DNA from: an uncultured Candidatus Sumerlaeota bacterium
Lineage (GTDB): Bacteria; Sumerlaeota; Sumerlaeia; MVZB01
Direction of reading: 5' to 3'
Assembly (NCBI GenBank): GCA_964473105.1
Contig: CAYYNQ010000097.1
Coordinates: 8,468 to 72,467, forward strand
DNA length: 64,000 nucleotides
Below are positions 1 to 64,000 of this stretch, in pieces; positions within the stretch are counted from its first letter, which is position 1; the number at the start of each line of letters is the position of its first letter. The position numbers were made by a program, and so were the translations under genes. The notes beneath the pieces are model-generated. The model did not search any database. It saw nothing but the letters and a program-made list of their open reading frames with translations, and was not told where the DNA came from.

Positions 1-165
1 TCCAAGTCCCGTGCAAACAAGTTGATCCTTGAGCATAGTTATGACCCAACAAACGGATCCGCGAGCAACGGTGATATCGTCACGGTTTACTAGGCGAAAA
101 ACCTTGTCTTCCGTGTAAATTTATGTTCATAAAACGCACCTGACCGTGCCTGGTTACCGGTTTCT

Positions 166-1035
166 TTGCATCATCTCCTTTCAGCTTCCGGACAAGCGAT
201 GCCACACCAAATTACACCTTTTGATGCTGCTTTTTTGGGGGTTGTTGAGGGAGTAACCGAGTTTCTCCCCGTGTCCTCAACGGGTCACTTGATCATTGCA
301 GCACACTGGCTGGGGCTCAATCACGATGATGAAGGACTGAAGGCCTTTGAAATCGTGATCCAGTCGGGTGCGATTCTTGCCGTGATCGGGATTTACATGA
401 CTAGTATACTGTCGATGCTGCGTGGGCTGGCAGGCAGGGATTCGGCCGGTTTGGGACTCCTGAAGCAACTGATTATCGCCTTCCTTCCTGCAGCAGTCTT
501 GGGGGTCATGTTTGATGAACTGATTGAGAACCACCTGTTTGGGGTCATGCCGGTCATCATGGCCCTCGCACTTGGAGGGGTCTGGATGTTGATTGTCGAG
601 CACCGTCGGTTGAGTCGGGCCGGTGACAGAACAAAGGCGGAGGACACGGGCATGGATCTAAGCTCCATGACCCTTCGATATGCCTTTATCATTGGTTGTG
701 CACAATGCCTCGCGATGTGGCCGGGCATGAGTCGTTCGATGATGACAATTGTAATGGCAATGATACTGGGATTCAGGCCCCGGGCTGCGGCTAAGTTCAG
801 TTTTCTGCTCGCACTGCCGACCTTGGGGGGGGCGACGTTTTACAAAATGATCGGTTCGGGTGATGCAATCCTTGAATCCTGTGGCTTATGGGGTCTATTG
901 ATCGGTATCGGGACCTCCTGTATAGTTGCTTGGTTGACGGTGAGGACATTTCTCCGGTACCTGAGAAGATACGGGATGGCCTTATTTGGCTGGTATCGAA
1001 TCATCTTTGCCGGTGTGGTTCTGGTTATTTTATGA
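166..1035 (+). CDS. uppP: Undecaprenyl-diphosphatase (UppP/BacA)
   Basis: Translation carries the hallmark 'EGVTEFLPVSSTGHL' motif and is a multi-TM protein of about 280 aa. The ORF as listed starts with TTG; the first ATG is at 199. Confidence 0.9.
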   Translation: MHHLLSASGQAMPHQITPFDAAFLGVVEGVTEFLPVSSTGHLIIAAHWLGLNHDDEGLKAFEIVIQSGAILAVIGIYMTSILSMLRGLAGRDSAGLGLLKQLIIAFLPAAVLGVMFDELIENHLFGVMPVIMALALGGVWMLIVEHRRLSRAGDRTKAEDTGMDLSSMTLRYAFIIGCAQCLAMWPGMSRSMMTIVMAMILGFRPRAAAKFSFLLALPTLGGATFYKMIGSGDAILESCGLWGLLIGIGTSCIVAWLTVRTFLRYLRRYGMALFGWYRIIFAGVVLVIL

Positions 1036-1044
1036 CATGAGTGT

Positions 1045-2103
1045 ATGTGTATGAATCAGAGAAGTGCAGGGAAAAATGAAGCTGTATCGGTCCGTGAACG
1101 CATGGATAATCTCTCGATTTTATTTGAATCGGAGTTGAGCCGGTACATCAGTGCCTGCAGCAATTCGTCGGTTCCCAACCTTCATGATGGGATGGCTTAC
1201 GCGCTGGGGACAGACATCTCCGATCCAGCCCTGCGTGGCAAACGCATCCGTCCCCTGTTGTGCCTGCTGGTCTGTGAATCCCTGGGACGCGACCCCATGG
1301 TTGCGATGCCGTTCGCCTTATCCATTGAACTGATGCATAACTTCGCACTCGTTCATGATGACATGGAGGACGGTGACGTGATGCGCCGCGGCCGGGATGC
1401 CACTTGGATCCGGTATGGAGAGGCCCATGCGATCAACATCGGTGATTACCTGCTGGTCCACACTATGCGGGTCCTGACAGAGGGGGAAGTCGATCAACTC
1501 CCAATCGCGAAGCGGATCAGACTAATGCAGTTGATTGTCTCGGCACTGGACCATACACATGTCGGTCAGGCGATGGATATGAATGCACGTGGGAACCGGG
1601 TAATCTCACGGGATCATTATCTGGAAATCGTGCGTGAGAAGACGGGGTATTATCTGGCAGCACCCGTTCAAGGTGGAGCAATTGTCGGTGATGCCGATGC
1701 GAAGGACTTGTCTCGGCTTGGGGAAATGGCCCTTTTCCTTGGGCCGATGTTCCAGATTATTGATGATATCATCGATCTGACCGACGGCAAGGGGCGTGAA
1801 TTTATTGGTTCGGATATATGTGAAGGGAAAAGATCGTTCCTTGTTGCCCATACGTCGGAGCTATGTACCGGAGCGGAACGTTGTGAACTGTTTGATATTC
1901 TGGATAAACCGAGGAAGGATACCCTGAAATCCGATATAGATGCTGTCATCAGTCTTTTCAACCGCTACGATGCACTGGAAGCGGGGCGTGCCTATTGCGG
2001 GGAACTCTATGAGAAATCCCGGGCCGTCCTTTCCGGTTTGTCAGCGCCGCTGCGGGAACCGCTTGATGAGATCTTCAGGATGTTGGTCAGTAGGTTCAAG
2101 TGA
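1045..2103 (+). CDS. Polyprenyl diphosphate synthase (trans-isoprenyl diphosphate synthase; FPP/GGPP/long-chain family)
   Basis: Two aspartate-rich motifs are present: 'LVHDDMEDGD' (first DDxxD) and 'FQIIDDIIDLT' (second DDxxD). Length of about 350 aa fits the family. Alternative starts exist at 1051 and 1102. Confidence 0.85.
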   Translation: MCMNQRSAGKNEAVSVRERMDNLSILFESELSRYISACSNSSVPNLHDGMAYALGTDISDPALRGKRIRPLLCLLVCESLGRDPMVAMPFALSIELMHNFALVHDDMEDGDVMRRGRDATWIRYGEAHAINIGDYLLVHTMRVLTEGEVDQLPIAKRIRLMQLIVSALDHTHVGQAMDMNARGNRVISRDHYLEIVREKTGYYLAAPVQGGAIVGDADAKDLSRLGEMALFLGPMFQIIDDIIDLTDGKGREFIGSDICEGKRSFLVAHTSELCTGAERCELFDILDKPRKDTLKSDIDAVISLFNRYDALEAGRAYCGELYEKSRAVLSGLSAPLREPLDEIFRMLVSRFK

Positions 2104-3033
2104 TGAATCGCCTTGCATGTTTATCCGGTCTTGCCGTCATTGTTGCGGATGCCAGATTTCAGCCGTAACTTTGAACCGTTACCCATTATCGGTGAGCTAC
2201 CAGCTAGTTGCCGGTTCATATGATGTGATGGAAAAATATCCGATTATCAGAATACATTGAGGAAGCGAAATGGACAAAGGGTGCGACTCTCCGTATTTCA
2301 GGGGGCTTTTTTTTCTCTTTCCCTTCCGTCTTGATGCACAAGTAGGGAGAGGACAGAGGATAATGTCCCGTTTATTGAAGTATAATTACGATGGTCCCCT
2401 TGGCGGTTTGTGAGAAAGGTAACTCTGAATGGGTCCGGGGTCGGTTCCACAGTGGGGTTGTAGAGAAGTTGTAGTGAGCAGGACGGGTGGACATAAAGGG
2501 GAGAGACTGGTGGGTTTTGATTTATATCGAATTTAAGGACAGCTTAATTAGCCTATCACATCCTAGGAACCAATTCTGTGAGTCCTATGGGGTCACCCAC
2601 AATGGAAATATGGCATCACACTACTGAAGAATAAGGAAGGTTGGACACCTGAACCTGATAAAAATGGGCACAAAAGGATTCCAAATAAGGACGGAATTTG
2701 GCAGAAACAGATGAATAACAGGTTTTCCTGGGATTTCGGTGATCCGTTAGTCGTTTCTCTGACGGTAGCCTAAGGGCTAGACCCTGATAGGGGTAATCCG
2801 TGTGACATAAGGCTTTTAACGAAAATCAAAAAGATTCTTTCTTTCCGGCATGAAAATGGCCCAAGTCTTCAGTTGACAGGCATCGGGATGCATGTCAAAT
2901 TATATCTCGGTGAAAAATGCAGGCGGTGATACGGGCGTCACGGCACATTCAGTGCAGATCGCTGCTTTTGTTTGTTTTGAGCCGGGGTATCTACTCCAGA
3001 TACTGGAAATATGGTGGTGGGTTAAATTATATA

Positions 3034-4077
3034 ATGCCGTCTGCGATGGGTAAAGTCTTCTCCCTTGATATTGGTATTGATCTCGGTACCGCGTCGACCT
3101 TGGTCTACGTCAAGGGCCACGGTATTGTTCTTGCCGAACCTTCCGTTGTTGCCATTCGAAATGGTACTCGTCAGCCGCTGGCTGTTGGTGCCGATGCAAA
3201 GAGGATGCTTGGACGCACGCCTGGAAATATAGTCGCGATCCGGCCGATGAAGGATGGCGTGATTGCAGATTTCGCCGTTACCCAGGAAATGCTCTCCTAT
3301 TTCATCCGGAAGGCAAAGCAATACCAGCGGCGAATCCCGTTTACAAAGACCCGTGTTGTCATATCGGTACCGTCGGGGATCACCGAAGTTGAAAAACGCG
3401 CCGTGGTGGAATCGGCGGAACAGGCCGGTGCTGATCAGACGTTTCTGATCGATGAACCAATGGCTGCGGCGATCGGTTCGGGTCTCCCTGTTACCGAACC
3501 CGGTGGATCAATGATTATTGATATCGGCGGTGGAACAACCGAGGTTGCGGTTATCTCCCTAGGGGGAATTGTCGTTTGTATCAGTGAGAGGACCGCGGGC
3601 GACAAGATGGATGAGGCAATCGTCCAGCATATCAAGAGGAAGTATAACCTGCTTATCGGGGAGCGGACAGCCGAGGAAATTAAGATCAAGATTGGTTCCG
3701 CCAACCCACTCGATGATGAAAAGACCATGGAAATCAAGGGCCGTGACCTGGTTGCGGGTCTTCCAAGGACGATAAAAATTACCAGTGAGGAGATACGTGA
3801 AGCCTTAACCGAGCCCGTTGCATCCATCCTGAATGCTGTCAAGTCCACTCTGGAGAAAACCCCTCCCGAACTGGCTGCCGACCTTGTCGATATCGGTGTT
3901 GTGATGGCGGGTGGGGGCAGCCAACTTAATGGACTGGATGAGTTGTTGCGTCGAGAAACCGGTCTACAGGTGCATCTGGCAGACAATCCAGAGACAGCGA
4001 TTGTTCTCGGTACCGGGAAAACGCTGGACTCCATCCGTATTCTCCAGAATCTCAATGGGTTTACCCCTCACCGATGA
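3034..4077 (+). CDS. mreB: Rod shape-determining protein MreB (actin-like ATPase)
   Basis: '[33 protein letters not shown]' and '[18 protein letters not shown]' actin-fold motifs. The ORF is open from 2917, but the conserved N-terminus begins at the ATG at 3034 or 3046. Confidence 0.9.
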
Positions 4078-4133
4078 ATTGATTCTCCCGGTCACCCGGA
4101 GAAAAAACCCCAAATTATCCATCGATCCCTGTC

Positions 4134-4685
4134 ATGTCATCGCTTGTCTTATCACTGGACCAGTTCCTGCATCATCCTTTGGTTGAATCCGTATGCTTTG
4201 CCCCTGCTGATCTCGAACTTGAGGATCCTCAATTCAGTTTCACTCAGGATCTCGTAGGGGAGGTGACCTTTGCCAGAATGGGCGAAGATGTCATGGCAAC
4301 CGGGTCCTTGAAAACCCGCGCGGAGACATTTTGTGTTCGTTGTCTCGGGCTAGTCTTGGTTGAATTGGTTATTAATGTTTCCGAAGTATGGCTCGGGAAG
4401 GAGGAACTGATGCTCGAGATGGACAGAAGCCAAGGACCCCATTCGCTGCATCGGGTCCTTGAAGGGGATACACTGGAATTGAAAGATGTATACCGTGAAC
4501 TCGTCATGTCCGAGCTTCCGGAGCGATCTTACTGCGATAAGGGTTGCTGGGGCTTGTGCTCCCAGTGTGGCCAGAATCTCAATCTGGCCCAGTGTCGATG
4601 TGATATCACAAAAAAGAGCGATGGGGACACGCTGGACCTGCCCGTCTGGAAAAAAGCCCTGAAAGATATAGATGTTGGGTCCTGA
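4134..4685 (+). CDS. YceD/DUF177 family protein (large-subunit rRNA accumulation protein-like)
   Basis: About 180 aa with an acidic N-terminal domain and a C-terminal cysteine cluster 'CDKGCWGLCSQCGQNLNLAQCRC', typical of DUF177. Confidence 0.65.
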   Translation: MSSLVLSLDQFLHHPLVESVCFAPADLELEDPQFSFTQDLVGEVTFARMGEDVMATGSLKTRAETFCVRCLGLVLVELVINVSEVWLGKEELMLEMDRSQGPHSLHRVLEGDTLELKDVYRELVMSELPERSYCDKGCWGLCSQCGQNLNLAQCRCDITKKSDGDTLDLPVWKKALKDIDVGS

Positions 4686-4744
4686 TAAACTTTGGCCGGG
4701 GTGGCCCAGCAAGCTGAAAAGACGTCAGTATGGCTTGAAATCAG

Positions 4745-5735
4745 TTGACAGCACAGGATGATATCCACCTCGGTCCCAGACAGGAAACCAATGGGCCACT
4801 GTTCCCGCAGGACAGAATGAGATTGAGGGACCCTCTAAAAAAGATTACCCCGCTGCAATGGGTTTTGACAGCCCTGCTGGTTACCCTGATCGTTATTGAA
4901 CATAGGGTCCCTGTCTTGTGGATGTATAGGCGTAGGATCTTGGAGGCCTCCTATTATTCCCATGGGTTCGTCGTTCCAGTGGTTTCTCTTTGGTTGGTCT
5001 GGCGCGATCGAAACGCCCTTTTTTCCCTGTATGGTGGGACGGTTTGGCCGGGCTTGTTTCTGCTCGTGGCCGGACAGTTGATCTTGGTGTTGAGTGGCCT
5101 GGCCTTTGTGTTCTTTACCGGTATGTTCGGGATGATTCTGACAATATGGGGCCTAGCCGGGTTTTTGTTTGGTAGCCGTGTGCTCATGTGCCTTGGTTTC
5201 CCGTATTCATTCTCCTGTTCATGGTTCCGCTGCCGTTGGCGATAATTGCCAAAATCAGTTTGAGTATGAAACTGATGGCAGCTCAGATAGCGATCATGAT
5301 GATCGAGATTCTGGGCATTCCCGCGGTTATTGATGGATCAACAATCTATCTCAGTGAAGCGGTTGTGACCGTGGGTAATGTTTGCTCCGGACTTCGATCG
5401 TTGATATCCCTGATATTCATCGGTGTTTTGTTTGCCTGGATGAGTAATTTATCCACAATGCGGAAGGGCATCCTTACTCCTGTCTGCCATTCCTATTGCC
5501 ATTCTTCCCAATGTTGCAAGGGTATTCATACTCTACCTTTTCGCATCATAGATGGGGGACGGATTTCATCATCGGCCTAGCCCACGATATATCCGGGTAT
5601 CTGATCTTTATTTTTGCCTTTTCGCTCCTTTGTGGAGTTACGAAAATTATTTCATTCGGGCTGAAGCCTGTGGTCCGCGAACCCCATCAGGAATTCACCG
5701 AATCGACGACGGGAAAGGAGAAACTGGATGTTTAA
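4745..5735 (+). pseudogene. Exosortase (Xrt) disrupted by three single-nucleotide frameshifts
   Basis: Exosortase motifs are distributed over three reading frames. 'YYSHGFVVPVVSLWLVW' is in frame 2 (4745-5245). 'LLFMVPLP' and 'GNVCSGLRSLISL' (catalytic Cys/Arg region) are in frame 1 (5188-about 5466). 'LLLSAIPIAILPNVARVFILYL' is back in frame 2 (5441-5551). 'HHRWGTDFIIGLAHDISGYLIF' is in frame 0 (5496-5735). The shifts fall at about 5203, at the GGG run 5466-5468 and at the TTTT run 5538-5541. Confidence 0.75.
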
Positions 5736-6312
5736 CATCCGGATACGGGTCATTGTTGCATTCATCATGATCCTTTTATTTGCTCTGTCTTCGGTTACAC
5801 TTTACCGGGGAAAGGCGGTCCGTGGATCACTGAAGGCCGCCTAGATTCCCCTGATTACGGAAGGCTGGTATGGGGTTGAAGAATCCATCGATGAGGAAAC
5901 CAGGCGGATACTTGAGACCGATGACGTGATTACCCGGACCTATTTGGAGTCCGGAAACAAAAATGGATCTGTTAATATGGCTGTTGTATATTCACCCGAT
6001 AACCGCCGGGTAGTCCACCCACCTGAGGTATGCTACAAGGGGGCCGGTTGGGAATGCAGCGAGAAGGTTGTAGTGCAACACGATGGAATTCCTCCGTTGG
6101 TTCGGTTGAAACTAGCAAACAGTAACAGCCGTCAGGACATCGTTCTCTATTGTTACAAGGCCGGTAATGAAATTACGTCCAACTACTACCGTCATCAGTT
6201 GAACATCATCGCCAACCAGACCCTGATGAGGGCGACCTCGTCGGCGCTGTTACGGTTCTCTACTGCGGTGATGCCCAATGAACGTCAGGCTGATGCCGAA
6301 TGCGGGTTATAA
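5728..6312 (+). pseudogene. Exosortase-associated EpsI-family protein interrupted by an in-frame TAG
   Basis: ATG at 5728 follows a GGAG ribosome-binding site and encodes an N-terminal TM anchor 'MFNIRIRVIVAFIMILLFALSSVTLY...'. An in-frame TAG lies at 5842-5844. The same frame then continues into 'IPLITEGWYGVEESIDEETRRILETDDVITRTYLE...VVHPPEVCYKGAGWECSEK', which matches the EpsI family (the H-P-P-E-x-C-Y...G-x-G-W motif). The downstream ORF (GTG at 5926) would lack the anchor. Confidence 0.6.
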
Positions 6313-6470
6313 GATTTGTCCGGGAGATTGTGCCTGAAATACGAAATGCCTTGACGGACCGATTAATCTTCCAAACATCATCAATCTCCGCCATTTCGGG
6401 GGCCACCATGTGAAAAAATATTCTTCACCGTGGTTCTCGTCTCCTCATGGGGGTGACTAAATCAAACCCC

Positions 6471-7421
6471 CTAGGTCAGGATGCCCCGGCAAAGTTGTTC
6501 ATCGTGCTTTAACTGGTCGACCAAGTCCTCTAGGCAGGGGAATCTTTTCTCGTCACGTATCCTGGAGATGGGTGTGACCATAATATCTCTCCCATAGATG
6601 TCCCCATCGAAGTCGAACAGGTGAGCTTCGACCGTATGTCCGGATTCATCAAATGTCGGCCGGTTCCCAATATTCATCATCCCACTTAGCTTGGTGCGCC
6701 CATTATGTCTTGTGTTGCCGGCGAGAATCTCGCTCTCTACAGCGTAAACACCTTCTCGAGGGATCAGTTTCTCTGGATGGACAGCCAGGTTTACGGTCGG
6801 ATAGCCAATGGCTTGTCCTCTACCGTTTCCCTCGATGATTCTTCCCTGAAAGCTGTAGGCATGTCCGAGCATCAGACGGGCGCTGTCGAAATCACCCTCC
6901 ATGATGTCCTTTCGGATCCTTGTCGACCGGACCGGAATTCCGTTTTCCATCAACGTTTCACACTCAAGGATACGAAAGCCTTGCTCCGAGGAATGTTTTC
7001 TCAAAAGTTCGAGATTCCCCAGGCCCTGACTGCCAAATCGAAAATCGATCCCACAACTGATGGATTGAATCCTGCATATTTTGAGGAGGATTCCATTAAT
7101 GAAGGACTCGGCAGTTGTCTCGGAGAATACTGTGTCGAAATCAAGCATGCAGCATATGTCAACGCCGTATTTTTCAAAGAGCCGTATTTTTTCGTCGGCG
7201 GTGGTAAGCAGTTGTGGTGTATAAGGAGGGGCCAGAACGGTCAACGGGTGCTGGAGAAATGTGATTACGGTTGCCGGGAGACCGGTTTTGACCGCATCCT
7301 CGCGAATATTTCCCAGTAATATCTGGTGGCCCCGGTGGACCCCGTCAAAGACGCCGACACAGAGGCAGGCTCCCTCCCTGCAGAGCTCCTCAAGGTCATG
7401 AAGTTGATGAATCAGTTTCAT
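6471..7421 (-). CDS. ribF: Bifunctional riboflavin kinase / FMN adenylyltransferase
   Basis: N-terminal FAD synthetase domain ('GVFDGVHRGHQ') and C-terminal riboflavin kinase domain ('GYPTVNL...EAHLFDFDGDIYG'). 316 aa. Confidence 0.9.
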   Translation of the reverse strand: MKLIHQLHDLEELCREGACLCVGVFDGVHRGHQILLGNIREDAVKTGLPATVITFLQHPLTVLAPPYTPQLLTTADEKIRLFEKYGVDICCMLDFDTVFSETTAESFINGILLKICRIQSISCGIDFRFGSQGLGNLELLRKHSSEQGFRILECETLMENGIPVRSTRIRKDIMEGDFDSARLMLGHAYSFQGRIIEGNGRGQAIGYPTVNLAVHPEKLIPREGVYAVESEILAGNTRHNGRTKLSGMMNIGNRPTFDESGHTVEAHLFDFDGDIYGRDIMVTPISRIRDEKRFPCLEDLVDQLKHDEQLCRGILT

Positions 7422-8527
7422 GATGGACCGCCACCATTATTTTTCCTCACCAGTTCCATTGATACAATAACCCCGAACAACAGGATCAATGCCACGATAT
7501 GCAATATCGCGTCAGGCAGTTCCAGAGTTCTCAGGGACAGCGCAAGCAGTCCGCATGAGGCCGTCAGCATGGCAATGGTCAGGCATGCCGCCCTGACCGA
7601 GAAACCCATGGCTAGCAGCCTGTGGGAAAAATGATTGCGATCGCCCTCCATCAGGGGTTGACCGGATTTCCAGCGAATGTAAAGGACAGACAGGGTGTCA
7701 AAGAGGGGGACCCCCATTATTGCCAGAGGCATCAATACAGGCAAACCTGAAGGATTTCCCTGCTGGTAATATGTGACAAGAACCGAGAAGACTGCAACCA
7801 AGTATCCGGTTGTCAGACTTCCGGCATCCCCCATAAAGAGTCGGGCAGGATAAAAGTTATAATGCAGGAAACCCATCAGTGAGCCGGCAAGACACAGGAA
7901 GAGGGCAGGCAGCCAGAATTCTCCCCCTCGAATTGCGGCTATCGACAGGACGACACATATGACCGTTGCCACCAGGCCGGACTGGCCGTCCATATTGTCA
8001 AGCAGATTGAAGGAATTGGTCAGCAGCAGGATCCAGAAGATTGTCAGGATCCACCCGACAGGATCCGGAAGAAAACCCTTGATGGTAACATCCGCCAGAA
8101 TCAGGGGCAGGATTGCAATACACTGGACAGCCAGTTTGAGTCGCGGACCCAGAGGTTTCCAGTCATCCCAGGCACCCAGACAGAATATGATCAGTGCCCC
8201 ACCTAGGATTGAGAACACCTGTGGCCGTACACCACGGATGTTGTCGACGTAACGGACCAGCGTGGCAGATTCGTCCAGCCAAACATCGATAATGTCCGGG
8301 GCTATGGTTCCCATGAACACGATCAGGCCGAATGTTGAAAATATTCCATACCCACCGGTCAGGGGAACGGGTCGGGAATGTGATTTCCGGCCTCGAGGGA
8401 TATCCATCAGGGTCCATTTGAACCCTAACTTTCCGGCAGCGCTGCATGAAGCGAGGGAGAAAGCCAGGGAAATAACAAAGGTGGCCCCATAAAGGGTCGT
8501 CCATTGAGCGTTCATGAAGGGATCCAT
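7418..8527 (-). CDS. Polyprenyl-phosphate N-acetylhexosamine-1-phosphate transferase (glycosyltransferase family 4; WecA/MraY family)
   Basis: Multi-TM protein with 'NSFNLLDNMDG' and 'LFMGDAGSL' motifs diagnostic of the MraY/WecA superfamily. The stop overlaps the ribF start. Confidence 0.8.
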   Translation of the reverse strand: MDPFMNAQWTTLYGATFVISLAFSLASCSAAGKLGFKWTLMDIPRGRKSHSRPVPLTGGYGIFSTFGLIVFMGTIAPDIIDVWLDESATLVRYVDNIRGVRPQVFSILGGALIIFCLGAWDDWKPLGPRLKLAVQCIAILPLILADVTIKGFLPDPVGWILTIFWILLLTNSFNLLDNMDGQSGLVATVICVVLSIAAIRGGEFWLPALFLCLAGSLMGFLHYNFYPARLFMGDAGSLTTGYLVAVFSVLVTYYQQGNPSGLPVLMPLAIMGVPLFDTLSVLYIRWKSGQPLMEGDRNHFSHRLLAMGFSVRAACLTIAMLTASCGLLALSLRTLELPDAILHIVALILLFGVIVSMELVRKNNGGGPS

Positions 8528-8853
8528 CTCCGTCCGGGAGGGCTCTTCTGCAGTCTGGCAGAACCTTGACTGTTTGGCAAGCCGGATGCCCCTTGTCCAT
8601 CTGCAATATCATCGGGTTTTTTTGCATGTCTTCCCTTTGTTTATGATATTTGTTGTTGTCCAATATTGGATGGATGGGTCGGTTTTGCGGTCCGGATGTT
8701 ATTTTTCTTGCCCTCCCTTCTGACCTGGGAAGGACCACGATTTATGGGACTTGTCCTGGCAAGGCCAGGGCGCTGTGTCAAGATGCACTCAGCCTTGAAT
8801 TTGGATCAATCCTCTTGGCAGGTGGTCATGGTTAACGTATAAGAAGACGGGTC

Positions 8854-10026
8854 ATGCATCGTGTCATGTGGAAGGATGGAAACGACATGCTGAAATGGTT
8901 CAGTCGCAGGACGGGCGAAAGATCAACACGGCCGGGGAACCTCCTGGCGAATGGTAGTACGTGTGGCCGGGCAGAAACCGAGGATAATGCTGCAGATGAG
9001 CCCAAGGGTGTCGATTCCAGCCGGGCTGATGCTGATAATGAATCCGAAAGTAAAGGGTTGCTGGCTCGTCTAAGGAACCGGATCGGCCAGACACGGTCCT
9101 CGATGGTGGATTCTGTCATGTCCATTCTTGGACGCTACGGGAAAGTCGACGAGGACATGCTTGAGGAAGTGGAGGACATTCTGATTCAGTGTGATGTTGG
9201 CGTAGACACGACACTTAAAATCATCGGCCGTTTGCGGAAGGAAGGGATCAGGCAGGGAGTTGAAGATACGGATGGACTAGCTGCCCTTTTCAAGCAGTCC
9301 ATTGCCGGGATTCTGGGCGACCGGAACCGTTCCTTGGACTTTAACGTTGCGCGGCCAATGATTTTGCTGGTAGTTGGAGTGAACGGAGTTGGAAAGACCA
9401 CGACCATCGGGAAGCTGGGAAAAATTCTTGGTGATCGCGGGTTGAAGGTGATGATGGTTGCAGCTGACACTTTTCGTGCCGCTGCCGCTGACCAATTGAC
9501 GATCTGGGCCGAGGAGACAGGATCCTGCATTGTGAAAAAGGAAGAGGGCGCCGACCCGGCATCTGTGGTTTTTGAGGCCCTTGAAGGGGTGAAGCAGGGC
9601 CCGGAACCGGATGTCATCATGATCGACACGGCCGGGCGACTGCATACCAAGATGAACTTGATGCAACAGTTGGGGAAGATTGTCCGAATTATCCGTAAAC
9701 ACTATCCCGACGCCCCTCATGAAACCGTTCTTGTTCTGGATGCGACAACCGGACAGAATGCACTGAATCAGGTCAAGCAATTCGACGAAGCCTGTGAGTT
9801 GAGCGGTTTGATCATGACGAAGCTCGACGGGACGGCAAAGGGTGGAATTCTAATTGCTGTCCGGGATATTTTTGGCTTCCCCATATTCAAGATAGGAATT
9901 GGAGAAGGCCCCGAAGACCTTAGGGATTTCAATTCACAGGAATATGTGGATGCCCTGTTCAGCAACCTTGAGGGGGCGAATGAGAGGTCCGATTCCATGG
10001 ATCATGACACCCGGCCAAATGAATGA
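8854..10026 (+). CDS. ftsY: Signal recognition particle receptor FtsY
   Basis: Acidic N-terminal region followed by NG domain: 'ILLVVGVNGVGKTTTIGKLGK', 'DTAGRLH', 'TKLDGTAKGG'. An alternative start lies at 8887 (MLKWF...). Confidence 0.9.
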   Translation: MHRVMWKDGNDMLKWFSRRTGERSTRPGNLLANGSTCGRAETEDNAADEPKGVDSSRADADNESESKGLLARLRNRIGQTRSSMVDSVMSILGRYGKVDEDMLEEVEDILIQCDVGVDTTLKIIGRLRKEGIRQGVEDTDGLAALFKQSIAGILGDRNRSLDFNVARPMILLVVGVNGVGKTTTIGKLGKILGDRGLKVMMVAADTFRAAAADQLTIWAEETGSCIVKKEEGADPASVVFEALEGVKQGPEPDVIMIDTAGRLHTKMNLMQQLGKIVRIIRKHYPDAPHETVLVLDATTGQNALNQVKQFDEACELSGLIMTKLDGTAKGGILIAVRDIFGFPIFKIGIGEGPEDLRDFNSQEYVDALFSNLEGANERSDSMDHDTRPNE

Positions 10027-10732
10027 AACGAATAAGACACTTGATTATTTGATCTCCCTCAACGAAGTGGATGCACTGATTGTCGAAACACGTGAAAAAC
10101 TGCTGCTTTACCCCCAAAGGATTCGGAAAATGAAAGGGGAAGGAGCACGGCAGGAGAAGAAGTGCGACGATGCTTGTGAAAGATATGATCGGGCTCATCA
10201 GCAGCGCCGGATTGCGGAAAAGGAGGTTTTTGCATTACGGGATGAGATTGACAGGGAACAGGCCAAACTGATGGAGGTCAAGAGCAACAAGGAATATAAC
10301 GCTGTCCTACAGGAGATCGCGAGTGCCCGGGAAAGAATCGATGAATGGGAGATGACGGGCCTTGAACAACTCGAGCTGGAGGAGAAGGCCGATCTGGAAC
10401 GTGATGGTGAAAAGGGTATTCTGGACCGGATGCGATCCGAGCAGGCGGCGGAGGAATCTCGTCTCGATGGGCTGATTGCTGAGAAACGGGAGCGATTGCA
10501 TAATCTTGAAGAGGAGAGGATTCAGAGGGTTGGAATAATCGATGGTGTATGGATCGATGAATATGAATTGCTGATGGAACGCTACCCCGGAACCGTGGTT
10601 GTGGAAATCGAAAATGATCACTGCAGTGGATGCAACTGGAAGCTCGTTGCGAGCACGATCCAGCGTGTTCACTTGAACAGGAATGTGGTGCGTTGTGAAC
10701 ACTGCAAGCGTGTTCTCTACCTGAAATCCTGA
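10019..10732 (+). CDS. Zinc-ribbon/coiled-coil protein (COG1579-like)
   Basis: Long coiled-coil region plus C-terminal C4 ribbon 'CSGCNWKL...CEHCKRVLY'. The likely ATG overlaps the ftsY stop. The open frame extends upstream to 9899, but that region overlaps ftsY. Confidence 0.55.
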   Translation: MNETNKTLDYLISLNEVDALIVETREKLLLYPQRIRKMKGEGARQEKKCDDACERYDRAHQQRRIAEKEVFALRDEIDREQAKLMEVKSNKEYNAVLQEIASARERIDEWEMTGLEQLELEEKADLERDGEKGILDRMRSEQAAEESRLDGLIAEKRERLHNLEEERIQRVGIIDGVWIDEYELLMERYPGTVVVEIENDHCSGCNWKLVASTIQRVHLNRNVVRCEHCKRVLYLKS

Positions 10733-10748
10733 AGGGAGATATCCGTTC

Positions 10749-11369
10749 GTGCAGCGTGGCGAATCCAAAAAAATCGTCATTTTCGGCGGCAGCAGTTTCG
10801 TTCCCGGTGATGAGGCCTACGAGGCGGCCCAATCACTGGGCCGTGCTGTTTCCGGGGCGGGATGGACGGTCGTGAACGGGGGATACGGCGGAACGATGCT
10901 GGCCGCTTCACACGGCGCGGCCATGGATGGCGGTGAGGTTATTGGTGTCGGCTGCACGATATTCAAGTCGGACCTGAACGAACACATCACGGAGTCCGTG
11001 ATGACACACAGCCTTTACGATCGGCTTGAGCGACTGATTGAACTCGGAGATGCCTATATTGTCTTGCCCGGTTCAACCGGCACGCTGGCCGAACTGGCAA
11101 TGGTCTGGGAGCTGGTGAACAAGAAGATGATCCCGGCCAGGCCGATTCTTTGCTGGGGGGATTTCTGGAGGCCCGTGGTCCGTATTTTTGCACAGGACGG
11201 CACCCAGGACCCGCGGATCAACACGCTGGGCGTCACCGAGCGCCGCGGAGACCTGATCCATTTTGTGGATTCGGCGGAACAGGCGGTAGGGGTGATCACG
11301 GAATTGACCCGAAATTTACCTTCCCGGACAATTCTTTCACGCTGGTTTTCAAGTCCCAAAGGTAACTGA
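10749..11369 (+). CDS. LOG-family protein (cytokinin riboside 5'-monophosphate phosphoribohydrolase-like, TIGR00730)
   Basis: 'IVIFGGSSF', 'VVNGGYGGTM' and 'PGSTGTLAELAMVWEL' (the PGGxGTxxE motif). Confidence 0.8.
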   Translation: MQRGESKKIVIFGGSSFVPGDEAYEAAQSLGRAVSGAGWTVVNGGYGGTMLAASHGAAMDGGEVIGVGCTIFKSDLNEHITESVMTHSLYDRLERLIELGDAYIVLPGSTGTLAELAMVWELVNKKMIPARPILCWGDFWRPVVRIFAQDGTQDPRINTLGVTERRGDLIHFVDSAEQAVGVITELTRNLPSRTILSRWFSSPKGN

Positions 11370-11372
11370 ATC

Positions 11373-11972
11373 ATGCTTGAACATTTAAAAGAGGCATTCT
11401 TTGGAGGGAATGTCCTCGAGATGACTGCAGTATGGACTGCAATCATCTATATCGTGCTGAGTATCAGGCAGAATGTCTGGTGCTGGTTGTTTGGAATAAT
11501 CAGTTGCATGGCGACCATGCTAACGGTCATGGGCCAGCTTCACATGCAGACGTTGCTCCAGGTTTTCTATATCGTGATGGGATTATACGGATGGTGGAAA
11601 TGGCACTCAGGGGAGGGTGAGAAAAAAGAATCTCCCGTGACAAGACTGACCCTTGAACAGGGATTGATTCTCCTTTCCGTCAGCCTGGTCGCATTTTTGG
11701 CCTTGGGCTTGGTTAACCGGTACCAACTGGAGAGCGACTTCCCCTGGTGGGATGCCCTGACGGCCGTTTTATCGATCACCGCGACCTACATGCTGGCAAG
11801 GAAAATCATCGAGAACTGGATCATCTTTTTCTTCATGGATGGAATCATGGTGGTCATTTTCGGGTTGCAGAAAATGAACGGGTTGCGTGCGATGATGATT
11901 ATCTACATGGCCATGGCAGGGGTCGGCTGGTGGACCTGGTATAAATCCATGAAGGCATCGAGCGCGCCATGA
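11373..11972 (+). CDS. pnuC: Nicotinamide riboside transporter PnuC
   Basis: About 200 aa, 7-8 TM. 'LYGWWKW' and 'GVGWWTWY' tryptophan-rich motifs are typical of PnuC. Confidence 0.8.
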   Translation: MLEHLKEAFFGGNVLEMTAVWTAIIYIVLSIRQNVWCWLFGIISCMATMLTVMGQLHMQTLLQVFYIVMGLYGWWKWHSGEGEKKESPVTRLTLEQGLILLSVSLVAFLALGLVNRYQLESDFPWWDALTAVLSITATYMLARKIIENWIIFFFMDGIMVVIFGLQKMNGLRAMMIIYMAMAGVGWWTWYKSMKASSAP

Positions 11973-12496
11973 AGCATGTCATCCTGATCGGCTCGGAATG
12001 CACCGGTAAGACAACCCTGGCGGAAAAACTTGCCCGTCATTTCGGCACGGTGTGGTCGGCCGAGGCGGTTAGGGAATACCTTGACCGGAAGGGAAGGCCT
12101 TTGACTTCGGGGGATGTTGATGCCATAGCACATGATCAGATCGAACTGGAGGACGGCGCCCTCGGGGAGGCGGAAAGAATGGATCGCACTATAGTCATCC
12201 ATGACACGAACCTGCTGTCAACGTGGATTTATGCATGTCATTATTATGGGGATGCCCCGATTTGGATCCATGAGGAGGTAAGGTTGAGACCTTATGACCT
12301 TTACTTATTAATGGATATTGATGTTCCTTGGAAAGCAGATGGTCAGCGTGACCGTCCGGATCGGCGTGAAGAGATGCATAAGTTATTCCTGCGCGAACTA
12401 AGTAAAATCCAGTGTAATTTCCATCTGATCAGCGGCACTCCTGAAAGACGGTTCAGCAAGGCGATTGAATTGATCAATCACCTTGTCGGGGCTTGA
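11969..12496 (+). CDS. AAA-type ATPase, NadR C-terminal-like ribosylnicotinamide kinase
   Basis: P-loop 'ILIGSECTGKTTLAEKLA'. Small kinase-like protein whose start overlaps the pnuC stop (ATGA). The pnuC-nadR(kinase) pairing is a well-known arrangement. Confidence 0.65.
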   Translation: MKHVILIGSECTGKTTLAEKLARHFGTVWSAEAVREYLDRKGRPLTSGDVDAIAHDQIELEDGALGEAERMDRTIVIHDTNLLSTWIYACHYYGDAPIWIHEEVRLRPYDLYLLMDIDVPWKADGQRDRPDRREEMHKLFLRELSKIQCNFHLISGTPERRFSKAIELINHLVGA

Positions 12497-12687
12497 ATTG
12501 AGAGCCTTTCCATGGTTGGGGATAGAATATTTTACGTATCAGGATCGTGCCCAACAAGTTTAAAGATGATCCCTTGGGAACCGTTAATCCCCGATCCATT
12601 ACTGGAATCGGGTCTACTAGCAGAATTGTATTATTTCAGGGGCATCGAGGGAGACCAATATTAATAGGAGAATCGGAAGGGACAATT

Positions 12688-13389
12688 CTACTGGGATTGG
12701 ATCACCAGGTAACCGGCGCGGTTCATATTGCCTGAACCTCCGGCACGATAGATGTTCCCCACACTTTTTGTCCCATTTGTCGGGTCATAGATTGTCCCCA
12801 GCAGGGCATTGGGATTCTGGTCAGCCTCGGCGAAAATTACCTGGATGTTGCTTTCCGGGTTGCCGGGTTCGGGTGGATCGGTCGGCCCGAAATTCGAGGT
12901 GAAACCCATCATCAGGTCCGGGCCGTTACTAATCAACAGCCACCAAGTTGCATTCTCACCGACGCTAATGTGGCCCAGGGTCTTGTTCCATGCAGATATC
13001 ATGCGTCCGTCCCGGGTCATCGGGTCCCACTGGTATGTGGTATACATCGTGCTATCATCACGACGCTCGACAAACGGATCCTGTATGTCCCCCGTGGTCA
13101 TATAGGCGATCGGTGTCGACAGCAGAAACAGGCTGTGGCTGCCATCCGGGTTGTTTCCGTCGATAAATTCACCAAAACCACTTGGCCAGCCGTTGTTATC
13201 CATGTGATAGGCCTCAATCGCGGTATTCAGGGAACGCATGTCGGTTTTGACACGGCTGACCTTGGATCGGGTCTGGGCTTCAAGGAAATTCGGCACGGCG
13301 ATGGCCGCAAGGATTGCAATGATAGCGACAACGATCAGTAGTTCAATTAACGTGAATCCGATTTTATCCCGAATGCTTAGGCTATTCAT
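12688..13389 (-). CDS. Prepilin-type N-terminal cleavage/methylation domain protein (DUF1559/H-X9-DG-like pseudopilin)
   Basis: 'GFTLIELLIVVAIIAILAAIAVPNF' class III signal/prepilin motif at the N-terminus. The ORF is open to 13434, but the Met before the prepilin leader is at 13389. Paralog of the gene at 49331-49996. Confidence 0.8.
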   Translation of the reverse strand: MNSLSIRDKIGFTLIELLIVVAIIAILAAIAVPNFLEAQTRSKVSRVKTDMRSLNTAIEAYHMDNNGWPSGFGEFIDGNNPDGSHSLFLLSTPIAYMTTGDIQDPFVERRDDSTMYTTYQWDPMTRDGRMISAWNKTLGHISVGENATWWLLISNGPDLMMGFTSNFGPTDPPEPGNPESNIQVIFAEADQNPNALLGTIYDPTNGTKSVGNIYRAGGSGNMNRAGYLVIQSQ

Positions 13390-13729
13390 TATATTTCTCC
13401 TATTTCGCAGATGATCCGCACTAGGTTCGTTCACCCTATGGTGGCCTGGGTTGGCCGGGGGGTGAGCGGAAGCTGTATGCTTTGAAATGGAAATCGGGCC
13501 ATCGAAAGCTTTCCTGCCCCGGGATGGTCCGGTTCAGGTTCAAAGGGTTTACTCTCAGCTCCGCATATGCGGGGCACCCCTAGCGTGGACTCAAGGATAG
13601 TGATTCCAAAATATCTGCGCAAGATGAAAAATATGGGAGGCATCGCTGTATTCAGGTTTATGGTCGGGCTCCGGCATTTTTGATGGCTGTTGGGAAGGGA
13701 GCAGTGAGGGAATGGAACCAAGAGTCTAG

Positions 13730-14932
13730 TTACGTCGATCCCGACTCCGAAACGGGTTGAGACAGGAGGGCCAGATAAGATTCATCAAGACGTTTTGCAG
13801 AAGTTTTCCAACTGTAGGTTTGTAGTGCGCTGGGCGGGATTTTGTTGGGCCATGTGGTTTCGCTGACGATGCGGGGAAACTCATCGATTGGAGCAATCTG
13901 TATATGGGATTCCAGTGCAGGATAACCCCTGGTGCCGAATTCGGTTGATACCACGGGCAGTCCTGTCGCGGCATACTCAGCAAGTTTGATATTGCTGCCC
14001 GATCCGGATATCATGGGATTCAAGCCTATGTCAGCCGATTGCAGCCATGGCAGGATATCGTCGGCCCTCCCAATTAGGGTCACATTGGGCGGGATCGCAC
14101 CCTTTACGTCCAGCAATCGGCATATGTCCCCAACGATATAGTATTTTACCCTCGGATCCTTTGTTGAAGGAGCGATTGTTTCCATGATGGCCCGAGCCGC
14201 CTCAATGTTGGGAGGCGTGCCGGAACCTGTGAAGATCACCGCCTTTTCACTGTTTTTTATTCCAAGGGCCTCCCTTGTTGTTTTTCTTCTCTCCGGATCC
14301 GTTGGCCGAAAACGTTTCTCGTCAAATCCATTTGGGACAATATGGATGCGATCCGGATTAACATTACATTTTTCAGATATCCAGTCAGCATCCTGCTTGC
14401 TGCATGTGCAGATTGCGTCTGCATTTTCAATAGCTCCGCGCTCATTTACGAGAAGTCGTTTTCGCCAAAACCCGCCGAGCAGCCTGTCGTTCAGCTGTCC
14501 TTCCCAGTATTGAGACTCAATATTGTGAGCATTGTATACAATGCGTGCGTGACTCCGGACTACGGGGTAAATATTGACGAACCATGGGAAATCGAACTGG
14601 ATGATGTCGTAACGGTTCAGAGTGCAAATCTGCCTGAAAAGGTTTCGCAGGTGGCCGAACCATGAAGGTAATTCGGTCATGGGCATCAGGTGCAGACGGT
14701 TAAGGAGCAGGGGAATATCCAGGAGGAGACTATGCTGTTGCTCAACTTGGAATCCGGGCCGGATCTCCTTGCGTAATGCGGGGTAATTTCGGGCGACGAA
14801 ACCGATGAGACGGACATTGTGGCCGGAATTCGCCAGTGATCCGGCAAGATGTCTTGAACGGAGTTCACCGCCGAAGCGTGGATCTGCAACGGTTCCCGAG
14901 GTAACAATCAGGATTTTTAAATGGGAGGACAT
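13730..14932 (-). CDS. Glycosyltransferase family 4 (GT-B, group 1)
   Basis: N-terminal 'KILIVTSGTVADPRFGGELRSRHLA' and a C-terminal GT4 sugar-donor-binding region. 400 aa. Confidence 0.8.
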   Translation of the reverse strand: MSSHLKILIVTSGTVADPRFGGELRSRHLAGSLANSGHNVRLIGFVARNYPALRKEIRPGFQVEQQHSLLLDIPLLLNRLHLMPMTELPSWFGHLRNLFRQICTLNRYDIIQFDFPWFVNIYPVVRSHARIVYNAHNIESQYWEGQLNDRLLGGFWRKRLLVNERGAIENADAICTCSKQDADWISEKCNVNPDRIHIVPNGFDEKRFRPTDPERRKTTREALGIKNSEKAVIFTGSGTPPNIEAARAIMETIAPSTKDPRVKYYIVGDICRLLDVKGAIPPNVTLIGRADDILPWLQSADIGLNPMISGSGSNIKLAEYAATGLPVVSTEFGTRGYPALESHIQIAPIDEFPRIVSETTWPNKIPPSALQTYSWKTSAKRLDESYLALLSQPVSESGST

Positions 14933-14974
14933 ATCAGGCTATCTATCTGGCCGACCCGTCGCAGGCCCCGGGAA

Positions 14975-16162
14975 TTACTGCCCAAGTTTCATATAAATCG
15001 ATTCAAATCGTTTTGCAATACCTGGCCAGGAAAAATGCTCCCTTGCATACCGCCGGTTCATTTCGACAGCTCGGGTCATTATTTCTGTGTTGCGCATGCA
15101 TGACAGCAGCACGTCGGCAAGGGAACCTGGATCATCCATCGGAAACAGGGTCCCTCGGAGCCCGACTTCGAGGCACTCACGGTTGGCCTCAATATCACTG
15201 ATTACCGGGTAAATACCGGAAGCCATGGCCTCGAAAAGCGAGACCGATGCCCCATCAAATCTTGAGGTTGACACATAAATGTCATGGCCTCTCAACATTG
15301 CTGCCAGTTGTGCAGGGTCGGCCCAGCCGGAGAAGTTCACGACATTATTGAGGCCTAGTTCACGGGCGAGAGCCTTATATTTTTCACGGTCGGGACCATC
15401 CCCTGCAAGTGTGAGGCGGACATCGGGGTTTACCCTGATGACATCCACCATGGCGTACAGGATCTGAGATATATTGTAGGGATCTTCAAGCAGAGTGCGT
15501 GTACTGATGATTCTTGTGTATGACATATCCCGATCCGTCTTGGTATGGGCGGATTTGGCGAAAAAATCGTTACGAATCCCCATTGGGATATGGCGGCTTG
15601 TTTTCACGGGAACACCGAGGGACTCGCAGGCAGACTGGATGTGTCGTGCAGTGAAAGTCAGTGCCTTCGCCCGTTTCACTGTCCAGCGTGCAATGGGCCG
15701 GACAATTCGGTTATGGGCCGACATCCGTGCCTCCCTGCCGTGGACAGTCAACAGGTGTGGGATTTTGGATCTTGCTGACAGGATGGACCCAATCAGCCCT
15801 CCGGGAACCAGAAAGTGGCTGTGCAGAATGTCGAAAGACCGGTGCCTGATAATTCGCCTTCCGCACCGCAATGCCGACCACAGGTAGGTGATCATGCGAA
15901 TGACAGGTATCCGGCGGTATTCACCGAGGGGTTTCCCTTCAGACCAGAATCGGAAACGAAATATTTCCTCAGATCCATCAATCTTTATGTATGACTCATC
16001 CTCCGGGTGGATTGCAGATGTCATAATCGTGATCCGGTAACCTTTATCCTTCAGTGCCTGGACCAGGTTGTGGACGAATATACCTCGGTAATCACCAGGC
16101 CTTCCCGATGGGTAACCCGGTGCGATGAACAAGACATTCAATCTTTGGGATCCTGCAATCAT
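14975..16162 (-). CDS. Glycosyltransferase family 4
   Basis: 'RLNVLFIAPGYPSGRPGDYRGIFVHNL' plus a C-terminal GT4 domain ('VSTSRFDGASVSLFEAMASGIYPV'). The ORF is open to 16282, but the internal Met at 16162 avoids overlap with the upstream gene. Confidence 0.8.
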   Translation of the reverse strand: MIAGSQRLNVLFIAPGYPSGRPGDYRGIFVHNLVQALKDKGYRITIMTSAIHPEDESYIKIDGSEEIFRFRFWSEGKPLGEYRRIPVIRMITYLWSALRCGRRIIRHRSFDILHSHFLVPGGLIGSILSARSKIPHLLTVHGREARMSAHNRIVRPIARWTVKRAKALTFTARHIQSACESLGVPVKTSRHIPMGIRNDFFAKSAHTKTDRDMSYTRIISTRTLLEDPYNISQILYAMVDVIRVNPDVRLTLAGDGPDREKYKALARELGLNNVVNFSGWADPAQLAAMLRGHDIYVSTSRFDGASVSLFEAMASGIYPVISDIEANRECLEVGLRGTLFPMDDPGSLADVLLSCMRNTEIMTRAVEMNRRYAREHFSWPGIAKRFESIYMKLGQ

Positions 16163-16175
16163 AGCAATGAGCAAC

Positions 16176-18620
16176 TCAATCGATTTGGCCCGGAGCCTGA
16201 AAATCCGTGTTGAGCGGTCCCCTGTATACCAGTTCGGCCTCCCGGAGCGTAATATGTTGTCTTCCATAATCACCGGGAACAAAATCTGTCATCCATGTTG
16301 GCAGCCTGCCATCGGTTCCTTCGTGGGCTATGGATCGAATGAACAGCATTTCAAAAGGTTTTTCGGATTTGAACATGATTCTGAATGTTTCTGGATCCCT
16401 TGAGTTAAATACCATCGAGCCGACCGCATTCTCACCTGGCGGGACGTAAATATAGACGACGGGCCATTGTCCCCGTGGCGCCAGCAGGTTTGCGCTACGG
16501 GTCCCACCGCCCTTCAGGCGGAGTTCGTATTCACCGGAGGGACTGTCCGGGCATGTAAACAGATGCTCCCGGGTGCCGGTCAGTCGGTATCCCTGTAGAA
16601 TCATGTTTTTGTATGACCGATGACCGGACCAGATCGTGGGCTGGATATGATGAACAAGGGGGTGGATGTAACGGAAGAGTCGTCGGATCGATTCTCCCTT
16701 CGTTTTGAAGGGGGAATCGCCGGGTGTCCTGATCTCGATATTGAATGGCAGAGTCCGCAGTGATTTATCCCCCGGCGTTATCCATGCATCCTTGATAGGA
16801 AAGACGTCGATGCGGTATTTCCCGTCAGGAAAATATTTGGGGACTTCAAATATGTATTCCACTGGTATGTGAGAATTTTGAGGGAGGCATAACACGCCTC
16901 CTGTCATGTAGGAAAAACCGCCTGTCCTGATAGGGACGGGAACTGGTTTGTCTAGGCCAAGATGCCACCATCGGAGACCCATTAACCTTGTCTGTTCAAG
17001 GTGTTTCCATGTTATTTCCAGTGCGAAGCTGGTTCCGCGGTCGATCGACAAGGTTTTATCGTCCAGGGAATACCGGTTGGCCGGGTATATCCCGCCTCCA
17101 GGCCAGATGACCCCCGGTTCCTCGATCAGTTGTTCCCGGTCGGGATTGACCGGATTCTGTGGCACCCGGCCGGCCCTTTCATCATTGTCGAACAAAATCC
17201 CGTTCGGTTCACCGGGCAGGCTTGCCCACCGGATCCAGCTGACGGATGCAAGATCAAACACTTTTGGATCAAAACGGTCGATTGAATAAAAGAACCGGCT
17301 CTCTGGGGTCTTGCTGATATTGCCGAAACCGGTTCCGGTGATCAGGCTGACAGATCCTTCCATATCGTCGTTATATGCCTGTTCGTCGACAGGGATGTGT
17401 TTGCGATATACATCCACTACCTGTTCTATCTCGGGGCGCGGTTCAGCCGGATGTCCGAGTCTGGGGCCCAGTGGGTATAAAATCATGACCAGGGCGATGC
17501 AAGACAGGATACCCATGAAGGTTTCCACCGGCCTGCCGCGGGGCAGATGCCGGGACAACCTTGTTTCCTGCGCCGTAAAATTATTCCAGGCAATGGCGGC
17601 AAGGAGAAACATCTGATCCATTCCCCAGGCGGCCAGTGCCATTCCGGGAATGAGCAGATGACAAAAGTTGTAGACATTGATGTTGACGAGTAAATAGAAG
17701 CAAACCAATGCCGTGATGGCCGTGACCTGAAAAATCCACGGCGAGCGGAAGAGGCCGATCAATGCAAAAAAGATACCCGGCATGGTGAAGACCAGGACGA
17801 TCCGGGACAGGTACACCTTGTCCCAGAGTGTGGTTCCGAACCAACTCGCAAAATCGATATAGGTCACCCTGAACTGGTCTTTGAAAGAAAGCGCAATCTG
17901 GACTGGGTTGATATTGATCATCGCAAGAACGAAGGCGGTGGCGGCGATGATCAATATCAAAGCCACGATTCGCGTGCTTCGGGAGAGCCGACGTCCGCAA
18001 AGCAGGGCCAATAGAACGGACGGTAGCCAGACAAGCGAGGTTAACTTGGCAAGGGCTGAAAACATCAAAAGGAGGATCATGCAGAGCAACGGCCCGTATG
18101 TGTATCGGTTCTGTTGATGCAGTCTGAAGAAGAAAACCAATGCTCCGGCCTGGAACAGAAGGGCGAGTGGTTCGGCTAGGATAAGGCGGGAAATATCGGC
18201 ATGGAATGGATTCAAGCCGATCGCTGCGGTGAAAAACAGCGTGATTCGTCGGCGCGAGGCAATGGTTGTTGCCGGGCGGGCGGTGGCCATGAAAACTGCC
18301 AGCGCGGCCAGCAGGATAGTCAGTATGCTGAAGATGACGTTATAGGTGCGTGCAAGCGTCCATATTTCACAATTGAAAATCCGGCAGAGGCCGGAGGTTT
18401 TCCCGCTGATCCATGGAAGAATCTGAAGCTCGAGCCAGGATCTTCCGACATGGATAGATCCGGAACCGTCCATGATACGCTCAGTGAAAACATGGCTGGA
18501 ACGTTGCCGATCGGCCGGAAAATCGACTGGCGGCATGTCCAGTTGATTGGATCGGATATAAAGGGAGGCTACAAGAATCAGGAGGAATATTGGCCAGAAA
18601 CCCCGGCGGCTTTCGAGCAT
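16176..18620 (-). CDS. Large integral-membrane protein with C-terminal extracytoplasmic domain (putative GT-C fold glycosyltransferase, YfhO/ArnT/PMT-like)
   Basis: 815-856 aa. The N-terminal roughly 420 aa contain at least 10 predicted hydrophobic helices, and the C-terminal roughly 430 aa are soluble. It sits inside the glycan cluster. Start chosen at the Met at 18620 (MLESRRGFWPIFLLI); the ORF is open to 18746, which would overlap the DegT gene. Confidence 0.45.
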   Translation of the reverse strand: MLESRRGFWPIFLLILVASLYIRSNQLDMPPVDFPADRQRSSHVFTERIMDGSGSIHVGRSWLELQILPWISGKTSGLCRIFNCEIWTLARTYNVIFSILTILLAALAVFMATARPATTIASRRRITLFFTAAIGLNPFHADISRLILAEPLALLFQAGALVFFFRLHQQNRYTYGPLLCMILLLMFSALAKLTSLVWLPSVLLALLCGRRLSRSTRIVALILIIAATAFVLAMININPVQIALSFKDQFRVTYIDFASWFGTTLWDKVYLSRIVLVFTMPGIFFALIGLFRSPWIFQVTAITALVCFYLLVNINVYNFCHLLIPGMALAAWGMDQMFLLAAIAWNNFTAQETRLSRHLPRGRPVETFMGILSCIALVMILYPLGPRLGHPAEPRPEIEQVVDVYRKHIPVDEQAYNDDMEGSVSLITGTGFGNISKTPESRFFYSIDRFDPKVFDLASVSWIRWASLPGEPNGILFDNDERAGRVPQNPVNPDREQLIEEPGVIWPGGGIYPANRYSLDDKTLSIDRGTSFALEITWKHLEQTRLMGLRWWHLGLDKPVPVPIRTGGFSYMTGGVLCLPQNSHIPVEYIFEVPKYFPDGKYRIDVFPIKDAWITPGDKSLRTLPFNIEIRTPGDSPFKTKGESIRRLFRYIHPLVHHIQPTIWSGHRSYKNMILQGYRLTGTREHLFTCPDSPSGEYELRLKGGGTRSANLLAPRGQWPVVYIYVPPGENAVGSMVFNSRDPETFRIMFKSEKPFEMLFIRSIAHEGTDGRLPTWMTDFVPGDYGRQHITLREAELVYRGPLNTDFQAPGQID

Positions 18621-18684
18621 GCCGAAATGGTGTTCACGGTTGCGCCATTGAATGACAGGGCTGTCATGAGAATCCGTCACAGAT

Positions 18685-19863
18685 TCAATTTTGACCGGAC
18701 AAGAAATTTTGAATATTTTCAACGACGTAGTGTTGTTGAGACTCATTTAATTCGGGAAAGATCGGGAGTGCGAGTGCCTCCCGGCTAGCCTGTTCACTGA
18801 TGGGCATCATGCCTTTGCGGTAGCCGTGGTTCTTAAAGCAGGGCTGGAGGTGCAAGGGGAGTCCATAATATACATTGCAACCGATCCCGTTTTCCCTCAA
18901 GCAGGCCAAGAGTCCATCGCGTCTTTCCGGGTGCACGCGGATGACATACTGATGATACACATGGTTTTCAGAGATTGTCACAGCCGGGAATACGGTCGTC
19001 GGATCTAGCTGATCGGGGGATTGTGAACAGATGCCAGCCTCGCTGAGCAGCCGCCCATACCGGGCGGCATTCTCTGCCCTTGCCCGGCACCAGTCCTCCA
19101 GTAGAGGCAGTTTGACTCTGAGGACGGCAGCCTGCAGTGCGTCCAGTCGGGAATTGATTCCCAAAATCTCATGAATATACTGGCCGGTTTGGCCGTGGTG
19201 TCGCAACAGGCGCAGTTTCATACCCAGTTTCTCATCATGGCAGGTCATGAGGCCACCGTCCCCGAAACAACCTAGGTTTTTAGATGGAAAGAAACTGAAA
19301 CACCCGATATCACCCACTGTGCCGGCCTTTTTGCCATGCCAGGTTGCCCCAATTGCCTGGGCGGTGTCCTCAATTATTGCAATATCGTTCCCGACCTTCA
19401 GGTCCAGGAGTCTCTGCATATCGACACACTGGCCAAAAATATGGACGGGGATGATGACTCGCGTGCGGGGTGTGATCAGCGATTCAAGTAGACGGGTATC
19501 CATGTTGAAGCTGACCGGGTCAATATCACAGAAGACCGGTTTTAAGCCAAGGCGTACGATGGCTCCAACAGTTGCAAAAAAAGTGTAGGGGGATGTGATG
19601 ACCTCATCGCCAGGTTTCAAATCCAGGGCCATTAATGCGATTAGCAGTGCATCTGAACCTGAGGCGCAACCAATTGCATGAGATGAACCAAGCCATTCCG
19701 AGATCTCCTTTTCGAATAATTCCACCTCGGATCCCAAGACAAACCGCTGGGACTCAATAATACGCCGGACGGAAGATTCGATAGATTCCCTTATGGTCTC
19801 ATACTGTGATCCGAGATCCAGCATTTTGACGGAAGTGACTGGGTTGATTTGTTGTGAACTCAT
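18685..19863 (-). CDS. DegT/DnrJ/EryC1/StrS-family PLP-dependent sugar aminotransferase
   Basis: 'GSEVELFEKEISEWLGSSHAIGCASGSDAL' and 'FSFFPSKNLGCFGDGG' (PLP-lysine region). 392 aa. Confidence 0.85.
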   Translation of the reverse strand: MSSQQINPVTSVKMLDLGSQYETIRESIESSVRRIIESQRFVLGSEVELFEKEISEWLGSSHAIGCASGSDALLIALMALDLKPGDEVITSPYTFFATVGAIVRLGLKPVFCDIDPVSFNMDTRLLESLITPRTRVIIPVHIFGQCVDMQRLLDLKVGNDIAIIEDTAQAIGATWHGKKAGTVGDIGCFSFFPSKNLGCFGDGGLMTCHDEKLGMKLRLLRHHGQTGQYIHEILGINSRLDALQAAVLRVKLPLLEDWCRARAENAARYGRLLSEAGICSQSPDQLDPTTVFPAVTISENHVYHQYVIRVHPERRDGLLACLRENGIGCNVYYGLPLHLQPCFKNHGYRKGMMPISEQASREALALPIFPELNESQQHYVVENIQNFLSGQN

Positions 19864-19916
19864 GCTGTCCCTCTTAAATGATCTGGAATGGTGATGATGA
19901 ATGCCCTTGCCTTCAA

Positions 19917-20621
19917 TCAGGATCTGACCCGGGTCACGGGTTCCAGCCTGCCCGATATTTCACGGTAATGTTCACCGGTTTCGGGACATTGGAACAGTCC
20001 CGGATCTCCGTCGATATTTTGCAGCTTGAGTCCGGCCCTGCCGACCCAGCCCGTTTTGTTTGCCGGGACTCCCACCATGAGCGCATACGGTGGGACATCC
20101 CTGGTCAGGACCGTGCCGGCCCCAACGAAGGCATATTCCCCGATCTCGACTCCGCAGACAATTGTACAGTTTGCGCCCAGGGTGGCCCCCCTTCCGACCC
20201 GGGTCTCCTCGTAAAGGTCCCTGCGGCTAATTTCGCTGCGGGGCATCCTGATGTTTGTGAAGACAACGGAAGGTCCACAGAAAACATGGTCTGAAAACCG
20301 GACCCCATCGTAGAGTGAGACATTATTTTGGATTTTGCATCCATCACCGATTCTGACTCTTCCCGAAACAAAGACATTTTGGCCAAGATTACAGTTCCTC
20401 CCGATCTCGGCCCCGGCAACCACGTGACTAAAATGCCATATCCTCGTGCCCGCGCCGATGGAACATGGCTGGTCGATGACAGCACTCGGGTGACATTCAA
20501 ACGTTTTGGATGACTTGTTCTTCAAAGGCCCAATGACCCGCCTGGATCGTTTCTCCACGGAGATACAGCCGATTTTATTGTCCGTTTCACCCCGCCGCCA
20601 TGCAACCCAAAAGATTTCCAC
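19917..20621 (-). CDS. Hexapeptide-repeat (left-handed beta-helix) acyltransferase, probable sugar N-acetyltransferase
   Basis: Repeated [LIV]-G-x-x-x-x hexapeptides: 'IGAGTRIWHFSHVVAGAEIGRNCNLGQNVFVSGRVRIGDGCKIQNNVSL'. The true start is probably internal. It is adjacent to the DegT aminotransferase. Confidence 0.7.
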   Translation of the reverse strand: MEIFWVAWRRGETDNKIGCISVEKRSRRVIGPLKNKSSKTFECHPSAVIDQPCSIGAGTRIWHFSHVVAGAEIGRNCNLGQNVFVSGRVRIGDGCKIQNNVSLYDGVRFSDHVFCGPSVVFTNIRMPRSEISRRDLYEETRVGRGATLGANCTIVCGVEIGEYAFVGAGTVLTRDVPPYALMVGVPANKTGWVGRAGLKLQNIDGDPGLFQCPETGEHYREISGRLEPVTRVRS

Positions 20622-20714
20622 GCAGCTGACCCGGGCCAGGGCATGGCGGACGGATTATTCAGAAAGTTGATATTGAAAGACTTCAGGAAATCCATGCGGG
20701 CTCCGGCAGAATGT

Positions 20715-21680
20715 CTATTTGATCGGGACGGGTTGTATGGAGCGGTTGTTCCGATTCATTAGATAGTTTCGGTAAGCGGCGTATTTTCCCCGCGTGACTT
20801 CTAAGGTCAGCAACCAAGTAATGGGATGCCAGTCATTTTCAAGCAGGCAACGGACAATGCCCGCCAGATAGGCCATGGGCCATCGCCTCGGTTTTTTGTG
20901 GATCCCCCTTTCCAGCAGGAGGTAATACGATGAGCGGTGAGAATGAAAAACGAGACGCTTCAGGTAGGTCAGTGTGAGCCTCGCTCCCGGGATCAGGTGT
21001 TTCAGGGACAGTTCCGGGAAATAACCGATCGCGTAACCGAGATCGAGTGTGGTGAACAGCATGTCGATGTCTTCTGCGCCGGTCAGAAGATTTCCCTTAC
21101 GCCCATACTCGCAACGCTTGGGATTTGATTCGAGCTGGCGGGAATATTCAACGGCTAGGTTTTTTCGTATGATCATGCCCGCGCCATAGGGGAACCATGG
21201 CTTGTAGGTCTGCAGATGAAAGGCCCAAATCGGGGCCTGGCCGTGGTCGGCCACGGCCAGATAGGGCATGAACCGGTAGCTACCGCGGGGGGGGGGGATT
21301 ACAAACTGCCCCAGCCAATTTCCGCCGAGAGCGCCGACGAAGGGTTTTTCCCTCATGATTTCCATGGCGTTGATCAGATAATCGGCATGCAGGAGATTAT
21401 CATCGTCAACAAATATCAACAGTCTGCCCTCTGCCTCGTGAATGGCCCGAAGTCTTGCGTGGGTCAGGCCGAGGGTTCGTTCAACCACGAGTCGCCCGTG
21501 CAAAAATCCCGAGAGATCAATCCATTCCGAGATGGGGCGGTTGCTCATATTGTCTACCAGGATCAACTCCCACTGGTCCTGGGGATAAGTCTGGTTAGAT
21601 AGCGCACTGAGGACGGCCCGCAGGTAATGTCTTTGAGGGTTGTGCGTACAAACACAGACGCTGACATCGAGTTGGCTCAT
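20715..21680 (-). CDS. Glycosyltransferase family 2
   Basis: 'VSVCVCTHNPQRHYLRAVLSALSNQTYP...LILVDNMSN...LIFVDDDN' GT-A signature (DxD). Contains an in-frame C11 tract (plus-strand G11 at 21287-21297) encoding 'IPPPR'. Confidence 0.8.
   Translation of the reverse strand: MSQLDVSVCVCTHNPQRHYLRAVLSALSNQTYPQDQWELILVDNMSNRPISEWIDLSGFLHGRLVVERTLGLTHARLRAIHEAEGRLLIFVDDDNLLHADYLINAMEIMREKPFVGALGGNWLGQFVIPPPRGSYRFMPYLAVADHGQAPIWAFHLQTYKPWFPYGAGMIIRKNLAVEYSRQLESNPKRCEYGRKGNLLTGAEDIDMLFTTLDLGYAIGYFPELSLKHLIPGARLTLTYLKRLVFHSHRSSYYLLLERGIHKKPRRWPMAYLAGIVRCLLENDWHPITWLLTLEVTRGKYAAYRNYLMNRNNRSIQPVPIK
21287..21297. repeat. Homopolymeric G11 (C11 on coding strand) tract inside the GT2 gene
   Basis: 'taccgc ggggggggggg attac' read directly from the sequence. 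It lies in frame in the minus-strand GT2 ORF. Confidence 0.9.
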
Positions 21681-21816
21681 GAGTCTTAGATTCCCGAGGG
21701 AAAATTCACTGAAGGATCAACAAGTGCGGGTTTTGGCGGTGATAAGCGGCCTTGAATACAATTTTTATACCGGGACCTTCCCGGCTTTTACTTGGCGTCA
21801 CCAGACTGGTGTACCA

Positions 21817-23016
21817 TCAGGGATTACGGTCGAGGGTTTTGACGTATTCCTCGTAGTTCTTTCTGACCTCTGAGATCGCGTCACCTCCAAACTTGTTGAG
21901 AAAAGCCCATGCAACGGCATAGCCCACTAACGCTTCCCCAACGATCCCGGCAGCGGGGAGCGCACAGACATCACTTCGCTCCTTGCTGGAGTCGTAGGCT
22001 TTTTTGGTCTTGAAATCCACGGATTCGATTGGACGCATCAGTGTGGATATCGGCTTCTTGGCGACCCGGACAATGATCGGTTCGCCATTAGTCATCCCTC
22101 CTTCAATACCCCCAGCCCGGTTGGTTTTCCGGTAAAAACCGCCACTGGGCCCGTGTCCCTCGAGACAGTCTTCCATACTTTCCGAATAATATATCGCATC
22201 GTGCACTTCACTGCCTTTGCGGCGGGCGGCTCCAAAGCCCATGCCGATCTCCACACCCTTGATGGCCTGCATACTCATGATGACTTGGCCAATCTTCCCG
22301 TCCAATTTCTCATCCCAGTTCATTACGTTGCCCAAGCCTGGCGGGACACCCGTCACGATGACTTCAAAAATTCCGCCCGCGGTGTTCTTATCGTCCCGGC
22401 ACTCATCAATCAGGGCCATCATTTCACCAACAATTACGGGATTTCCGACTCGCATCTCGTTGTTTTCCGCATTTTCACGAATTTCTGAGAAGGTCAGCCC
22501 CGATGTGTCGGAGCGAATACCGCAAAGTTCAGTCACGTGTGAGAAAATCTTGATCCCGAATTCCCCAAGTAATGTTTTGCATAGCGCCCCGACAGCGACC
22601 TGCGTTGTGGTCGCACGCGCGGAGGCCCGTTCCAGGATGTTTCTAGCGTCCTCATGATCGAATTTTTGTACACCGGGAAGATCTGCATGCCCCGGCCGCG
22701 GCCGTGTGATGGTTCGCTTGGAATCGTAGTTGTCGACAACGGCAGGCGACATCACATCGGTCCAGTTCCGCCAGTCACTGTTTTCCACGATCATGGTCAC
22801 GGGTGATCCTATCGTCAATCCGTGACGTACCCCGGAAACAAAACGGACCGTATCGGTTTCAATTTTCATTCGCCCGCCGCGGCCATAACCGCCCTGACGT
22901 CTCGCCAAGTCTTGGTTGATGTCCTCCTCCCGAACTGGGAGATTGGAGGGCAGCCCCGATATGATCGCGGTCAACTGTGGACCATGCGATTCACCGGATG
23001 TCATGTATCGAATCAT
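21817..23016 (-). CDS. aroC: Chorismate synthase
   Basis: 'MTSGESHGPQLTAIISGLPSNL', 'ARRQGGYGRGGRMKIE' and 'RSDVCALPAAGIVGEA' conserved blocks. 399 aa. Confidence 0.9.
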   Translation of the reverse strand: MIRYMTSGESHGPQLTAIISGLPSNLPVREEDINQDLARRQGGYGRGGRMKIETDTVRFVSGVRHGLTIGSPVTMIVENSDWRNWTDVMSPAVVDNYDSKRTITRPRPGHADLPGVQKFDHEDARNILERASARATTTQVAVGALCKTLLGEFGIKIFSHVTELCGIRSDTSGLTFSEIRENAENNEMRVGNPVIVGEMMALIDECRDDKNTAGGIFEVIVTGVPPGLGNVMNWDEKLDGKIGQVIMSMQAIKGVEIGMGFGAARRKGSEVHDAIYYSESMEDCLEGHGPSGGFYRKTNRAGGIEGGMTNGEPIIVRVAKKPISTLMRPIESVDFKTKKAYDSSKERSDVCALPAAGIVGEALVGYAVAWAFLNKFGGDAISEVRKNYEEYVKTLDRNP

Positions 23017-23148
23017 TGATCCATCCTTGAAATTATTCGTGACTCCATATGACTTTCGGATCCAGCCGGACAGTGTTTCATCAGACTTGAGACGGGTTTG
23101 AAATCCTGCTTGGTCATGATGGAACGGATTTTTGACTGGTTGCCGTTT

Positions 23149-24108
23149 CTAGACCCAAAGAGCCCGGTTGGATTGAAACCATTCCACCTGACGTTTCAGT
23201 CCTTCATCCATCTTCACCTCGGGAACGAATTCAAGATCCTGCCTGGCGCGTGATGTATCGGCAAAAGTATGGATGACATCACCATTCTGCCGGTTCATTC
23301 GCTCGATATTCAAGGGGCAGTCCAGAAGAACCTCCAGTTTCTCGAGGACGGTATTGATTGTCAGCCGGTTTCCTCCCCCGATGTTGTAAACCTCTCCTGG
23401 ACGTCCGCGTTCGGCTGCCAGCAGGTTGGCCTGAACGGCATCGCTGATATAGGTGAAATCCCGGGTTTGTTCCCCGTTGCCGTAGAGTGTGATTGGCCGA
23501 CCAGCCAAACCTGCGCGAATGAACTTCTGGAAGGCCATATCGGGGCGTTGCCGCGGGCCATAAACCGTAAAATAACGAAGTGATACCGTTGGCACCTTGA
23601 AGTTGTGCCAATAGAGAAAGCAGAGATGTTCAGCCGCCAGTTTTGAAACACCGTAGGGCGAAACCGGCTGTGGGCGGTGTTCTTCCATCATGGGAAGCAG
23701 GTTGGTTTCACCGTAGACCGAGGAAGATGAAGCGTAAACCATCCGGATCCTGCGTCCTTTTAGTGCCTCGAGAAGATGTTGAGTCGCGAGTACATTCCAC
23801 TCAGTGTAGCAGTTGAATGAACGGCCCCAACTAGCGCGCACACCCGCTTGTGCAGCCTGGTGATATACGGTGTCGACTTCCTCAAGCAGGTTAGGCCAGT
23901 CGACATTCAAGATAGATTTCTCGATAAAGGAAAATCCCGGATAGGATGCCAGCGACTCAAGGTTGGCGCGTTTCAAACGGATGTCATAGTAGTCGGTTAG
24001 AGAATCGATGCCGATCACTCGTGAACCCATCTGGAGCAGGTATTCGCAGATGGATGAACCAATGAATCCGGCGGCACCGGTAACAATTATCTTCTTGGAC
24101 GGTGACAT
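23149..24108 (-). CDS. NAD-dependent sugar epimerase/dehydratase (UDP-glucuronate/GlcNAc 4-epimerase-like SDR)
   Basis: 'KKIIVTGAAGFIGSS' Rossmann motif, 'YASSSSVYG' and 'YGVSKLAAE' (YxxxK catalytic motif). Start taken at MSPSKK (24108). Confidence 0.8.
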   Translation of the reverse strand: MSPSKKIIVTGAAGFIGSSICEYLLQMGSRVIGIDSLTDYYDIRLKRANLESLASYPGFSFIEKSILNVDWPNLLEEVDTVYHQAAQAGVRASWGRSFNCYTEWNVLATQHLLEALKGRRIRMVYASSSSVYGETNLLPMMEEHRPQPVSPYGVSKLAAEHLCFLYWHNFKVPTVSLRYFTVYGPRQRPDMAFQKFIRAGLAGRPITLYGNGEQTRDFTYISDAVQANLLAAERGRPGEVYNIGGGNRLTINTVLEKLEVLLDCPLNIERMNRQNGDVIHTFADTSRARQDLEFVPEVKMDEGLKRQVEWFQSNRALWV

Positions 24109-24198
24109 TAGCCTGAAAGAACACCTTGAATTAATAAAAATACACCGATTATAACCGGCATGGAATGTTTCCAAGGAAAACTACTTGCCTCGGCATGA

Positions 24199-24852
24199 TC
24201 AGTCCCGCTGGGGGATTTTGATCAGTTGGATGTCATCTCCGATAGGCTGGGGTGACTTCTTGCGGGGCCTGTCATTTTGACTCGGACTGTTCTCGGCCCT
24301 GTTGATCTGTTCCACATTAATCCCCCCGGTATTATTGGAATTGGGTGCAGGGGCCATGTTCCAACTGACGCCTTCGTTCCCCTGGTCGATCGTGATGATA
24401 TCATGCCAGGCGGTGATGATCTGTTTTTCCTGACGCTCGAGGATCTTGGGCTTCCCCGTCAGCCGGGAGCGCTTCTTTTCAACATTGTAGTGGAGGTTTT
24501 TGCATTGGGCCGTGATCTTTCCCTGCCTCAAGTTCAGGGGGGTTCCCTTTGCCTTCATCTCCTTGTTCTGCGGGTCGATGATCAGCAGTTCACAGTCCAG
24601 GTCGAACTGATCGCTCCGGAGCTGAACCCGGCCCTTGAACTCCAACTTTCCCTCACTGTTGGCCCTCATCGTCTCGAATTTCACGTCCCTGATCTCGATA
24701 CCTTCGCTTCCGAAGACAGATCCACCCAGTGAACTTCTTTGCAGGGATTCCTTCTCCGAAGGATTTTGTGCGGCCGACAGAGTTTCAACCATCGATCCGG
24801 TAAACAGGCTGGCCAAGGTGAAAACGCCGAGTATACAGAGGCATTTTTTCAT
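24199..24852 (-). CDS. Periplasmic OstA-N/LptA-like protein (putative LPS transport protein LptA)
   Basis: Signal peptide 'MKKCLCILGVFTLASLFTGS' and a beta-jellyroll-like region. It overlaps the upstream lptC-like gene by 4 nt. Confidence 0.5.
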   Translation of the reverse strand: MKKCLCILGVFTLASLFTGSMVETLSAAQNPSEKESLQRSSLGGSVFGSEGIEIRDVKFETMRANSEGKLEFKGRVQLRSDQFDLDCELLIIDPQNKEMKAKGTPLNLRQGKITAQCKNLHYNVEKKRSRLTGKPKILERQEKQIITAWHDIITIDQGNEGVSWNMAPAPNSNNTGGINVEQINRAENSPSQNDRPRKKSPQPIGDDIQLIKIPQRD

Positions 24853-25529
24853 GGCCGACCCGACTCCTTGTCCGAATTTGTCAGGTGTGCTGGCTTCCCA
24901 GCAAGCTCATAACTTCTGAGAGTGTTGGATCCAGGGTTCAGGGTGATCTGGAATTGGTCGCCTCCTCCGATCAGAGGCGGTCTGCCAGGATAGATGTAAC
25001 TCAGGTTGTATCCCCCATCACCCCTGAGTGTGGATTTCGGGCGGGAGTAATAAATGTATGGGGTTTCAAGGGTCATGCCGTTGGGTCCCTGATAATAGAC
25101 GTCATCCCTCATGTAAATGTCATTTTGGGCAATTCCCCACTCGTGTCGCGCAGCCAGCCACATCCGGCCCCGGCCTGCCTTCAGGTTTCCCGTGTTCATT
25201 TCATTCTCATAAAACCTCATCTCAATATTCCTCAACTCGGCGATGTCCTCACTTTGGTCAAGATCCATCCTATCTGCCAGGATGATCTGTCGGATTTCGC
25301 CATTGTATGTAACCTCGGTCCGAACCCCTTCCATGGAGATGGAGGGTGTTAGCGGGACGAACAAACCGGGGTTCGCATTCAATCCTGCGGCGGTGTCGAC
25401 GTGATCTGCCCCGCCCGATGCGATCATGAAAAGATTTAGCAGGACACAGGCGCTTCCCGCATAGATCCCCATGAGCAGGAAAGGCCTGGGTCGGCATATA
25501 TTTGAGCAATAATTTCGGAATTTTTGCAA
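24849..25529 (-). CDS. LptC-like membrane-anchored periplasmic protein (putative)
   Basis: Single N-terminal TM 'FLLMGIYAGSACVLLNLFMIA' followed by a beta-rich domain of about 180 aa. Operon partner of the LptA-like gene. Confidence 0.45.
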   Translation of the reverse strand: MQKFRNYCSNICRPRPFLLMGIYAGSACVLLNLFMIASGGADHVDTAAGLNANPGLFVPLTPSISMEGVRTEVTYNGEIRQIILADRMDLDQSEDIAELRNIEMRFYENEMNTGNLKAGRGRMWLAARHEWGIAQNDIYMRDDVYYQGPNGMTLETPYIYYSRPKSTLRGDGGYNLSYIYPGRPPLIGGGDQFQITLNPGSNTLRSYELAGKPAHLTNSDKESGRP

Positions 25530-25890
25530 GCGCGGTTACCCTGTCTTGACCTCGGATAAATTCACCCTCCGTAAGGGTAACAGGCCCATCCCTTCTTTTC
25601 AACGGCTATCCGGCAACCGGTGAGCCCCACCTATACCGTTAGCAAATCTTTTGATTCTATCATTCCTCGCCGTTCCACCACTCAGTTCGATCTGTTTCCC
25701 CCGGGCTCGAACCTCCGCGTGTCATCTGGTTGGGGTTGAATGGGATGCATCGGGCGGTTAACGTGGAGGTCATGCCAGATCGGCCCGTGTTACATGGCTC
25801 GCGTCTTTACTTATCCCGGGTGATTTCAGGTCGTCTGGCTTATTTTCTGGGAGATCAACAGTGTCAAGTTGAAACCAGATCCTTGTTTGG

Positions 25891-27180
25891 GTGACACTGC
25901 GGATTACGGGATCCCCAAGGTGTCGTGGGGGCAGGAATCTTGATTCCATTCATGTGGATTCCAAACTAAAGTCTAGATGTCTGTCGATGGGCAGACCTGA
26001 TTTTATGGTCTGCGGGAGGTTGAGTTTGAAACAAAGGCCACGGATTCTCAGGATCCTCAGTCGAATGGCTGTGGGGGGTGTCCAGAACGGGGTCCTCAAC
26101 ACGCTTAAAAGATCTAACCCCAGGCTGTATGATTACACGGTGTTGTGCACCAAAAAGGCGGGGAAACGAGCCGCTGAGATTGAAGCCCTTCGGATACCGG
26201 TTATTCCGTGCAAGACGCTGCCTCCTTGGGATCCTTACCAGATCTGGCGTTTGTCGCGTACCATTCGACGGATTTCACCCGACCTTGTTCATGTCCACAT
26301 GGCCCCGACGGTCATCCCCGGGGTCGCGGCATCGAGATTGGCCGGCGTGAAGCGAATCATTATCCAGCATCACAGTGATTACACCCGCTACTGGTCCCAA
26401 ATGAACGGGCTGTTGCGCGCGTGGGAGTGGTCGATGACGCGGCGCATTGCGGGTTATGGGGGACTGGTTTGCGTCTCAAAAACGGTGGCCAAGGCAACGG
26501 CGGGCCAGCTTGGACTTGACCCTGCCTGTCTCAAGGTCATACCAAACGGTGTTGACCTGGATGTTTTCCGGCCAGACCGGGAAGGGGAGGACCCAAGGGT
26601 TGAATGGCAACTTGACCCCGGAACACCACTTGTCTATCACGTTTCACGTTATCTCGAATCAAAAAGAATTGATGACTTCATGGAGGCCGCCTCAATTGTC
26701 ACGCGACGCTGGAAAGGTATAGGGCCCTCACCTGCATTCATCAACATGGGCGGGGGGCCAGCACATCTGGAGCTGTTTTATGAACATAAACTCTCGAAAT
26801 ACGATCGTGCCGTGCGGATCCGCCTCGAAGGAGAAAGATTGGATCTCGCCCGACTCCTGCCTTGGGGTGATGTCGGTGTAATGGCAAGCGAGAATGAGGG
26901 TTGCCCCAATACGATCTTGGAATATATGGCTGCAGGTTTACCGATGGCGGTGACGGATATCCCACCCATTCTGGAACTTTTAAGGGCCGGACAGGATGCT
27001 TTGGTGTCCGCCCCGCGTGATGCCGGTGCACTCGCTGATAATATCGAGGAACTCCTGCGAAATCGTGACCGATCCCGGTCACTCCGCGGAAGTGCGATTC
27101 AATGGGTTCGGCAATACGACTGGAGCGCTGCCGCGCAGTCCTATGAGAAACTCTACGCTTGTTTCCTGCAGGCACCGTGA
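25891..27180 (+). CDS. Glycosyltransferase family 4
   Basis: 'LRILSRMAVGGVQNGVLNT' N-terminal GT4 motif and C-terminal 'NEGCPNTILEYMAAGLPMAVTDI' (the E-x7-E region). The actual start is probably internal (about 26007-26053). Confidence 0.75.
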   Translation: MTLRITGSPRCRGGRNLDSIHVDSKLKSRCLSMGRPDFMVCGRLSLKQRPRILRILSRMAVGGVQNGVLNTLKRSNPRLYDYTVLCTKKAGKRAAEIEALRIPVIPCKTLPPWDPYQIWRLSRTIRRISPDLVHVHMAPTVIPGVAASRLAGVKRIIIQHHSDYTRYWSQMNGLLRAWEWSMTRRIAGYGGLVCVSKTVAKATAGQLGLDPACLKVIPNGVDLDVFRPDREGEDPRVEWQLDPGTPLVYHVSRYLESKRIDDFMEAASIVTRRWKGIGPSPAFINMGGGPAHLELFYEHKLSKYDRAVRIRLEGERLDLARLLPWGDVGVMASENEGCPNTILEYMAAGLPMAVTDIPPILELLRAGQDALVSAPRDAGALADNIEELLRNRDRSRSLRGSAIQWVRQYDWSAAAQSYEKLYACFLQAP

Positions 27181-27482
27181 ACCACGGCGCCCTGATTCTG
27201 GGCGGTCATAATGAAGATCCAGACTGTTCAATCAGAAATTTGGGCATGTATTTATTGGCCCCGGCAGTTTGTCCGGCCGGGATTTCTGGTTCACGATCAC
27301 GAGACAACTACACCCCGAGGTTCCCGGGTGCCCTCCGCGATTCTCCGGCCAATTTCTTTTTTCGTGGAAGCACCTTGATGCTATCAACGAATTCCCCTGG
27401 TTTCCGACAGGAATATTTTTTTTGATGTCCCCCGATGCCTGCCATAAGAAGCCTGCAGCGACAAGCTAGGTATACGCCGGGT

Positions 27483-28013
27483 TTACCCGGATTCATCAGC
27501 CTCAGCCCGGATTTTGCCCATGATATTTTTACTGGCATTGGTCTTGGGTGCCCCGGTGATGGCGACCCTGATCCCCAGTTCATCGGCGATGGCCCTTTCG
27601 GGGACGGTTTCAGCCGAATAGTCGGTTCCTTTTGCATGGACATCCGGACGGATTTCTCTGAGGCATCTTTCTGCGGTCAGTTCCTCGAATATAACAACCC
27701 GGTCAACTGCCTCCATGCCTGCAAGCAACTCCGCTCTTTCCCGGTCCGGCATGACAGGACGATCGTCACCCTTCAGGGTGCGCTCTGAGGCATCGGAATT
27801 CACGCCCACGATCAGCGCATCGCCGAGTGCATATGCCTCGTTCAGATATGATATGTGGCCCGCATGGAGGATGTCGAAGCATCCATTTGCAAAGACGACT
27901 TTCATGCCTTTCTCGCGGCAGTCACTCGCAAAGGTTACAGCGTCCTCAAGGGAGATGATCCTCTCCATGGGACACTCCGGTAAATCCGGACAACCGTTCT
28001 TGGGCGTCATCAA
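27483..28013 (-). CDS. D-glycero-beta-D-manno-heptose 1-phosphate adenylyltransferase (RfaE domain II / HldE C-terminal-like cytidylyltransferase)
   Basis: 'KVVFANGCFDILHAGHISYLNEA' nucleotidyltransferase (H/T)xGH motif and 'VGVNSDAS'. About 160 aa. Confidence 0.8.
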   Translation of the reverse strand: MMTPKNGCPDLPECPMERIISLEDAVTFASDCREKGMKVVFANGCFDILHAGHISYLNEAYALGDALIVGVNSDASERTLKGDDRPVMPDRERAELLAGMEAVDRVVIFEELTAERCLREIRPDVHAKGTDYSAETVPERAIADELGIRVAITGAPKTNASKNIMGKIRAEADESG

Positions 28014-28154
28014 GCGTCTCCTTCAATAGGTCTTTCAGGTATTCTGACAAGGGTGTTGAATGGGCATTTCCAGCAATCGTCAGCTTGTTCCGATCTTTGG
28101 ATATCCAAGCGTGGGTGGAAGACAGATCCCCCCTTGGCGGGACCGTCTGCCAAG

Positions 28155-28174
28155 CGGCTTTTCATGAAAAGCCG
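28155..28174. promoter_or_regulatory. Perfect 20-bp palindrome CGGCTTTTCATGAAAAGCCG
   Basis: Read directly from the sequence. It lies downstream of the putative ffs RNA and about 140 bp upstream of the rfaE-like start. No U-tract follows on either strand. Confidence 0.5.
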
Positions 28175-28199
28175 GGTAAAACCGCGCCCCAACTCCGAC

Positions 28200-28345
28200 C
28201 TATACCAACCGGATTCCGACAATCAGCCGGCTCCCCGCGGGCACTCCCGTAACACAAGCTCCAAAACTTCTTAGGGCTGCTTCCGCCAGGACCTGACCCG
28301 GTTCGAAGCGGAACCTTGCTCGGGACCTTTGGATCGACGCCACTT
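28200..28345 (-). ncRNA. ffs: Signal recognition particle RNA (4.5S/ffs), boundaries approximate
   Basis: The minus-strand read of 28274-28301 is 'CCGGGTCAGGTCCTGGCGGAAGCAGCCC'. This matches the universally conserved SRP RNA domain IV ('GGUCAGGUCC-loop-GGAAGCAGCC') 20/20 in the two conserved arms, with a UGGC tetraloop. It lies in a 600-bp region with no credible ORF. Confidence 0.55.
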
Positions 28346-28554
28346 AACTGCCTTCCACCAACCAGTAAAAGCCTCGGAAGGGTATTCAGTCCTGCTAAGC
28401 GGATTGCAGGCTACAGGGCACCGCTAACTCCCCACCTAGCGCGGTTGACCCGATATCTTACATATTCGTCCCGGGGATGCAACGGTCTCGTTATCCGAAC
28501 CCTGATCGGGGTTGCCCCCCTGCATAAAACCAGAGGCCAAAGACCCATAACCGG

Positions 28555-28584
28555 TTGACACCGGATTCAATCTCCACTTATAAT
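28555..28584 (+). promoter_or_regulatory. Sigma-70-type promoter for rpsU (TTGACA-18 bp-TATAAT)
   Basis: TTGACA at 28555-28560 and TATAAT at 28579-28584. Both are perfect consensus hexamers, about 65 bp upstream of the rpsU GTG start. Confidence 0.65.
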
Positions 28585-28649
28585 CTCCGATTGCGTGGGG
28601 GGTCAGGCAACTGACATTCCCAACGGTTATACTCAAGTCGGAAAGGCAG

Positions 28650-28871
28650 GTGAGCAGATTGCCGATTGTTGAAATAGATGCCAATGAGCCGATCGAGAAG
28701 GCTTTGCGTCGGTTTAAGAAGGAATGCCAAAAGGCAGGGGTGTTGGCGGAGTACCGCAAGCGTGAACACTATGAGAAACCAAGCATCAAGCGCCGTCGAA
28801 AGCTCGAGGCCGCCAAGCGCAAGGAACGCCGTCGCAAGGTGAAGCTTGAACGTAAATTGGCCCGTTACTGA
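28650..28871 (+). CDS. rpsU: 30S ribosomal protein S21
   Basis: '[35 protein letters not shown]' closely matches bacterial S21. 73 aa with a GTG start. Confidence 0.9.
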
Positions 28872-29017
28872 TCTCCACAGGAAATTTTGGTTACAGCCAA
28901 GGAAAATCCAAGGCTGAGTGGAGAGGTTTCCCGCCCTTCGTCTTGGAATTCTTTATCCTGCCCTCTGTTATTTTTGCTTCTGCACCACAAGACGCGGCAT
29001 GACGGTGCTCAGGCTGC

Positions 29018-31009
29018 CTAGAGTCGGTTGGCGACCAGATCCTCAACCACTTTGGGGTCGGCCAGCGTGGTCGTGTCGCCGATTTGATCGACGAGGTCTT
29101 CGGCGATCTTTCGCAGTATCCGCCGCATGATCTTTCCGGAGCGGGTTTTGGGCAGGGCGGGTGCAAATTGGAGTTTGTCGGGCGTGGCGATCGGCCCGAT
29201 TTCCCGGCGCACATGGCGGATAAGTTCCTCACATAGTCCAGCCGATGGTTCAACCCCCTCAACCACTGTGACGAAGGCATACAATCCCTGCCCCTTGATT
29301 TCATGTGGCATCGGAGCAACCGCGGCCTCGGCTACTTGTTCATGACTGACGAGTGCACTTTCAACCTCGGCCGTTCCAATACGATGGCCGGACACGTTGA
29401 CAACATCATCGATTCTGCCCATTAGCCAGTAGTCACCGTCCTTGTCAATCCTGCAGCCATCGCCTGTGAAATACATGTCGTTGAACATCGTGAAATAGGT
29501 GTCGATAAAACGGTTATGGTCACCCCAAGTGGTGCGCATCATGCCGGGCCAAGGTTTCCTGATGCATAACTTGCCACCCTCATTGGGGTTGCATTCAACT
29601 CCGTCATCGCGCAGGACGACTGGTTCAACGCCGAAGAATGGTCGGTTGGCGCTTCCGGGTTTTGTGATGTGCGCACCGGGCAGAGCCGTTAACATGTGAC
29701 CGCCGGTTTCGGTCTGCCACCAAGTGTCAACGATCGGAAGGATTCCACCTCCGATATGCCGGTGGTACCACATCCAGGCCTCGGGGTTGATGGGCTCACC
29801 CACTGTACCCAATACCCGCAAGCTGCCTAGGTTATATTTTTCGGGCCATAAGGGCCCCTTGCTGATCAGAGCACGGATGGCCGTTGGGGCTGTGTAAAAG
29901 GCCGTGGCGGAATATTTTTCACAGATCTGCCAGTAACGGCCCGGGTCGGGATATGTCGGTATGCCCTCGAACATGATGTTGGTTGCCCCGTTGGCGAGCG
30001 GACCGTAGGTGATGTAACTATGTCCCGTGATCCAGCCGATGTCAGCCGAACAGAACCAGATATCATCATCGTGAATATCAAAAACATACCTGTGAGTCAG
30101 ACTGGTCCACAGGAGGTAACCGGCGCTAGTATGGACAACCCCTTTGGGCTTGCCGGTCGATCCCGAGGTGTAGAGTATGAAAAGCGGATCCTCGGCATTC
30201 ATTGCCTCGGGGGGGCATGAAGCGGAGGACTTCGACATCAGGTCATGATACCAGTGATCTCTTCCCGCCTTCATGCCACAGTTCTCATCATTCCTGCGAT
30301 ATACGATGATATTCTTTATGGAAGGGGACTTGTCGGCCGCATCATCGGCGATGTCCTTGAGGCGGATGGACTTTCCAGATCTGAGTGAGACATTGCAAGT
30401 AACCAGCAGTTTGCAGGCCGAATCATTGATCCGATCTGCCAGCGAGTCTGCGCTGAATCCTGCAAAGACCACCGAATGGATCGCGCCTATCCGCGCACAA
30501 CCAAGCATGACAATGGGAAGTTCCGGGACCATCCCCATGTAGATTGCCACGCGGTCACCCTTTCCAATACCCATCAACTTGAGCACATTTGCGAATCTGC
30601 AGACCTCCGTATGCAATTGTTCGTAGGTGAGGGTTTGGCTGTCTTCATCGGGTTCGCCTTGCCAGATGATTGCCGGCTTGGATTTTTTTTCACCTTCAAG
30701 GTGTCGGTCCAGGCAGTTCACTGAAATGTTGAGTTGTCCATCCTCGAACCAGGTATGGCTGACCTTCCGCTCGGCCGTGTCCCATTGATGACGACATGCG
30801 ACCGTGGGTTTTTTCATCCAGGCCAGGTTATCCGCCTGCTCGAGCCAGAAGGCATCGGGATTCTCGATGGAACGCCGATACATTTCCTCATACCGCTGCA
30901 GGTTGATGTGGGCACGCCCAACCATATCCCGGTGGGGGGGGAAGGCCCGCTTCTCGGTCATCAGGTTGTCGGTAGAGATGACTTTTGTCGAATCGCTCAC
31001 TTCAATCAT
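29018..31009 (-). CDS. acs: Acetyl-coenzyme A synthetase (AMP-forming)
   Basis: 'YRRSIENPDAFW' N-terminal block, 'YTSGSTGKPKGVVHT' AMP-binding motif and 'PKTRSGKIMRR' C-terminal motif. The ORF is open to 31111; likely starts are at 31009 or 30961. Confidence 0.9.
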   Translation of the reverse strand: MIEVSDSTKVISTDNLMTEKRAFPPHRDMVGRAHINLQRYEEMYRRSIENPDAFWLEQADNLAWMKKPTVACRHQWDTAERKVSHTWFEDGQLNISVNCLDRHLEGEKKSKPAIIWQGEPDEDSQTLTYEQLHTEVCRFANVLKLMGIGKGDRVAIYMGMVPELPIVMLGCARIGAIHSVVFAGFSADSLADRINDSACKLLVTCNVSLRSGKSIRLKDIADDAADKSPSIKNIIVYRRNDENCGMKAGRDHWYHDLMSKSSASCPPEAMNAEDPLFILYTSGSTGKPKGVVHTSAGYLLWTSLTHRYVFDIHDDDIWFCSADIGWITGHSYITYGPLANGATNIMFEGIPTYPDPGRYWQICEKYSATAFYTAPTAIRALISKGPLWPEKYNLGSLRVLGTVGEPINPEAWMWYHRHIGGGILPIVDTWWQTETGGHMLTALPGAHITKPGSANRPFFGVEPVVLRDDGVECNPNEGGKLCIRKPWPGMMRTTWGDHNRFIDTYFTMFNDMYFTGDGCRIDKDGDYWLMGRIDDVVNVSGHRIGTAEVESALVSHEQVAEAAVAPMPHEIKGQGLYAFVTVVEGVEPSAGLCEELIRHVRREIGPIATPDKLQFAPALPKTRSGKIMRRILRKIAEDLVDQIGDTTTLADPKVVEDLVANRL

Positions 31010-31331
31010 TTCCTTCCCGCCAAACTGGCCGGTTTTCACCTCGGAACCCGGTCGAACTATACCCGTGCCTCCTAGGCCCTGTCTGGTGATGACGACCCGG
31101 TGCCTTCTCACGGGCTTGAATTAAATCCGGCGGCAACTTCACCCCGAATCTAATGTTTCAGGTTGCAATGCGCAAGGCCGACTTCAGATCAGAATCGGCA
31201 CCAGACCAGGGGGAATGGTTGATTTCAGTCCACATTATGTCCAGTTAAGTTGACCGATAATATGATTATTAATTATGCGTTGATTCTTTTAATATGATAC
31301 GGTTATCCGCTTGGGCTGGAGCCTGTAAGGA

Positions 31332-32012
31332 ATGGAAACTTTGCTGGAAAAATTTGTGCTTGACGGCGGATCCATGATGCTTGTCTTGGTTCCGTGTTCG
31401 CTGTTGATGGTCGGGGGGATTCTTCAGGGTTTGATCCGCCTGAGGCGTTTCCGGGTTATCCCCCCCGATATCGACCGTTCCGTGTCCGCAATCCGGAGCC
31501 CGGGAGACAGGACGGGTTTTCTCAACAGTATGTCGCGACACGCGGCCCCTCTCGCCCATGCGGTCTGGTTCACCTTGAAACATTTCAATGAATCGATGCC
31601 CCGCCCCTGTCGTAGCGTCATGCAGCAATCATTGGATGATGCCATGGTTGAGGTGGAGGAGGAGCTGCACTCAGGTTTGTCCCTGCTGTCAACACTCTAC
31701 ACGGTTGCCCCACTGCTTGGGTTGATGGGGACGGTGCTCGGCATGATTGATGCGCTATCAGAGTTTCAGGCATCACAGCAGCGGAGTGTTGCATTGCTGT
31801 CAGTCGGCATTCAGGAAGCCTTGATCACGACAATGTGGGGGCTGGCCATCGCGGTTCCGGCATTCGTTGCCGTGCAATGGTTTCAGTCGCGTATCCGTCA
31901 TTATACAAGGGTTGAATTGCGTAGCTTGGTCATGGACATTGTAGACCGTTATTACATGGGTGCCGGGGGTGGTGAACCAGAAGCAACAGGAAGGGATGTG
32001 GCCGTGTCATGA
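31332..32012 (+). CDS. MotA/TolQ/ExbB proton-channel family protein
   Basis: 'LSLLSTLYTVAPLLGLMGTVLGMIDAL' and 'EALITTMWGLAIAVPAFVAVQWF' motifs, three TM. 226 aa. Confidence 0.8.
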   Translation: METLLEKFVLDGGSMMLVLVPCSLLMVGGILQGLIRLRRFRVIPPDIDRSVSAIRSPGDRTGFLNSMSRHAAPLAHAVWFTLKHFNESMPRPCRSVMQQSLDDAMVEVEEELHSGLSLLSTLYTVAPLLGLMGTVLGMIDALSEFQASQQRSVALLSVGIQEALITTMWGLAIAVPAFVAVQWFQSRIRHYTRVELRSLVMDIVDRYYMGAGGGEPEATGRDVAVS

Positions 32013-32443
32013 GCCGGGCATCAATGGGGACCCGTCCCGGGAGATTGAGTGCGAGTATCATCCTGAATCCTTTGCGCGATATCCTGTTCATTCTGATTTT
32101 CTTCTTTATCCTTTCCACCACGTTTCGGGATGAGAATGTGCAGATTGAGGTGCGTCTGCCGGGGGCTGTGTCGGCGGAGGACCGTCTCAGGAGTAGGAAT
32201 CCGCCCGTGATCGTTGTTTCGGGTGAAAACGCGGTTTTTGTTTTTTCAAGGCAACTTGATGATAAACAACTGCGAAGGGAATTGAGGACCCTTGTTGGAC
32301 TGGGTCACCAGGCGGTGATTCTTCGCGGGGATGAACGCGCCAGCTATGGTCGGATTTATCATGTGTTCGATCTTTGCAAACAGATGGGGTTTCGCGAGGT
32401 ACTGCTTGATGGAAAAAGGGCACTTGGATCCGAACCTGGGTGA
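32009..32443 (+). CDS. ExbD/TolR biopolymer transport protein
   Basis: Single TM 'ILFILIFFFIL' and a periplasmic domain ('VILRGDERASYGRIYHVFDLCKQMGF'). The start overlaps the exbB stop (ATGA). Confidence 0.8.
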   Translation: MSRASMGTRPGRLSASIILNPLRDILFILIFFFILSTTFRDENVQIEVRLPGAVSAEDRLRSRNPPVIVVSGENAVFVFSRQLDDKQLRRELRTLVGLGHQAVILRGDERASYGRIYHVFDLCKQMGFREVLLDGKRALGSEPG

Positions 32444-32538
32444 TGCGTTGATGCAGTGGGTCCGCGGTTCGGCCTGAAATCATGAATTCTGAGTGATGGT
32501 CCGAATTAGAAACATGGGAGTCAGAAGGGGATGAATAG

Positions 32539-33000
32539 GTGTTTTGGGTAATTGTCCTGCTCCTGATACTGGGGATCACCCTCATATTTCTCGAGGTTTT
32601 CCTGCCGTTCGGGATTAGTTTGGTATGTGGCCTTGGTCTGGTTGTCTGGTCTTGGTATCTTTGTTACCAGAACACCACGGATCTGCCGATTGCATTGATC
32701 TGGATTCTGTTCTCAGGCGGTCTTGCATTGGTCACAATGTGGTGGGTGTGGCGTTCAGGAATAAAAATCCTGACACTTGAGCCGTTCGGCGGGAGGGACT
32801 CAGAGGTCGAACGTCCGGTCCGGGGGGATATTGTTCAGGTGCTCCATCCATTGCGTCCAACCGGATCGGTCCAGTGGAAGGGAAGGCGTTTCCCGGCACG
32901 TTCAATTCATGCCGAGAGGGAATTGCCCAGAGGATGTCAGGTGGTCATCCGCAGTGAGGATTCAATTTATTTCATGGTGGAACCTGTTAAGGAGGGTTGA
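32539..33000 (+). CDS. NfeD-family membrane protein (short form, OB-fold C-terminus)
   Basis: Two N-terminal TM helices, then 'GDIVQVLHPLRPTGSVQWKGRRFPARS...VVIRSEDSIYFMVEP', typical of the NfeD/YuaF OB-fold domain. Confidence 0.65.
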   Translation: MFWVIVLLLILGITLIFLEVFLPFGISLVCGLGLVVWSWYLCYQNTTDLPIALIWILFSGGLALVTMWWVWRSGIKILTLEPFGGRDSEVERPVRGDIVQVLHPLRPTGSVQWKGRRFPARSIHAERELPRGCQVVIRSEDSIYFMVEPVKEG

Positions 33001-33413
33001 TTTCCTGGGCATTCAAAGGTTCAGCCGGTTTTTTCGAACTTGTTTCAGTGCCGGTTTTCCTGTTGGTTTCCTGCCTTCATGTGGTCGCGAAACAGGCGTG
33101 CTCCAATGGTGTTCCGTCTGGCCTGTGGCCGGTCCGTTGGACGGCCGCGGGTGTCGTTTCCATGCCATTCCCTTCTTCGAAGGCTCCCATGGCATGGCAT
33201 TTATACCGATGATATCCTGTAGTTTATGCGATTCCCCGTTGACAGATCTGGGTCGTTATAAGAGAATGTGCCCGGATTCAATCTGAGATTATGGTTTAAT
33301 CGGACAAGTGACGTTGCGGATTTGGGCTTACCTGCGCGATGTCCTGTTTCCGTGGCGTTTACCGTGATCCGGATCTGGATTTCATCAGTTTGGGAAACAA
33401 GGGGGCAGTCGTG

Positions 33414-35609
33414 ATGGCTGCGGAAAAACAAGAACAATTGGGAAACGAATTCGAGGAATCTGGGAGCGATGTGTTCAAAGGGTCCTCTGCGGGTGAACTG
33501 GGGGCAACTTCGCCTCCCGGGCCCACAGCCGAGTATCAAGATGGGAATGTGGCGGACGATGAATACTTTGATCCCTCGGAGGTGGAATCCGCCCCCGATG
33601 AGATGGATGCCATGATGGATCAGTTTCTGGACCAGATGACCCCGAATGTCAAGCGGGGTCAGTTGATCCGGGTGCCGGTTGTTGCAGTGAAGAGCGATGG
33701 GATTCTCTTGGACGTTGGTGACAAGTCCGAAGGTTTTGTCCCGTTGAGGGAGGTGGAAGATGGCCGCGGTGATGTGACGGTTCAAGTGGGCGATGTCCTC
33801 GAAGTGATCATCAAGAACCAGGACCCGGAAACCGGACTGATCGGCCTGTCTTATCTTGAGGCAAAACGGCGGAAGGCGTGGCAGCATGCGGAGGACTGCT
33901 TCAAAAACAAAAAGCCCATCAACGGAAAGATCATCCGTACAGTCAAAGGCGGAGTTATCCTCGATATTGGGACGACCGCGTTTCTGCCAGCCTCGCAGGT
34001 CGACCTTATGCGCATTGAAGATTTTGAGGAACTGATTGGGCGGGAAGTTCAGGGATATGTCATCGAGTTCGAACCGGACAAGCGAAGGATCATTGTGTCC
34101 AGGCGAGCTTTGCTTGAGGAGGAGCGTGACAAGATTCGCGGCGAGATTCTCGGCAAGTTGGAGCTCGGCCAAGAACTGGATGTGAATGTGAAGCGACTTG
34201 TCAATTTTGGCGCCTTTGTTGATGTTCAGGGGCTGGACGGCCTGATTCCCCGTAGTGAGATCTCGTGGCAGCGTAGTGCGCGACCTGAGGAATATCTGAC
34301 TGTCGGGGAGACAGTCCGGATTCGTATAGTGGAGATCGACCGCAAAAAAGGCAAGATCACGCTTTCTAGAAAGCAGGCCATGTCAGATCCATGGCCTGCT
34401 GCGGAGGCCGACTATTCTATTGGGTCCAGGGTGAGCGGTAGGGTTGTGTCAATCACCAATTATGGTGCCTTTGTGCGTTTGCGGGAGGGGCTGGATGGCA
34501 TGGTGCACATATCTGACATGGCCTGGGACAGCCACGGAAGGAAACCCTCGGATTTTGTGGAGACCGGGGATGAAGTGGAAGTCCAAGTGCTTGCTCTGGA
34601 TTTGTCCGAGCGGAGGATTTCACTTGGTATGAAGCAGCTTGTTCCCGATTCATGGTCTGAGATGATCGAGCGTTACCCCAAGGGCAGTCGCTTCAAGGGC
34701 AAGGTTACCGGATTAACTCGATTCGGTGCTTTCGTTGAGTTGGAATCCGGTGTCGAGGGGATGGTACACATTTCCGACTTTTCTTGGGAGAAACGTATTG
34801 AACACCCCAAGGACGTTGTCAGCAGTGGTGATGAAATTGAGGTTTGTATCCTTTCTGTTGACCTGGAAAAGCGAAGGGTTTCACTTGGGGTCAAACAGCT
34901 TGTGAAGAGCCCCATGGAAAAGTTTCGGAAATCATTCAAGGCAGGAGACCTCGTCGAGGGCAAGGTTGTCCGGGTGAGTGACCAAGGCGCCTTCATTCAA
35001 CTAGCTGAGGGAGTGGAGGGTTTCATGCATGTTTCGCAGATTGACACAGACAGGGTCGAGAATCCCGCAGATATTCTGAAAGAGGGTGAGACGGTCCGCT
35101 CCAAGGTCACGAAGATCGAGCGGGGAAACAAGATTGCGCTTAGCCGCAAGGCGATGCTCAAGGCGCAGGAAAAGAAAACCATTTCCACATACATGAGATC
35201 CGGTTCCACAGAGGATAGCCTGCTGAATATGGGTGAACTTCTTGAGGATCTCCAGATCGAGGATGAACTAGGCCTTAGAAAATCCAAAACCGCGGAATCA
35301 GTGGGCCCGACTGAGGCAACCCCCTCGGATGATAATGGGAAAATATCCGCAGCTGGGAATCCATCCGTTGACCCTGTTCCCGGGTTTTCAGAAGATACAG
35401 CAGCACTCGACGCTGGAGCCGACCCTCGAGATCATGACAAACTGGTTGCTCAGCAGGCTCCCGATGAATTCGCCATGGACCAGTCCGATGAAAATCCTCC
35501 TTCTGTCATGGTGGGTGAATCTGGGGATTCGCCGGAATCTGAAGGTGCTGAATCCAACGGATCCGATATCACTCAATCCGAACATGACCCCTCCTCAACA
35601 GAAAACTGA
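33414..35609 (+). CDS. rpsA: 30S ribosomal protein S1 with acidic/low-complexity C-terminal extension
   Basis: Six tandem S1 domains (e.g. 'GAFVDVQGLDGLIPRSEISWQR', 'GAFVRLREGLDGMVHISDMAW', 'GAFVELESGVEGMVHISDFSW') followed by a D/E/S-rich tail of about 150 aa. ATG at 33414; the ORF is open from 33339. Confidence 0.85.
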   Translation: MAAEKQEQLGNEFEESGSDVFKGSSAGELGATSPPGPTAEYQDGNVADDEYFDPSEVESAPDEMDAMMDQFLDQMTPNVKRGQLIRVPVVAVKSDGILLDVGDKSEGFVPLREVEDGRGDVTVQVGDVLEVIIKNQDPETGLIGLSYLEAKRRKAWQHAEDCFKNKKPINGKIIRTVKGGVILDIGTTAFLPASQVDLMRIEDFEELIGREVQGYVIEFEPDKRRIIVSRRALLEEERDKIRGEILGKLELGQELDVNVKRLVNFGAFVDVQGLDGLIPRSEISWQRSARPEEYLTVGETVRIRIVEIDRKKGKITLSRKQAMSDPWPAAEADYSIGSRVSGRVVSITNYGAFVRLREGLDGMVHISDMAWDSHGRKPSDFVETGDEVEVQVLALDLSERRISLGMKQLVPDSWSEMIERYPKGSRFKGKVTGLTRFGAFVELESGVEGMVHISDFSWEKRIEHPKDVVSSGDEIEVCILSVDLEKRRVSLGVKQLVKSPMEKFRKSFKAGDLVEGKVVRVSDQGAFIQLAEGVEGFMHVSQIDTDRVENPADILKEGETVRSKVTKIERGNKIALSRKAMLKAQEKKTISTYMRSGSTEDSLLNMGELLEDLQIEDELGLRKSKTAESVGPTEATPSDDNGKISAAGNPSVDPVPGFSEDTAALDAGADPRDHDKLVAQQAPDEFAMDQSDENPPSVMVGESGDSPESEGAESNGSDITQSEHDPSSTEN

Positions 35610-37335
35610 TTCGGTCAAACTCGAACTGGTTGACGAGAACACTCTGGGAATTACGTTTGCCTATGACCGCAGATTAGTCCGGTTGATGCGTTGCCTGCGT
35701 GTACGCCGATGGAACAGAAAGGCAAAACGCTGGGAGACCCCGGTGTCCAACCTCGAACATGTCATGCGGATATTCAAATTATCACCCCCCGATCTTGACC
35801 GTGAAATTGGCGTGATCTGGAAGCGGCAGGCTGCTGGTGAACTGAGCGTAACCCTTGACCCCCTTTATGTTCGCATCAAAGGTAATGCTGCGGGAAGTTT
35901 TCCTGTTAACCTGGTTGATGAGGTGACGTCCTATCCGGTCCCTGGTCATCAATATTCACCTCGTTATCGCAAGGGCCAATGGGATGGAAGGCGCCGACTT
36001 TTCAATTCCAGGAAACTTGCCTTTCCGCGCGGCTTATGGATGAAGGTTCGGGAGGCACTTGAATCTGGTGGAGTCTCGAGAATTCATGTTGAGGATCAGG
36101 GTGAAACCGTCCCGCAAGGACCCACCCTTAGCGCCTGCGGAGTGCGCCATCAGCTTCGCGATTACCAGAAGGACGTGCTCAAGACCGCACTGGCCGCCCG
36201 GTCTGGGGTCATCCAGATGGCGACAGGTTCGGGGAAGACCCTGCTCGCCGCACATCTGATCCGGGGACTGGATCAGCCGACCTGTTTTTTTGTACATACT
36301 CGTGACCTGATGTATCAGGCGGCAGGGGTGTTCGATGATGAACTCGGAATCGAGGTAGGGAAGGTGGGTGATGGCCACGCATCGATTCGTCCGTTGACGG
36401 TCATGATGATACAGACCGGGATTCGGTGCCTAAGGGGTCTTGGAAAAGGGTCGCCGGGGGTTTCTGGGTTAATGGACCATGAGAATCAGAGCGAGGGTAT
36501 TGATGATGCAACACGCTTTGAGATCCGTGATCTGCTGTCGCGTGTTCGGGTAATTATCTTTGATGAATGCCACCATTTACCGGCATCGAGCTTTTACAGG
36601 GTCGCGATGGCCTGTAAATCGGCTTCTTATCGGTTTGGTCTTTCGGCCACGCCTTGGAGGGATGACGGCGAAGACATGTTACTGGAGGCAGCATTGGGCC
36701 CTAAATTAAGTTGTACCAATTGTTCATATTTGATATCCCGGGGATTTTTGGTCCGTCCACAGATTCAGATGAAATATGTCCAACCGGTTCATGAAAGCAA
36801 CTTTAAAGGGCGGGACTATCAGGATATTTACCGTGAACTCATCGTGGAAAATCATGAGAGAAATCGTGTGATCGCAATAGAGGCAGGGCAAAGCGCCGAT
36901 TCGGGCCTGTCGGTACTGATCCTCGTGAATCAGGTCAGGCATGGTGAGATCCTTTTGCCAAGTCTTCCAAATGCGGAGTTTATCCATGGATCCATTCCCG
37001 GGGAAAATCGAAAAAATGCTCTCAAAAGATTGGAACAGAAGTTGCAACCGGTTATGATAGCGACAACCCTTGCTGATGAAGGACTGGATATCCCCTCCTT
37101 GGATGTCCTGATTTTGGCCGGGGGCGGAAAATCGGCAACCCGTGCCTATCAACGGGTTGGTCGGGTTCTAAGGAGAGCACCCGGCAAAACACGTGCGCTG
37201 GTCCTTGACTTCATGGATGAAGGGCCATGGTTGAGACAGCACAGTCAGGCGAGGCTGGATCTGTACCGTGCCGAGCCGCAGTTTGATGTGGTAGTCGAGT
37301 CAACGAGCAGGAAGAATTTGCGTATCGATGTATGA
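35584..37335 (+). CDS. Superfamily-2 DEAD/DEAH-box helicase (COG1061/XPB-Res-like) with N-terminal extension of about 170 aa
   Basis: Motif I 'MATGSGKT', motif II 'IIFDECHH', motif III 'SATP', and a C-terminal helicase domain ('TTLADEGLDIPSLDVLILAGGGKS...RVGRVLR'). The start overlaps the rpsA 3' end by 26 nt. Confidence 0.7.
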   Translation: MTPPQQKTDSVKLELVDENTLGITFAYDRRLVRLMRCLRVRRWNRKAKRWETPVSNLEHVMRIFKLSPPDLDREIGVIWKRQAAGELSVTLDPLYVRIKGNAAGSFPVNLVDEVTSYPVPGHQYSPRYRKGQWDGRRRLFNSRKLAFPRGLWMKVREALESGGVSRIHVEDQGETVPQGPTLSACGVRHQLRDYQKDVLKTALAARSGVIQMATGSGKTLLAAHLIRGLDQPTCFFVHTRDLMYQAAGVFDDELGIEVGKVGDGHASIRPLTVMMIQTGIRCLRGLGKGSPGVSGLMDHENQSEGIDDATRFEIRDLLSRVRVIIFDECHHLPASSFYRVAMACKSASYRFGLSATPWRDDGEDMLLEAALGPKLSCTNCSYLISRGFLVRPQIQMKYVQPVHESNFKGRDYQDIYRELIVENHERNRVIAIEAGQSADSGLSVLILVNQVRHGEILLPSLPNAEFIHGSIPGENRKNALKRLEQKLQPVMIATTLADEGLDIPSLDVLILAGGGKSATRAYQRVGRVLRRAPGKTRALVLDFMDEGPWLRQHSQARLDLYRAEPQFDVVVESTSRKNLRIDV

Positions 37336-37855
37336 ACGGATCCTGACCTATCTCAATATCGCCCTAATCGTGCTTTGCGGCATTGCGATCTGGTATTTGT
37401 CAACCGAAACGTATACGAAACCCCGGGAAATAAGACTTGCTGAAATGCAGCTTGAACATATGGAGGTTGAGACAGGCTGGACGGAGTCGGATCCAGGGAA
37501 AAGGCCACCCTTGGTTCCAAGGCCGGCCATAACCCCCATAACACGTATGAATGCGATGAAGGAGTTGTATACACCGACGCCGACACCAACGCCGACACCA
37601 ACGCCACCACCAAAACCTCCACTACTTAAAGATCTGGTTTATGCATGGCGGTTAACTGCGATCAACAGCGAGACATCGATCGAGATTTTTGACGACAGGA
37701 GCAAGGAAACATTTGCAATGAACACCGGCGAATCGAGGAAACTAGCTGACAAGAAGGGGCAGGGTGAACATCTCGTTATTTTGGACAGTGTGTCAATGGA
37801 TGACTTGTGCGCAAAATTCACGTTTCTCGACCAGGAGCACAACCTTTGTTTCTGA
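37328..37855 (+). CDS. Hypothetical membrane-anchored protein with (Thr-Pro)n linker
   Basis: N-terminal TM 'LNIALIVLCGIAIWYL', linker 'TPTPTPTPTPTPPPKPP', and a C-terminal domain of about 80 aa. Its ATG overlaps the helicase stop by 8 nt (translational coupling). It lies immediately upstream of the secretin. Confidence 0.5.
   Translation: MYERILTYLNIALIVLCGIAIWYLSTETYTKPREIRLAEMQLEHMEVETGWTESDPGKRPPLVPRPAITPITRMNAMKELYTPTPTPTPTPTPPPKPPLLKDLVYAWRLTAINSETSIEIFDDRSKETFAMNTGESRKLADKKGQGEHLVILDSVSMDDLCAKFTFLDQEHNLCF
37571..37612 (+). repeat. Coding 12-nt tandem repeat (acgccgacacca x3, imperfect) encoding a (TP)n linker
   Basis: Read directly: 'acaccg acgccgacacca acgccgacacca acgccaccacca'. 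Confidence 0.7.
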
Positions 37856-37889
37856 TGATGGTTGAAACTTATCCGGAAAGGCTGAATGC

Positions 37890-40472
37890 ATGTATCAAGG
37901 GCTGATGGATATACGGTTCCTTTTTTTGATGCAGGTAACTCGTATGTGTCTCCTGCCATTTTTCCTGTGGCTTGTCCTGGGGGCTGCGGCTGGCCTGTCT
38001 GCAGAGGAGCCTGCGCCGGCTGTTCCGGTCATGCCGGCCGAGGATGTCCCGAGTTCGGCAACACTGGGGGGCGAGGAAGGTCTGGGTGAATCCGGAGTCA
38101 CCGAAACCCTGGCTGAGTTTACCTCCTCCAATGGAACTCCTGCGGGAGGCGGCGAGGACGTTATATCGAGCGGGGGTGAGCCCACGCAGGGGGAGGACAT
38201 GCCATTGATACGTCCTGAACTTCCCAAACTCACGCTAATTGTCAAGCAAATGGAAATCGACCTGATCACAGGCAGAATCCACAAACAGACTGGCATCAAT
38301 GTCAAGGCGATTGGAAACACCAAGTCCATCAAGATGGATCTGGTTGCTCAGGATGTGGACATTGAGAGCGTTCTGAACAAGATCACCGTTCCGAACCAAT
38401 GGAAATGGGTGAGATTTCAAGATGGGCATTATGAAATCATGGATCAACAGACCTTCACTGAGCGGATTACAGCCAATCAGGTCAAGCGGGTCAGTTTCAA
38501 GTTGAAACATATCGACGCGACCGAGCTCGAAAAGGTCGTCAGCCCAATCAATACACCCGAGGTCGGGGCTACGGCGGTTGATGTACGCACGAATACGCTG
38601 ATCGTGACCGATTTGCCTGACAAGCTTGCATTGATAGAGAGTATTGTCGCCGAGTATGACATCGCCCTGACCACGCGCGTATTCGAAATTCGGGATGCCG
38701 ATACCGAGGAGATTGCCGAGCGGTTTGAGAACGTGATGTCCGAATCGGCCGTCATTGAGGTTGATGCGTTGAATCATATCATCATTGTCAAGGACACCTT
38801 CGAGAAGATCCGGATTATGGAGCAGTTGATCGAGGTTTTTGACCGTGACCGAGATGTGCGCGTCTACAACTTCACCAATGTCGGGCTTGAGGGAGATGTC
38901 GCACTTGCAATTGTCGAGACCTTCCTTGAGCCTCTCGTGACCGAGGACGCACTGCTTGAGTATAACGAGGATTTGAACAAACTTCTGGTCCGTGATGTCA
39001 ACTCCGTGCACGCCAAGATCGAGGAGATTCTGCTTGCCTTGGATGAACCTCGCAAACAGGTCCTCGTCGAAGGGGAAGTGCTCTCGGTCGAGTTGAACGA
39101 GTCGTTCTCACTCGGTTCGGACTGGGTTTACTCACTGGGGCAGAGTATTCCACGGGATGGTCTCGGCATGGAACGAGCAACCTTGAGTCAGGATTTCATT
39201 GGCGGGACATCCCAGCCTGTCAATTCATCTGAAAATGGTGATACCGGGAGTAGTACGAGCAGCGGTGGAACAACGGACGCATCGGGTTTCAAGCTGTTCA
39301 CTCACAGCGACCGGGTGATCTACCAGTTGGAGGCGGCATTATCCGACAACCGGACGCGACTTCTGGCCCGGCCGCGTATCCTGATCGCTAACAATGAACT
39401 TGGACGTTTCGAGGTGGCCCGTAATGAGCCGATTCGCCAGACTTTCTTCAGTGGCAGCAATATGTCATCAGGATATAATAATAATTACCGTTCCTCCGGT
39501 CAGTCGCTAATCCCCACGGGTTTGATCATTGAGCTTACCCCCTTCATCAGCAACCGTGGGCTGATTGAAATGGAGGTTCAGTTTGAGAACAGTGTCCCAT
39601 TGATCGTCGAAGATATCGGCGATGGGAACCGTGGGGTCGGGACAACGGAGGAAACTGCTGAAACCTACCTCATCATTCCCGATGGTGAAACGAGGCTCAT
39701 CGGCGGATTGATTACGCAGGATACGGCTGAATCCGTTACCGGGATTCCGTTTCTAACGCGGATTCCTATTGTCGGTTATCTCTTCGGAAAGAAGACAACC
39801 GAGGAGACAAATCGAAACTTGCTGTTTTTCATGACACCTACGATCATCATCGAAGAACCGAAGAACAAGCTGCTCGTGGAGCCCGTCAATCTTATGGCCA
39901 AGCGCACCATGGCCCAGGATGAGACAGTCATGGTTCGCCCGGATGACCTCAATGAAATTCCCGAGGAACTTCTGCCCTACCTCGAGGATGTACGTAGTGG
40001 TGGTGCATGGCATTCAGGCGTTTCGGATACGGATTCGACGGCCACGCTCCAGATTGATCTGCCGACAACAACAACTGAAACCATAGGGATGGATCCCTCG
40101 GGCCTCGGTGCATCATTATTAAGGGATTCCGGATTTCTTGATCCCGGGCGGGGTGAATCGGAGTTAAAGGTCGGAGGGGCCATGCAGTATGTCAAATCCC
40201 AGGCTGGCCCGAGCGGAACATTCGGTAGCGGAAAGGCAAAAACCTCCCGATCCCGTTCTGGCGAGAAGGTCGATTATAGCAAGAAGGGGACAGGGATTAC
40301 CCCTCCCGAGGTCCGTGAACGCTTCAAGGCGGAAGAAAAAGCTCGGAATAGGAAAAAGAACAGAAGCCGGAAGAGACGGGCATCGCGCGGCGCGGGAGAG
40401 CGTGATGTCGATTTGATCGGCGGTAACCCGCCCAATACCCCACCGCCAACTCAGACCGAGACAAGTCAGTAA
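37890..40472 (+). CDS. Secretin (GspD/PilQ family) of a type II secretion or type IV pilus system, with long basic C-terminal tail
   Basis: Signal peptide 'MCLLPFFLWLVLGAAAGLSA'. N-domain-like repeats ('TNTLIVTDLPDKLALIESIV', 'LNHIIIVKDTFEKIRIMEQLIEVFD', 'NKLLVRDVNSVHAKIEEILLALD'). Secretin C-domain ('RLLARPRILIANNELGRFEV', 'LIGGLITQDTAESVTGIPFLTRIPIVGYLFG', 'LLFFMTPTII'). The C-terminal roughly 200 aa are Ser/Gly/Lys/Arg-rich. Confidence 0.8.
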   Translation: MYQGLMDIRFLFLMQVTRMCLLPFFLWLVLGAAAGLSAEEPAPAVPVMPAEDVPSSATLGGEEGLGESGVTETLAEFTSSNGTPAGGGEDVISSGGEPTQGEDMPLIRPELPKLTLIVKQMEIDLITGRIHKQTGINVKAIGNTKSIKMDLVAQDVDIESVLNKITVPNQWKWVRFQDGHYEIMDQQTFTERITANQVKRVSFKLKHIDATELEKVVSPINTPEVGATAVDVRTNTLIVTDLPDKLALIESIVAEYDIALTTRVFEIRDADTEEIAERFENVMSESAVIEVDALNHIIIVKDTFEKIRIMEQLIEVFDRDRDVRVYNFTNVGLEGDVALAIVETFLEPLVTEDALLEYNEDLNKLLVRDVNSVHAKIEEILLALDEPRKQVLVEGEVLSVELNESFSLGSDWVYSLGQSIPRDGLGMERATLSQDFIGGTSQPVNSSENGDTGSSTSSGGTTDASGFKLFTHSDRVIYQLEAALSDNRTRLLARPRILIANNELGRFEVARNEPIRQTFFSGSNMSSGYNNNYRSSGQSLIPTGLIIELTPFISNRGLIEMEVQFENSVPLIVEDIGDGNRGVGTTEETAETYLIIPDGETRLIGGLITQDTAESVTGIPFLTRIPIVGYLFGKKTTEETNRNLLFFMTPTIIIEEPKNKLLVEPVNLMAKRTMAQDETVMVRPDDLNEIPEELLPYLEDVRSGGAWHSGVSDTDSTATLQIDLPTTTTETIGMDPSGLGASLLRDSGFLDPGRGESELKVGGAMQYVKSQAGPSGTFGSGKAKTSRSRSGEKVDYSKKGTGITPPEVRERFKAEEKARNRKKNRSRKRRASRGAGERDVDLIGGNPPNTPPPTQTETSQ

Positions 40473-40684
40473 AATCAAAACATCACCCTGTGGTTTGGAC
40501 TGTGTGACCGATCACTGGGCAGATTGCAATTGTGAGTAAGCGGCAGGATGCCCTCTTGACCGATGATAGCAAAGCATTCTTGAATCGGCGATTGGATTGT
40601 GCCAACATGAACTGCCCTGCCCGTCAGGGCGGGTGGATCCGTTTTCTTCCACCCAATCATATCGGAACTAGAGGGGACAAGAGC

Positions 40685-41437
40685 ATGTCAGGTCATTCGA
40701 AATGGCATTCCATCCGGCACAAGAAAGCCATTGTCGATGCCAAGCGTGGTGCAAAATTCACCAAACTCATCAAGGAGCTGGTGGTTGCCGCCCGGATGGG
40801 TGGCAGTGATCCCGATGCCAACCCGCGGCTTCGGCTGGCGATCCAGAACGCCCGCGATATGAACATGCCGAAAGACAACATCGAGCGTGCGGTCAAGAAG
40901 GGTGCCGGTGAACTTGAAGGGGTTTCCTACGAGGACTTCCAATTTGAAGGATACGGACACGGCGGAGTTGCAATTCTTGTTGAGGGAACCACCGACAACA
41001 TGAACCGCACCGCGCCCGAGATGAGGCACCTCTTTAGTAAGCATGGCGGCAAGTTTGGTGAGCAGGGAAGTGTCAACTGGATGTTCAAGAAGAGGGGCGT
41101 TATCATGGCTCCGGCCGAGGGTATGGATGAAGAACAGGTTATGGAGGTTGCTATCGAGGCCGGGGCCGATGACCTGGAGAATGCAGAGGGCTACTTCAGG
41201 ATCCTAACCGAACCCGGAACTCAGGAGAATGTGCGCCAGGCCATTGAGGCGTCCGGGATCCGGGTTGAATCCTCGACCATGGAGAATATTCCCGATAACA
41301 CCATCGCGATCGGCGTCGATGATGCACGTAAACTCATGAAGCTCATCGAGTTCCTTGAGATACATGATGACGTGAGTTCTGTGTCTGCGAATTATGAGGT
41401 TGATGATGCTTTGATTGAGGAGTTGAGCGCCACCTGA
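40685..41437 (+). CDS. yebC: YebC/PmpR-family DNA-binding transcriptional regulator
   Basis: 'MSGHSKWHSIRHKKAIVDAKRGAKFTKL' is the canonical N-terminus. 250 aa. The ORF is open from 40532. Confidence 0.9.
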   Translation: MSGHSKWHSIRHKKAIVDAKRGAKFTKLIKELVVAARMGGSDPDANPRLRLAIQNARDMNMPKDNIERAVKKGAGELEGVSYEDFQFEGYGHGGVAILVEGTTDNMNRTAPEMRHLFSKHGGKFGEQGSVNWMFKKRGVIMAPAEGMDEEQVMEVAIEAGADDLENAEGYFRILTEPGTQENVRQAIEASGIRVESSTMENIPDNTIAIGVDDARKLMKLIEFLEIHDDVSSVSANYEVDDALIEELSAT

Positions 41438-41497
41438 TCCCTGACTTTCCCCCGGTAAAGGCACCCGGTCAGCTGCCGAGCCAGCTATTTACAACTC

Positions 41498-42157
41498 ATG
41501 TCCGAGGATCGTGCCATCAAAAATCCATGCCTCACAGCAGCCGTGCCTGAGACCACGGGCCTGATCCGAGTCTTGGGTGTTGACCCCGGCTTGGCGGATG
41601 TTGGTTACGGGATTATTGACTGGAGTTCGGATCAATCGGTGGGTAATCACCTGGTACACGGGGTTATCAGGACCTCCAAGTCTGAAGACTTGGCGGATCG
41701 GCTGTATCAAATCTACGCGAGGTTGGATGAGTTGATTGCGGAGTACCGTCCCGAGGTCTGTTCCATTGAGCAGCTATATTTTGCACGCAATGTGAAGACG
41801 GCAATGAGCGTGGCACATGGCCGGGCGGCCTGTATCCTTGCCACGGCTCGTCACCGATGTAAAGTCTTTGAATATACGCCGTTGCAGATCAAGCAGGCGA
41901 TGACGGGTTATGGACGTGCTTCCAAGAAACAGATCCAGGCAATGGTGCGCTCGATTCTGTCCCTCGATGAAATCCCACGTCCTGACCATGCTTCCGATGC
42001 TCTGGCGACTGCACTATGTCACATGCATACTCTTGGTGTCCGCTCGAAGCTTGAGGCCATTGCTGCCGTGGGCCGCACGGAGGATTCCGGGCCCGGGGGG
42101 GCTCGTCGAGAGCTGCTCATGCAGATGAAGACAGGTCGCCGCCGAAGAAGACGATGA
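41498..42157 (+). CDS. ruvC: Crossover junction endodeoxyribonuclease RuvC
   Basis: 'IRVLGVDPGLADVGYGII' (catalytic Asp), 'SIEQLYFARNVKTAMSVAHGR' and 'DHASDALATALCH'. Classic yebC-ruvC synteny. Confidence 0.9.
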   Translation: MSEDRAIKNPCLTAAVPETTGLIRVLGVDPGLADVGYGIIDWSSDQSVGNHLVHGVIRTSKSEDLADRLYQIYARLDELIAEYRPEVCSIEQLYFARNVKTAMSVAHGRAACILATARHRCKVFEYTPLQIKQAMTGYGRASKKQIQAMVRSILSLDEIPRPDHASDALATALCHMHTLGVRSKLEAIAAVGRTEDSGPGGARRELLMQMKTGRRRRRR

Positions 42158-42789
42158 GCAGCTGCGGTAAAAAACAGGAGCGGGGTTTGCGGGTCGCTGT
42201 CATGGCATCCCATGGCGGGTCAAACATGCAGGCGATCCTTGATACGGTTGAGTCGGGCCAACTCGATATTTGCATCCAGATTGTGATCAGCAACAACTCC
42301 GCATCCGGTGCTATGCGGCGGGCGTCCAGGCATGGCCTGAAACGGATTCATATGAGCGGAACGACTCATCCCAATCCCGATGAGCTTGACCGTGCAATGC
42401 TGGATCTGCTTGAACATGAGGGTGTTGAGCTGGTCGTGATGGCCGGTTACATGAAACGTCTGGGCCCGGGTGTACTGGGGCATTTCAGGGGAAGAATCAT
42501 CAACGTTCATCCTTCACTTCTACCGCGTCACGGTGGGAAAGGCATGTTCGGGATCCATCCGCATGAATCTGTCCTGCGTGCCGGTGATCCGGTATCGGGT
42601 GTAACTGTTCATGTGGTCATGGCAGACTATGATGAGGGCCCGATTCTTGCGCAGCGTGAGGTTGCGGTGAGGCCAGGTGATACACCGGAATCGCTGCAAC
42701 AGCGGGTCCTTGCGTTGGAACACTTGCTCTACCCCGAGGTGATCGGGCGAATTGCATCAGGAGAGATAAAATTGCCTATCCCCATTTGA
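42154..42789 (+). CDS. purN: Phosphoribosylglycinamide formyltransferase
   Basis: 'RVAVMASHGGSNMQAIL', 'VVMAGYMKRL', 'INVHPSLLPRHGG' and 'GVTVHVVMADYDEGPILAQ'. The start overlaps the ruvC stop. Confidence 0.9.
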   Translation: MSSCGKKQERGLRVAVMASHGGSNMQAILDTVESGQLDICIQIVISNNSASGAMRRASRHGLKRIHMSGTTHPNPDELDRAMLDLLEHEGVELVVMAGYMKRLGPGVLGHFRGRIINVHPSLLPRHGGKGMFGIHPHESVLRAGDPVSGVTVHVVMADYDEGPILAQREVAVRPGDTPESLQQRVLALEHLLYPEVIGRIASGEIKLPIPI

Positions 42790-42811
42790 ATCGAGCTGAT
42801 CGGGAGGAGAG

Positions 42812-43426
42812 ATGACTTTGGATACATACCAGGCGATCGAAACACGCAGATCGGTCAAGAATTACGATCCGGAACATTTACTATCGAATGGTGAAGTCCG
42901 GCGTCTTTTGTCGCTTGCGATGCTTTCGCCGACTTCATTTAATATTCAGAATTGGAGGTTTGTCAACGTGGTGGACCGGGAGCTTCGCGCCCAAATATGT
43001 AATGCGGCGTGGAATCAGAAGCAGATTATCGATGCCTCGTTGCTTCTGGTGCTCTGTGCGGATCTGAAGGCTTGGGACCGCGCCCCGTCACGTTACTGGC
43101 GAAATTCCCCAGCGGAGGTTCAGGAACGGCTCGTGCCGATGATTACCGACTTCTACCGCGGGCGTGACCAGCTTCAACGCGATGAAGCCATGCGGTCGGT
43201 GGGGATGGCGGCACAGACGCTGATGATCGCCGCTCGCGCGATGGGTTATGACTCAAACCCGATGATTGGGTTTGATCAGGAGGCGGTGTCCGGCTTAATT
43301 GGTCTTCCGGAAGACCATGTTGTCGGGATGTTATTGGTTATTGGGAAGGCGGTCCGGCCGGCCAATTCCCGGGGTGGCCAACTGGAATATGACGAAGTGG
43401 TTATTCGTGACCGGTTCCAGGGGTAG
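42812..43426 (+). CDS. Nitroreductase-family flavoprotein
   Basis: 'AIETRRSVKNYDPEH', 'SPTSFNIQNWRFVNV' and 'QTLMIAARAMGYDSNPMIGFD'. About 200 aa. Confidence 0.8.
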   Translation: MTLDTYQAIETRRSVKNYDPEHLLSNGEVRRLLSLAMLSPTSFNIQNWRFVNVVDRELRAQICNAAWNQKQIIDASLLLVLCADLKAWDRAPSRYWRNSPAEVQERLVPMITDFYRGRDQLQRDEAMRSVGMAAQTLMIAARAMGYDSNPMIGFDQEAVSGLIGLPEDHVVGMLLVIGKAVRPANSRGGQLEYDEVVIRDRFQG

Positions 43427-43436
43427 GATACCGGAA

Positions 43437-44621
43437 TCATTTCCGTTCCGTATCGTTGATTAACTCCTGACGCAAGCATTCGGCCTCGGCGAGGCAACCA
43501 CTTCGCGAATTGGAATCACGCGCCGCCAGTTTCATGCGGGTGCTCCAGCGTGGGATGGCATACAATGCCAAGGAAAGGGAACGGTCAGCCTCATGCCGTT
43601 CCCTTGCAACCGGGTCAAGCAGGTGTTTCCAGTAGGCGTCCATCATGATTTCGGAACGGTCTCCTCGATCCCCGGAGGCATCGTTCTTCCCCGCCGAACG
43701 TAGGTATCTTGAAATGGTTTCAAGGTCATACCCGGGGTGTGTATGCCTCATTGCTCCAACATCGATCAGTGCCACACAGGGATCATGGGATCTTTCGGTC
43801 TGTTTGTGATCAGATTGCATGCCCCGGGGAAGCCAGATCATGTCATCGCCTGCAAGTTCGGTATGGACGAGTGGTAGTTGACGTGGGGGTTCCCAGTTTG
43901 ACAGCAGACTGGTTGTCCTGGATTCAATATCTGAAAGTTGATGCATCAGTCGGGACGTTCCCGTAGGTTCCATGACGGCCGCATGTTTTCTGATCATATC
44001 AAGGCGGTTCCTCATGCTTTTAAGGGTGCGCCTGGCGAATCGGTCGACGGGTTGTCTGCGACGGCCTGAATCGAACCAGGGGGCTGTGTGGTTATGAAGA
44101 CGGGCAAGTGTAAATCCAATCTGCTCAGCGACCTCCCGGGAAATGGTCGTCCGGTTGACCAGAGGGCCGCTCAGGTAGCTTTCCAGAATCAGGCGGGGCC
44201 CGCAACTCCAGCGAAATAGGGGCAAGGATGAGCTGCGGATCAGTCTCGGTGACGGGATTCCGAGGTCGGCGAGACGGGTCAGGTTTTTCCGGTAGCGCTG
44301 CCATTGGATGTGGCGGTCATAAACACGGATACAATAGGACGGTCGCAACGCAGATGTTTCGATGCTGCTACATGGGTCGAACGAGGCGGTATCGATATCC
44401 CTCGCAGATTTTCTGTAGGCAAAGTAGACGAGTGTGCTGGTTCCGGATGCAGGACGACTGAATATCCAGTCATCGTTCCCAATCCGCTGCACAGAGTCCA
44501 GAAGTTTACAAAGTTCATCACGCAAGGGATATGCAGGTTGTCCGACGGTTGAGTTCAAGCTCTTTTTGACTCCGATATCGGTTTGACACGGTCTGACGTT
44601 CGGGCACGGATCCTTGGCCAT
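43437..44621 (-). CDS. Phosphotransferase-family protein (APH/choline-kinase-like protein kinase fold), putative
   Basis: 'LVHTELAGDDMIW' (Brenner-like catalytic region, non-canonical HTE instead of HGD) and 'ALIDVGAMRHTHPGYDLETISRYL' (DFG-like region). 394 aa. Confidence 0.45.
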   Translation of the reverse strand: MAKDPCPNVRPCQTDIGVKKSLNSTVGQPAYPLRDELCKLLDSVQRIGNDDWIFSRPASGTSTLVYFAYRKSARDIDTASFDPCSSIETSALRPSYCIRVYDRHIQWQRYRKNLTRLADLGIPSPRLIRSSSLPLFRWSCGPRLILESYLSGPLVNRTTISREVAEQIGFTLARLHNHTAPWFDSGRRRQPVDRFARRTLKSMRNRLDMIRKHAAVMEPTGTSRLMHQLSDIESRTTSLLSNWEPPRQLPLVHTELAGDDMIWLPRGMQSDHKQTERSHDPCVALIDVGAMRHTHPGYDLETISRYLRSAGKNDASGDRGDRSEIMMDAYWKHLLDPVARERHEADRSLSLALYAIPRWSTRMKLAARDSNSRSGCLAEAECLRQELINDTERK

Positions 44622-44993
44622 AATCCAACGGGATCATAAGCATAATTCAAGTTGGGAATCGATGTAATTCGTGCATATTTCAGGGAAATGCAGCGAGGTT
44701 CCACCATAGAGAAAGTTTATATCCTCCAGTCACCTGTAAAGAGAACCCAAGGGGGGGGCACCGAATCAGATCGATGTGTCGGCAATTCCCATTCTTGTGG
44801 GGCCCTCTTCGTGTTCCCTTTGTGTTTGATTCGCTTCCGGGAAGGCCAAGACAGAACGGGAGGGGTGTCTTGGCCACAGTCCGCTCCTCACTTTATTCAT
44901 TGAACCCGGGGAGCTAGACGATGACGAAGCCAGGATCTTTGCTGCCGTTCGGGCATAAAAATCACTTTAAGATGGATTCCATTAAATCCAAAT

Positions 44994-45680
44994 TCATTGC
45001 GGGTGGGTATTGGTGCGGCCCTGGACAAGACGTACGGTTCCATCCGCGTAGAGGGCATGCTCGATATCCAGATCAGTTCCCCATGGATAGCCGAAGTCTG
45101 CCGGGTAGTTCGGGAACAATCCGCCGTAAAAACCATCCAAGGGGCCAAGGTAAAGATCTCTCACCATCCACACGTTGCCTTCCATGATATTTCCGGCACC
45201 GCCTTCGTGCCCCCCTGAGCTGACTGCCGAACTGTTATATGCGTAACGGAAATTATGGTAGCGTGGATGACCGCCACGTATTGTCTCGCCGTCTGGGTAG
45301 AGTCTCAGGTAATGGGGATTGAACATGGTATGCCAGTCACCTAGGTATTTCAGTTCAAGCAGGATCCAGGGCAGGCCATCCCAGGATCCCCCCGCAGCTG
45401 GGGCATTGCCGGTTTGAAAATATTCCGGACCGCTCGATGAAAACGGACCGGCTTCGTGGTCTGCGGGTGGCAGGGTATTGTGATCGACCTGATAGGTCTG
45501 TAGCGCAATGGCGATCGTGTGCAGGTTGCCTGCATTGGCAGCGCGGAGGCCGCGTTCCCGGGCGTCGTGGAAATTGACAACCGCGACGGCTGCCAGGATT
45601 CCGATGATCATTACGACCACCAGGAGTTCGATCAGCGTGACCCCCCTCATATCATCTGGTTTGTGGCAGGTTTCTGGCAA
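44994..45680 (-). CDS. Prepilin-type N-terminal cleavage/methylation domain protein (DUF1559-like pseudopilin)
   Basis: 'RGVTLIELLVVVMIIGILAAVAVVNF' prepilin leader/TM; 228 aa. The likely start is the internal Met at 45650. Confidence 0.8.
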   Translation of the reverse strand: MPETCHKPDDMRGVTLIELLVVVMIIGILAAVAVVNFHDARERGLRAANAGNLHTIAIALQTYQVDHNTLPPADHEAGPFSSSGPEYFQTGNAPAAGGSWDGLPWILLELKYLGDWHTMFNPHYLRLYPDGETIRGGHPRYHNFRYAYNSSAVSSGGHEGGAGNIMEGNVWMVRDLYLGPLDGFYGGLFPNYPADFGYPWGTDLDIEHALYADGTVRLVQGRTNTHPQ

Positions 45681-45829
45681 TCAATTGTCCTCTACTTCGG
45701 ACTTCATTGTTTGCACGGGGAGGATAACGCTGCATTGTGGGCTCCCCATGCCTCTCAGCGGCAAAGGCCTTTCTGTTCTGGACGATCGAAGCTCAAATTT
45801 CTCATGGCCGAAGATCCCGTCCCGGGATC

Positions 45830-47194
45830 TTATCGATAACCTGTCCAGGCACGGCTCGTGTTTGCCGTCGGCAACGTGCTTGTGAAATGGAGCTGGCCCT
45901 CGGTCAGGCTGATACTGTCCTCCCATACGACATATATTTCGTCGCATCCACCCATCGCTATGACCGGACGGTTCCAAGTTCCGGTGAGTTCCTCAGTCAG
46001 GTCGACCTCATGCTCGACGAAATTTTCTTGGGGATCATAACGGATATATCGGACACTTCTCCGGGGTGTATTGGCACTGACATACACCATGTGGAATTTT
46101 CCGTTGGAATCAACGACCGCTGAGGGCTGTTGCTGAAGGCCATCCTCGTTTGTCACCCGGATCTCCGTATCCAGAATGGATGAATCAACCGTATATTTCT
46201 GGATGATGATTTCGTCACTGCCCGTCGCGATACGGTCAACAAACAACAACCAACGATTATCGTTTCCGGGTTCCTCGACCCAGCGCGGAGGATCAAAAAA
46301 ACCGCTGACGTTGGACCGGTGCAGGCCCATCGCAATCCAGTTTTTGGCTTCGGGGTCATAACGTCCGGTATATAGGCTGGCCGGGGCACCCGTTGTGCCC
46401 GTCACCCAGCACAAGTGCAGGATGCCATTTGGATCGGCCGAGATATCCGGGACTGTGAACGGTTGGTTTTCGTCACCGGCTGCCCGGTCCGCAGGGGTTG
46501 TTAGACGCAGGCTGGCCATAGAGGGTGGCAGCGCTGGCCATGAACCGTCAGGGTTGCTCAGCCCCAGCATAATCTCGGACTTGTCCACATCCCAGTGAAA
46601 ATCATACCAGGTCAGTGCAATTCGTCCGTCGCCCAGGAGTGCCGTCCGGGGATTGAAACCGTTGTCACCGTTCGAGACACTGCCCGAGTCTGTCAGGCGC
46701 AGGTTGTTCATGGCAAGGCCCTGGCTTGTGAAACGGTCGGTGAATATCTCCTGGTTGTCGTTCCAGCCCGCCCCGGCGGATCCGTGTCGGTGATCGTGCC
46801 AGAAAACCTGTAGTTCCTGACTGGAATCAACGATGATGGAAGGGATGCGTCCCCCCAAGCTTTCGCCCGTGACGGCCATCGATTGATCGACTCTTTGACG
46901 GGGTAGCCATCCTGTCATCGTTTTCCATTGCCGGATAAAAACTCGACTGGGGTCACTGATGGTGGTCTGTTCGAGTCCTTGCCAGTAGACAAGCGTGAGT
47001 CCGTGGGCCGGGGTCCAGATCAGCGTGCCCTGGGGGTTTCGCGCAAGCCGGTTGCGTTCGGTCGGGTCGTCAGGCGAGGTGAACTCGACAACCGGGCGGA
47101 AATTTATTTGCGCGCAGGTTCCCCGGATCATGGTCATGAAGATCAGTAGGCAAACAAGTAAATGCCCTTTGATAGATATGATCTTCCATGACAT
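45830..47194 (-). CDS. Secreted hypothetical protein (beta-rich, possible beta-propeller)
   Basis: Signal peptide 'MSWKIISIKGHLLVCLLIFMTMIRGTCAQ' and a beta-rich domain of about 430 aa with W/G/D-rich repeats. The ORF is open to 47224. Confidence 0.5.
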   Translation of the reverse strand: MSWKIISIKGHLLVCLLIFMTMIRGTCAQINFRPVVEFTSPDDPTERNRLARNPQGTLIWTPAHGLTLVYWQGLEQTTISDPSRVFIRQWKTMTGWLPRQRVDQSMAVTGESLGGRIPSIIVDSSQELQVFWHDHRHGSAGAGWNDNQEIFTDRFTSQGLAMNNLRLTDSGSVSNGDNGFNPRTALLGDGRIALTWYDFHWDVDKSEIMLGLSNPDGSWPALPPSMASLRLTTPADRAAGDENQPFTVPDISADPNGILHLCWVTGTTGAPASLYTGRYDPEAKNWIAMGLHRSNVSGFFDPPRWVEEPGNDNRWLLFVDRIATGSDEIIIQKYTVDSSILDTEIRVTNEDGLQQQPSAVVDSNGKFHMVYVSANTPRRSVRYIRYDPQENFVEHEVDLTEELTGTWNRPVIAMGGCDEIYVVWEDSISLTEGQLHFTSTLPTANTSRAWTGYR

Positions 47195-47228
47195 GTGGAA
47201 TGATCTTTCCCTTGGATCCTTCATGGGG

Positions 47229-48551
47229 TTATTCCAAGATGAAGCTTGTCAGGCAGATCGGTACGGTTACGCCGAAGGTTTGCAACCCGCTGGGTCCGCC
47301 GAAACTCGCCGTGTGCACGTAAACCCCGCCGACTTTATCGATGGTAACTCCCCCGGTATAGGAGCCATTGATCTGATCAAGTACATTGCCGTTGACCGGG
47401 TCAATAATGTAGAGGTTGTTGGCCCCGGTTGCATAAATGATGTCATTGGCAGCTGCCATATAATTTCGGAACAAGTAACCGAAACTGACGATCGTGGCCT
47501 TGAATATCTCGTCACCAGTGTTACGGTGGAATGCCCATAGCAGGGCATCACCGGTCCCGGCAAACCCTCCGCCCCAGACATAAACCGCGTTCCCGATCAC
47601 CAGTGGCGGGTTGTCGCTGATAGGTGCGACAACCTGCCATTCAAGTTCACCCGTCAGAGCATCCGCGCAGACCAGTATTCCCAGAGTGTCGGTGAAGTTG
47701 TGTCCCACTGCGTAGAGCCGTTTGTCCTCAACGGTCATGGAGCCGGTCAGGATATACGGATCTACCGTCCATGGCGCAGTCGGGTCGATATTGCTTTGCC
47801 AGATGGGCGCGCCCGTCGCTGCATCGTAGCAGATCACATTGTCCGGACCGGCCGTTGTGAAGATACTTGAAGGGCTTCCTGCAAGGAATGGTGGTGTGGC
47901 TGTCCCGGGTCCACGGTCATGCCTGAACCAGGCGACCTCCCCGGTAACAAGATCGAGTGCAACGGTTTGCTTGGAATCGTTGGTGAATCCGCCGTAGGTT
48001 TCGATAAATGCCATCCCTTCGCCGATCTGGGGTGAGGCGTTGACAAAATCAAAATCGGTCAGCCCAGGGGTTGTATTGGTATTGTCGATCACGGTCGACC
48101 AGATAATTTTTCCGTCCGCCTGATCGAGCTTGTAGACGGTGCGTCCTGTAGCGTAGACAAGTGCATTATCGGCATCATCGATGACAACGCCGGTTGATGA
48201 CTGGAACGGAAGGGACAGTCCTTGGTCAAGCGGTGGCGACCGCCAGGTCAATTCTCCGGTCCGGGCGTGCAGAGCAATAACCATCACGGCAGTTGTCGGG
48301 TTGGCAGTGTGTACCGGGCTGTAGATATAAGGGTCCGATACGGTAACCCGTGCATTGGAGACGATGTCGAGGTCCGGTCGAGACCACAGGCCCCCGCTAC
48401 TGAAGCTGGTGAGTTGCGCAGGGATGTCAACCAAGGCGTTATTTCCGGGGGTGCGGTGGTTGGAGTGCCACGCATTTTGTGCTTGGAGCATGGTCACGGA
48501 GAGGATGACAGCCAAACAGGTTGCCAATCGGGGTGCAAAGGTCTTCATCAT
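47229..48551 (-). CDS. PQQ-like beta-propeller repeat protein (BamB/PilY1-C-like), secreted
   Basis: Signal peptide 'MMKTFAPRLATCLAVILSVTMLQAQ'. Repeated 'A-x-D-x-x-T/G-G-x-x-x-W' blades ('YKLDQADGKIIWST', 'ALDLVTGEVAWFR', 'CYDAATGAPIWQS', 'CADALTGELEWQV'). Confidence 0.7.
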   Translation of the reverse strand: MMKTFAPRLATCLAVILSVTMLQAQNAWHSNHRTPGNNALVDIPAQLTSFSSGGLWSRPDLDIVSNARVTVSDPYIYSPVHTANPTTAVMVIALHARTGELTWRSPPLDQGLSLPFQSSTGVVIDDADNALVYATGRTVYKLDQADGKIIWSTVIDNTNTTPGLTDFDFVNASPQIGEGMAFIETYGGFTNDSKQTVALDLVTGEVAWFRHDRGPGTATPPFLAGSPSSIFTTAGPDNVICYDAATGAPIWQSNIDPTAPWTVDPYILTGSMTVEDKRLYAVGHNFTDTLGILVCADALTGELEWQVVAPISDNPPLVIGNAVYVWGGGFAGTGDALLWAFHRNTGDEIFKATIVSFGYLFRNYMAAANDIIYATGANNLYIIDPVNGNVLDQINGSYTGGVTIDKVGGVYVHTASFGGPSGLQTFGVTVPICLTSFILE

Positions 48552-49122
48552 GTGATTCCACGCATCCAGTCAGGAGATCATGATCTTTTTCCGGAATGGG
48601 GATCCGGGCGGTTCACGGCCCGGGACTTCGGGACGAGATCTGGATCAATGACCAGAGGCCCCATTCCCCGGACAGAAATGCTTGCGCTGAGTAAATCGTG
48701 GCAGTGGAAAAGGGTGTCGAGATTTCCGGAACAAGACCACTCATCCGCTGGCCGGTTAGCCTACGTTAGACGGATGAAAACTGTCTGATTGAGCCGGATA
48801 CCGCTGTCCTCTTAACACACGAAAAAAACAGGGCAACAGGCTTCCGTACGCCGGTCTTCTGGCTTCCGGATCATCCTACCGGCCGTCCCTTCCCGGTAAT
48901 ATTTTACCAGTGGTTCTGACGACTTTCGTCCCCGGTCACAGCGGCGTGTCCGCGGTGGTTTTGCACCACCTTCCCTTACACGCACGGAAGTCAACATATG
49001 TCCGGTGACATACTAACCACGGAGGCAGGACGGAGTCAACTGGTTGTTTTTTGCATAAGCGCGAGCGCTCGATATTGTGGAGGCACACCCCTATTTTTCT
49101 TTTGCGGAGGGGCTACGGGGGG

Positions 49123-49128
49123 TATAAT
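49123..49128 (+). promoter_or_regulatory. Putative -10 element (TATAAT) for tRNA-Pro
   Basis: TATAAT at 49123-49128, 23 bp upstream of the tRNA 5' end. A weak -35-like 'TTTGCG' lies 16 bp upstream of the -10. Confidence 0.4.
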
Positions 49129-49150
49129 GTAATCCCTGTGTCTGCCTGGG

Positions 49151-49226
49151 TTAAAGGGTCGTCGGGGTGTAGCGCAGTTGGTAGCGTGCACGGTTCGGGA
49201 TCGTGAGGTCGCTGGTTCAAGTCCAG
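49151..49226 (+). tRNA. tRNA-Pro (anticodon CGG), CCA encoded
   Basis: Folded manually. Acceptor CGGGGTG/CACCCCG, D-arm GCGC-AGTTGGTA-GCGT, anticodon stem CACGG/TCGTG with loop TTCGGGA (anticodon CGG), T-arm GCTGG-TTCAAGT-CCAGT, discriminator A, then CCA. 76 nt. Confidence 0.9.
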
Positions 49227-49330
49227 TCACCCCGACCACTTTGCCCATCTTTTTAACCAACTCTTCGCCGCTGCTGGATATTTGAAGATGGTAAACGTTC
49301 TGGGGGCAGGTCAATCGCCGACAGGTCGTC

Positions 49331-49996
49331 CTATTGATCATATCCGACGTAAGTGTTTCCCTTTCCACCGACAAAACCAATACCTCCAACCCAATGGATA
49401 TCGCCATTACTGATGGTGCCGTTGGTCGGGTCATAGATCGTGCTGCGGTCGTGAGCCCAGACGCTCTGATTCGGACCGGGTGAGGTAAACCACCAGCCTT
49501 CATACTGTTCCCGCCGAATGGCAGGGCGCGTGTAGCCGAATATCGCAGTATGGGTCAGGTCATAACTCAGCAGGACTGCAAGATCCTTGATCGACTCAAA
49601 ATGATGGGCGGCAACCCCTGCCCAGAAGGGGTCGTAGGGAATATCTGATATGTATGACACGGGGGTGGTGAGTTGGCTTCCTATCATGCGGGCGATGGTT
49701 CCATCCCGTAGCAGCATTTTCAGATGCCCTCCGGTGCCGGCGGAGTTTGTCGGTTCAGGTTCAGGCCAGGCGGGGTTGAGATGACGATTATTATCAACGC
49801 GGTAAATCTCCATAGCCACGACGATGCTGCGAATATCGGTCATCAGTCGGCTTACCTTTGACCGCGTTTGTGCTTCCAGAAAATTGGGCACGGCAATCGC
49901 TGCCAGGATTGTGATGATCGCCACGACGATTAAAAGCTCAATGAGGGTAAAAGCCTTTTTTATTTTTAGTCCTTCCAACCTGAAATATGGGCTCAA
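49331..49996 (-). CDS. Prepilin-type N-terminal cleavage/methylation domain protein (DUF1559-like), paralog of 12688-13389
   Basis: 'AFTLIELLIVVAIITILAAIAVPNFLEAQTRSKVSR' is nearly identical to the N-terminus of the 12688 gene. Both also share a C-terminal 'TIYDPTNGT' block. Confidence 0.8.
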   Translation of the reverse strand: MSPYFRLEGLKIKKAFTLIELLIVVAIITILAAIAVPNFLEAQTRSKVSRLMTDIRSIVVAMEIYRVDNNRHLNPAWPEPEPTNSAGTGGHLKMLLRDGTIARMIGSQLTTPVSYISDIPYDPFWAGVAAHHFESIKDLAVLLSYDLTHTAIFGYTRPAIRREQYEGWWFTSPGPNQSVWAHDRSTIYDPTNGTISNGDIHWVGGIGFVGGKGNTYVGYDQ

Positions 49997-50186
49997 TATC
50001 TATATGCGTCTTAACTCCTTATATTATAAATTTCCGTGGCCACCACTGTCGACAGTTTTCAGGCGAAGATGGCTGGGGTAAATAATTCCTCCAGCGGATC
50101 TCAGTGGCGTGTGCAAGGATTGTAGCGCTATAATAATGTGTCTGTAAAACGTTGAATCAATGAAGATCAAAGACTCCGATTAAGAA

Positions 50187-50209
50187 TTCAAGTCCAGTCA
50201 CCCCGACCA
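50187..50209 (+). repeat. 23-bp exact direct repeat of the tRNA-Pro 3' end (attR-like)
   Basis: 'TTCAAGTCCAGTCACCCCGACCA' at 50187-50209 is identical to tRNA positions 49204-49226. Flanking bases differ. Confidence 0.8.
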
Positions 50210-50364
50210 TTCCCTCGATTGACCCTGTTGGATTTAATAATCTCCTGAAATGCCTATGGCCATTCAGTCTAATCATTCTGGCCTTTTGGGGAAAATTGAC
50301 CGATAAAAAATGGGCTGTCAGGGAGTTGTTCCGCTTTCATTTCGCGTAAAATACGCGAGGCGGA

Positions 50365-51405
50365 TTACCCTCGGGGCTTGAAGTGGGAAACCTTATCCAA
50401 TCTTTCGTAGAGATCTTTCTCCTGTGTTGAGGGGTTTGATGGAACTTGGATATGAACCTTCAGGTAAAGATCGCCCTTGCCGTCCTTTTTTTTCTTCCAA
50501 CCTTTTCCCCGGATACGTAGTCGTTTCCCAGTCTGGATGCCAGGCGGAACCTTCAGGTCCACATTCCCATCCATGGTTGAGACCGAGATTGTGGTCCCAA
50601 GCACCGCCTCGGATGGGCTCAATGGCAATCCCACCTCCAAGTTGTCACCCTTCAGCGTGAACCGGGGGTGTGTTGTGATATGGATCCTGATCAGGATGTC
50701 GCCGGCTGACCCGTGATCTCTCGAGTTACCCTGACCCCGCAGTCGCATCACTTGGTCGTCCCGGATTCCCGGCGGGATCTTGACGCCGTATGTTTTTCTT
50801 CTTGGGGTGTTGTCGTCGCCGGTTTGTTGGAAACTGATAGAGCGTTGCGCCCCCAGATATGCATCCTCAAGGCTGATTGTCAGTGAGGTCTCCACATCAT
50901 TGCCGGATCGTGTCTTTGTTCTCCTCTCTGTTGCCTGTTGTTGTATGAAAGAGGGTCCTGACCTGACATGTGTGAAAGGGTCATGATTCACTTTGCCGAA
51001 TGGATTGCCGGCGTTTGGAGATTCCGGGTGGTGCTGAGCGAACATGCCGGTGAAAAGAGTATCAAAGAAATCACTGAAATTGCCTTGGTTTCCAGTTGTT
51101 TCCATTTTGGATTGACCCGAACCCATCCGTCCGCCGAAGACGTTGGAGAAATCCTCGGCCCTGAACTGCTGGCCGTGTTTCCAATTTGCCCCCAAGGTAT
51201 TGAATCGATGCCGCTTATCAGGGTCGCCCAGCACCTCGTACGCCTCGTTGATCTCCTTGAATTTGTCCTCCATCTGTTTGTTTCCGCCATTGCGGTCGGG
51301 GTGATATTTACCGGCAAGTTTACGGAAAGCCTTCTTGATCTGGTCTTGGCTGGCGCTTCGGTCGACCCCAAGAATTTTATAATAGTCTTTATAGGTAACC
51401 GACAT
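50365..51405 (-). CDS. DnaJ-domain co-chaperone, CbpA-like (no zinc-finger domain)
   Basis: J-domain 'DYYKILGVDRSASQDQIKKAFRKLAGKYHPDRN' with the HPD tripeptide, plus C-terminal CTD I/II beta domains. No CxxCxGxG repeats. The ORF is open to 51546; start taken at MSVTYKDYY (51405). Confidence 0.8.
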   Translation of the reverse strand: MSVTYKDYYKILGVDRSASQDQIKKAFRKLAGKYHPDRNGGNKQMEDKFKEINEAYEVLGDPDKRHRFNTLGANWKHGQQFRAEDFSNVFGGRMGSGQSKMETTGNQGNFSDFFDTLFTGMFAQHHPESPNAGNPFGKVNHDPFTHVRSGPSFIQQQATERRTKTRSGNDVETSLTISLEDAYLGAQRSISFQQTGDDNTPRRKTYGVKIPPGIRDDQVMRLRGQGNSRDHGSAGDILIRIHITTHPRFTLKGDNLEVGLPLSPSEAVLGTTISVSTMDGNVDLKVPPGIQTGKRLRIRGKGWKKKKDGKGDLYLKVHIQVPSNPSTQEKDLYERLDKVSHFKPRG

Positions 51406-51915
51406 TCGGAACTCATCCAGATTAGATTCAACGTTTTGGAGCGATGATTGCAACCCCAGGCACCATCTAAATATCGTCCAATTCAACCCGCGGAGCAAGT
51501 TTTTAGATATAAGGGCCATTATTTCATTTGCATTTTGTATAAGCAAGGATGCAGAATGTTGATAACAAAGTTTTTGGGGGATCTTGACGGGTGCATTGCG
51601 CCGGAAGGAAAGATTGAGTAAGAACGGGTTTACACCGCCGTTACATAGAGAGACCTGACAGAAGCGCTGATCGGGCAGGACCTGACCGGGTGACTTTTTG
51701 CAACGGCATGATCATGGGTTTTAACCGGCCAATCGGCCTGTTCGCGGCCTGCGTTTGCAGGCAATTTCCCGTTAGTCTCAATCACGATGAGGATCAAATC
51801 GTGGCCGTGTCGGCCTTTTCGTTACGGTTCAAATCGAGTCCGTTCCTCGTTGCATTGCACAAGTCAATCCACCCGAGCATATTCCAACTAGGGAAGGATT
51901 AAATATACCGATCAT

Positions 51916-53601
51916 ATGGGAATACAAACATTGATCAATGTTGAGGAGACCAGTATTCGTGTGGCAATGCTTGAGGATGGGGCACTGGTCGAATTGTTTG
52001 TCGAGAGTCAGGATGCACGTACAGTTGTCGGAAACATCTACAAGGGACGAGTCGATGGGGTTATCCCAAGTCTCAAGGCGGTTTTCGTTGATATCGGGAC
52101 CGGTAAGAACGCGTTTCTGCATTATAATGACATATTGACGGAATTTGAGCTGCCGGAACGGGGGAGACCTGAACGGCAAAGATCTCGACCACCCCGTCGG
52201 ACAAGGGTAAAGGATCATGGCGCTTCTGAGTTAGATGACGAGTTTATTGAGCCGCTGGAGGATTCGGAACGGGATGATACACCACGGAAAAAGAGGCCGT
52301 TGCGGGTGGGTGATGAGATCATTGTCCAGGTCACAAAGGATGAGATCAACACGAAGGGCGCGAGGATTACGAGCTATATCTCGATGCCCGGGCGATATCT
52401 TGTTCTGATGCCCCATTCCAACCGGGGTGGCGGGGTTTCCCGCAGGATTGATGACCCGGACGAGCGAAAACGATTGAGGATATTATTAAAGGAGATCCAA
52501 TCGTCTGATGGATCACTGATCATACGGACGGCCGGGACAGAACATGGGGAGGATGAAATTCGAAAGGACGCAAAGTCGCTTCATGAACGCTGGGACTCAA
52601 TCCAGAAGCGAGCTGGTCGTTGTCGTGCCCCGGCAAATCTATATGAAGACAAGGACTTGCTGGGGCGGGTCGTTCGAGATAATTTCAGGCCAAATATGAA
52701 CGAAATCCTCGTCGATGACCTTGATGCGATGCGTCAATTGATCGAATCGTGTCGTGACATGGTTCCGGAGTTGTGTGACAGGATTCATTTTTATGATTCG
52801 GCGATCAATATTTTCGACACCTTTGAAGTGGAAAAACAGTTTCAAAAGGCCGTTAAGCGCAAGGTCTGGCTGAGAAGCGGCGGCGCCCTGGTAATCGACG
52901 AGACGGAGGCCTTGGTTGCCATTGATGTTAACAGCGGAAAATCAGTTGGCCATGAAGACCAAGATGCCTTGATTTTGAAGACCAACCTTGAGGCGTGCCG
53001 CGCGATCGCAAGGCAACTGCGTTTGAGAGATCTGGGCGGGTTGATCGTGATCGATTTCATTGATATGAACCCCAGAGACCATGAGAATCAGGTCACACGT
53101 GAATTTCGCAAATGTCTGCGACAGGATCGGGCCAGATATACGGTTCTGGACTTTTCCGAGTTTGGACTGATCGAGATGACCCGTAAGCGTGTTCGTCAAA
53201 GTCTAGCAAGTACAGCCTTTCAAGGATGTCCTTACTGTGACGGAAGCGGTCGCATCCTGAGTGATGCCCAATTATGGAAACAGTTAAAATATGATCTGAT
53301 GGCCGAAATGGAGAATTCTTCCAGATTGGATTCGATAGAAATTACGGTTCATTCTGATTTCAAGACTTACCTTCAGACCAAGGTTGTGGATGGATTGTCA
53401 GAGGTTGCGGGAAAATATGGAGTTGAGTTGAAAATCCATGAGCATCGTGAATATCATCATGAGCGATTCAAGATCACAAAGCATATGAAATCAACATTAA
53501 AAAAGAAAAATGGGAAGCTTCCCCGTGTCCGAAAACCCTCGACTGAATCGCCGGAAAAAAAGCTTGAATCCACCGAGACCGCCAATGATAATACCGGCTA
53601 G
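51916..53601 (+). CDS. Ribonuclease E/G family endoribonuclease (Rng/Rne catalytic domain)
   Basis: N-terminal S1 domain ('VGNIYKGRVDGVIPSLKAVFVDIG'), DNase-I-like/5'-sensor regions and a Zn-link 'CPYCDGSG'. 561 aa. Confidence 0.8.
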   Translation: MGIQTLINVEETSIRVAMLEDGALVELFVESQDARTVVGNIYKGRVDGVIPSLKAVFVDIGTGKNAFLHYNDILTEFELPERGRPERQRSRPPRRTRVKDHGASELDDEFIEPLEDSERDDTPRKKRPLRVGDEIIVQVTKDEINTKGARITSYISMPGRYLVLMPHSNRGGGVSRRIDDPDERKRLRILLKEIQSSDGSLIIRTAGTEHGEDEIRKDAKSLHERWDSIQKRAGRCRAPANLYEDKDLLGRVVRDNFRPNMNEILVDDLDAMRQLIESCRDMVPELCDRIHFYDSAINIFDTFEVEKQFQKAVKRKVWLRSGGALVIDETEALVAIDVNSGKSVGHEDQDALILKTNLEACRAIARQLRLRDLGGLIVIDFIDMNPRDHENQVTREFRKCLRQDRARYTVLDFSEFGLIEMTRKRVRQSLASTAFQGCPYCDGSGRILSDAQLWKQLKYDLMAEMENSSRLDSIEITVHSDFKTYLQTKVVDGLSEVAGKYGVELKIHEHREYHHERFKITKHMKSTLKKKNGKLPRVRKPSTESPEKKLESTETANDNTG

Positions 53602-53742
53602 GAGTCAGCCCTGACCAGGTTGACGGCCCAATGAGAGAGGCTTCCTCCCACCTCCTTCAGTTGAGAGAAGTCTCTTTTTCTGCAGCAGGCGATTCAGCCC
53701 GAACTTAGTTCGGGATGGGTGCCTGCAGACCACCCCAAGACT

Positions 53743-53784
53743 GCGGGATAAGCTGTTTTTAAATGGCTTATCCCGCTTTTGTTT
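53743..53784 (+). terminator. Rho-independent terminator downstream of the RNase E/G gene
   Basis: Stem GCGGGATAAGC (53743-53753), loop of 12 nt, stem GCTTATCCCGC (53766-53776), followed by TTTTGTTT (53777-53784). Confidence 0.7.
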
Positions 53785-53873
53785 AAAATAAAGAAGTCGC
53801 CTCACATCCTGTCAGTCGCATATTTCAGCAACACGGTGATCTTGATCGGAAATCAACGAGCACAAATAATTTA

Positions 53874-54836
53874 ATGGCGAAGTCAGATTTCTTACGTATG
53901 CCAAAGAGTGATCATCCTGTCCTGATCATTGCCGGGCCGACCGGGATCGGCAAAACACAACTTGCTTATGAACTGGCATGTTCGGGTGGGCAGGAAATTA
54001 TTTCCGCAGATTCGATGCAGGTATACCGCGGCATGGAGATCGGTACAGCGCAACCCTCGGAAGAACTCAGGAGACGGGTTCGATTTCATGTTTGCGGAAT
54101 GATTGATCCGGCAGCTGCGTTCAATGTCAGTCAATTCCTTGTTTTATGCGATCAGGCTCACCGGTCAATTCTCGACCGGGGAAAGACCCCCCTCTATACC
54201 GGTGGTACAGGATTATATTTACGGGCTTTACGCTGGGGTATTTTCGGGGACAAGAGCCGTGATAAGAATGTTCGTCGTGATCTCGAGATGAAATGTAAAG
54301 CAAAAGGTTTGGACATGCTGTATGCAGGGCTACAGAAACTGGATCCGGTAACTGCGCAACGGGTTTCACCGCAAGACAGGATGAGGATTATTCGGGCATT
54401 GGAAGTATATGGCCTGACGGGGAAACCCATATCGGAACTGCAGAACCAGTGGGGTGCAGCCAAGGCCCGGTTCCCCCACCGTCTGGTCGCCGTGTCCACA
54501 TCAAGGAAAACGCTCAGGAATCGGATCAGGAACCGGACCGAAAAGATGTTGAAAAAGGGTTGGATTGAGGAAGTTGAGGCCCTAGCGGCCGTCTGCTCAT
54601 CGACCGAAAGCCATTGTTTCAAAGCCCTTGGGTTCAGGGAAATCATCCAATACCTTGGCGGTAAATTAAAGCGGGAGGAGTTGGAAGAAATAATTATCGG
54701 TAAAACCTATTCTTTTGCACGTCGCCAGATGGTTTGGTTGAGAAGGGAATGCCCCGCGACTTGGATTCATATTGAAGGTAATCAATCCATGAGGAAAGCC
54801 GTGGGCTTGATCGAAAAATACCTTGCAAGTAATTGA
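53874..54836 (+). CDS. miaA: tRNA dimethylallyltransferase
   Basis: P-loop 'VLIIAGPTGIGKTQLAYELA', 'EIISADSMQVYRGMEIGTAQPS' and 'PHRLV' blocks. 320 aa. Classic miaA-hfq synteny. Confidence 0.9.
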   Translation: MAKSDFLRMPKSDHPVLIIAGPTGIGKTQLAYELACSGGQEIISADSMQVYRGMEIGTAQPSEELRRRVRFHVCGMIDPAAAFNVSQFLVLCDQAHRSILDRGKTPLYTGGTGLYLRALRWGIFGDKSRDKNVRRDLEMKCKAKGLDMLYAGLQKLDPVTAQRVSPQDRMRIIRALEVYGLTGKPISELQNQWGAAKARFPHRLVAVSTSRKTLRNRIRNRTEKMLKKGWIEEVEALAAVCSSTESHCFKALGFREIIQYLGGKLKREELEEIIIGKTYSFARRQMVWLRRECPATWIHIEGNQSMRKAVGLIEKYLASN

Positions 54837-55003
54837 ACTGAATCCGTATGATAAGATAACGGGCAAGACGGTGAATATTCAGTTTATCCCAAAATTCAGA
54901 AGGTAAGAATGCCCCTTTCGCGTTCTCCTTGGACCTGCCGGATTAGAGGAAAACCCCCGGGCACAGGTTGGTTATTTTGATAGGTTGATTAGGCAATTCG
55001 AAC

Positions 55004-55420
55004 ATGGCCAAGAATACAATGAATCTGCAAGACAGTTTCCTCAATCAGGTGCGGAAGGACAACACTGAGATCGAGATGGTTCTTATCGGTGGAAATCGGA
55101 TCCTGGGGTATGTTCGTGGCTTCGATAAATTCACCGTAATTATCAAGGCCAAGGGTGGCCAACATTTAGTCTATAAACACGCGATTGCACAGTTGATCAA
55201 CAAGCTCAGTGATCGTGAAAATCCGGGTGGTGGCGGGTTCCGACAGGAGGGGCCGCGGCAGCCCGGAAAACCTGGGGGCGCAAAGTCAAGGCGGGCGGTG
55301 GACGGTGGGAAGTTCAACTCGATGGACCTGTCCAAGCTGAATATGGATGATCAGAAGACGAAGCCTGAAAAAGTTACCGCATCTGTTTTAACCGATTCTG
55401 AAAAACAAGACTCTATCTGA
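55004..55420 (+). CDS. hfq: RNA chaperone Hfq with extended C-terminal tail
   Basis: Sm1/Sm2 core 'QDSFLNQVRKDNTEIEMVLIGGNRILGYVRGFDKFTVII..GGQHLVYKHAI', followed by about 65 aa of G/P/K/R-rich tail. Confidence 0.85.
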   Translation: MAKNTMNLQDSFLNQVRKDNTEIEMVLIGGNRILGYVRGFDKFTVIIKAKGGQHLVYKHAIAQLINKLSDRENPGGGGFRQEGPRQPGKPGGAKSRRAVDGGKFNSMDLSKLNMDDQKTKPEKVTASVLTDSEKQDSI

Positions 55421-55731
55421 CTTTCCCGGTATCAAGCCTGCCGATTTCCTCTCAGTCAAACACGAGGACAGTGGAGCGAGTTCCGTCGGGCGGTCCCGTT
55501 TTCCGGATGTGTCTGGGCTGATTTCGCACCGTGGCTCTCGATTAACGATGACAATCGAGCCCACGATAGGAGTCGCAGGGAGGATCCCGAAAAACCTTCT
55601 TGAAAAAAAAGATTCCCAAATCATAGTGGTACCCTACCGTCGATGGTGTGGGAGCAGCGTGCTTTTCCTAGACGAGTTTGATCCAGCGTTATTTATCAAG
55701 CCGCCTCATCAGAGAAGCCGGCTCATCCCGG

Positions 55732-56748
55732 ATGCTTATGCAGAAACAGGATAAATTGCCGGTCGACAGGGACATTCTGGACCGGATACTGGATCGAGTC
55801 CACGAAGCGGATTCGATCCAGTTGATTGGTCACCAGCGGCCCGATGGTGATTGCGTTGGCTCGCTGCTTGCCATGCATTACATGCTCGATCAATTGGATA
55901 TCCGGCATGCCTTGGCCTCACAGTCTATTCCCCCGAGCGGTTACACCGAACTGGCGGACTACGGGCTGATTCGGGAGCAACCGGATGAATTACTGAAACC
56001 GAAACTCGTGGTCTATTTGGACTGTGCGAACCTGAAACGGGGTATCGAGGGGTGGGAGCCCAGCGCCCCAATCATCAATATTGATCACCATGGAAGCAAT
56101 ACCAGATATGGCGAGATCAACTGGGTCGAGCCCGAATGCGCGGCTGTTGGAGAAATGTTGTTTTATTTGGCCGACCACGGTCGATTCACGATGACCCACC
56201 AGCTTGCCGAGGCACTGCTCGTTGCTCTGACAACGGACACGGGGGCGTTTTGTTTTTCAAACACGAATTCGATACAGCATCGAATTGCTGCAAGGCTGAT
56301 TGAGGCAGGGGCTTCGTCTGAGCATGTCTATCGAATGGCCTACTGCAGTCAAGAGGTGGAAAGTGTTCGGCTGTCGGGAAAGGTCCTTAGCCGTGTTCGA
56401 CTGGAGTGCGGCGGACAGCTGGCATGGAGTGAGGTCAGGCATCAGGATTATGAAGTCTCTGGTGGGGAGAAGAGTGCCCCCGAAAATTTGGCAAACACGT
56501 TGAATACGATTCGTGGGGTTTGTGTCAGCCTTCTTTTTCATGAACTGGGTTCCGATGGGCTGCGCCTGAACCTCCGTTCAGATGGTTCGATCGACGTTTC
56601 CATGTTGGCGGCCAGATGGGGTGGCGGTGGTCATGATTGTGCTGCGGGCTTGCAGATCCGGATCAAAAATTATGAGGAGGCCCGGGAGGAAATTCTTAGT
56701 GAAGTGCTTGCAGCCCTACAGTTTCAATCTTCGGGCCGGGGAGAGTGA
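55732..56748 (+). CDS. DHH/DHHA1 phosphoesterase, NrnA-like (oligoribonuclease / pAp phosphatase)
   Basis: 'IGHQRPDGDCVGS' (motif I), 'INIDHHGSN' (DHH) and 'GGGGHDCAAG' (DHHA1 GGGH). The ORF is open from 55678 (TTG); the first ATG is at 55732. Confidence 0.8.
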   Translation: MLMQKQDKLPVDRDILDRILDRVHEADSIQLIGHQRPDGDCVGSLLAMHYMLDQLDIRHALASQSIPPSGYTELADYGLIREQPDELLKPKLVVYLDCANLKRGIEGWEPSAPIINIDHHGSNTRYGEINWVEPECAAVGEMLFYLADHGRFTMTHQLAEALLVALTTDTGAFCFSNTNSIQHRIAARLIEAGASSEHVYRMAYCSQEVESVRLSGKVLSRVRLECGGQLAWSEVRHQDYEVSGGEKSAPENLANTLNTIRGVCVSLLFHELGSDGLRLNLRSDGSIDVSMLAARWGGGGHDCAAGLQIRIKNYEEAREEILSEVLAALQFQSSGRGE

Positions 56749-56755
56749 ATGCGTC

Positions 56756-57421
56756 ATGACCGCCGCGGAACCGATAGTGGAAGGGAGGGCTGGGGGACCA
56801 ATGGGCACGGTGTCCTACCTTGTCACCGATCCCGCGACTTCCAATTGGGCGGTGGTAGATCCAAGCTTCGAGGTCATCTCAACCTGGCAGGATCGCTGGG
56901 CCGGGCTGAAAAACCCCTCTGCTGTGTATATCACACACGGTCACATCGATCATATTGGGGGACTCCATGATTTTGTTGCGCAATTTCCGGGGGTTCCGGT
57001 CTGGGTTCATGGGTTGGGCCGACCGATGCTAGAGTCCGCAGAGATGAATGGATCGCTTATGTTCGGCCTAAAGTATCAGCCTGTCAGCCCCACGCATGAA
57101 TTTGTCGATGGTGAAACGGTGCAATTGGGGGGGACGGTTCTTGAAATAATTCGTGCGGATGGGCACTGTCCCGGGTCAATCATGTTGAAATCAGGCAGAC
57201 ACCTCATTGCCGGAGATGTCATTTTCGAGGGCTCTACGGGGAGATGGGACCTGCCCGGTGGGGATTATGATATTCTGGCCGGGGCCATTCGCGAAAAAGT
57301 CATGGTCCTGCCCGATGAAACGATCATCTATCCGGGACATGGCAGGACCACAACGGTCGGGAATGAGCGCACATCTAACCTGATTGTCCAAAAGATGATG
57401 GCGGGTGAATCTTTTCCGTGA
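56756..57421 (+). CDS. MBL-fold metallo-hydrolase (glyoxalase II-like)
   Basis: 'VYITHGHIDHIGG' (HxHxDH), 'ADGHCPGS' and 'IYPGHG'. Start taken at MTAAEP (56756). The ORF is open from 56582 and would otherwise overlap nrnA. Confidence 0.8.
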   Translation: MTAAEPIVEGRAGGPMGTVSYLVTDPATSNWAVVDPSFEVISTWQDRWAGLKNPSAVYITHGHIDHIGGLHDFVAQFPGVPVWVHGLGRPMLESAEMNGSLMFGLKYQPVSPTHEFVDGETVQLGGTVLEIIRADGHCPGSIMLKSGRHLIAGDVIFEGSTGRWDLPGGDYDILAGAIREKVMVLPDETIIYPGHGRTTTVGNERTSNLIVQKMMAGESFP

Positions 57422-57455
57422 CCGCCCATGGATCAGTTGACGGAACACTCTGCCG

Positions 57456-58619
57456 ATGAATCGACTAAAAGCAGCTTTTTTCCTGGGGCTGTTTACATTT
57501 CTCGTTACGTTATGCCTGATTCTGATCGGGAACTTGGTTCATAATACTGGATCAAGCTTGGCTTGTCCGGACTGGCCGTTGTGCTATGGCGAGTTGTTTC
57601 CGAAGATGGAGGGTGGCGTGCTGTATGAGCATGGCCACCGCTACCTCGGTTTACTAGTGGGGTTTTCTGCCACCCTCCTGGTTGTGTTGTTATGGCCAAC
57701 GCCGGGAGGTTCGGTGGGCGTATTCGGGCTCAAGGCAGGGTTGTCACTGGTGATAGCGACCTGCCTGATCGGTGGCGGGTTTTCAATCACGGATTCTGGA
57801 CTGGCTTGGTTGGGCAGTATAGGTCTTCATGCTGCTGCATATTTCCTTGGTTTTTTCCTGGCACTTTTATTCACGGTATATGTCAGCTGCTTCATGTTTG
57901 AATCAATCAGGCGGATTCTCGGGTTGGCGGGTTATGCGATCGGGTTGCTGGCGCTGGTTTGTTTCCAGGGGCTGCTGGGCGGAGCAACGGTGGCTTACCG
58001 GTTACCCACAGTTGTATCGACTGCGCACTTGGGGACATCCTTGTTGATCCTGTCCGGCTGGTTGTTTCTGGTTGTGAAGATAAGGCAGGTTGACCAAGAT
58101 CGATCTGTGGTGCCGGGCGCATCAACGGGCGCAATGCCCCTTGAAATAATGATCCTGTCACTGGTCGTGTTTGCAGCTGTCTTTTTTCAGGCTCTTGTCG
58201 GGGCGTTGGTTCGGCATACTGGGGTGTCGGGAGCCGCCGGATTAGGAACAGAATACATGCTGCTAGGTTTTGATGCGGCAACGGGTTATCCCTGCCTTTG
58301 GCCCTCGGCGGGTGGGGCACGTTTGAATATGTTGCACCGCCTTCTTGCGTTTCCTGTCATGATGATCGTGTTTGTCTACTCCGGACGATGCTGGCATGTC
58401 ATCCCTCCATATCGCCGACGGATACGGATGATCTGCTGGATACCGTCCCTGATCGTGATTTTCCAGGTCTTTATCGGGATGATGATGCTAGGGATGGGGA
58501 TGCCGGGGACGATGCGGATGGTCCATCTGATGGGTGCTTCAATATTACTCAGCAGCCTAGCGCTGATCTTGGGGGTATGCCGTCTCGTTCCGGGTGACTC
58601 AAGTCTGTGTACACGATAG
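57456..58619 (+). CDS. ctaA: Heme A synthase (CtaA/COX15 family)
   Basis: 8-TM protein with 'ACPDWPLCYGELFP' cysteine pair in loop 1 and 'EHGHRYLG'/'HLGTSL' histidine ligands. 387 aa. Confidence 0.75.
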   Translation: MNRLKAAFFLGLFTFLVTLCLILIGNLVHNTGSSLACPDWPLCYGELFPKMEGGVLYEHGHRYLGLLVGFSATLLVVLLWPTPGGSVGVFGLKAGLSLVIATCLIGGGFSITDSGLAWLGSIGLHAAAYFLGFFLALLFTVYVSCFMFESIRRILGLAGYAIGLLALVCFQGLLGGATVAYRLPTVVSTAHLGTSLLILSGWLFLVVKIRQVDQDRSVVPGASTGAMPLEIMILSLVVFAAVFFQALVGALVRHTGVSGAAGLGTEYMLLGFDAATGYPCLWPSAGGARLNMLHRLLAFPVMMIVFVYSGRCWHVIPPYRRRIRMICWIPSLIVIFQVFIGMMMLGMGMPGTMRMVHLMGASILLSSLALILGVCRLVPGDSSLCTR

Positions 58620-58919
58620 ATTTGGGATTAGAATTTATTCTGGCCTCTTGAGCATACGCCGATGTCACGGCCATATGGATATATTGGGGAAGATCTGTGA
58701 ATCGAGATCCCGCAGGGGCCGGATTCATTATTTTCTTGTTTCCTGGGATGACTGGAGTTAGCCGGATATCGCCATTAAGTGGGCGCGAACACAACCTGTT
58801 GCCTTTTGACAACTGCCCAGAACAATGCTTGACGGGATTTCCTGATGGAATGTGCATATGCACTGGCCCATCCAGGATATTCGGCTTGTCAATATTTGTG
58901 ATACTCTTGGTTTCTAGGG

Positions 58920-59762
58920 TTAGGTTTCCAAGAGTGACCTTTCACGAGCGTATGCGCAGTTTTCACAGGCTGGATTTGAAGTTGGTAGCTCTCTTGAGTT
59001 CATTACGGCGACCATTTCGGTGAGTTTCCCGGGTATCCAGCTTGTGTCCCATGGATAAGCTACCAGGGTTTCCTCGAAATTCATCACGCCAAAAAACCCT
59101 TCAGCATCCCTGATGGCATTGCATACGTAAAAGTAACCCGTGGGGTCCACGGAGAAACCCAACTTATGTAAAAGATACGCGTAGAAATCGAGTTGTCTTT
59201 TGTATCCCTGATGGAACATGCCACTTAGATAAGACTTTGTTTCAACCGCTCTTACACTTGACTGTGATTTATAATCAACCACGATCAGCTTGCCCGTATC
59301 TTGATTTTCCCAGATATCATCGACTCCGCCGGTAAGCAGGATCGGAGTGCCTTCCAGAGGAGCTTGGAGTCCATGATGGAGCGAATCTCGCCATCTATCC
59401 ATGTTCTTGTGCCTGAATGGCACTACATGATTGAGGCCAAACCGTTCAAATAGCCTGTGAGGTGCAGCCTCATCTCTGCATCGATCAAACTCCTTTTTCA
59501 AGAGATCATCAGTCAGAGAGTTAAGGGCCCATCCGGGAGTTCCCGGCTCGGCGAGCCCGCCTACCCGGTCCAGATAAAAGCAGCGGGGACAGTTCAGGAA
59601 ATTTTCAAATCTTCCTCGACTCACCTTGAATTGCTCTTCTTGGAAGGGTTCATAGATGTGACGCCGCTGTACTCTCCTTCCTTTCGCTTTGACGAGTTCT
59701 CCCTGTTTGTTTCTCTTGAGGCTTATCATCAGGGTATCTCCAACAGGCGGTCCTTTTTCCAA
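58920..59762 (-). CDS. PD-(D/E)XK nuclease, RecB/Cas4-like with four-Cys Fe-S cluster ligands
   Basis: Motif II/III 'GGVDDIWENQDTGKLIVVDYKS', 'YKRQLDFYAYLL' (the QhxxY motif), N-terminal 'CPRCFY' and C-terminal 'CENCAY' cysteine pairs. 280 aa. Confidence 0.55.
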   Translation of the reverse strand: MEKGPPVGDTLMISLKRNKQGELVKAKGRRVQRRHIYEPFQEEQFKVSRGRFENFLNCPRCFYLDRVGGLAEPGTPGWALNSLTDDLLKKEFDRCRDEAAPHRLFERFGLNHVVPFRHKNMDRWRDSLHHGLQAPLEGTPILLTGGVDDIWENQDTGKLIVVDYKSQSSVRAVETKSYLSGMFHQGYKRQLDFYAYLLHKLGFSVDPTGYFYVCNAIRDAEGFFGVMNFEETLVAYPWDTSWIPGKLTEMVAVMNSRELPTSNPACENCAYARERSLLET

Positions 59763-60617
59763 TTATTCCAGATGTCGTTTCAATGTCTCGATCATGAGAT
59801 CTTCATCAGGTTCCATATCGCTCCAGATTCGCAAACTGGCCGCACCTTGCCTCGCCAGCATTCCAAGGCCCCCGACAGGCCTGGCTCCCTGTTTCTGCGC
59901 CTCGATGAGGAAAGGGGTTTTTGCCGGGGCATAGACGGTATCGAAAACCGTATGTCTTGAACTCAGGATTCTTGTCGGGACAGGAATCGGATCACCGTTC
60001 TTCATGCCGAGGCTGGTGGCGTTTGCGACCAGATCCGCTTCTTCGGCCGCATCCATAGCCTGATTCACTGTGCCGGCGACATCCACTGTGAGTTTGGGAA
60101 ACTGATCACGGAGATATTCCGCCAGCGCAATGGCCTTGTCTGCAGTTCTGTTGGCAAGAGTCAGCCTCCTGATACCGGCCTGTGCGGCGCCGACCGCCAT
60201 TGCTCGTCCAACACCGCCTGCACCGGACTGAAATACATGACTGCCCTTAAAGTTAAAATCGGCTTCCTTCCGAACTGTCTCGACATATCCAACTGTATCG
60301 GTATTGTATCCTAGGATTCCGCGGTTCGTAAAATGCAGGGTATTCACCGCCCCGATCCGCCGGGCAGCGGGATCGGGTTCGTCAATCAAATCCAATAGCG
60401 CTTCCTTGTGCGGCAGTGTGCAGTTTAGGCCAATGAATCCTTGGGATTGGGCTCCCGTCACAGCGTTTTCGAGGTCATCGGGTTTGACCGGCATTGCAAT
60501 ATAGGCCCAGTCCAGTCCCAGTTGTGAAATTGCCGCATTCTGCATGGGTGGCGAGAGAGAATGTTCAACCGGCCATCCGATTATCCCCACGATCCTGGTT
60601 TTGCCCGATATCTGCAT
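59763..60617 (-). CDS. aroE: Shikimate dehydrogenase
   Basis: 'IVGIIGWPVEHSLSPPMQNAA', 'GLNCTLPHKEA' and 'GAGGVGRAMAVGA' NADP Rossmann motif. 284 aa. Confidence 0.85.
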   Translation of the reverse strand: MQISGKTRIVGIIGWPVEHSLSPPMQNAAISQLGLDWAYIAMPVKPDDLENAVTGAQSQGFIGLNCTLPHKEALLDLIDEPDPAARRIGAVNTLHFTNRGILGYNTDTVGYVETVRKEADFNFKGSHVFQSGAGGVGRAMAVGAAQAGIRRLTLANRTADKAIALAEYLRDQFPKLTVDVAGTVNQAMDAAEEADLVANATSLGMKNGDPIPVPTRILSSRHTVFDTVYAPAKTPFLIEAQKQGARPVGGLGMLARQGAASLRIWSDMEPDEDLMIETLKRHLE

Positions 60618-60790
60618 GTTGTGAATTATCTGCTTGCACCCGGGATTTGATCTAAATCATTCTGTAGCATCTCGAGTATACACGGAAATGCAGGTAGACT
60701 TCAAAGTGTTCGTGCCCGTGGATATAATCGAGAACACCCGGGTTCTTCGTGAAATGAGATGGCTGTGAACGGGCGTGGGCATGGAGGATA

Positions 60791-62155
60791 TTGCGGTATC
60801 GATGGATCATCATCCGGCCTGCCGCTTGGGTCGGCTTGGGGAACTGGAAAGTGGGTATGGATAAAACGCAAGCCATGGATTTTTCTGGGTCCCATGAGGC
60901 AGCTTTGGGATGTGTCGATTCCGGCCGGGTGCCGGCAGCGGTCATGTGGGTGATTCGGATCGGGGTATTATATGCGCTGTTCTGGACAATGTTGTGGGTT
61001 CCGCTGTCTCGGGACAGCGTGGATTATCCAAAACATTGGGAGGCCGCCCGGGCACTGATCGACGGCCAGAGCGTCTACCGCGGCAGTCATTTGTGGATTG
61101 AGTTCAATTATCCCCAGGCGATGGTATTCAATTTTGCCTGGCTGGGGTTTTTTGATTATGCCGTTGCGGAGAGAATCTGGAAGCTGTTTCTGGGTTTATC
61201 CATTGCGGGTTGCTGGTATATTGCGTGGAGAATGTATCTTCCACCTGCCTGTCGGGGCGGAAGCCGTGGTGTGCGCTGGGGTTGGATTACAGCCGCGGTC
61301 ATCGGGTTTTACCAGCCCGCGATGAGCAGCCTGTCGGAGGGGAATATCGACGCATATAATGCGCTATTGATTGTCCTCATGGTTTCCCTGGTTTTGGTAG
61401 GTCGTGAATACACTGCGGGACTGGTTTGGGGATTGCTTGTTTCCGTCAAGTTGATTCCCGTTCTCCTGTTGATCCCGTTACTTTTATGGAAGAAATGGAA
61501 AATACTTCAGGGAGGGGGCATATTTCTGGTGGCATACTTGGCTCTGCTGCTACTGACAGGCAGGCTGGATGAGGAATGGTATTTTTTGACCGGGATCTTG
61601 CCGGTATTGCCGGAGTGGTGGAGGGAGAGTTCGGTTTCAGTTCTTCGTCTTATTTTCATGCTGTCCGGACGCGAGGAGGATTACATGAACGATCCATATT
61701 CCTACCTTGCCGGGGTCCGTGTCTTCCTTTGTGCTGTTGTGGCTGTCTTCATCTGTATTCTCTTTGTACTGAGAACCCGTGGGAAACCATTTTTGTCCGG
61801 ACTTGAATCCGCCATCATCATATTTCCATTGCTGAGTCCCCTCTTCTGGTATCATCACCTGGTCTGGATCCTTCCCGTGCTGCTTCTCCAGTTTTCGGCC
61901 ATGGTTCGTCACAGGTATGGGCGCTTAATGGCGGTCGGATTGATTTCCGGCTGGGTGCTTCTCCAGGTGCCTTGGCTTTTCCTGAGACACAGTTCCATTG
62001 ATCATACATGGAAGGATTTTGCCTACCTCGTGGGCTACCTGATGGTGATCTTCCTGACCGTTGTCTCTGTATTCACCACCCCGAGCCGGCTGAATGCGGT
62101 GGAATTTGAACAGGCACAACAGGCGGAAGGTCCATCGATAAGGAGATCAATGTGA
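60791..62155 (+). CDS. Integral-membrane DUF2029/GT87-like glycosyltransferase family protein (putative)
   Basis: About 11 TM. 'KHWEAARALIDGQSVYRGSHLWIEFNYPQAMVF' loop motif and 'LVSVKLIPVLLLIPLLLWKKWK'. Paralog of the next gene. The real start may be internal (60857 or 60941). Confidence 0.55.
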   Translation: MRYRWIIIRPAAWVGLGNWKVGMDKTQAMDFSGSHEAALGCVDSGRVPAAVMWVIRIGVLYALFWTMLWVPLSRDSVDYPKHWEAARALIDGQSVYRGSHLWIEFNYPQAMVFNFAWLGFFDYAVAERIWKLFLGLSIAGCWYIAWRMYLPPACRGGSRGVRWGWITAAVIGFYQPAMSSLSEGNIDAYNALLIVLMVSLVLVGREYTAGLVWGLLVSVKLIPVLLLIPLLLWKKWKILQGGGIFLVAYLALLLLTGRLDEEWYFLTGILPVLPEWWRESSVSVLRLIFMLSGREEDYMNDPYSYLAGVRVFLCAVVAVFICILFVLRTRGKPFLSGLESAIIIFPLLSPLFWYHHLVWILPVLLLQFSAMVRHRYGRLMAVGLISGWVLLQVPWLFLRHSSIDHTWKDFAYLVGYLMVIFLTVVSVFTTPSRLNAVEFEQAQQAEGPSIRRSM

Positions 62156-63381
62156 GCGGACATGACTCTACAGCGGATCGGCCGAATGGAGCAGGTCGAA
62201 AAGGGAGAAGCACGGTATTTATCCTGTGCCTTCTTCTGTGGTTCTTTGTCGCATACCAGATTATCTATTGGTGGATATATCGTCCATGGGGGCACATTGG
62301 CTCGGATTTTAACAAGCACTGGTATGCCAGTCGTGCGCTGCTCGATGGGTTGAGTATCTATCATGGTAATCACCTTGAGATGGAGTTCAATCATCCTCAT
62401 GCCATGGCATACCTCTTTTGCTGGCTGGGTTGTTTTGAGTTTCCCTTGGCCGGGAAACTCTGGGAGTGCCTGCAGATGGTTTTCATCTCGAGTTGCTGGG
62501 TGCTGGCATGGAAGGGATTGCGGCCGGTGTATGCCTGCTCGGAGGGTGGCAGGATCGTGCAGGAAAACTGGGCGCTTTTTTGTGCTGTAAGCGTATTTGG
62601 GTTTTCACCCTTAGTTACGAATGTTCTGGTCGGGAACATCGATGCATTAAACTGTTTTCTGATACTCGGGATGGTCGCATCTATGGTGAGAAACCGCCAT
62701 TACCTTGCCGGGATCTTGTGGGCTGCGACCATCCTGTCTAAGGTGGTGCCGATTCTGCTCGTGGTCCCCTTCCTGGTTGGGCGCCAATGGAAACTCCTGC
62801 TTGCGGGATTGGCTTCCATCGTCCTATATCTTATTGCCCTGCTGACAAATGGTAAACTGGGTGGTGAATGGCACTTCTTCACGGAGGTTCTTCCCGAGAT
62901 CGGCTGGTATTGGAGAGGAGTCTCGACTTCGAGTGGACGATTTATTCTGGACATGATGGGTCGGACCATTAGTACAGAGGAACAGGCGGTTTATAATGGC
63001 GTCAACATGACCTGTTCTTTTGCCATAGGCATATTTTATGTTGCAATGGCCTGGATTTTTTGGCTCAGGCGAGCTAATCTTCTGCGTTTGCTGGAACTTT
63101 CACTGCTTTTTCTGCCGTTGTTCTCGCCTCTGCTTCATTGGCACCATTTCGTCTGGGTTTTACCGGCATGGTTCCTTCAGGTTAACCGATGCCTGGTTGA
63201 CGAAATGAGCCGTAGATTTCAGGTATTGAACCTGGTTGGGTGGCTTTTCCTTGCTTTCAGTTTCCAGATCAATGATCTTTTTTCACCCAACATTTCAATT
63301 GACAGGTATAGTCACTTAGTCGCTGGGGTGTTTCTGGTGTTTTTGAATACAATTGAATTTATTAGCCACGATGTCCGGTAA
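62152..63381 (+). CDS. Integral-membrane DUF2029/GT87-like glycosyltransferase family protein (paralog of 60791-62155)
   Basis: 'KHWYASRALLDGLSIYHGNHLEMEFNHPHAMAY' and 'ILSKVVPILLVVPFLVGRQWK' parallel the upstream gene. The start overlaps the upstream stop. Confidence 0.55.
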   Translation: MSGHDSTADRPNGAGRKGRSTVFILCLLLWFFVAYQIIYWWIYRPWGHIGSDFNKHWYASRALLDGLSIYHGNHLEMEFNHPHAMAYLFCWLGCFEFPLAGKLWECLQMVFISSCWVLAWKGLRPVYACSEGGRIVQENWALFCAVSVFGFSPLVTNVLVGNIDALNCFLILGMVASMVRNRHYLAGILWAATILSKVVPILLVVPFLVGRQWKLLLAGLASIVLYLIALLTNGKLGGEWHFFTEVLPEIGWYWRGVSTSSGRFILDMMGRTISTEEQAVYNGVNMTCSFAIGIFYVAMAWIFWLRRANLLRLLELSLLFLPLFSPLLHWHHFVWVLPAWFLQVNRCLVDEMSRRFQVLNLVGWLFLAFSFQINDLFSPNISIDRYSHLVAGVFLVFLNTIEFISHDVR

Positions 63382-63446
63382 GGGTGTGGTGGATATGTTC
63401 ATCCATCGGCAGCCGGGTGATGTGTGATGGGACTTGGGATATAAGT

Positions 63447-64000
63447 ATGATTTGGAGAGTCAAGGACGGTTCAATTCAGATTGATCAACCTCTGATCATG
63501 GGCATCGTCAATATCACGCCGGACTCGTTCAGCGATGGCGGTTTGTTTTTGTCTCCGAAGAATGCGGTCAGGCACGGTCTGGAACTCGTGGACGCGGGTG
63601 CTGATATTCTGGATATCGGGGGAGAGTCGACACGACCGGGCGCAGAAACGGTTGCTTTTGATGATGAGTTGGAACGGGTTGTTCCCGTCATCCGGGGATT
63701 AAGGGCAAAAACCGATATTCCCATATCGGTCGACACTTACAAGGCGGGTGTTGCATTGGCGGCTGTCCGGGCCGGTGCCACCATTATCAATGATGTCAGT
63801 GCCTTAAGGTTCGACAGGGACATGGTCGAGGTTGTTGCGGAATCGGGTGCCGGTGTGGTGTTGATGCACATGCAGGGGAATCCGCGGGACATGCAGGCTG
63901 ATCCGGAATATCACGATATGACCGGGGAAATCATGGATTTCCTGGGAAAGCAGGTCGAGATTGCCCTGGATGGCGGGGTGCAGGCGGGGCAGATATGTGT
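63447..64000 (+). CDS. folP: Dihydropteroate synthase (partial; runs off the window end)
   Basis: 'LIMGIVNITPDSFSDGG', 'ILDIGGESTRPGA', 'ISVDTYK' and 'IINDVSA' pterin-binding motifs. No stop before 64000. Confidence 0.85.
   Translation, partial: MIWRVKDGSIQIDQPLIMGIVNITPDSFSDGGLFLSPKNAVRHGLELVDAGADILDIGGESTRPGAETVAFDDELERVVPVIRGLRAKTDIPISVDTYKAGVALAAVRAGATIINDVSALRFDRDMVEVVAESGAGVVLMHMQGNPRDMQADPEYHDMTGEIMDFLGKQVEIALDGGVQAGQIC

What the first reader, a model, noticed from the sequence alone, without database searches (positions are those of the whole stretch)
4745..5735. Exosortase gene inactivated by three single-base frameshifts, two at homopolymer runs
All diagnostic exosortase blocks are present, including the 'NVCSGLRS' catalytic Cys/Arg region, 'IPIAILPNVARV' and the 'HDISG' His region. 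They are spread over three reading frames.

Removing one G from the GGG run at 5466-5468 and one T from the TTTT run at 5538-5541, and restoring one base near 5203, reconstitutes a single exosortase ORF of about 330 aa. Long neighbouring genes (856-aa, 860-aa and 756-aa ORFs) are intact, which argues against generalised homopolymer sequencing error and for a genuine pseudogene. Alternatively it could be a slippage-prone switch. Loss of exosortase implies loss of PEP-CTERM protein sorting in this organism.
Basis: partly seen in the sequence, partly recalled or inferred. Interest (0 to 1): 0.6.

Follow-up and report, generated by a model that had tools for sequence, protein, structure and literature searches.

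The report
Dead exosortase–EpsI gene (real pseudogene)
A membrane protein-sorting gene (exosortase fused or paired with EpsI) in an uncultured Sumerlaeia-like bacterium has been broken by six or seven small mutations that recur in independent assemblies, so it is a genuine but ordinary pseudogene.

Summary
Window 4817-6366 (+) is the remnant of an exosortase–EpsI gene. Its closest relative (70% aa, locus L001) is one intact 518-aa fused ORF in the same place, between yceD and ribF.

Against relatives, the window carries:
- three 1-nt frameshifts in the exosortase domain (~5190-5196, ~5466-5477, ~5538-5548);
- an 11-nt linker deletion (~5727), which may be a harmless fission;
- an in-frame TAG (5842-5844);
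- two more 1-nt indels in EpsI (6299-6300, 6359-6360).

The three catalytic motifs (Cys-x-Gly, Asn-x-x-Arg, His-x-x-x-Gly) lie in three different frames and in three different stop-bounded ORFs.

About 13 neighbouring genes match their L001 orthologues full-length in one frame. The rest of the window shows normal domain coverage.

Two assemblies cover the whole remnant with zero indels: ENA scaffold_501 and a Logan SRR5002379 contig. A Logan DRR683874 contig covers 5420-6661 at 100% identity. Assembly error and phase variation are therefore rejected.

dN/dS of the EpsI remnant (0.18) matches intact neighbours, so the inactivation is recent.

The homopolymer attribution is not established. Organism-wide loss of PEP-CTERM sorting cannot be tested from 64 kb. 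Interest is low.

The parts
4817..5192 (+). xrt remnant, segment 1 (ATG 4817; N-terminal TM helices), frame 2
   Evidence: PF09721 positions 8-105, E=4e-10. 69% aa identity to P0001 residues 1-127.
5190..5196 (+). Lesion 1: 1-nt deletion relative to L001. Best fit is CTTTGG->CTTGG, which restores ...MCLWFPVF.
   Evidence: Frameshift-aware alignment and MAFFT DNA alignment against L001.
5194..5475 (+). xrt remnant, segment 2, frame 1. Holds the Cys-x-Gly motif (TGC 5383-5385).
   Evidence: PF09721 positions 103-193, E=9e-24. Motif codons and frame.
5466..5477 (+). Lesion 2: 1-nt insertion. The exact base is ambiguous (GGG 5466-5468, CC 5472-5473, TT 5474-5475 or A 5476).
   Evidence: homologue alignment.
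5474..5545 (+). xrt remnant, segment 3, frame 2. Holds the Asn-x-x-Arg motif (AAT GTT GCA AGG, 5510-5521).
   Evidence: PF09721 positions 196-219.
5538..5548 (+). Lesion 3: 1-nt insertion. Best fit is just after the conserved Ala codon 5543-5545. Frame 2 then hits TAG 5549-5551.
5547..5735 (+). xrt remnant, segment 4, frame 0. Holds the His-x-x-x-Gly motif (CAC 5583-5585 ... GGG 5595-5597) and ends at TAA 5733-5735.
   Evidence: PF09721 positions 218-252.
5722..5730 (+). Linker: 11-nt deletion relative to the fused orthologue L001. It separates the xrt and epsI frames (overlapping ATG 5728 / TAA 5733-5735). It may be a benign fission, because split xrt|epsI occurs naturally in L007 and L008.
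5728..5841 (+). epsI remnant, N-terminal membrane-anchor part, frame 1
   Evidence: PF11984 match over the stop-masked 194-aa product, 93.6 bits; alignment to P0001.
5842..5844 (+). Lesion 5: in-frame TAG, aligned to Asn (AAC) in L001 and Ser in P0003.
   Evidence: TAG is an ordinary stop here, used by 9 of 52 genes.
5845..6298 (+). epsI remnant, main DUF3485/EpsI domain, frame 1
   Evidence: TIGR02914 54.3 bits against a cut-off of 42.8. 86% aa identity to the intact L072.
6299..6300 (+). Lesion 6: 1-nt deletion (GAAATG in L072 -> GAATG). Frame 1 then stops at TAA 6310-6312.
6301..6358 (+). Displaced EpsI C-terminal tail (RVIRFVREIVPEIRNALTD), readable only in frame 0
6359..6360 (+). Lesion 7: 1-nt insertion (CC against C in L072), immediately before the ancestral stop TAA 6364-6366.

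Best explanation
Window 4817-6366 (+) is a recently inactivated pseudogene of an exosortase–EpsI membrane protein. It has several independent disabling mutations. The organism is an uncultured bacterium whose nearest named relatives are Candidatus Sumerlaeia MAGs.

The ancestral gene sat between yceD and ribF. It encoded a polytopic exosortase with a Cys/Arg/His active site, fused to (or immediately followed by) a membrane-anchored EpsI domain. In this lineage it picked up six small indels and one nonsense codon. As a result, no translation product can carry more than one of the three catalytic motifs, and the EpsI domain is cut off from its N-terminal anchor and its C-terminal tail.

Shown here: the homology, the lesions, the intact neighbours, the intact orthologues, and the same lesions in other assemblies.

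Inferred: loss of function; that the mutations are fixed in the natural population; and that the loss is recent, because the remnant still shows the substitution pattern of a gene under selection.
For: 1. Family identity. The segments map in order onto PF09721. The spliced product scores 172.7 bits on PF09721 and 150.8 bits on TIGR02602 (cut-off 105.55). The downstream part scores 93.6 bits on PF11984 and 54.3 bits on TIGR02914.

2. Intact syntenic orthologue. P0001 is 518 aa, fused PF09721+PF11984, and 70% identical. It lies on L001 in the order BacA, polyprenyl synthase, MreB, YceD, [xrt-epsI], RibF, GT4, FtsY....

3. Only this gene is broken. Thirteen L001 neighbour proteins each give one near-full-length tblastn hit in a single frame, at 61-97% identity. 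The remaining window ORFs show full-length Pfam domain coverage.

4. The lesions are mapped against L001 and L072.

5. The lesions recur in other assemblies.
- ENA ERZ23495038 scaffold_501 is a short-read scaffold with an N gap. It has 5 SNPs over ~13 kb, none of them inside 4745-6420, and 0 indels.
- The Logan SRR5002379 contig equals window 4549-6365 with 0 gaps.
- The Logan DRR683874 contig equals window 5420-6661 at 100%.
- The window differs from all five other assemblies that cover position 4705 (C against G), so it is a separate consensus.

6. The three catalytic motifs lie in three frames and in three different stop-bounded ORFs. The motifs are defined in PMC1569441.

7. L072, a relative about 87% identical in nucleotides, has the EpsI C-terminus intact. 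Lesions 6 and 7 therefore arose after that split.

8. dN/dS between window and L072 is 0.18 for the EpsI remnant, against 0.31 for RibF and 0.17 for GT4. The inactivation is therefore recent.
Against: - No raw reads were examined.
- It is unknown whether the NCBI source contig was assembled from one of the same runs as the other assemblies. SRR5002379 and SAMN05991696 may be the same sample.
- Lesion 1 is confirmed in only two other assemblies.
- The relative-rate test shows no acceleration specific to the pseudogene. Relaxed selection is therefore inferred from the lesions, not from substitutions.
- The 11-nt linker deletion may be a natural gene fission and not a lesion.
- There are no expression data.
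Confidence: 0.93

Rival explanations
1. Assembly or sequencing artefact: the indels are consensus errors (for example homopolymer miscalls) and the real gene is intact.
For: Several of the indels could sit in short runs: GGG 5466-5468, TTTT 5538-5541, AAA->AA at 6299-6300, and CC at 6359-6360.
Against: - Two other assemblies cover the whole remnant and a third covers 5420-6661. They come from at least two sequencing projects, include a short-read scaffold, and show zero indel differences.
- All lesions fall inside one gene, while about 10.8 kb of neighbouring orthologue-aligned coding sequence has none. Under uniform error that has P of about 4e-6 to 3e-5.
- One lesion is a base substitution to TAG and one is an 11-nt deletion. 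Neither is a homopolymer-type error.
Confidence: 0.02
2. Phase-variable (contingency) switch: slipped-strand mispairing at short runs turns exosortase expression on and off.
For: Some of the indels may lie in 2-5-nt runs.
Against: - Restoring function would need five or more simultaneous reversions in both directions, plus reversion of a TAG.
- The gene contains no tract of 7 nt or longer.
- The assemblies show no tract-length differences.
- The orthologues L001 and L072 do not carry expanded tracts at these sites.
Confidence: 0.01
3. Recoding: programmed ribosomal frameshifts and/or TAG read-through yield a full-length protein.
For: A -1 slip on T_TTC_CCG (5197-5203) would give a product colinear with the orthologue (...CLGFPVF against ...RLWFPVF). 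This is my own reading.
Against: - It would need at least five recoding events of both signs plus stop read-through in one mRNA.
- The orthologues (L001, L006, L007, L008, L072) read in a single frame through each of these sites. L007 and L008 change frame only at the xrt|epsI boundary, because they are naturally split. The frame changes are therefore not conserved.
- TAG is an ordinary stop here, used by 9 of 52 genes.
Confidence: 0.01
4. Partly functional remnant: the split is a natural xrt|epsI fission, and one or more fragments (for example the 111-128-aa EpsI core, 5926/5977-6312) are still expressed and useful.
For: - Split xrt and epsI genes are natural in L007 and L008.
- The EpsI remnant has a low dN/dS of 0.18.
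- Gene callers do call ORFs of 111, 119 and 142 aa here.
Against: - The EpsI core would lack its N-terminal hydrophobic anchor, which lies upstream of the TAG, and its conserved C-terminal tail.
- No exosortase fragment holds more than one catalytic motif.
- The low dN/dS is explained equally well by recent inactivation.
Confidence: 0.04

Closest known systems
Exosortase / EpsH family (TIGR02602, PF09721; Haft et al. 2006, PMC1569441)
   Same: - The spliced sequence matches above the curated cut-offs.
- All three invariant motifs (Cys-x-Gly, Asn-x-x-Arg, His-x-x-x-Gly) are present as codons.
- The spliced product has many hydrophobic segments.
- EpsI homology lies directly downstream or fused, as described for a subset of EpsH proteins.
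   Different: - There is no intact ORF here.
- The motifs are spread over three reading frames.
- The gene does not sit immediately inside a dedicated EPS locus. It lies between the housekeeping genes yceD and ribF, although glycosyltransferase genes begin about 1-8 kb downstream.
- No PEP-CTERM-type substrate was found in the 64-kb window.
Fused exosortase–EpsI subtypes XrtD (TIGR04152, VPLPA-CTERM-specific) and XrtW (NF038142)
   Same: The domain architecture matches: exosortase, linker, TM anchor, EpsI. These are also the best-scoring subtype models for both the window remnant and its intact orthologues.
   Different: The scores are far below the curated cut-offs, even for the intact orthologue P0001 (XrtD 271 against 400; XrtW 237 against 425). 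The clade is therefore neither XrtD nor XrtW, and its cognate sorting signal is unknown.
Ordinary bacterial multi-hit pseudogenes (frameshift plus nonsense decay of a dispensable gene)
   Same: - Several independent small indels and a premature stop are confined to one gene.
- The neighbours are intact.
- Relatives keep an intact orthologue.
   Different: Nothing unusual. The only notable points are the number of lesions despite a still gene-like substitution pattern, and the recurrence of the lesions in metagenomes from separate projects.

Membership tests
Exosortase/EpsH (TIGR02602, PF09721) | Sequence match to the family HMM above the curated cut-off | tested here: met
   The spliced 306-aa product scores 150.8 bits on TIGR02602 (cut-off 105.55) and 172.7 bits on PF09721 (cut-off 25.7). 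The four fragments map in order onto the profile.
Exosortase/EpsH (TIGR02602, PF09721) | Invariant motifs Cys-x-Gly, Asn-x-x-Arg and His-x-x-x-Gly (PMC1569441) | tested here: met
   The codons are present: CSG 5383-5391, NVAR 5510-5521, HDISG 5583-5597. They lie in frames 1, 2 and 0 respectively.
Exosortase/EpsH (TIGR02602, PF09721) | A single polypeptide with at least 8 TM helices that carries all three motifs (a functional gene) | tested here: not met
   The motifs lie in three different stop-bounded ORFs: 5176-5580, 5444-5551 and 5448-5735. The hypothetical spliced product has about 9-11 hydrophobic segments by a crude Kyte-Doolittle scan.
Exosortase/EpsH (TIGR02602, PF09721) | Co-occurrence with PEP-CTERM-type substrates in the genome | not testable with these tools
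   Only 64 kb is available. The window has no ORF with a motif+TM+basic C-terminal tail and no second xrt copy.
Named subtypes XrtA / XrtD / XrtW | Score above the subtype's curated cut-off | tested here: not met
   The intact orthologue P0001 scores XrtD 271.3 against 400, XrtW 237.1 against 425, and XrtA 167.4 against 208. The window's spliced product scores lower still.
EpsI (TIGR02914, PF11984/DUF3485) | Sequence match above the cut-off | tested here: met
   With the stop masked, the 194-aa product scores 54.3 bits on TIGR02914 (cut-off 42.8) and 93.6 bits on PF11984.
EpsI (TIGR02914, PF11984/DUF3485) | Uninterrupted ORF that includes the N-terminal anchor and the C-terminal tail | tested here: not met
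   There is an in-frame TAG at 5842-5844, a 1-nt deletion at 6299-6300 and a 1-nt insertion at 6359-6360.
Phase-variable contingency gene | A long homopolymer or SSR tract in the ORF, with tract-length polymorphism between samples | tested here: not met
   The longest runs at candidate sites are 3-5 nt. Other assemblies show zero indel differences.
Programmed ribosomal frameshift gene | A frame change conserved in orthologues at a slippery site | tested here: not met
   The orthologues in L001, L006 and L072 read in a single frame. L007 and L008 change frame only at the natural xrt|epsI boundary.

The most novel reading that the evidence does not exclude
The yceD-linked exosortase–EpsI gene of Sumerlaeia-like bacteria may be an undescribed exosortase subtype with an unknown C-terminal sorting signal, because no curated Xrt subtype model reaches its cut-off even for the intact members. 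The window's lineage would then be a natural knock-out that recurs in environmental populations sampled by separate projects. Comparing the full genomes of the intact lineages (L001, L072) and the broken one could reveal the cognate substrates, through their co-decay or loss.
Probability: 0.4. Interest if true: 0.3.

Novelty: new member of a known kind. Interest (0 to 1): 0.12.

Why it matters
It matters little beyond annotation. The locus should be annotated as one xrt-epsI pseudogene, not as three to five small 'exosortase/EpsI family' ORFs, which is how gene callers currently split it.

It also shows that this lineage has probably lost at least this exosortase-dependent surface-protein sorting function, while close relatives keep it. 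If whole genomes were compared, this natural knock-out could help find the unknown substrates of an unclassified exosortase clade.

Tried and rejected
- **Source genome search.** An exact 42-mer search of genome contigs for the source genome found nothing.
- **NCBI record look-ups.** Look-ups of the NCBI record through two window proteins were not on record. The source MAG's name and environment therefore stay unknown.
- **Accession search in papers.** A paper search for the run and sample accessions found nothing. Searching 'Sumerlaeota' with 'exosortase' also found nothing.
- **Metagenome scan for closer relatives.** It returned only one partial contig, L072, which covers the EpsI C-terminus. 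Lesions 1-5 therefore cannot be dated or placed more precisely.
- **Relative-rate test.** With L001 as outgroup, the test was inconclusive, because the window branch is also longer for the intact gene RibF.
- **Stop-codon reassignment.** TAG reassignment was considered and rejected, since TAG ends 9 of 52 genes.
- **Second copy and substrates.** A second xrt copy and PEP-CTERM-like tails were searched for in the window, and none was found.
- **Late placement of lesion 3.** I considered placing lesion 3 in the GGGGG run (5553-5557) with an additional in-frame TAG, because this fits the L001 DNA better. I rejected it for the earlier placement, because the resulting 'A-x-RWGTD' matches the A-N-[RQ]-W-G pattern of P0002 and P0003.

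Full report
**Observation**

Exosortase-like sequence runs through shifting frames: frame 2 (coordinate mod 3) from ATG 4817 to about 5192, frame 1 to about 5475, frame 2 again to about 5545, and frame 0 to TAA 5733-5735.

Each piece was scanned on its own. The four pieces hit Pfam PF09721 (Exosortase_EpsH) in order, at profile positions 8-105, 103-193, 196-219 and 218-252. Spliced together they score 172.7 bits on PF09721 and 150.8 bits on NCBIfam TIGR02602, whose cut-off is 105.55. The homology is far beyond chance.

**The unit is larger than reported**

The ORFs 5728-5844 and 5926-6312 share one frame and are separated by an in-frame TAG at 5842-5844. With the stop masked, they match EpsI/DUF3485 (PF11984 93.6 bits; TIGR02914 54.3 bits against a cut-off of 42.8).

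The closest homologue in the protein database, P0001, is 70% identical. It is a single 518-aa protein carrying both domains.

**Orthologue and synteny**

P0001 lies on a 72.5-kb JGI metagenome contig (locus L001). The gene order there is BacA, polyprenyl synthase, MreB, YceD, [xrt-epsI], RibF(-), GT4(-), FtsY, Zn-ribbon, LOG, PnuC, AAA_28, N_methyl(-), GT. The window has the same order.

A tblastn of every L001 gene product against the window gave one near-full-length hit in a single frame for 13 neighbours, at 61-97% identity. Only the xrt-epsI query was split across frames.

Pfam scans of the remaining large ORFs show ordinary, full-length domain coverage. They include glycosyltransferases, DegT, an epimerase, chorismate synthase, acetyl-CoA synthetase, ExbBD, S1, a helicase, a secretin, YebC, RuvC, PurN, DnaJ, RNase G, MiaA and Hfq. 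The genome is not generally decaying, and the assembly is not generally error-prone.

**Lesions**

I mapped the lesions with a frameshift-aware protein-to-DNA alignment against P0001, a MAFFT DNA alignment against L001, and, for the 3' end, a three-way alignment with a closer relative, L072.

| # | Window position | Change |
|---|---|---|
| 1 | ~5190-5196 | 1-nt deletion |
| 2 | 5466-5477 | 1-nt insertion |
| 3 | 5538-5548 | 1-nt insertion |
| 4 | ~5727 | 11-nt deletion in the variable linker |
| 5 | 5842-5844 | TAG, where L001 has Asn |
| 6 | 6299-6300 | 1-nt deletion (GAAATG -> GAATG) |
| 7 | 6359-6360 | 1-nt insertion just before the ancestral TAA 6364-6366 |

Lesion 4 may not be a defect. 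Sumerlaeia MAG loci L007 and L008 naturally have xrt and epsI as separate adjacent genes, while L001 and L006 read through in one frame.

The exact inserted base for lesions 2 and 3 cannot be fixed. The placements that best match homologues are KGI|LLLSAIP for lesion 2 and just after the conserved Ala codon for lesion 3, giving A-x-RWGTD (compare ANRWG and ANQWG in P0002 and P0003). Neither needs the GGG or TTTT runs. The 'two at homopolymer runs' detail is therefore unproven.

**Functional consequence (inferred)**

Haft et al. 2006 (PMC1569441) define the family by at least eight TM helices and three invariant motifs: Cys-x-Gly, Asn-x-x-Arg and His-x-x-x-Gly. All three survive as codons, but they lie in different frames and different stop-bounded ORFs:

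| Motif | Codons | Frame | Stop-bounded ORF |
|---|---|---|---|
| Cys-x-Gly (CSG) | 5383-5391 | 1 | 5176-5580 |
| Asn-x-x-Arg (NVAR) | 5510-5521 | 2 | 5444-5551 |
| His-x-x-x-Gly (HDISG) | 5583-5597 | 0 | 5448-5735 |

No product can carry more than one motif. The EpsI core is cut off from its N-terminal hydrophobic anchor by the TAG, and from its conserved C-terminal tail by lesion 6.

**Real mutation or artefact?**

Exact-product look-ups found other assemblies of the same organism.

- ENA ERZ23495038 scaffold_501 is 62,449 bp, from sample SAMN05991696. It contains an N gap, so it is a short-read scaffold. It matches about 13 kb of the window with 5 SNPs and no indels, and it is identical across 4745-6420.
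- A Logan contig from SRR5002379 equals window 4549-6365, with one intergenic mismatch and no gaps.
- A Logan contig from DRR683874, a different project, equals window 5420-6661 exactly, covering lesions 2-7.
- At position 4705 the window has C, while the five other assemblies that cover it have G. The window is therefore a separate consensus.

A simple clustering calculation gives P of about 4e-6 to 3e-5 that 5-6 random errors would all fall in this one gene and none in the 10.8 kb of aligned neighbour coding sequence.

Assembly error is therefore rejected, short of a read-level check.

**Other rivals**

- A phase-variable switch is rejected. It would need many simultaneous reversions of both signs plus reversion of a stop codon. 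There is no long tract, and the assemblies show no tract-length variation.
- Programmed frameshifting or read-through is rejected. The frame changes are absent from every orthologue, and TAG is a normal stop here, used by 9 of 52 genes. In passing, T_TTC_CCG at 5197-5203 would allow a colinear -1 slip, but that does not rescue the other lesions.

**Age**

L072 is about 87% identical in nucleotides. Its RibF is 83% and its GT4 92% identical at the amino-acid level. Its EpsI C-terminus is intact, so lesions 6 and 7 arose after that split.

Nei-Gojobori dN/dS between window and L072 is 0.18 for the EpsI remnant, 0.31 for RibF and 0.17 for GT4. Most of the divergence therefore accumulated under purifying selection, and the inactivation is recent.

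A relative-rate test with L001 as outgroup was uninformative, because the window branch is also longer for the intact RibF.

**Classification**

The nearest named genomes are Candidatus Sumerlaeia MAGs, at 51% identity, plus an unclassified MAG at 57%. All of them have YceD immediately upstream of the gene.

Even the intact orthologues reach only the general exosortase model. The subtype scores for P0001 are XrtD 271 against 400, XrtW 237 against 425, and XrtA 167 against 208. The clade has the fused XrtD/XrtW-like architecture but belongs to no named subtype, and its sorting signal is unknown.

The window contains no second exosortase and no ORF with a PEP-CTERM-like tail.

**Verdict**

This is a genuine, recent, multi-hit pseudogene of an exosortase–EpsI gene, and the same lesions recur in assemblies from separate sequencing projects. 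The corrections concern the extent of the unit, the lesion count, the lesion positions and the identity of the catalytic Arg.

Biologically it is an ordinary finding. Its only wider use would be as a natural knock-out for finding the substrates of an unclassified exosortase clade.

Noticed in passing
window 48832-49000 (-), with downstream genes 47229-48551 (-), 45830-47224 (-) and 44994-45680 (-): A cobalamin riboswitch (Rfam RF00174, 99 bits) sits upstream of a PQQ_2/BamB-like beta-propeller gene. That gene is followed by a 464-aa ORF with no Pfam match and a prepilin-type N_methyl protein. This is an unusual set of genes for B12 control, and the propeller might be a B12-binding surface protein.
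   Followed up: no
window 2104-3033: A 930-nt stretch upstream of mreB has no convincing ORF and a lower GC content (45% against 52%). The equivalent gap in L001 is only about 320 nt, and just a ~41-nt block (window ~2861-2901) is conserved at 90%. It could be a leader or regulatory element, or decayed DNA.
   Followed up: partly
window 28182-28444 (-): A bacterial large SRP RNA (RF01854, 153.6 bits) lies in the ORF-poor stretch between the cytidylyltransferase-like gene and the acetyl-CoA synthetase gene.
   Followed up: no
window 49163-49238 (+): tRNA-Pro (CGG). The mechanical ORF 49036-49503 (-) overlaps it and is therefore probably spurious.
   Followed up: partly
window 16176-18746 (-): An 856-aa ORF has no Pfam match at E<=1e-3. 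It is embedded in a cluster of glycosyltransferase, DegT aminotransferase, hexapeptide acyltransferase and GT2 genes (13.7-21.7 kb). This may be an uncharacterised envelope-polysaccharide component.
   Followed up: no
window 12688-13434 (-), 44994-45680 (-), 49331-49996 (-): Three paralogous ~220-250-aa proteins carry a prepilin-type N-terminal methylation motif (PF07963). A secretin gene lies at 37890-40472.
   Followed up: no
window 33339-35609 (+): The ribosomal protein S1 homologue is unusually long at 756 aa. Six S1 domains match, and the best stretch begins around residue 447. The N-terminal ~300 residues show only weak or no domain hits, so an extra N-terminal domain or fusion is possible.
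   Followed up: no
window 4705; L005 at window 4181-4209: Position 4705 (intergenic, between yceD and xrt) is C in the window but G in all five other assemblies that cover it. ENA scaffold_501 has a run of N inside yceD at window 4181-4209, and this made its gene caller report an aberrant 203-aa product.
   Followed up: yes
window 5197-5203: T_TTC_CCG in the zero frame of xrt segment 1 has the shape of a -1 slippery heptamer. A slip there would give a product colinear with the orthologue. I judged this coincidental, given the other lesions and the lack of conservation.
   Followed up: partly

Follow-up and report, generated by a model that had tools for sequence, protein, structure and literature searches.

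Poly-G/C tracts of at least 9 nt in lgtA, lgtC and lgtD of Neisseria and in futA and futB of Helicobacter pylori undergo slipped-strand mispairing that switches a glycan epitope of the LOS/LPS, and the LOS/LPS glycosyltransferases of Campylobacter likewise carry poly-G/C contingency tracts. The Neisseria and H. pylori tracts vary in length both between and within strains and lie where conservation is low and changes in length are tolerated. Campylobacter jejuni, which lacks the classical mismatch repair system, contains dozens of such tracts. Slipped-strand mispairing is elevated in G/C runs as long as 11 nt, and to our knowledge runs of this length are hypermutable in every tested system, repair-proficient ones included.

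Homopolymers in prokaryotes are slippage-prone also in the general case (PMC2831843). In the C. jejuni gene wlaN, eight G correspond to the ON state and six or nine G to the OFF state, and the lengths vary among isolates and are linked to phenotype (PMC7142995). The surface-protein gene pmpG of Chlamydia contains an intragenic poly-G/C tract subject to slipped-strand frameshifts; its length varies across many genomes, and frameshifted copies cluster with intact ones (PMC6740158). The complete genome of Akkermansia muciniphila, a cultured Verrucomicrobium, has 17 genes in which a run exceeds 8 bp, and homopolymer phase variation was proposed in the genome paper for the capsule genes Amuc_1413 (G8) and Amuc_2098 (C10) (PMC3048395).

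The tract considered here is an 11-nt run (C11) in a family 2 glycosyltransferase (GT2) gene, located in the window, i.e., the whole 64-kb stretch of DNA that was analysed. Like the tracts in the beta-1,3-galactosyltransferase genes wlaN and cgtB of C. jejuni, it is an intragenic G/C tract in a surface-glycan glycosyltransferase at which neighbouring lengths truncate the product; unlike wlaN, it displays a single length (11) and is known from sequence alone. Like the Neisseria lgt and H. pylori fut tracts, it is poly-G/C, spans at least 9 nt and lies in a glycosyltransferase gene, but in contrast to them it overlies a family-conserved PPxW turn. The location inside a gene is also that of the Chlamydia pmpG tract, whereas the length-variation signature of pmpG is missing. 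As in A. muciniphila, the proposal is a purely genomic one made for polysaccharide genes of a non-pathogen, at the same level of evidence; unlike the genome-wide statistics of that study, it concerns 64 kb of a Sumerlaeota-like metagenome-assembled genome (MAG) of an uncultivated organism. Membership in the class of contingency loci requires demonstrated length polymorphism or switching, and C11 is known at one length. In our judgement there is about an even chance that C11 is a slippage hotspot, born by chance on a conserved proline motif and kept in the ON frame by purifying selection.

Glycosyltransferase gene and its genomic context

The product of the gene carrying the tract matches the Pfam families PF00535 (50.4 bits, cutoff 23.3) and PF13641 (31 bits, cutoff 27), and the score for PF00535, above the gathering threshold, bears out its original assignment to GT2. 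In an alignment of 30 homologs, residues D92, D93 and D94 are invariant, and this DDD motif supplies the DxD signature; a further block of invariant residues at positions 164–239, including D204 and D206, is encoded downstream of the tract. The AF2 model of the protein has a mean pLDDT of 90.6, and the closest solved structures found by Foldseek are the GT-A enzymes TarP, TarS and RmlT (E-values as low as 1e-13). The best NCBIfam match is HpsE (NF038302), a hormogonium polysaccharide glycosyltransferase. Its score of 141.4 bits is under the curated cutoff of 300, and the enzyme is therefore described here as HpsE-like, i.e., as a relative and not as an equivalog.

Table 1. Features of the GT2 locus, with positions in the 64-kb window
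Feature	Position	Strand	Remarks
GT4 glycosyltransferase	13730..14932	-	
856-aa protein	16176..18746	-	no Pfam or NCBIfam match; hydrophobic stretches in N-terminal half
DegT/DnrJ/EryC1-type sugar aminotransferase	18685..19863	-	
Hexapeptide-repeat sugar N-acetyltransferase, NeuD/PglB/VioB-like	19917..20558	-	directly downstream of GT2
GT2 (GT-A fold) glycosyltransferase, HpsE-like, 321 aa	20715..21680	-	Pfam, alignment, AF2 model, Foldseek
Zone of assembly disagreement around the tract	21282..21318	.	window-specific bases at 21282, 21284, 21301, 21315, 21318
C11 codons	21285..21299	-	ATC CCC CCC CCC CGC = I128 P129 P130 P131 R132, in frame
NAD-dependent sugar epimerase/dehydratase (SDR)	23149..24174	-	
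GT4 glycosyltransferase	25891..27180	+	

The neighbours of the GT2 gene (Table 1) include sugar-modifying enzymes and GT4 glycosyltransferases, which makes the surface-glycan cluster of the original prediction a fair description. A GT4-family phosphosugar transferase is also found among them, with genes for chorismate synthase and LptA-like proteins in between. The 856-aa protein, whose position is conserved in the relative with 80% identity (832 aa in L003), could be a not yet characterised polymerase or a protein acting in glycan processing. The adjacency of GT2 and AroC, encoded at window positions 21817–23016, appears conserved; in several relatives both homologs are located on equal-sized longest contigs (6521, 56246, and 50642 nt).

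The organism had been assigned to the PVC group, in which a switch of this kind was thought to be undescribed. This origin is not supported, since the nearest named relatives of both AroC (71% identity) and GT2 (49% identity) belong to Candidatus Sumerlaeota / candidate division BRC1. Verrucomicrobial GT2 homologs exhibit only 36–41% identity, and the Limisphaerales locus L055 has 57% identity in its best-matching segment. The presumed novelty was mistaken even for the PVC group, where A. muciniphila (PMC3048395) and Chlamydia pmpG (PMC6740158) provide precedents.

The C11 tract and the conserved proline motif

The tract is an uninterrupted run of 11 G on the forward strand (21287–21297), corresponding to C11 on the coding strand, and occupies nt 384–394 of the GT2 ORF, about 40% of the way into it. 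Its translation as an in-frame IPPPR peptide was correctly predicted, as evidenced by the codons listed in Table 1. No other homopolymer in the window is longer than 8 nt, the next being nine runs of 8 nt each, and the homopolymer count thus agrees with the earlier statement that the run is far longer than the rest. Contingency loci are recognised by an uninterrupted run of about 8–9 nt or more inside an ORF or promoter, and C11 is such a run; as regards a phasome, the 64-kb window holds this one run longer than 8 nt. Runs of G8 are present at 825–832 (at 76% of ORF 166–1035), at 30934–30941 (at 8% of the acetyl-CoA synthetase-like ORF 29018–31111 on the reverse strand) and at 44751–44758 (intergenic, between 44621 and 44994).

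An iid model predicts about 0.05 G/C runs of at least 11 nt per window, and a first-order Markov model about 0.15. An empirical control, comprising 965 kb around 141 other homologous loci, contained no G/C run of at least 11 nt and two of at least 9 nt. The low model expectation and the empty control make C11 unusual at the scale of the window; in a genome of several Mb, a few runs of this length should arise by chance.

The consensus of the 30 aligned homologs at the tract is GEFExxPPxW, with FExxPPxW retained family-wide; at least 90% of them have P130, and many have a third proline. In the AF2 model, residues 129–131 form an ordered turn joining strand 115–126 to helix 132–141. The PPxW motif is also kept across 139 homologous DNA loci, where it is written in mixed proline codons. 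The C-run at this site measures 2–5 nt in 135 of the 139 loci, 6 nt in two and 8 nt in one (L047), and attains 11 nt only in the lineage of the window; in every one of the 138 homologous loci outside this lineage it is no longer than 8 nt. The nearest ortholog (80% amino acid identity; L003–L005) reads CGC AAA CCT CCC CGC, encoding RKPPR. Non-repetitive coding of the prolines in relatives had been named in advance as an argument against a switch, and it was found in part, the relatives keeping PP(P) in mixed codons. A protein scan of genome and metagenome contigs for strain variants returned sequences of about 45–57% identity as the closest ones, and yielded motif statistics and no tract-length series.

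Usage of CCC, the top proline codon in the window (33%), gives a probability of about 3.6% per PPP that all three prolines are spelled CCC, which is not negligible at genome scale. CCC repeats are not used at the two other PPP motifs of the window. Judged from these comparisons, C11 is a lineage-specific nucleotide feature on top of a conserved peptide motif, and its formation would need just one x-to-P substitution and the synonymous choice of the preferred codon. A long G/C run in a glycosyltransferase gene is by itself no evidence of an evolved switch when the preferred codon spells out a conserved proline motif at that place.

The conservation of the motif, the CCC preference, the uniform length of 11 and the ordered turn in the AF2 model would also fit a fixed polyproline, i.e., a neutral codon accident at which mismatch repair limits slippage and only the PPP turn is functional, possibly with EF-P-dependent translation. 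This explanation is quite improbable in our view: runs of 11 G/C are hypermutable as a matter of general knowledge, and assemblies repeatedly fail at the site; for homopolymers generally, slippage is documented (PMC2831843).

Changes in tract length have pronounced predicted consequences. The in silico products of C9, C10, C12, and C13 alleles comprise 132, 168, 133, and 169 aa, respectively, versus 321 aa for C11. A change of one unit thus toggles the gene in silico between a full-length product and a truncated one that has lost the invariant residues 164–239, and the ON/OFF truncation by a single base (to 133 or 168 aa) proposed for this gene was reproduced. The truncated products, being devoid of the conserved C-terminal half, are presumably inactive. 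We infer all three of the raised slippage rate, the loss of function upon truncation and the phenotypic consequence. Recoding programmed at the level of transcription or translation was considered for the run and rejected for lack of support, the zero-frame product being the conserved full-length enzyme.

If C11 is a chance-born hotspot, the conserved proline turn of the HpsE-like GT2 would have come to be written wholly in the preferred codon CCC between ATC and CGC, giving rise to the 11-nt run. The run would then most likely act as a mutational hotspot, yielding frameshift variants by the loss or gain of one base. The C10 (168 aa) and C12 (133 aa) variants would lose the catalytic half of the enzyme, one sugar-transfer step of the surface polysaccharide would be dropped, and a reverse slip would restore the gene. 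Several observations run against this hotspot reading. G/C runs of at least 11 nt are absent from the 965-kb control, and CCC repeats are avoided at the other PPP motifs of the window. The gene class and context are those of classic contingency loci, and the tract is kept in a strain with 19% fourfold-site divergence (chance P of about 0.43). Three single-run contigs end at the tract, which could reflect real length heterogeneity.

Tract length and assembly support

The locus is carried by five assemblies from at least three pipelines and four runs or samples, all of them consensus sequences, which hide minority alleles. Besides the window, these are an ENA scaffold (L001/L144; 99.9% identical to the window) and three Logan contigs, derived from SRR5002379 (L147; 99.95% identical), DRR683874 (L148; 99.9% identical) and DRR683879 (L002; 92% identical to the window in nucleotide sequence, with a fourfold-site divergence of 19% from L001). 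The tract is exactly C11 in all five, and neither of the two full-length versions has a disrupted reading frame. Sequences virtually identical to window positions 19674–21300 occur in SRR5002379 and DRR683874, which belong to different archives or projects; this suggests that a near-clonal population is widespread or that the source is shared.

No OFF allele is present among the five consensus assemblies of the locus. A protein-database search with the predicted C10 product revealed no near-identical truncated or frameshifted allele; it returned only proteins of up to 283 aa, with P0001 unlisted, and its reach is uncertain. The survival of the tract in the divergent strain (L002) has a probability of about 0.43 by chance, calculated for four unchanged sites at 19% fourfold-site divergence, so that the retention of C11 in this strain is uninformative on selection.

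These data bear on the possibility that C11 is an evolved contingency locus, maintained by second-order selection for the reversible ON/OFF switching of one glycan epitope, e.g., under pressure from phages or grazers. Such a locus, the chief competitor of the hotspot reading, is possible but somewhat doubtful. Its length of 11 nt exceeds the 8–9 nt that suffice in C. jejuni wlaN (PMC7142995), it lies at 40% of the ORF of a glycosyltransferase in a glycan cluster, and a one-base change abolishes the catalytic half of the product. The run is also very rare by the empirical base rate and is present in the 92%-identical strain as well, although its retention there is not significant. The evidence opposed to such a locus comprises the single length in five assemblies, the lack of an OFF allele in the database searched and the occurrence of only one such tract in 64 kb; moreover, the tract encodes a conserved structured motif, so that a length change by three bases would not be neutral.

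The comparison of lengths among strains had been proposed as a check, with uniformity counting against a switch, and the constant 11 nt in five of five assemblies goes part of the way in that direction. Overall, the tract, its frame, the GT2 identity, the glycan context and the truncation on which the original prediction of a phase-variable switch relied have stood, whereas the single length and the conservation of the motif in relatives weigh against the switch itself. Since consensus assemblies may hide minority OFF subpopulations, the switch hypothesis is weakened and not refuted. In-frame C11 is the majority allele in all sampled populations, and the tract is therefore read as a hotspot, incidental or incipient, that purifying selection holds ON, and not as a demonstrated evolved switch.

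All three Logan single-run contigs begin at the tract or 2 or 3 nt upstream of it (L002:1-13, L147:1-14, and L148:1-11; window 21297–21300), while their other ends lie in unremarkable sequence; across three different sequencing runs, assembly thus breaks systematically at the homopolymer. The contig from DRR683874 (L148) starts exactly at the first C of the tract, and the start of that from SRR5002379 (L147) coincides with an A/T difference at 21301. For the contingency locus, the breaks of all three contigs at the tract are a favourable sign, and the start of L148 at the first C fits a coexisting longer allele; the breaks and flank mismatches are, however, equally explained by Illumina homopolymer errors (PMC11140927) in low-coverage data.

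The window and the ENA scaffold (L144) differ at 15 positions in 14.7 kb, five of which are within 21 nt of the tract (Table 1) and six within 42 nt of the scaffold ends. The five differences flanking the tract are all transversions and all nonsynonymous, and the window carries the derived, non-consensus state at each. Four residues are altered as a result (K121N, C122W, E127V, and W133G), and C122, E127, and W133 match the family consensus. After the tract, the ENA scaffold (L001) and the Logan contigs L002, L147, and L148 read GCTGGAGC, while the window reads GCGGTAGC; the three Logan contigs contradict the window at both downstream positions they cover. The five flanking bases of the window are probably errors or private variants. 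The ENA scaffold contains a 23-N gap at window positions 24944–24975 and error clusters at its ends, indicating low coverage. This gap marks a second weak assembly spot, at which another Logan contig (L145) also stops (position 24944), next to a short inverted repeat rich in GC (CCGCCTCTGATCGGAGGAGGCG).

Homopolymers induce substitution errors on Illumina platforms (PMC11140927), and the breaks and mismatches are most simply explained by low coverage, with poor read support at the site and Illumina errors provoked by the homopolymer. Much the same pattern would result from genuine variation in tract length or from repeat-associated local mutagenesis. In the latter process, described by McDonald et al., substitutions cluster beside a homopolymeric G run (PMC3114760, PMC4928981), as do 5 of the 15 window-scaffold differences within 21 nt of the tract; in yeast, repeat-associated mutagenesis needed G13 or longer. 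The variant flank bases occur in one assembly and are contradicted by the others where covered, so that technical error is a simpler explanation than local mutagenesis. A diversity-generating retroelement as the cause of the flank substitutions was rejected, as the changes are not adenine-specific.

Worded as one proposition, a genuine selected switch in an uncultivated free-living member of Sumerlaeota (BRC1), with the breaks and flank substitutions resulting from real heterogeneity and local mutagenesis at the G run, is unlikely. If switching is real, slipped-strand contingency loci would shape surface glycans in uncultivated environmental phyla too, beyond host-adapted pathogens. Glycan phase variation by simple sequence repeats, known mainly from such pathogens, would then extend to an environmental candidate phylum, with phage predation as a plausible driver, and C11 would offer a concrete site for tracking in metagenomic time series.

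The 11-nt length could also be an accident of the consensus, the true tract being shorter, longer or interrupted. Five apparently erroneous window bases beside the tract, and the N gap and end errors that point to low coverage of the ENA scaffold, are in line with such an assembly or sequencing artefact. A +1 frameshift divides a distant GT2 homolog (P0273), located on a 538-kb contig, into 144-aa and 194-aa calls; it falls in a C6 run, again at the PPP motif (L143:1877-1890). Homopolymer indels are a common error in long-read assemblies; the name and size of this contig suggest an assembly of that type, and the frameshift, probably a homopolymer error, was rejected as evidence of phase variation. 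For C11, an artefact is hardly credible, given the exact length in five assemblies from at least three pipelines and four runs or samples and the intact frame in both full-length versions. In more general terms, long G/C runs locally degrade the consensus of MAGs, causing contig breaks and miscalled flanking bases.

Long runs in homologous loci

The GT2 homolog of a Brevifollis sp. MAG (L047) has the second-longest C-run at the motif among the 139 loci, with its PPP region written as TCT CCC CCC CCT (C8). Another GT2 homolog contains a G9 run (TGG GGG GGG GCG; L066:3270-3278) that coincides with the conserved glycine motif GAxGG, which precedes the PPP motif by ten codons. In a Verrucomicrobiales MAG, the 252-aa gene located immediately upstream of the GT2 homolog, which by the look of its sequence we take to be an FkbM-type methyltransferase, carries an in-frame G10 run (ACC GGG GGG GGG GTT, encoding TGGGV; L021:5758-5767). 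This run is a further candidate slippage site in a glycan cluster, here of a genuine PVC organism.

Follow-up and report, generated by a model that had tools for sequence, protein, structure and literature searches.

Type II secretion systems (T2SS) and type IV pili each have a protein that ties the secretin pore to the inner membrane, GspC in the former and PilP in the latter; GspC has a TM helix, a Pro-rich linker and an all-β HR domain in addition to its PDZ domain, and PilP is a 7-strand sandwich (PMC3169554). Phage T4 UvsW, archaeal and eukaryotic XPB (Rad25) and E. coli RadD are known SF2 helicases, and ComFA, the DEAD-box helicase of Gram-positive competence, is another SF2 ATPase acting on DNA.

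In the window -- the whole 64,000-nucleotide stretch from an uncultured Candidatus Sumerlaeota bacterium that was analysed here -- a helicase and a secretin lie in a single run of genes, arranged head to tail on the + strand in the order rpsA, a 583-aa SF2 helicase, a 175-aa protein here called X and an 860-aa secretin. As the earlier note had recognized, this is not a standard T2SS or type IV pilus layout; that note went on to liken the last three genes to DNA-uptake machinery. Our analysis makes it probable that the region consists instead of two unrelated functional units, rpsA-helicase and X-secretin, which were joined once by rearrangement, and the trio of helicase, X and secretin has the look of an accident of gene order, not of a new machine for DNA uptake.

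The first gene, rpsA (33339..35609, + strand), encodes a 756-aa ribosomal protein S1 with six S1 domains (Pfam S1 x6, E 3.7e-93) and long acidic extensions at both its N- and C-terminus. The helicase ATG at 35584 precedes the rpsA TGA (35607-35609), giving the 26-nt overlap described earlier; there is no alternative in-frame start ahead of the conserved N-terminal block, and the public NCBI record P0014 is an identical 583-aa helicase product (100%). The reported 8-nt overlap at the next junction was also found, X starting at 37328 and the helicase stop lying at 37333-37335 (overlap ATGTATGA). X and the secretin are adjacent, as had been claimed, though the gap between the X end at 37855 and the secretin ATG at 37890 is 34 nt and not 35 bp. 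Bacterial genes on one strand often overlap by a few nucleotides, which is unremarkable alone; what goes beyond chance here is the conservation of the helicase-X-secretin order, not the overlaps themselves.

Of the window's ORFs that are 150 aa or longer, all but a few (e.g. those at 56582-57421 and 59763-60617) were scanned with Pfam. Among the ORFs scanned there is no GspE/PilB, GspF/PilC, PilM/N/O, PilT, ComEA or ComEC, in agreement with the earlier observation that no pilus ATPase or ComEC lies nearby, nor is there a comFC or dprA. With no ATPase, platform or GspL/M, they do not make up a complete T2SS or type IV filament locus; three orphan prepilin-type genes are the only filament components seen.

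Using Pfam, profile searches of PDB sequences, and an AF2 model with Foldseek, the 583-aa protein encoded at 35584..37335 (+ strand) has been identified as a UvsW/XPB-like SF2 DNA helicase by both profile and fold. It consists of a putative HARP-like N-terminus (about aa 12-65), UvsW_N (aa 113-156), ResIII/DEAD (aa 189-357) and Helicase_C (aa 439-531), and its core carries the GSGKT (Walker A) and DECHH motifs. The family profile matches T4 UvsW first among PDB sequences (2OCA, E 1.7e-45), then XPBII, XPB and RadD, and T4 UvsW is also the top Foldseek match (E 1.8e-24) of the AF2 model, which has a pLDDT of 84. UvsW_N scores 25.6-27.5 bits against a cut-off of 25.3 and is detected in 12 of 12 orthologues, and HARP matches the N-termini of 8 of the 12 (best E 2.3e-4) and is precomputed for P0093 and P0124, though the window helicase itself is unmatched at E<=1. 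Scores at the equivalog level lie far below the cut-offs, at 66.9 bits against 610 for XPB and 55.2 against 720 for RadD. The window helicase resembles UvsW, XPB and RadD in having a UvsW_N domain followed by RecA-like lobes with GSGKT and DECHH motifs, but is only about 21% identical to them and has an extra, putative HARP-like module; it is also chromosomal, vertically inherited and adjoins rpsA, with no Bax1-like or TFIIH-like partner nearby. The suggestion in the earlier note of a ComFA-type enzyme finds no support in these profiles and folds: ComFA is absent from the 21 NCBIfam matches, the N-terminal domains are different, and the conserved neighbour is rpsA, with no comFC or comEC alongside. 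The orthologues were recovered in a contig search using the orthologue-specific N-terminal domain alone; a separate paralogous helicase family, 25-29% identical, accounts for most of the matches listed in the other genome-contig scan.

The 860-aa protein encoded at 37890..40472 (+ strand) belongs to the secretin superfamily, having both the pore domain (Pfam Secretin, 1.4e-32, 113 bits) and Secretin_N repeats (2e-17, 63.6 bits). A signal peptide and N-terminal domains are followed by the Secretin_N repeats from aa 202, the pore at aa 485-653 and a low-complexity tail of about 200 aa with a basic stretch. Its best NCBIfam equivalog score, for GspD, is 197.2 bits against a cut-off of 351, and that for PilQ is 148.2 against 284; helicase-linked secretins are 22-26% identical to E. 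coli GspD and HofQ. An STN/N0 domain, the site at which GspC and PilP dock, scores 32.5 bits, above the cut-off, in the L004 orthologue and below threshold in those of L089, L091 and L099, and is undetected in the window secretin. The window protein shares the pore domain, the Secretin_N repeats and the signal peptide with GspD and PilQ, a resemblance that, judging by its orthologues, may extend to an STN/N0-type domain. It differs from them in its basic-stretch tail and in that its gene follows rpsA and a helicase gene and is not part of a gsp or pil operon.

Protein X (37328..37855, + strand) is a predicted bitopic membrane protein, with an AF2 model of pLDDT 78. Its N-terminal TM helix (aa 2-26, 37331..37405, + strand; pLDDT 88-95) is hydrophobic, is kept in position in all homologues and has only about 4 cytoplasmic residues ahead of it. 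This is followed by a disordered linker (aa 50-99; pLDDT <50 over aa 50-75) with the hallmark of the family, a (Thr-Pro)6 run (37571..37606, + strand): residues T82-P91 show little or no variation among 16 sequences, and in a set of 97 the prolines P85, P87 and P89 are conserved at 90% or more. The C-terminal domain (aa 100-175, 37625..37852, + strand) is modelled as all-β, with seven strands between aa 107 and 174 (pLDDT 90-93), and is presumed to be the part that docks on the secretin. There is no lipobox, and Cys is not conserved. About 260 cluster representatives have been collected for the family, uniformly about 170 aa long and none of them annotated.

No match to X was found in Pfam, NCBIfam or PADLOC, or for 16 members in Pfam even at E<=10; profiles built from 16 and from 97 sequences find no GspC or PilP chain among PDB sequences, hhalign against E. 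coli GspC and HofP gives a probability of about 1% or less, and Foldseek gives no significant fold match. Judged by its sequence, X is a new element, its family lacking a counterpart in Pfam, NCBIfam and the PDB. The possibility that its distant homologues are artefacts of the Thr-Pro run was rejected, in that the C-terminal domain alone scores 31-56 bits; a profile of only this domain finds operon-type homologues (L179 at 56.5 bits, P0012 at 36 bits), and the L179 protein scores 92 bits against the full profile.

These operon-type homologues show where X and the secretin are found in other members of the group. In other Sumerlaeia contigs the pair ends a complete operon of the order gspE-F-H-(pseudopilins)-K-L-M-X-secretin. 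The order in L006 and L007 is GspE, GspF, GspH-like, pseudopilins, GspK, a PilM/PilN fusion, GspM-like, X and secretin; the L006 contig breaks off no more than 184 aa into the gene that follows X, which leaves the secretin there unconfirmed. L177 and L179 have the same order. The window secretin is about 35% identical over about 580 aa to the operon-type secretins of L007 and L177. L007 also carries an extra secretin-like gene, encoding a Secretin_N-only protein.

Since X and the secretin follow gspL-gspM at the end of the operon, X occupies the slot that belongs to GspC or PilP elsewhere, its gene lying just upstream of the secretin gene and after homologues of GspL/GspM (PilM/N/O) in L007, L177 and L179, and in L006 as far as the contig reaches; in the window, adjacency to the secretin is the one feature of this slot that holds. 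The predicted architecture also agrees: a membrane anchor at the N-terminus is joined by a flexible linker rich in Pro to a small periplasmic domain that is all-β. This is the published plan of GspC minus the PDZ, and the seven predicted strands equal the number in the PilP sandwich (PMC3169554). Another likeness is that the X gene moves together with the secretin gene. X differs from GspC in being much shorter and in having no PDZ or coiled-coil domain, from PilP in having a TM helix and not a lipid anchor, and from both in its nearly invariant (Thr-Pro)n run and, in the clade that has the trio, in being encoded away from the rest of the machine. The earlier proposal of a PilP- or GspC-like secretin partner is backed by position and architecture, with no likeness seen in sequence and no significant match in Foldseek, and from position and architecture X appears to fill the GspC/PilP connector role in Sumerlaeota secretion or pilus machines. 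If so, it would add a third way, unrelated in sequence, to link the pore with the inner membrane, and naming the family would improve the annotation of these uncultured, chitin-degrading bacteria.

An alternative, which we consider unlikely, is that X is no connector of this type but a factor for the assembly or stability of the secretin (pilotin-like, or like Thermus PilW) or a platform accessory of the GspN type. The dissimilarity to GspC, PilP and HofP in sequence and Foldseek comparison would fit this, as would the short length and missing PDZ, and in some classical T2SS operons it is gspN that follows gspM. With no lipobox, however, X is not an outer-membrane lipoprotein pilotin; its TM helix, Pro-rich linker and small all-β domain fit the GspC plan (PMC3169554), the order L-M-X-D mirrors pilM/N-O-P-Q, and when the pair moved, X went with the secretin and did not stay behind with gspL-gspM.

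When relatives were searched for the three-gene arrangement, as the earlier note had proposed, the order helicase-X-secretin was found in at least 7 distinct lineages (the window, L001, L002, L004, L089, L091/L098 and L099), and in L095 the start of X is present behind the helicase before the contig ends. Across these lineages identity drops to 47% for the helicase and about 30% for X. The helicase stop overlaps the X start in five of the seven lineages, by 8, 19, 19, 4 and 4 nt, and gaps of 24 and 74 nt are seen in the other two; the exact overlap is not conserved, while the tight spacing is. Within this clade the trio is never broken and is more stable than its surroundings, remaining intact where rpsA has been lost upstream (L091, L098), where two genes lie between rpsA and the helicase (L004) and where yebC-ruvC does not follow (L099). 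Selection for co-expression would also produce such persistence despite the breaks in the flanks.

In the helicase tree and again in the X tree, every copy that belongs to the linked arrangement falls into a single clade, and the linked secretins group together in the secretin tree; since each tree puts the linked copies in one clade, the X-secretin pair was relocated or duplicated just once. The relocated pair could in principle be a duplicated, specialised paralogue serving a second filament system or another cargo, with another X-secretin pair staying in the gspE...M operon, but we regard this as unlikely. The separation of linked and operon-type copies into distinct clades in the X and secretin trees is as expected for such a paralogue but equally so for relocation followed by vertical descent, and while the Secretin_N-only protein shows that extra secretin-like genes occur in the group, and the type IV pilus genes reported in all Sumerlaeota MAGs surveyed (PMC8092238) mean that more than one system may need a pore, no genome has been seen with both arrangements and the linked secretins keep the domain plan and length of the operon-type ones. 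A search for GspL-like proteins gave 23 matches, none of them on contigs known to carry the trio, and turned up no gspE...M operon in genomes of the trio clade.

The linkage does not extend to all relatives, a finding that by the earlier note's own account would refute its reading: rpsA-helicase occurs with no secretin in L009, L097, L101, L102, L106, L014 and L093, and X-secretin with no helicase in L006, L007 and L177. The gene directly upstream of the helicase orthologues is rpsA in about 20 loci from three clades, making rpsA-helicase an old pair with rpsA as the ancestral upstream neighbour; a HARP/UvsW-like helicase has been associated with rpsA more widely, and for longer, than with the secretin. 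Downstream, the partners vary: SppA (Peptidase_S49) in L097, L101 and L102, a 400-aa membrane protein with a 4-nt overlap with the helicase in L011-L013, small TM proteins in L093 and a convergent pabB in L009. Tight, even translationally coupled, neighbourhoods kept across about 50% protein identity can thus stem from a single relocation, and outgroup contexts are needed before function is read into them.

These contexts weigh against the idea of a DNA-uptake or export module, in which the secretin would pass DNA, X would bridge to the inner membrane and the helicase would pull or process the DNA as an analogue of ComFA, its products perhaps going on to YebC/RuvC. In favour of it are the conservation and tight coupling of the trio in one clade, where it outlasts rearrangement of its flanks, the presence of ruvC behind it in most members, the DNA-acting type of the helicase, and the part that secretins of this superfamily play elsewhere in the uptake of DNA, E. 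coli HofQ being annotated as a DNA utilization protein; all the same, we think such a module very improbable. Outside the clade the helicase keeps rpsA and has unrelated downstream partners, X-secretin occurs in complete T2SS-like operons with no helicase, the L099 trio is without yebC-ruvC, the helicase has no ComFA match, and com genes are found neither among the window ORFs scanned, where pilT and dprA are also missing, nor in the 174 related loci probed with the window's neighbours. X, moreover, has almost no cytoplasmic portion, and with only those few residues it offers no obvious surface to a cytoplasmic helicase. A true working partnership, for example with the helicase as motor or processing enzyme for DNA uptake or release via a type II secretion-like pore, would explain why the three genes have stayed together, stop codon overlapping start codon, through rearrangements on either side, but seems to us just as improbable, and a mechanistic link between the helicase and X-secretin is probably absent.

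An old recombination operon of helicase, yebC and ruvC later invaded by X-secretin was rejected: in the outgroups, the 8-10 kb around the helicase contain neither yebC nor ruvC, and in L099 the trio stands without them. A defence or restriction helicase was rejected as well: PADLOC gives partial matches to the SF2 core only (PbeA, about 90 bits), and in all loci the neighbours are housekeeping genes, with no sign of the clustering with restriction-modification genes that the earlier note had raised. In L004, SLFN_AlbA_2 and HNH genes have been inserted downstream of rpsA and ahead of the helicase.

According to the proposal of two units joined once, the first would provide a cytoplasmic DNA translocase of the UvsW/XPB type, with an N-terminus of the fork-binding type (HARP-like plus UvsW_N), whose most likely task is the remodelling of branched DNA, for instance stalled forks or R-loops. 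The second would supply the part at the outer membrane of a machine that resembles type II secretion (a type IV filament machine), X being anchored in the inner membrane by its single helix and reaching across the periplasm by its disordered Thr/Pro linker; its β-domain may dock on the N0/STN part of the secretin, which would tie the pore to a GspL/GspM-like platform. In the ancestor of one Sumerlaeia clade, X-secretin would have left, or been copied from, the 3' end of a gspE-F-H-...-K-L-M operon and landed directly behind the helicase, where transcription from the rpsA promoter now probably covers it and where its lack of an own promoter would keep it.

The trio is likely to be co-transcribed. 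A promoter-like site, TTGACA-17-GAGAAT, lies upstream of rpsA (33239..33267, + strand); it matches the consensus at 10 of 12 positions, is the best promoter match within 31-43 kb and is preceded by a terminator-like hairpin that includes a run of T (33005-33024) and lies just 3' of nfeD. This candidate site is a possible start of a transcription unit running from rpsA to the secretin, and a second terminator-like hairpin (40617..40646, + strand), identified like the promoter by consensus, its 8-bp stem including 5 G-C pairs and its T tail being weak, is its possible end; promoter and terminator matches in the region are no more numerous than in shuffled controls. The hairpin falls between the secretin stop and the probable true start of yebC at about 40685, the YebC Pfam domain beginning at residue 56 of the GTG-started ORF.

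Behind rpsA (33339-35609, forward strand) lie three closely packed ORFs on the same strand, as the earlier note had described: that of a 583 aa helicase, whose ATG at 35584 stands 26 nt before the rpsA stop; that of a 175 aa bitopic membrane protein at 37328-37855, here called X, whose ATG begins an 8-nt overlap with the end of the helicase ORF (ATGTATGA); and, after a gap of 34 nt (one base off the 35 claimed), that of an 860 aa secretin at 37890-40472. The helicase start matches that of a public 583 aa protein, P0014, which is 100% identical. Judged by its named homologues, the window belongs to Candidatus Sumerlaeota/Sumerlaeia (formerly BRC1). Using Pfam, exbB-exbD-nfeD have been identified upstream of the four genes and yebC-ruvC-purN downstream; a consensus scan placed a promoter-like site before rpsA and terminator-like hairpins on either side of the four genes, in weak agreement with co-transcription. 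The rpsA product is unusually long (756 aa, with six S1 domains), with extensions of about 95 aa at the N-terminus and about 130 aa, acidic and of low complexity, at the C-terminus; the helicase start falls within the latter. The longest yebC ORF, 40532-41437, begins with a GTG at 40532; its YebC domains are found only from residue 56, a terminator-like hairpin (40617-40636) lies inside its N-terminal extension, and translation probably begins instead at the ATG near 40685.

The helicase contains UvsW_N (aa 113-156), ResIII and Helicase_C domains according to Pfam; UvsW_N was found in the N-termini of all 12 orthologues and a HARP domain in 8 of them. With a 17-sequence helicase family profile, the top match among PDB sequences was phage T4 UvsW (E 1.7e-45), followed by XPBII, archaeal XPB/Rad25 and RadD, and Foldseek gave the same ranking for the AlphaFold2 model (pLDDT 84), with 2OCA at E 1.8e-24. 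The NCBIfam matches, all sub-threshold, were to XPB, RadD and dnd-type models, with no ComFA among them, and PADLOC gave partial matches to the SF2 core only. The protein is read as a cytoplasmic DNA translocase of UvsW/XPB type with a putative branched-DNA-binding front end, and the suggestion of a ComFA-like helicase serving DNA uptake is not borne out.

No match to X was detected in Pfam, NCBIfam or PADLOC. Its AlphaFold2 model (pLDDT 78) has four parts: a transmembrane helix (aa 2-26), then another helix (aa 33-49), a segment modeled as disordered that contains TPTPTPTPTPTP (aa 50-99), and a confidently modeled all-β domain of seven strands (aa 107-174); only about 4 residues are cytoplasmic. 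This is the plan of GspC -- a short cytoplasmic tip, one transmembrane helix, a linker rich in Pro and a domain of all-β structure -- minus the PDZ domain that GspC also carries (PMC3169554). A word-index search gave only 13 relatives of X, and an exhaustive profile search yielded 260 cluster representatives with E<=1e-3, of which 152 reach E<=1e-10. Almost all of them are 165-200 aa long and align end to end. The Thr-Pro run (residues 82-93; window 37571-37606) is nearly invariant across the family and might give false homology, so the profile was rebuilt with nothing but the C-terminal domain; distant members are recovered even then, including P0012 (36 bits), P0011 (31 bits) and the X of locus L179 (56.5 bits). 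Such constancy, seen even at about 20% overall identity, is not usual where a linker need only be flexible, and the run might serve as a stiff polyproline-II spacer or as a tract for O-glycosylation.

Four relatives of X, at loci L006, L007, L177 and L179 of other Sumerlaeia contigs, lie in complete type II secretion-like operons. The order in L006 and L007 is GspE, GspF, GspH-like, pseudopilins, GspK, a GspL-like PilM+PilN fusion, GspM-like, X and secretin, though in L006 the gene that follows X is cut off by the contig end within its first 184 aa, a fragment with a sub-threshold STN match only. L177 has GspH...GspK, GspL-like, a 191 aa protein, X and secretin, and L179 has GspE, GspF, ..., GspK, GspL-like, a 195 aa protein and X, where the contig ends. 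This L-M-X-D order resembles pilM/N-O-P-Q and retains the classical gspC-gspD adjacency. The window secretin shares about 35% identity, along some 580 residues, with the operon-type secretins of L007 and L177, as against 22-26% with E. coli GspD and HofQ. GspC and PilP dock on the STN/N0 domain of secretins; a domain of this type passed the threshold in the orthologue from L004 and fell short of it in three others. Given this operon position, the GspC-like plan and the secretin kinship, X and its secretin form the outer end of a T2SS-like apparatus, in which X most likely connects the secretin pore to the inner-membrane platform through a putative docking contact. Tests for homology between X and GspC or PilP were negative, so the claim is limited to X working like them; the PilP-like guess of the earlier note finds support in position and architecture, not in homology. 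The alternative to a connector, that X is a secretin accessory of another kind, is weighed separately and is rather unlikely. Residues 660-860 or so of the window secretin (39870-40472) form a low-complexity C-terminal tail of about 200 aa with a strongly basic stretch (...KARNRKKNRSRKRRASR...); orthologous tails are also long and poorly conserved, that of L099 being Pro-rich. Just downstream of the L007 secretin, a second protein (14869-15981, 370 aa) has Secretin_N without the pore domain.

Helicase loci were drawn from GTDB genomes, JGI metagenomes (searched with the orthologue-specific N-terminal domain only) and exact look-ups, and 174 loci were probed with the window's neighbor proteins. 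In orthologues at least 47% identical, the helicase is directly followed by X and the secretin (the window, L001, L002, L004, L089, L091/L098 and L099); in L095 the start of X follows and the contig then ends. Those at 41-45% identity (L009, L093, L097, L101, L102, L106, L011-L014) have no X-secretin in the downstream sequence, about 8-10 kb for most. There the helicase is followed by the signal peptide peptidase gene sppA (Peptidase_S49) in L097 (3823-4836), L101 (7057-8022) and L102 (11737-12699), loci of a sister clade with the order rpsA-helicase-sppA, the first two of which have sppA overlapping the stop of the helicase; by a 400 aa membrane protein with a 4-nt overlap in L011-L013; by small transmembrane proteins in L093; and by convergent pabB in L009. 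Helicase and secretin thus occur apart in relatives (L009, L093, L097 and others as against L007 and L177), which is what the earlier note had said would refute its proposal. Immediately upstream, rpsA is found in about 20 loci from three helicase clades, and its linkage to the HARP/UvsW-like helicase is more widely conserved and older than that of the secretin; rpsA-helicase pairs were seen in the window (33339-37335), L009, L014, L089, L095-L104, L106, L108 and L109.

Neighbor-joining trees of helicase and of X each gather all the linked copies into a single clade that leaves out the unlinked or operon-type ones, and the linked secretins also cluster together in the secretin tree. Under the simplest history, X-secretin would have been relocated or duplicated once, landing behind a pre-existing rpsA-helicase pair. 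The arrangement probably represents two unrelated units joined once and retained for expression; that the linked X-secretin is instead a specialized paralogue is improbable. What is new here is the X family, together with the splitting of the operon. Within the linked clade nothing in the neighborhood is as stable as the helicase-X-secretin trio: L091 and L098 have lost the upstream rpsA, with a divergent SpoU methylase there, and retain helicase-X-secretin-yebC-ruvC; L099 retains rpsA through secretin, followed by yqeY instead of yebC-ruvC; and L004 has SLFN_AlbA_2 and HNH genes between rpsA and helicase. In 5 of 7 lineages there is an overlap between the stop of the helicase and the start of X, which fits co-transcription and possibly translational coupling, without in itself showing a shared mechanism. 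True cooperation of helicase and secretin, which this persistence and overlap would favor, is very doubtful, as X leaves so little in the cytoplasm and no ATPase, platform, pilT, comEA or comEC gene was detected among the window ORFs scanned. The L004 genes (3533-5818), SLFN_AlbA_2/HATPase_c_4 and an HNH nuclease, with weak PADLOC matches to pAgo-associated and PtuB/ZorE HNH models, look like a small defense-type insertion.

Elsewhere in the window, a cobalamin riboswitch (48832-49000, reverse strand, 99 bits) lies upstream of three reverse-strand genes encoding a PQQ_2/BamB-like β-propeller (47229-48551), a 464 aa protein without Pfam match (45830-47224) and a prepilin-type protein (44994-45680); L002 has a similar set downstream of its trio, and these genes may work as a system for B12 capture. 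Three orphan reverse-strand genes (12688-13434, 44994-45680 and 49331-49996), scattered away from any assembly genes, have the N-terminal methylation motif of prepilins. An ORF at 49036-49503 (reverse), antisense to tRNA-Pro(CGG) (49163-49238, forward) where they overlap, is probably spurious. An 856 aa ORF without Pfam match (16176-18746, reverse) lies within a glycosyltransferase and sugar-aminotransferase cluster (13.7-25.5 kb), and a large bacterial SRP RNA is found at 28182-28444 (reverse, 153.6 bits).

Follow-up and report, generated by a model that had tools for sequence, protein, structure and literature searches.

A probable integrase-less remnant of site-specific integration, carrying one prepilin-type gene, at tRNA-Pro(CGG) of an uncultured Sumerlaeota bacterium

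The window analysed here, a 64-kb stretch of DNA from an uncultured Sumerlaeota bacterium, contains one tRNA gene according to ARAGORN. This gene, an intact tRNA-Pro(CGG) with encoded CCA, lies at 49163-49238 on the plus strand (63 bits with Rfam RF00005) and is the putative integration target. Its terminal 23-mer, TTCAAGTCCAGTCACCCCGACCA, occurs at 49216-49238 (core copy 1, the attL core) and again, exactly and also on the plus strand, at 50187-50209 (core copy 2, the attR core, a displaced 3' fragment of tRNA-Pro). The exact 23-bp duplicate reported in an earlier note on this DNA was recovered, and its spacing of 960 bp is corrected to 971 bp from start to start, with 948 bp between the copies. 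The search for more copies proposed in the same note was run in the window, where only these two were found with up to 3 mismatches allowed, and the chance expectation was 0 (100 shuffles). Counted back from the encoded CCA, the 23-mer starts exactly at tRNA position 54, an assignment read from the sequence, and comprises 7 nt of the T-loop, 5 of the 3' T-stem, 7 of the 3' acceptor strand, 1 discriminator nucleotide, and the 3 of CCA.

The repeat has sharp borders. Local alignments of the flanks of the two cores (175 bp upstream and 160 bp downstream) scored close to chance, as the observed score was reached by a fraction of 0.41 of shuffles upstream and 0.62 downstream. A decayed duplicate of the tRNA gene was considered for core copy 2 and was ruled out because these flanks share no similarity. 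No terminal inverted repeats flank the segment at 49239/50186. The pairing of an intact tRNA gene with a displaced and equally oriented 3' fragment is a genuine signature of integration, as had been proposed earlier. At window position 49217, the universally conserved T-loop position 55 of tRNA-Pro, the metagenome contig L016 carries a T to G change in a sequence otherwise 99.9% identical over the surrounding 14.2 kb, which may reflect either an error in sequencing or a tRNA allele that is damaged. A number of Logan contigs likewise end within a few nucleotides of this position.

The 948 bp between the cores, referred to as the cassette, hold one family-supported ORF on the minus strand at 49331-49978, or to 49996 with an alternative TTG start. 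It encodes a prepilin-type (type IV pilin-like or pseudopilin) protein of 215 aa, which exceeded the curated cut-offs of the prepilin N_methyl/GFxxxE test with 29.5 bits for Pfam N_methyl (PF07963; cut-off 21.2) and 30.8 bits for TIGR02532 (cut-off 16.3). The match to GspG (TIGR01710) covered the N-terminal 58 residues alone and, with 44 bits, stayed below the equivalog cut-off of 88.85. DUF1559/SBP_bac_10 (PF07596) was not matched at E<=0.01, leaving the former label "DUF1559-like" unconfirmed for this gene, and a sub-threshold match to PF07596 was seen only in the neighbouring ORF at 44994-45680. Non-coding arms of 92 bp on the left (49239-49330, beginning with CTTTGCCC) and 208 AT-rich bp on the right (49979-50186) complete the cassette. 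The right arm includes a promoter-like site for the pilin gene, TCGACA-18-TATAAT, on the minus strand at 50023-50052, which is called from its consensus match alone (11 of 12 positions). No significant repeated motifs of the kind expected for arm-type sites were detected in either arm.

The cassette haplotype of L021, L012, and L019/L020 diverges from that of the window by 0.6% in the mature coding part, compared with about 1% in the left arm and 5-7% in the right arm, which is the least conserved part and carries no special conservation. The difference between the coding part and the right arm indicates that the gene is constrained, and judged from these alignments it is probably functional and under purifying selection. 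The canonical start codon at 49961-49963 (minus strand) is ATG in L019, L020, and L021, ATA in the window, and ATT in L012. With ATG-AAA-AAG the protein begins MKKAFTLIELL; this one base thus has three alleles in sequences that differ by about 1-2%. Since the canonical ATG is changed in the window and in L012, both must start at an upstream TTG or GTG. GC content, GC3, and codon usage of the gene are typical of the window (all |z|<0.6), and the compositional comparison with the flanks suggested earlier therefore yielded a native rather than a foreign signal.

The earlier note had described the gene as a close paralog of the ORF at 12688-13434 (minus strand), with a near-identical N-terminus. 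The N-terminal ~45 residues are indeed near-identical, but overall identity is 37%, below the 51-55% found for homologues in other organisms, and the closeness did not hold. The other paralog in the window matches the cassette protein over its N-terminal 74 residues alone. The near-identical N-terminus is the family-wide pilin helix, and around 8000 database proteins scored E<1e-5. Neither a tRNA nor the 23-mer was found near the prepilin-type genes at 12688-13434 and 44994-45680, and no tRNA was found at the loci of the closest homologues (47-55% identity, with P0004, P0005, and P0006 at 47-53%). The proposal that tRNA-targeted mobile DNA drives the expansion of the paralog family is thus unsupported.

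Upstream of the tRNA, a cobalamin riboswitch was identified on the minus strand at 48832-49000 (Rfam RF00174, 99 bits), which is also present in the related contig L026 (583-751). It precedes an operon-like row on the same strand that consists of a PQQ_2 beta-propeller gene (47229-48551), a weakly BNR-like gene (45830-47224), and, at its end, the prepilin-type gene at 44994-45680. No recognised B12 transporter or B12-dependent enzyme occurs in this row, and the cobalamin riboswitch regulon is unusual here. At 16176-18746 (minus strand), within a cluster of glycosyltransferase, DegT, and acetyltransferase genes, an ORF of 856 aa has many predicted membrane-like stretches and no Pfam match.

Downstream of core copy 2, the intergenic right flank of the window (50210-50364) leads to a DnaJ/CbpA-like gene on the minus strand at 50365-51519 (Pfam DnaJ and DnaJ_C), and the right-hand neighbours are housekeeping genes, namely this gene, RNase G, MiaA, and Hfq. 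The DnaJ/CbpA-like gene is the edge of a block that is syntenic with a sister species (gene lists of L016 and L023). In the sister species contigs L023 and L024, where DnaJ is 71% identical, synteny extends from GT87 to DnaJ and is followed by full divergence, with no tRNA, pilin, or core at the locus; as synteny stops there, these contigs are uninformative on the insertion. RNase G was 51-64% identical to 8 Sumerlaeia/BRC1 MAG loci in a GTDB scan, none with a tRNA-Pro near RNase G, and these loci are too distant to inform on the insertion. RNase G had no exact match on record, and a metagenome scan with the DnaJ-like protein reached at best 32-34% identity. A search with the DnaJ C-terminus for contigs across the right junction recovered P0128/L025 alone, which ends 64 bp past the stop codon. 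In L025 the DnaJ/CbpA-like gene is called in two pieces at 190-390 and 503-1183 (66 aa and 226 aa), owing either to a frameshift in this allele or to a fault of the assembly.

Strain variants of the locus were retrieved as short metagenome contigs by exact or near-exact look-ups with the pilin protein and the PQQ-like protein of the left flank. Runs containing the organism are DRR683874, DRR683879, and SRR5002379, together with the reads underlying ERZ23495038, ERZ23495049, ERZ23495190, ERZ23491077, ERZ28654185, and ERZ17294133. The window arrangement (type A) was found in L016 (14.2 kb, 99.9% identity), L017, L018, and L102 (100%), and L021 (98%). Type B, represented by L019 from a TARA sample and by L020, matches the window at 97-98% identity through the left flank, tRNA, and cassette as far as position 50047, after which come an 11-nt filler, TGCGTCCTTGG, and the 3' end of DnaJ at 90% identity. 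The 307-bp segment at 50048-50354, including core copy 2, is thereby exchanged for these 11 nt. Compared with the window at 48995-50751, identity in L019 and L020 steps from 97-98% left of 50047 to 90% beyond the 307-bp deletion, in the coding sequence of DnaJ, which points to a breakpoint of inter-lineage recombination at the locus. Type C, represented by L012, comprises the tRNA 3' end, the cassette, and core copy 2 at 98% identity, followed in place of the DnaJ flank by 242 bp of unrelated DNA, hereafter X.

A cassette-free allele was found in L026, a relative with about 90% identity across 4.1 kb of left flank and with a right flank (X) that differs from that of the window. The cassette, its left arm included, is absent from this contig; tRNA-Pro(CGG) is intact with the T-loop TTCAAAT, and X, beginning with CTTTTTCT, follows directly. 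The X sequences of L012 and L026 are 91.7% identical over 241 aligned nt. Set against this arrangement of tRNA and X, the order tRNA, cassette, core, X in L012 shows the cassette plus one core to be an exact insertion or deletion at the tRNA 3' end, and the presence/absence polymorphism, read across the common flank X, is bounded exactly by the att cores. The comparison of empty and occupied sites called for in the earlier note was therefore positive. Among the retrieved contigs, an empty site of the window's own type (tRNA followed by TTCCCTCG) was not seen, and L026 could equally have lost the cassette through core-to-core deletion. Logan assemblies are built with k=31; if this applies, the L012 junction cannot be a k-mer artefact, as the shared 27 nt are shorter than k-1 and its X is 8% off the X of L026.

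Three different DNAs abut the core end, namely the cassette (CTTTGCCC), X (CTTTTTCT), and the DnaJ flank (TTCCCTCG), with no mutual similarity above chance. Almost identical cassette haplotypes are found with three right-hand contexts, in L021 (type A), L012 (type C), and L019/L020 (type B). A 29-aa ORF of X is not conserved in L026, where its ATG is changed to ATA, and is thus probably non-coding. L026 also carries about 77 additional bp that separate the riboswitch from the tRNA-Pro promoter region and lie between the bases aligned to window positions 49060 and 49053. Both L012, at its contig end, and L026, about 20 bp before its end, break near the same site in X (...CACAATTTGGACCA), around 240-260 bp after the core, which suggests that repeated or variable sequence starts there.

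None of the 20 window ORFs scanned against Pfam contained an integrase or transposase domain, and a profile built from ten tRNA-Pro-associated integrases had no match in six-frame ORFs of the window and related contigs; no integrase could be linked to this core. The earlier assumption of an integrase since lost is compatible with this count of zero. Neither a larger version of the element nor the cassette outside its present locus was found at homologue loci or in IMG/VR, phage records, and plasmids. The exact 23-mer had 0 matches in IMG/VR, as had patterns derived from X; a single 20-mer match belonged to an unrelated phage tRNA array and was rejected. BLAST with the cassette against phage records and against plasmids returned nothing, and BLAST with X against phage records matched the tRNA part and nothing else. 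A degenerate core yielded 77 matches at 76 IMG/VR loci, 43 within complete tRNAs and 34 as stand-alone fragments, which are tRNA-Pro 3' ends with the same T-stem/acceptor sequence. In all 10 stand-alone fragments tested as a positive control, the adjoining ORF was a tyrosine integrase. These fragments are of the anticodon-loop type and from other hosts, and they illustrate a complete element rather than the enzyme acting at this locus.

Taken together, the locus is probably an integrase-less remnant islet, left by integration of the tyrosine-integrase type at the T-loop/3' end of tRNA-Pro and carrying a single pilin-type cargo gene. A tDNA together with a displaced fragment marking the ends of an island is a published criterion (PMC4383910), and the insertion in L012 relative to L026, consisting of the cassette and one 23-mer, gives the occupied and empty pattern expected for integration at a tRNA 3' end (PMC4383910). 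The existence of a related bacterium without the cassette argues for a real but ordinary leftover of site-specific integration. Foreign DNA would have integrated site-specifically into the T-loop/3' end of tRNA-Pro(CGG) through a recombinase, most likely a tyrosine integrase, and the 23-bp copies would be the leftover core attachment sites. At attL the tRNA would be regenerated, while attR would hold the displaced tRNA tail 948 bp downstream. We infer that the initial insertion was the work of a tyrosine integrase and that a larger element has decayed to the present islet. What remains would be a single prepilin-type gene, a promoter-like site belonging to it, and the arms of 92 and 208 bp, presumably immobile by itself, with further change occurring through an integrase in trans or through recombination between the cores.

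The junctions at the core end also bear on two possible refinements of this reading. X may be a second island, in a tandem array ordered tRNA, cassette, core, X, core, and DnaJ flank, from which the window type would have arisen by site-specific excision of X, with L026 carrying X only. We hold this reading as tentative and would expect it to fail rather than to stand. After the core, CTTT opens both the cassette and X, and TTCC opens the DnaJ flank. X and the DnaJ flank replace each other at an exact junction, and the contigs of L012 and L026 stop at one shared point in X, as though a repeat began there; tandem accretion at att sites is also documented (PMC5704250). However, the 8% difference between the X sequences of L012 and L026 is close to the backbone level, as for resident DNA, and X, of which about 260 bp are known, opens with a T-rich tract resembling a native tRNA trailer when read from the sequence and has no match in IMG/VR or phage records. 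The two different right-hand contexts would likewise be explained, by a CIME-like or integron-cassette-like logic, if the islet were still mobile, as a one-gene cassette with a full-size attP (208-bp arm, 23-bp core, and 92-bp arm) that is excised as a 971-bp circle by an integrase encoded elsewhere and re-integrated. The junction of such a circle (attP) would read GATTAAGAA-TTCAAGTCCAGTCACCCCGACCA-CTTTGCCCATC, that is GATTAAGAA-core-CTTTGCCC, and an empty site would read GGTCGCTGG-core-TTCCCTCGATTG in the window background and GGTCGCTGG-core-CTTTTTCTCC in the type C background. Both cores are intact in every contig of types A and C, the same haplotype continues into the DnaJ flank in L021 or into X in L012 with junctions exactly at the core end, and the non-coding DNA of about 320 bp has the size of a complete lambda-type attP. 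Against these points stand the lack of an integrase in the window and related contigs, the weak conservation of the right arm (5-7% compared with 0.6% in the coding sequence), and arms without repeated motifs; moreover, neither a circular junction nor a second location in the genome was observed, and the cassette occurred only at its present locus. Continuing mobility therefore appears unlikely, and it is more doubtful still that the 971-bp unit works as a minimal mobile cassette, with one pilin-type gene and a complete tRNA-type attP, which a tyrosine integrase encoded elsewhere would shuttle in trans between tRNA-Pro sites of related lineages. If true, such a unit would amount to an integron-like exchange of surface/pseudopilin genes in an uncultured phylum.

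Two further explanations dispense with an integrase. The 23-mer could have arisen by local duplication or template switching, and the variants by homologous or illegitimate recombination between strains. The mosaic structure of type B, with its 97-98% identity up to 50047, 11-nt filler, and 90% identity in DnaJ, indicates that ordinary recombination acts at the locus, and the 23-bp core could serve as microhomology. The repeat, however, spans exactly the first T-loop nucleotide to CCA, which is the classical geometry of a tDNA fragment; the duplication extends to no further part of the tRNA or of its promoter, and stand-alone fragments of the same tRNA type elsewhere adjoin integrases, making a purely recombinational origin very unlikely. 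A direct repeat flanking a short segment, and nothing further, would also suit the target-site duplication of a transposon or MITE, a chance match, or an assembly artefact. This origin is effectively refuted, as terminal inverted repeats are lacking at 49239/50186, just inside the direct repeat, 23 bp is far longer than usual target duplications, the arrangement is reproduced in six independent contigs from at least five samples, and the chance expectation is 0.

Compared with known systems, the remnant islet resembles the islands catalogued by Islander (Hudson, Lau & Williams; PMC4383910) in that an intact tDNA and a 3' fragment in the same orientation lie on the same replicon, and in both the tRNA is restored by sequence of the element. 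Candidates that lack an integrase or fall below 2 kb are discarded by Islander (PMC4383910); its islands require an integrase inside or overlapping and a length of 2-200 kb, whereas the islet has no integrase, measures 0.97 kb (948 bp between the cores), and has a single gene as cargo. Insertion sequences and MITEs require terminal inverted repeats, which the islet lacks. With an integron cassette it shares one gene and one recombination site, a recombinase encoded elsewhere, and a gene that is promoter-proximal to nothing else; in contrast to such cassettes, it has no attC-type imperfect palindrome, IntI, or attI, and no inverted repeat was found in or beside the cassette arms. Its site is a tRNA 3' end, and it has its own promoter-like site. 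The attP/attB of mycobacteriophage Ms6 in tRNA-Ala (PMC1762012) has a similar T-loop-type att core, but the Ms6 core also spans the 5' T-stem and its integrase is known (PMC1762012), whereas identity in the islet starts at the loop and its recombinase is inferred.

A cis-mobilizable element (CIME), a decayed ICE or IME that keeps attL and attR (Guedon et al. 2017, PMC5704250), is alike in that both att cores are kept and genes for integration and transfer are missing, and also in that other DNA adjoins one att site in a related strain (type C, with 242 bp of X known). The CIME-like label refers to the att cores and the missing genes, and ICE/IME ancestry is not part of the likeness. The islet is far smaller than described CIMEs, its host is an uncultured Sumerlaeota bacterium instead of a streptococcus, and no helper element or integrase for it was found in the window or related contigs. 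The locus indicates that a real insertion can be marked by a tRNA-fragment signature that falls far short of the size and integrase thresholds applied by island finders, and it documents such a case in the uncultured phylum Sumerlaeota (BRC1), from which little mobile DNA is known. With three kinds of right-hand junction at one 23-bp core and a fourth allele in which the core is deleted, it offers a concrete place for a read-level test of att-bounded single-gene exchange. The islet leaves the known picture of island formation unchanged and belongs to a known kind.
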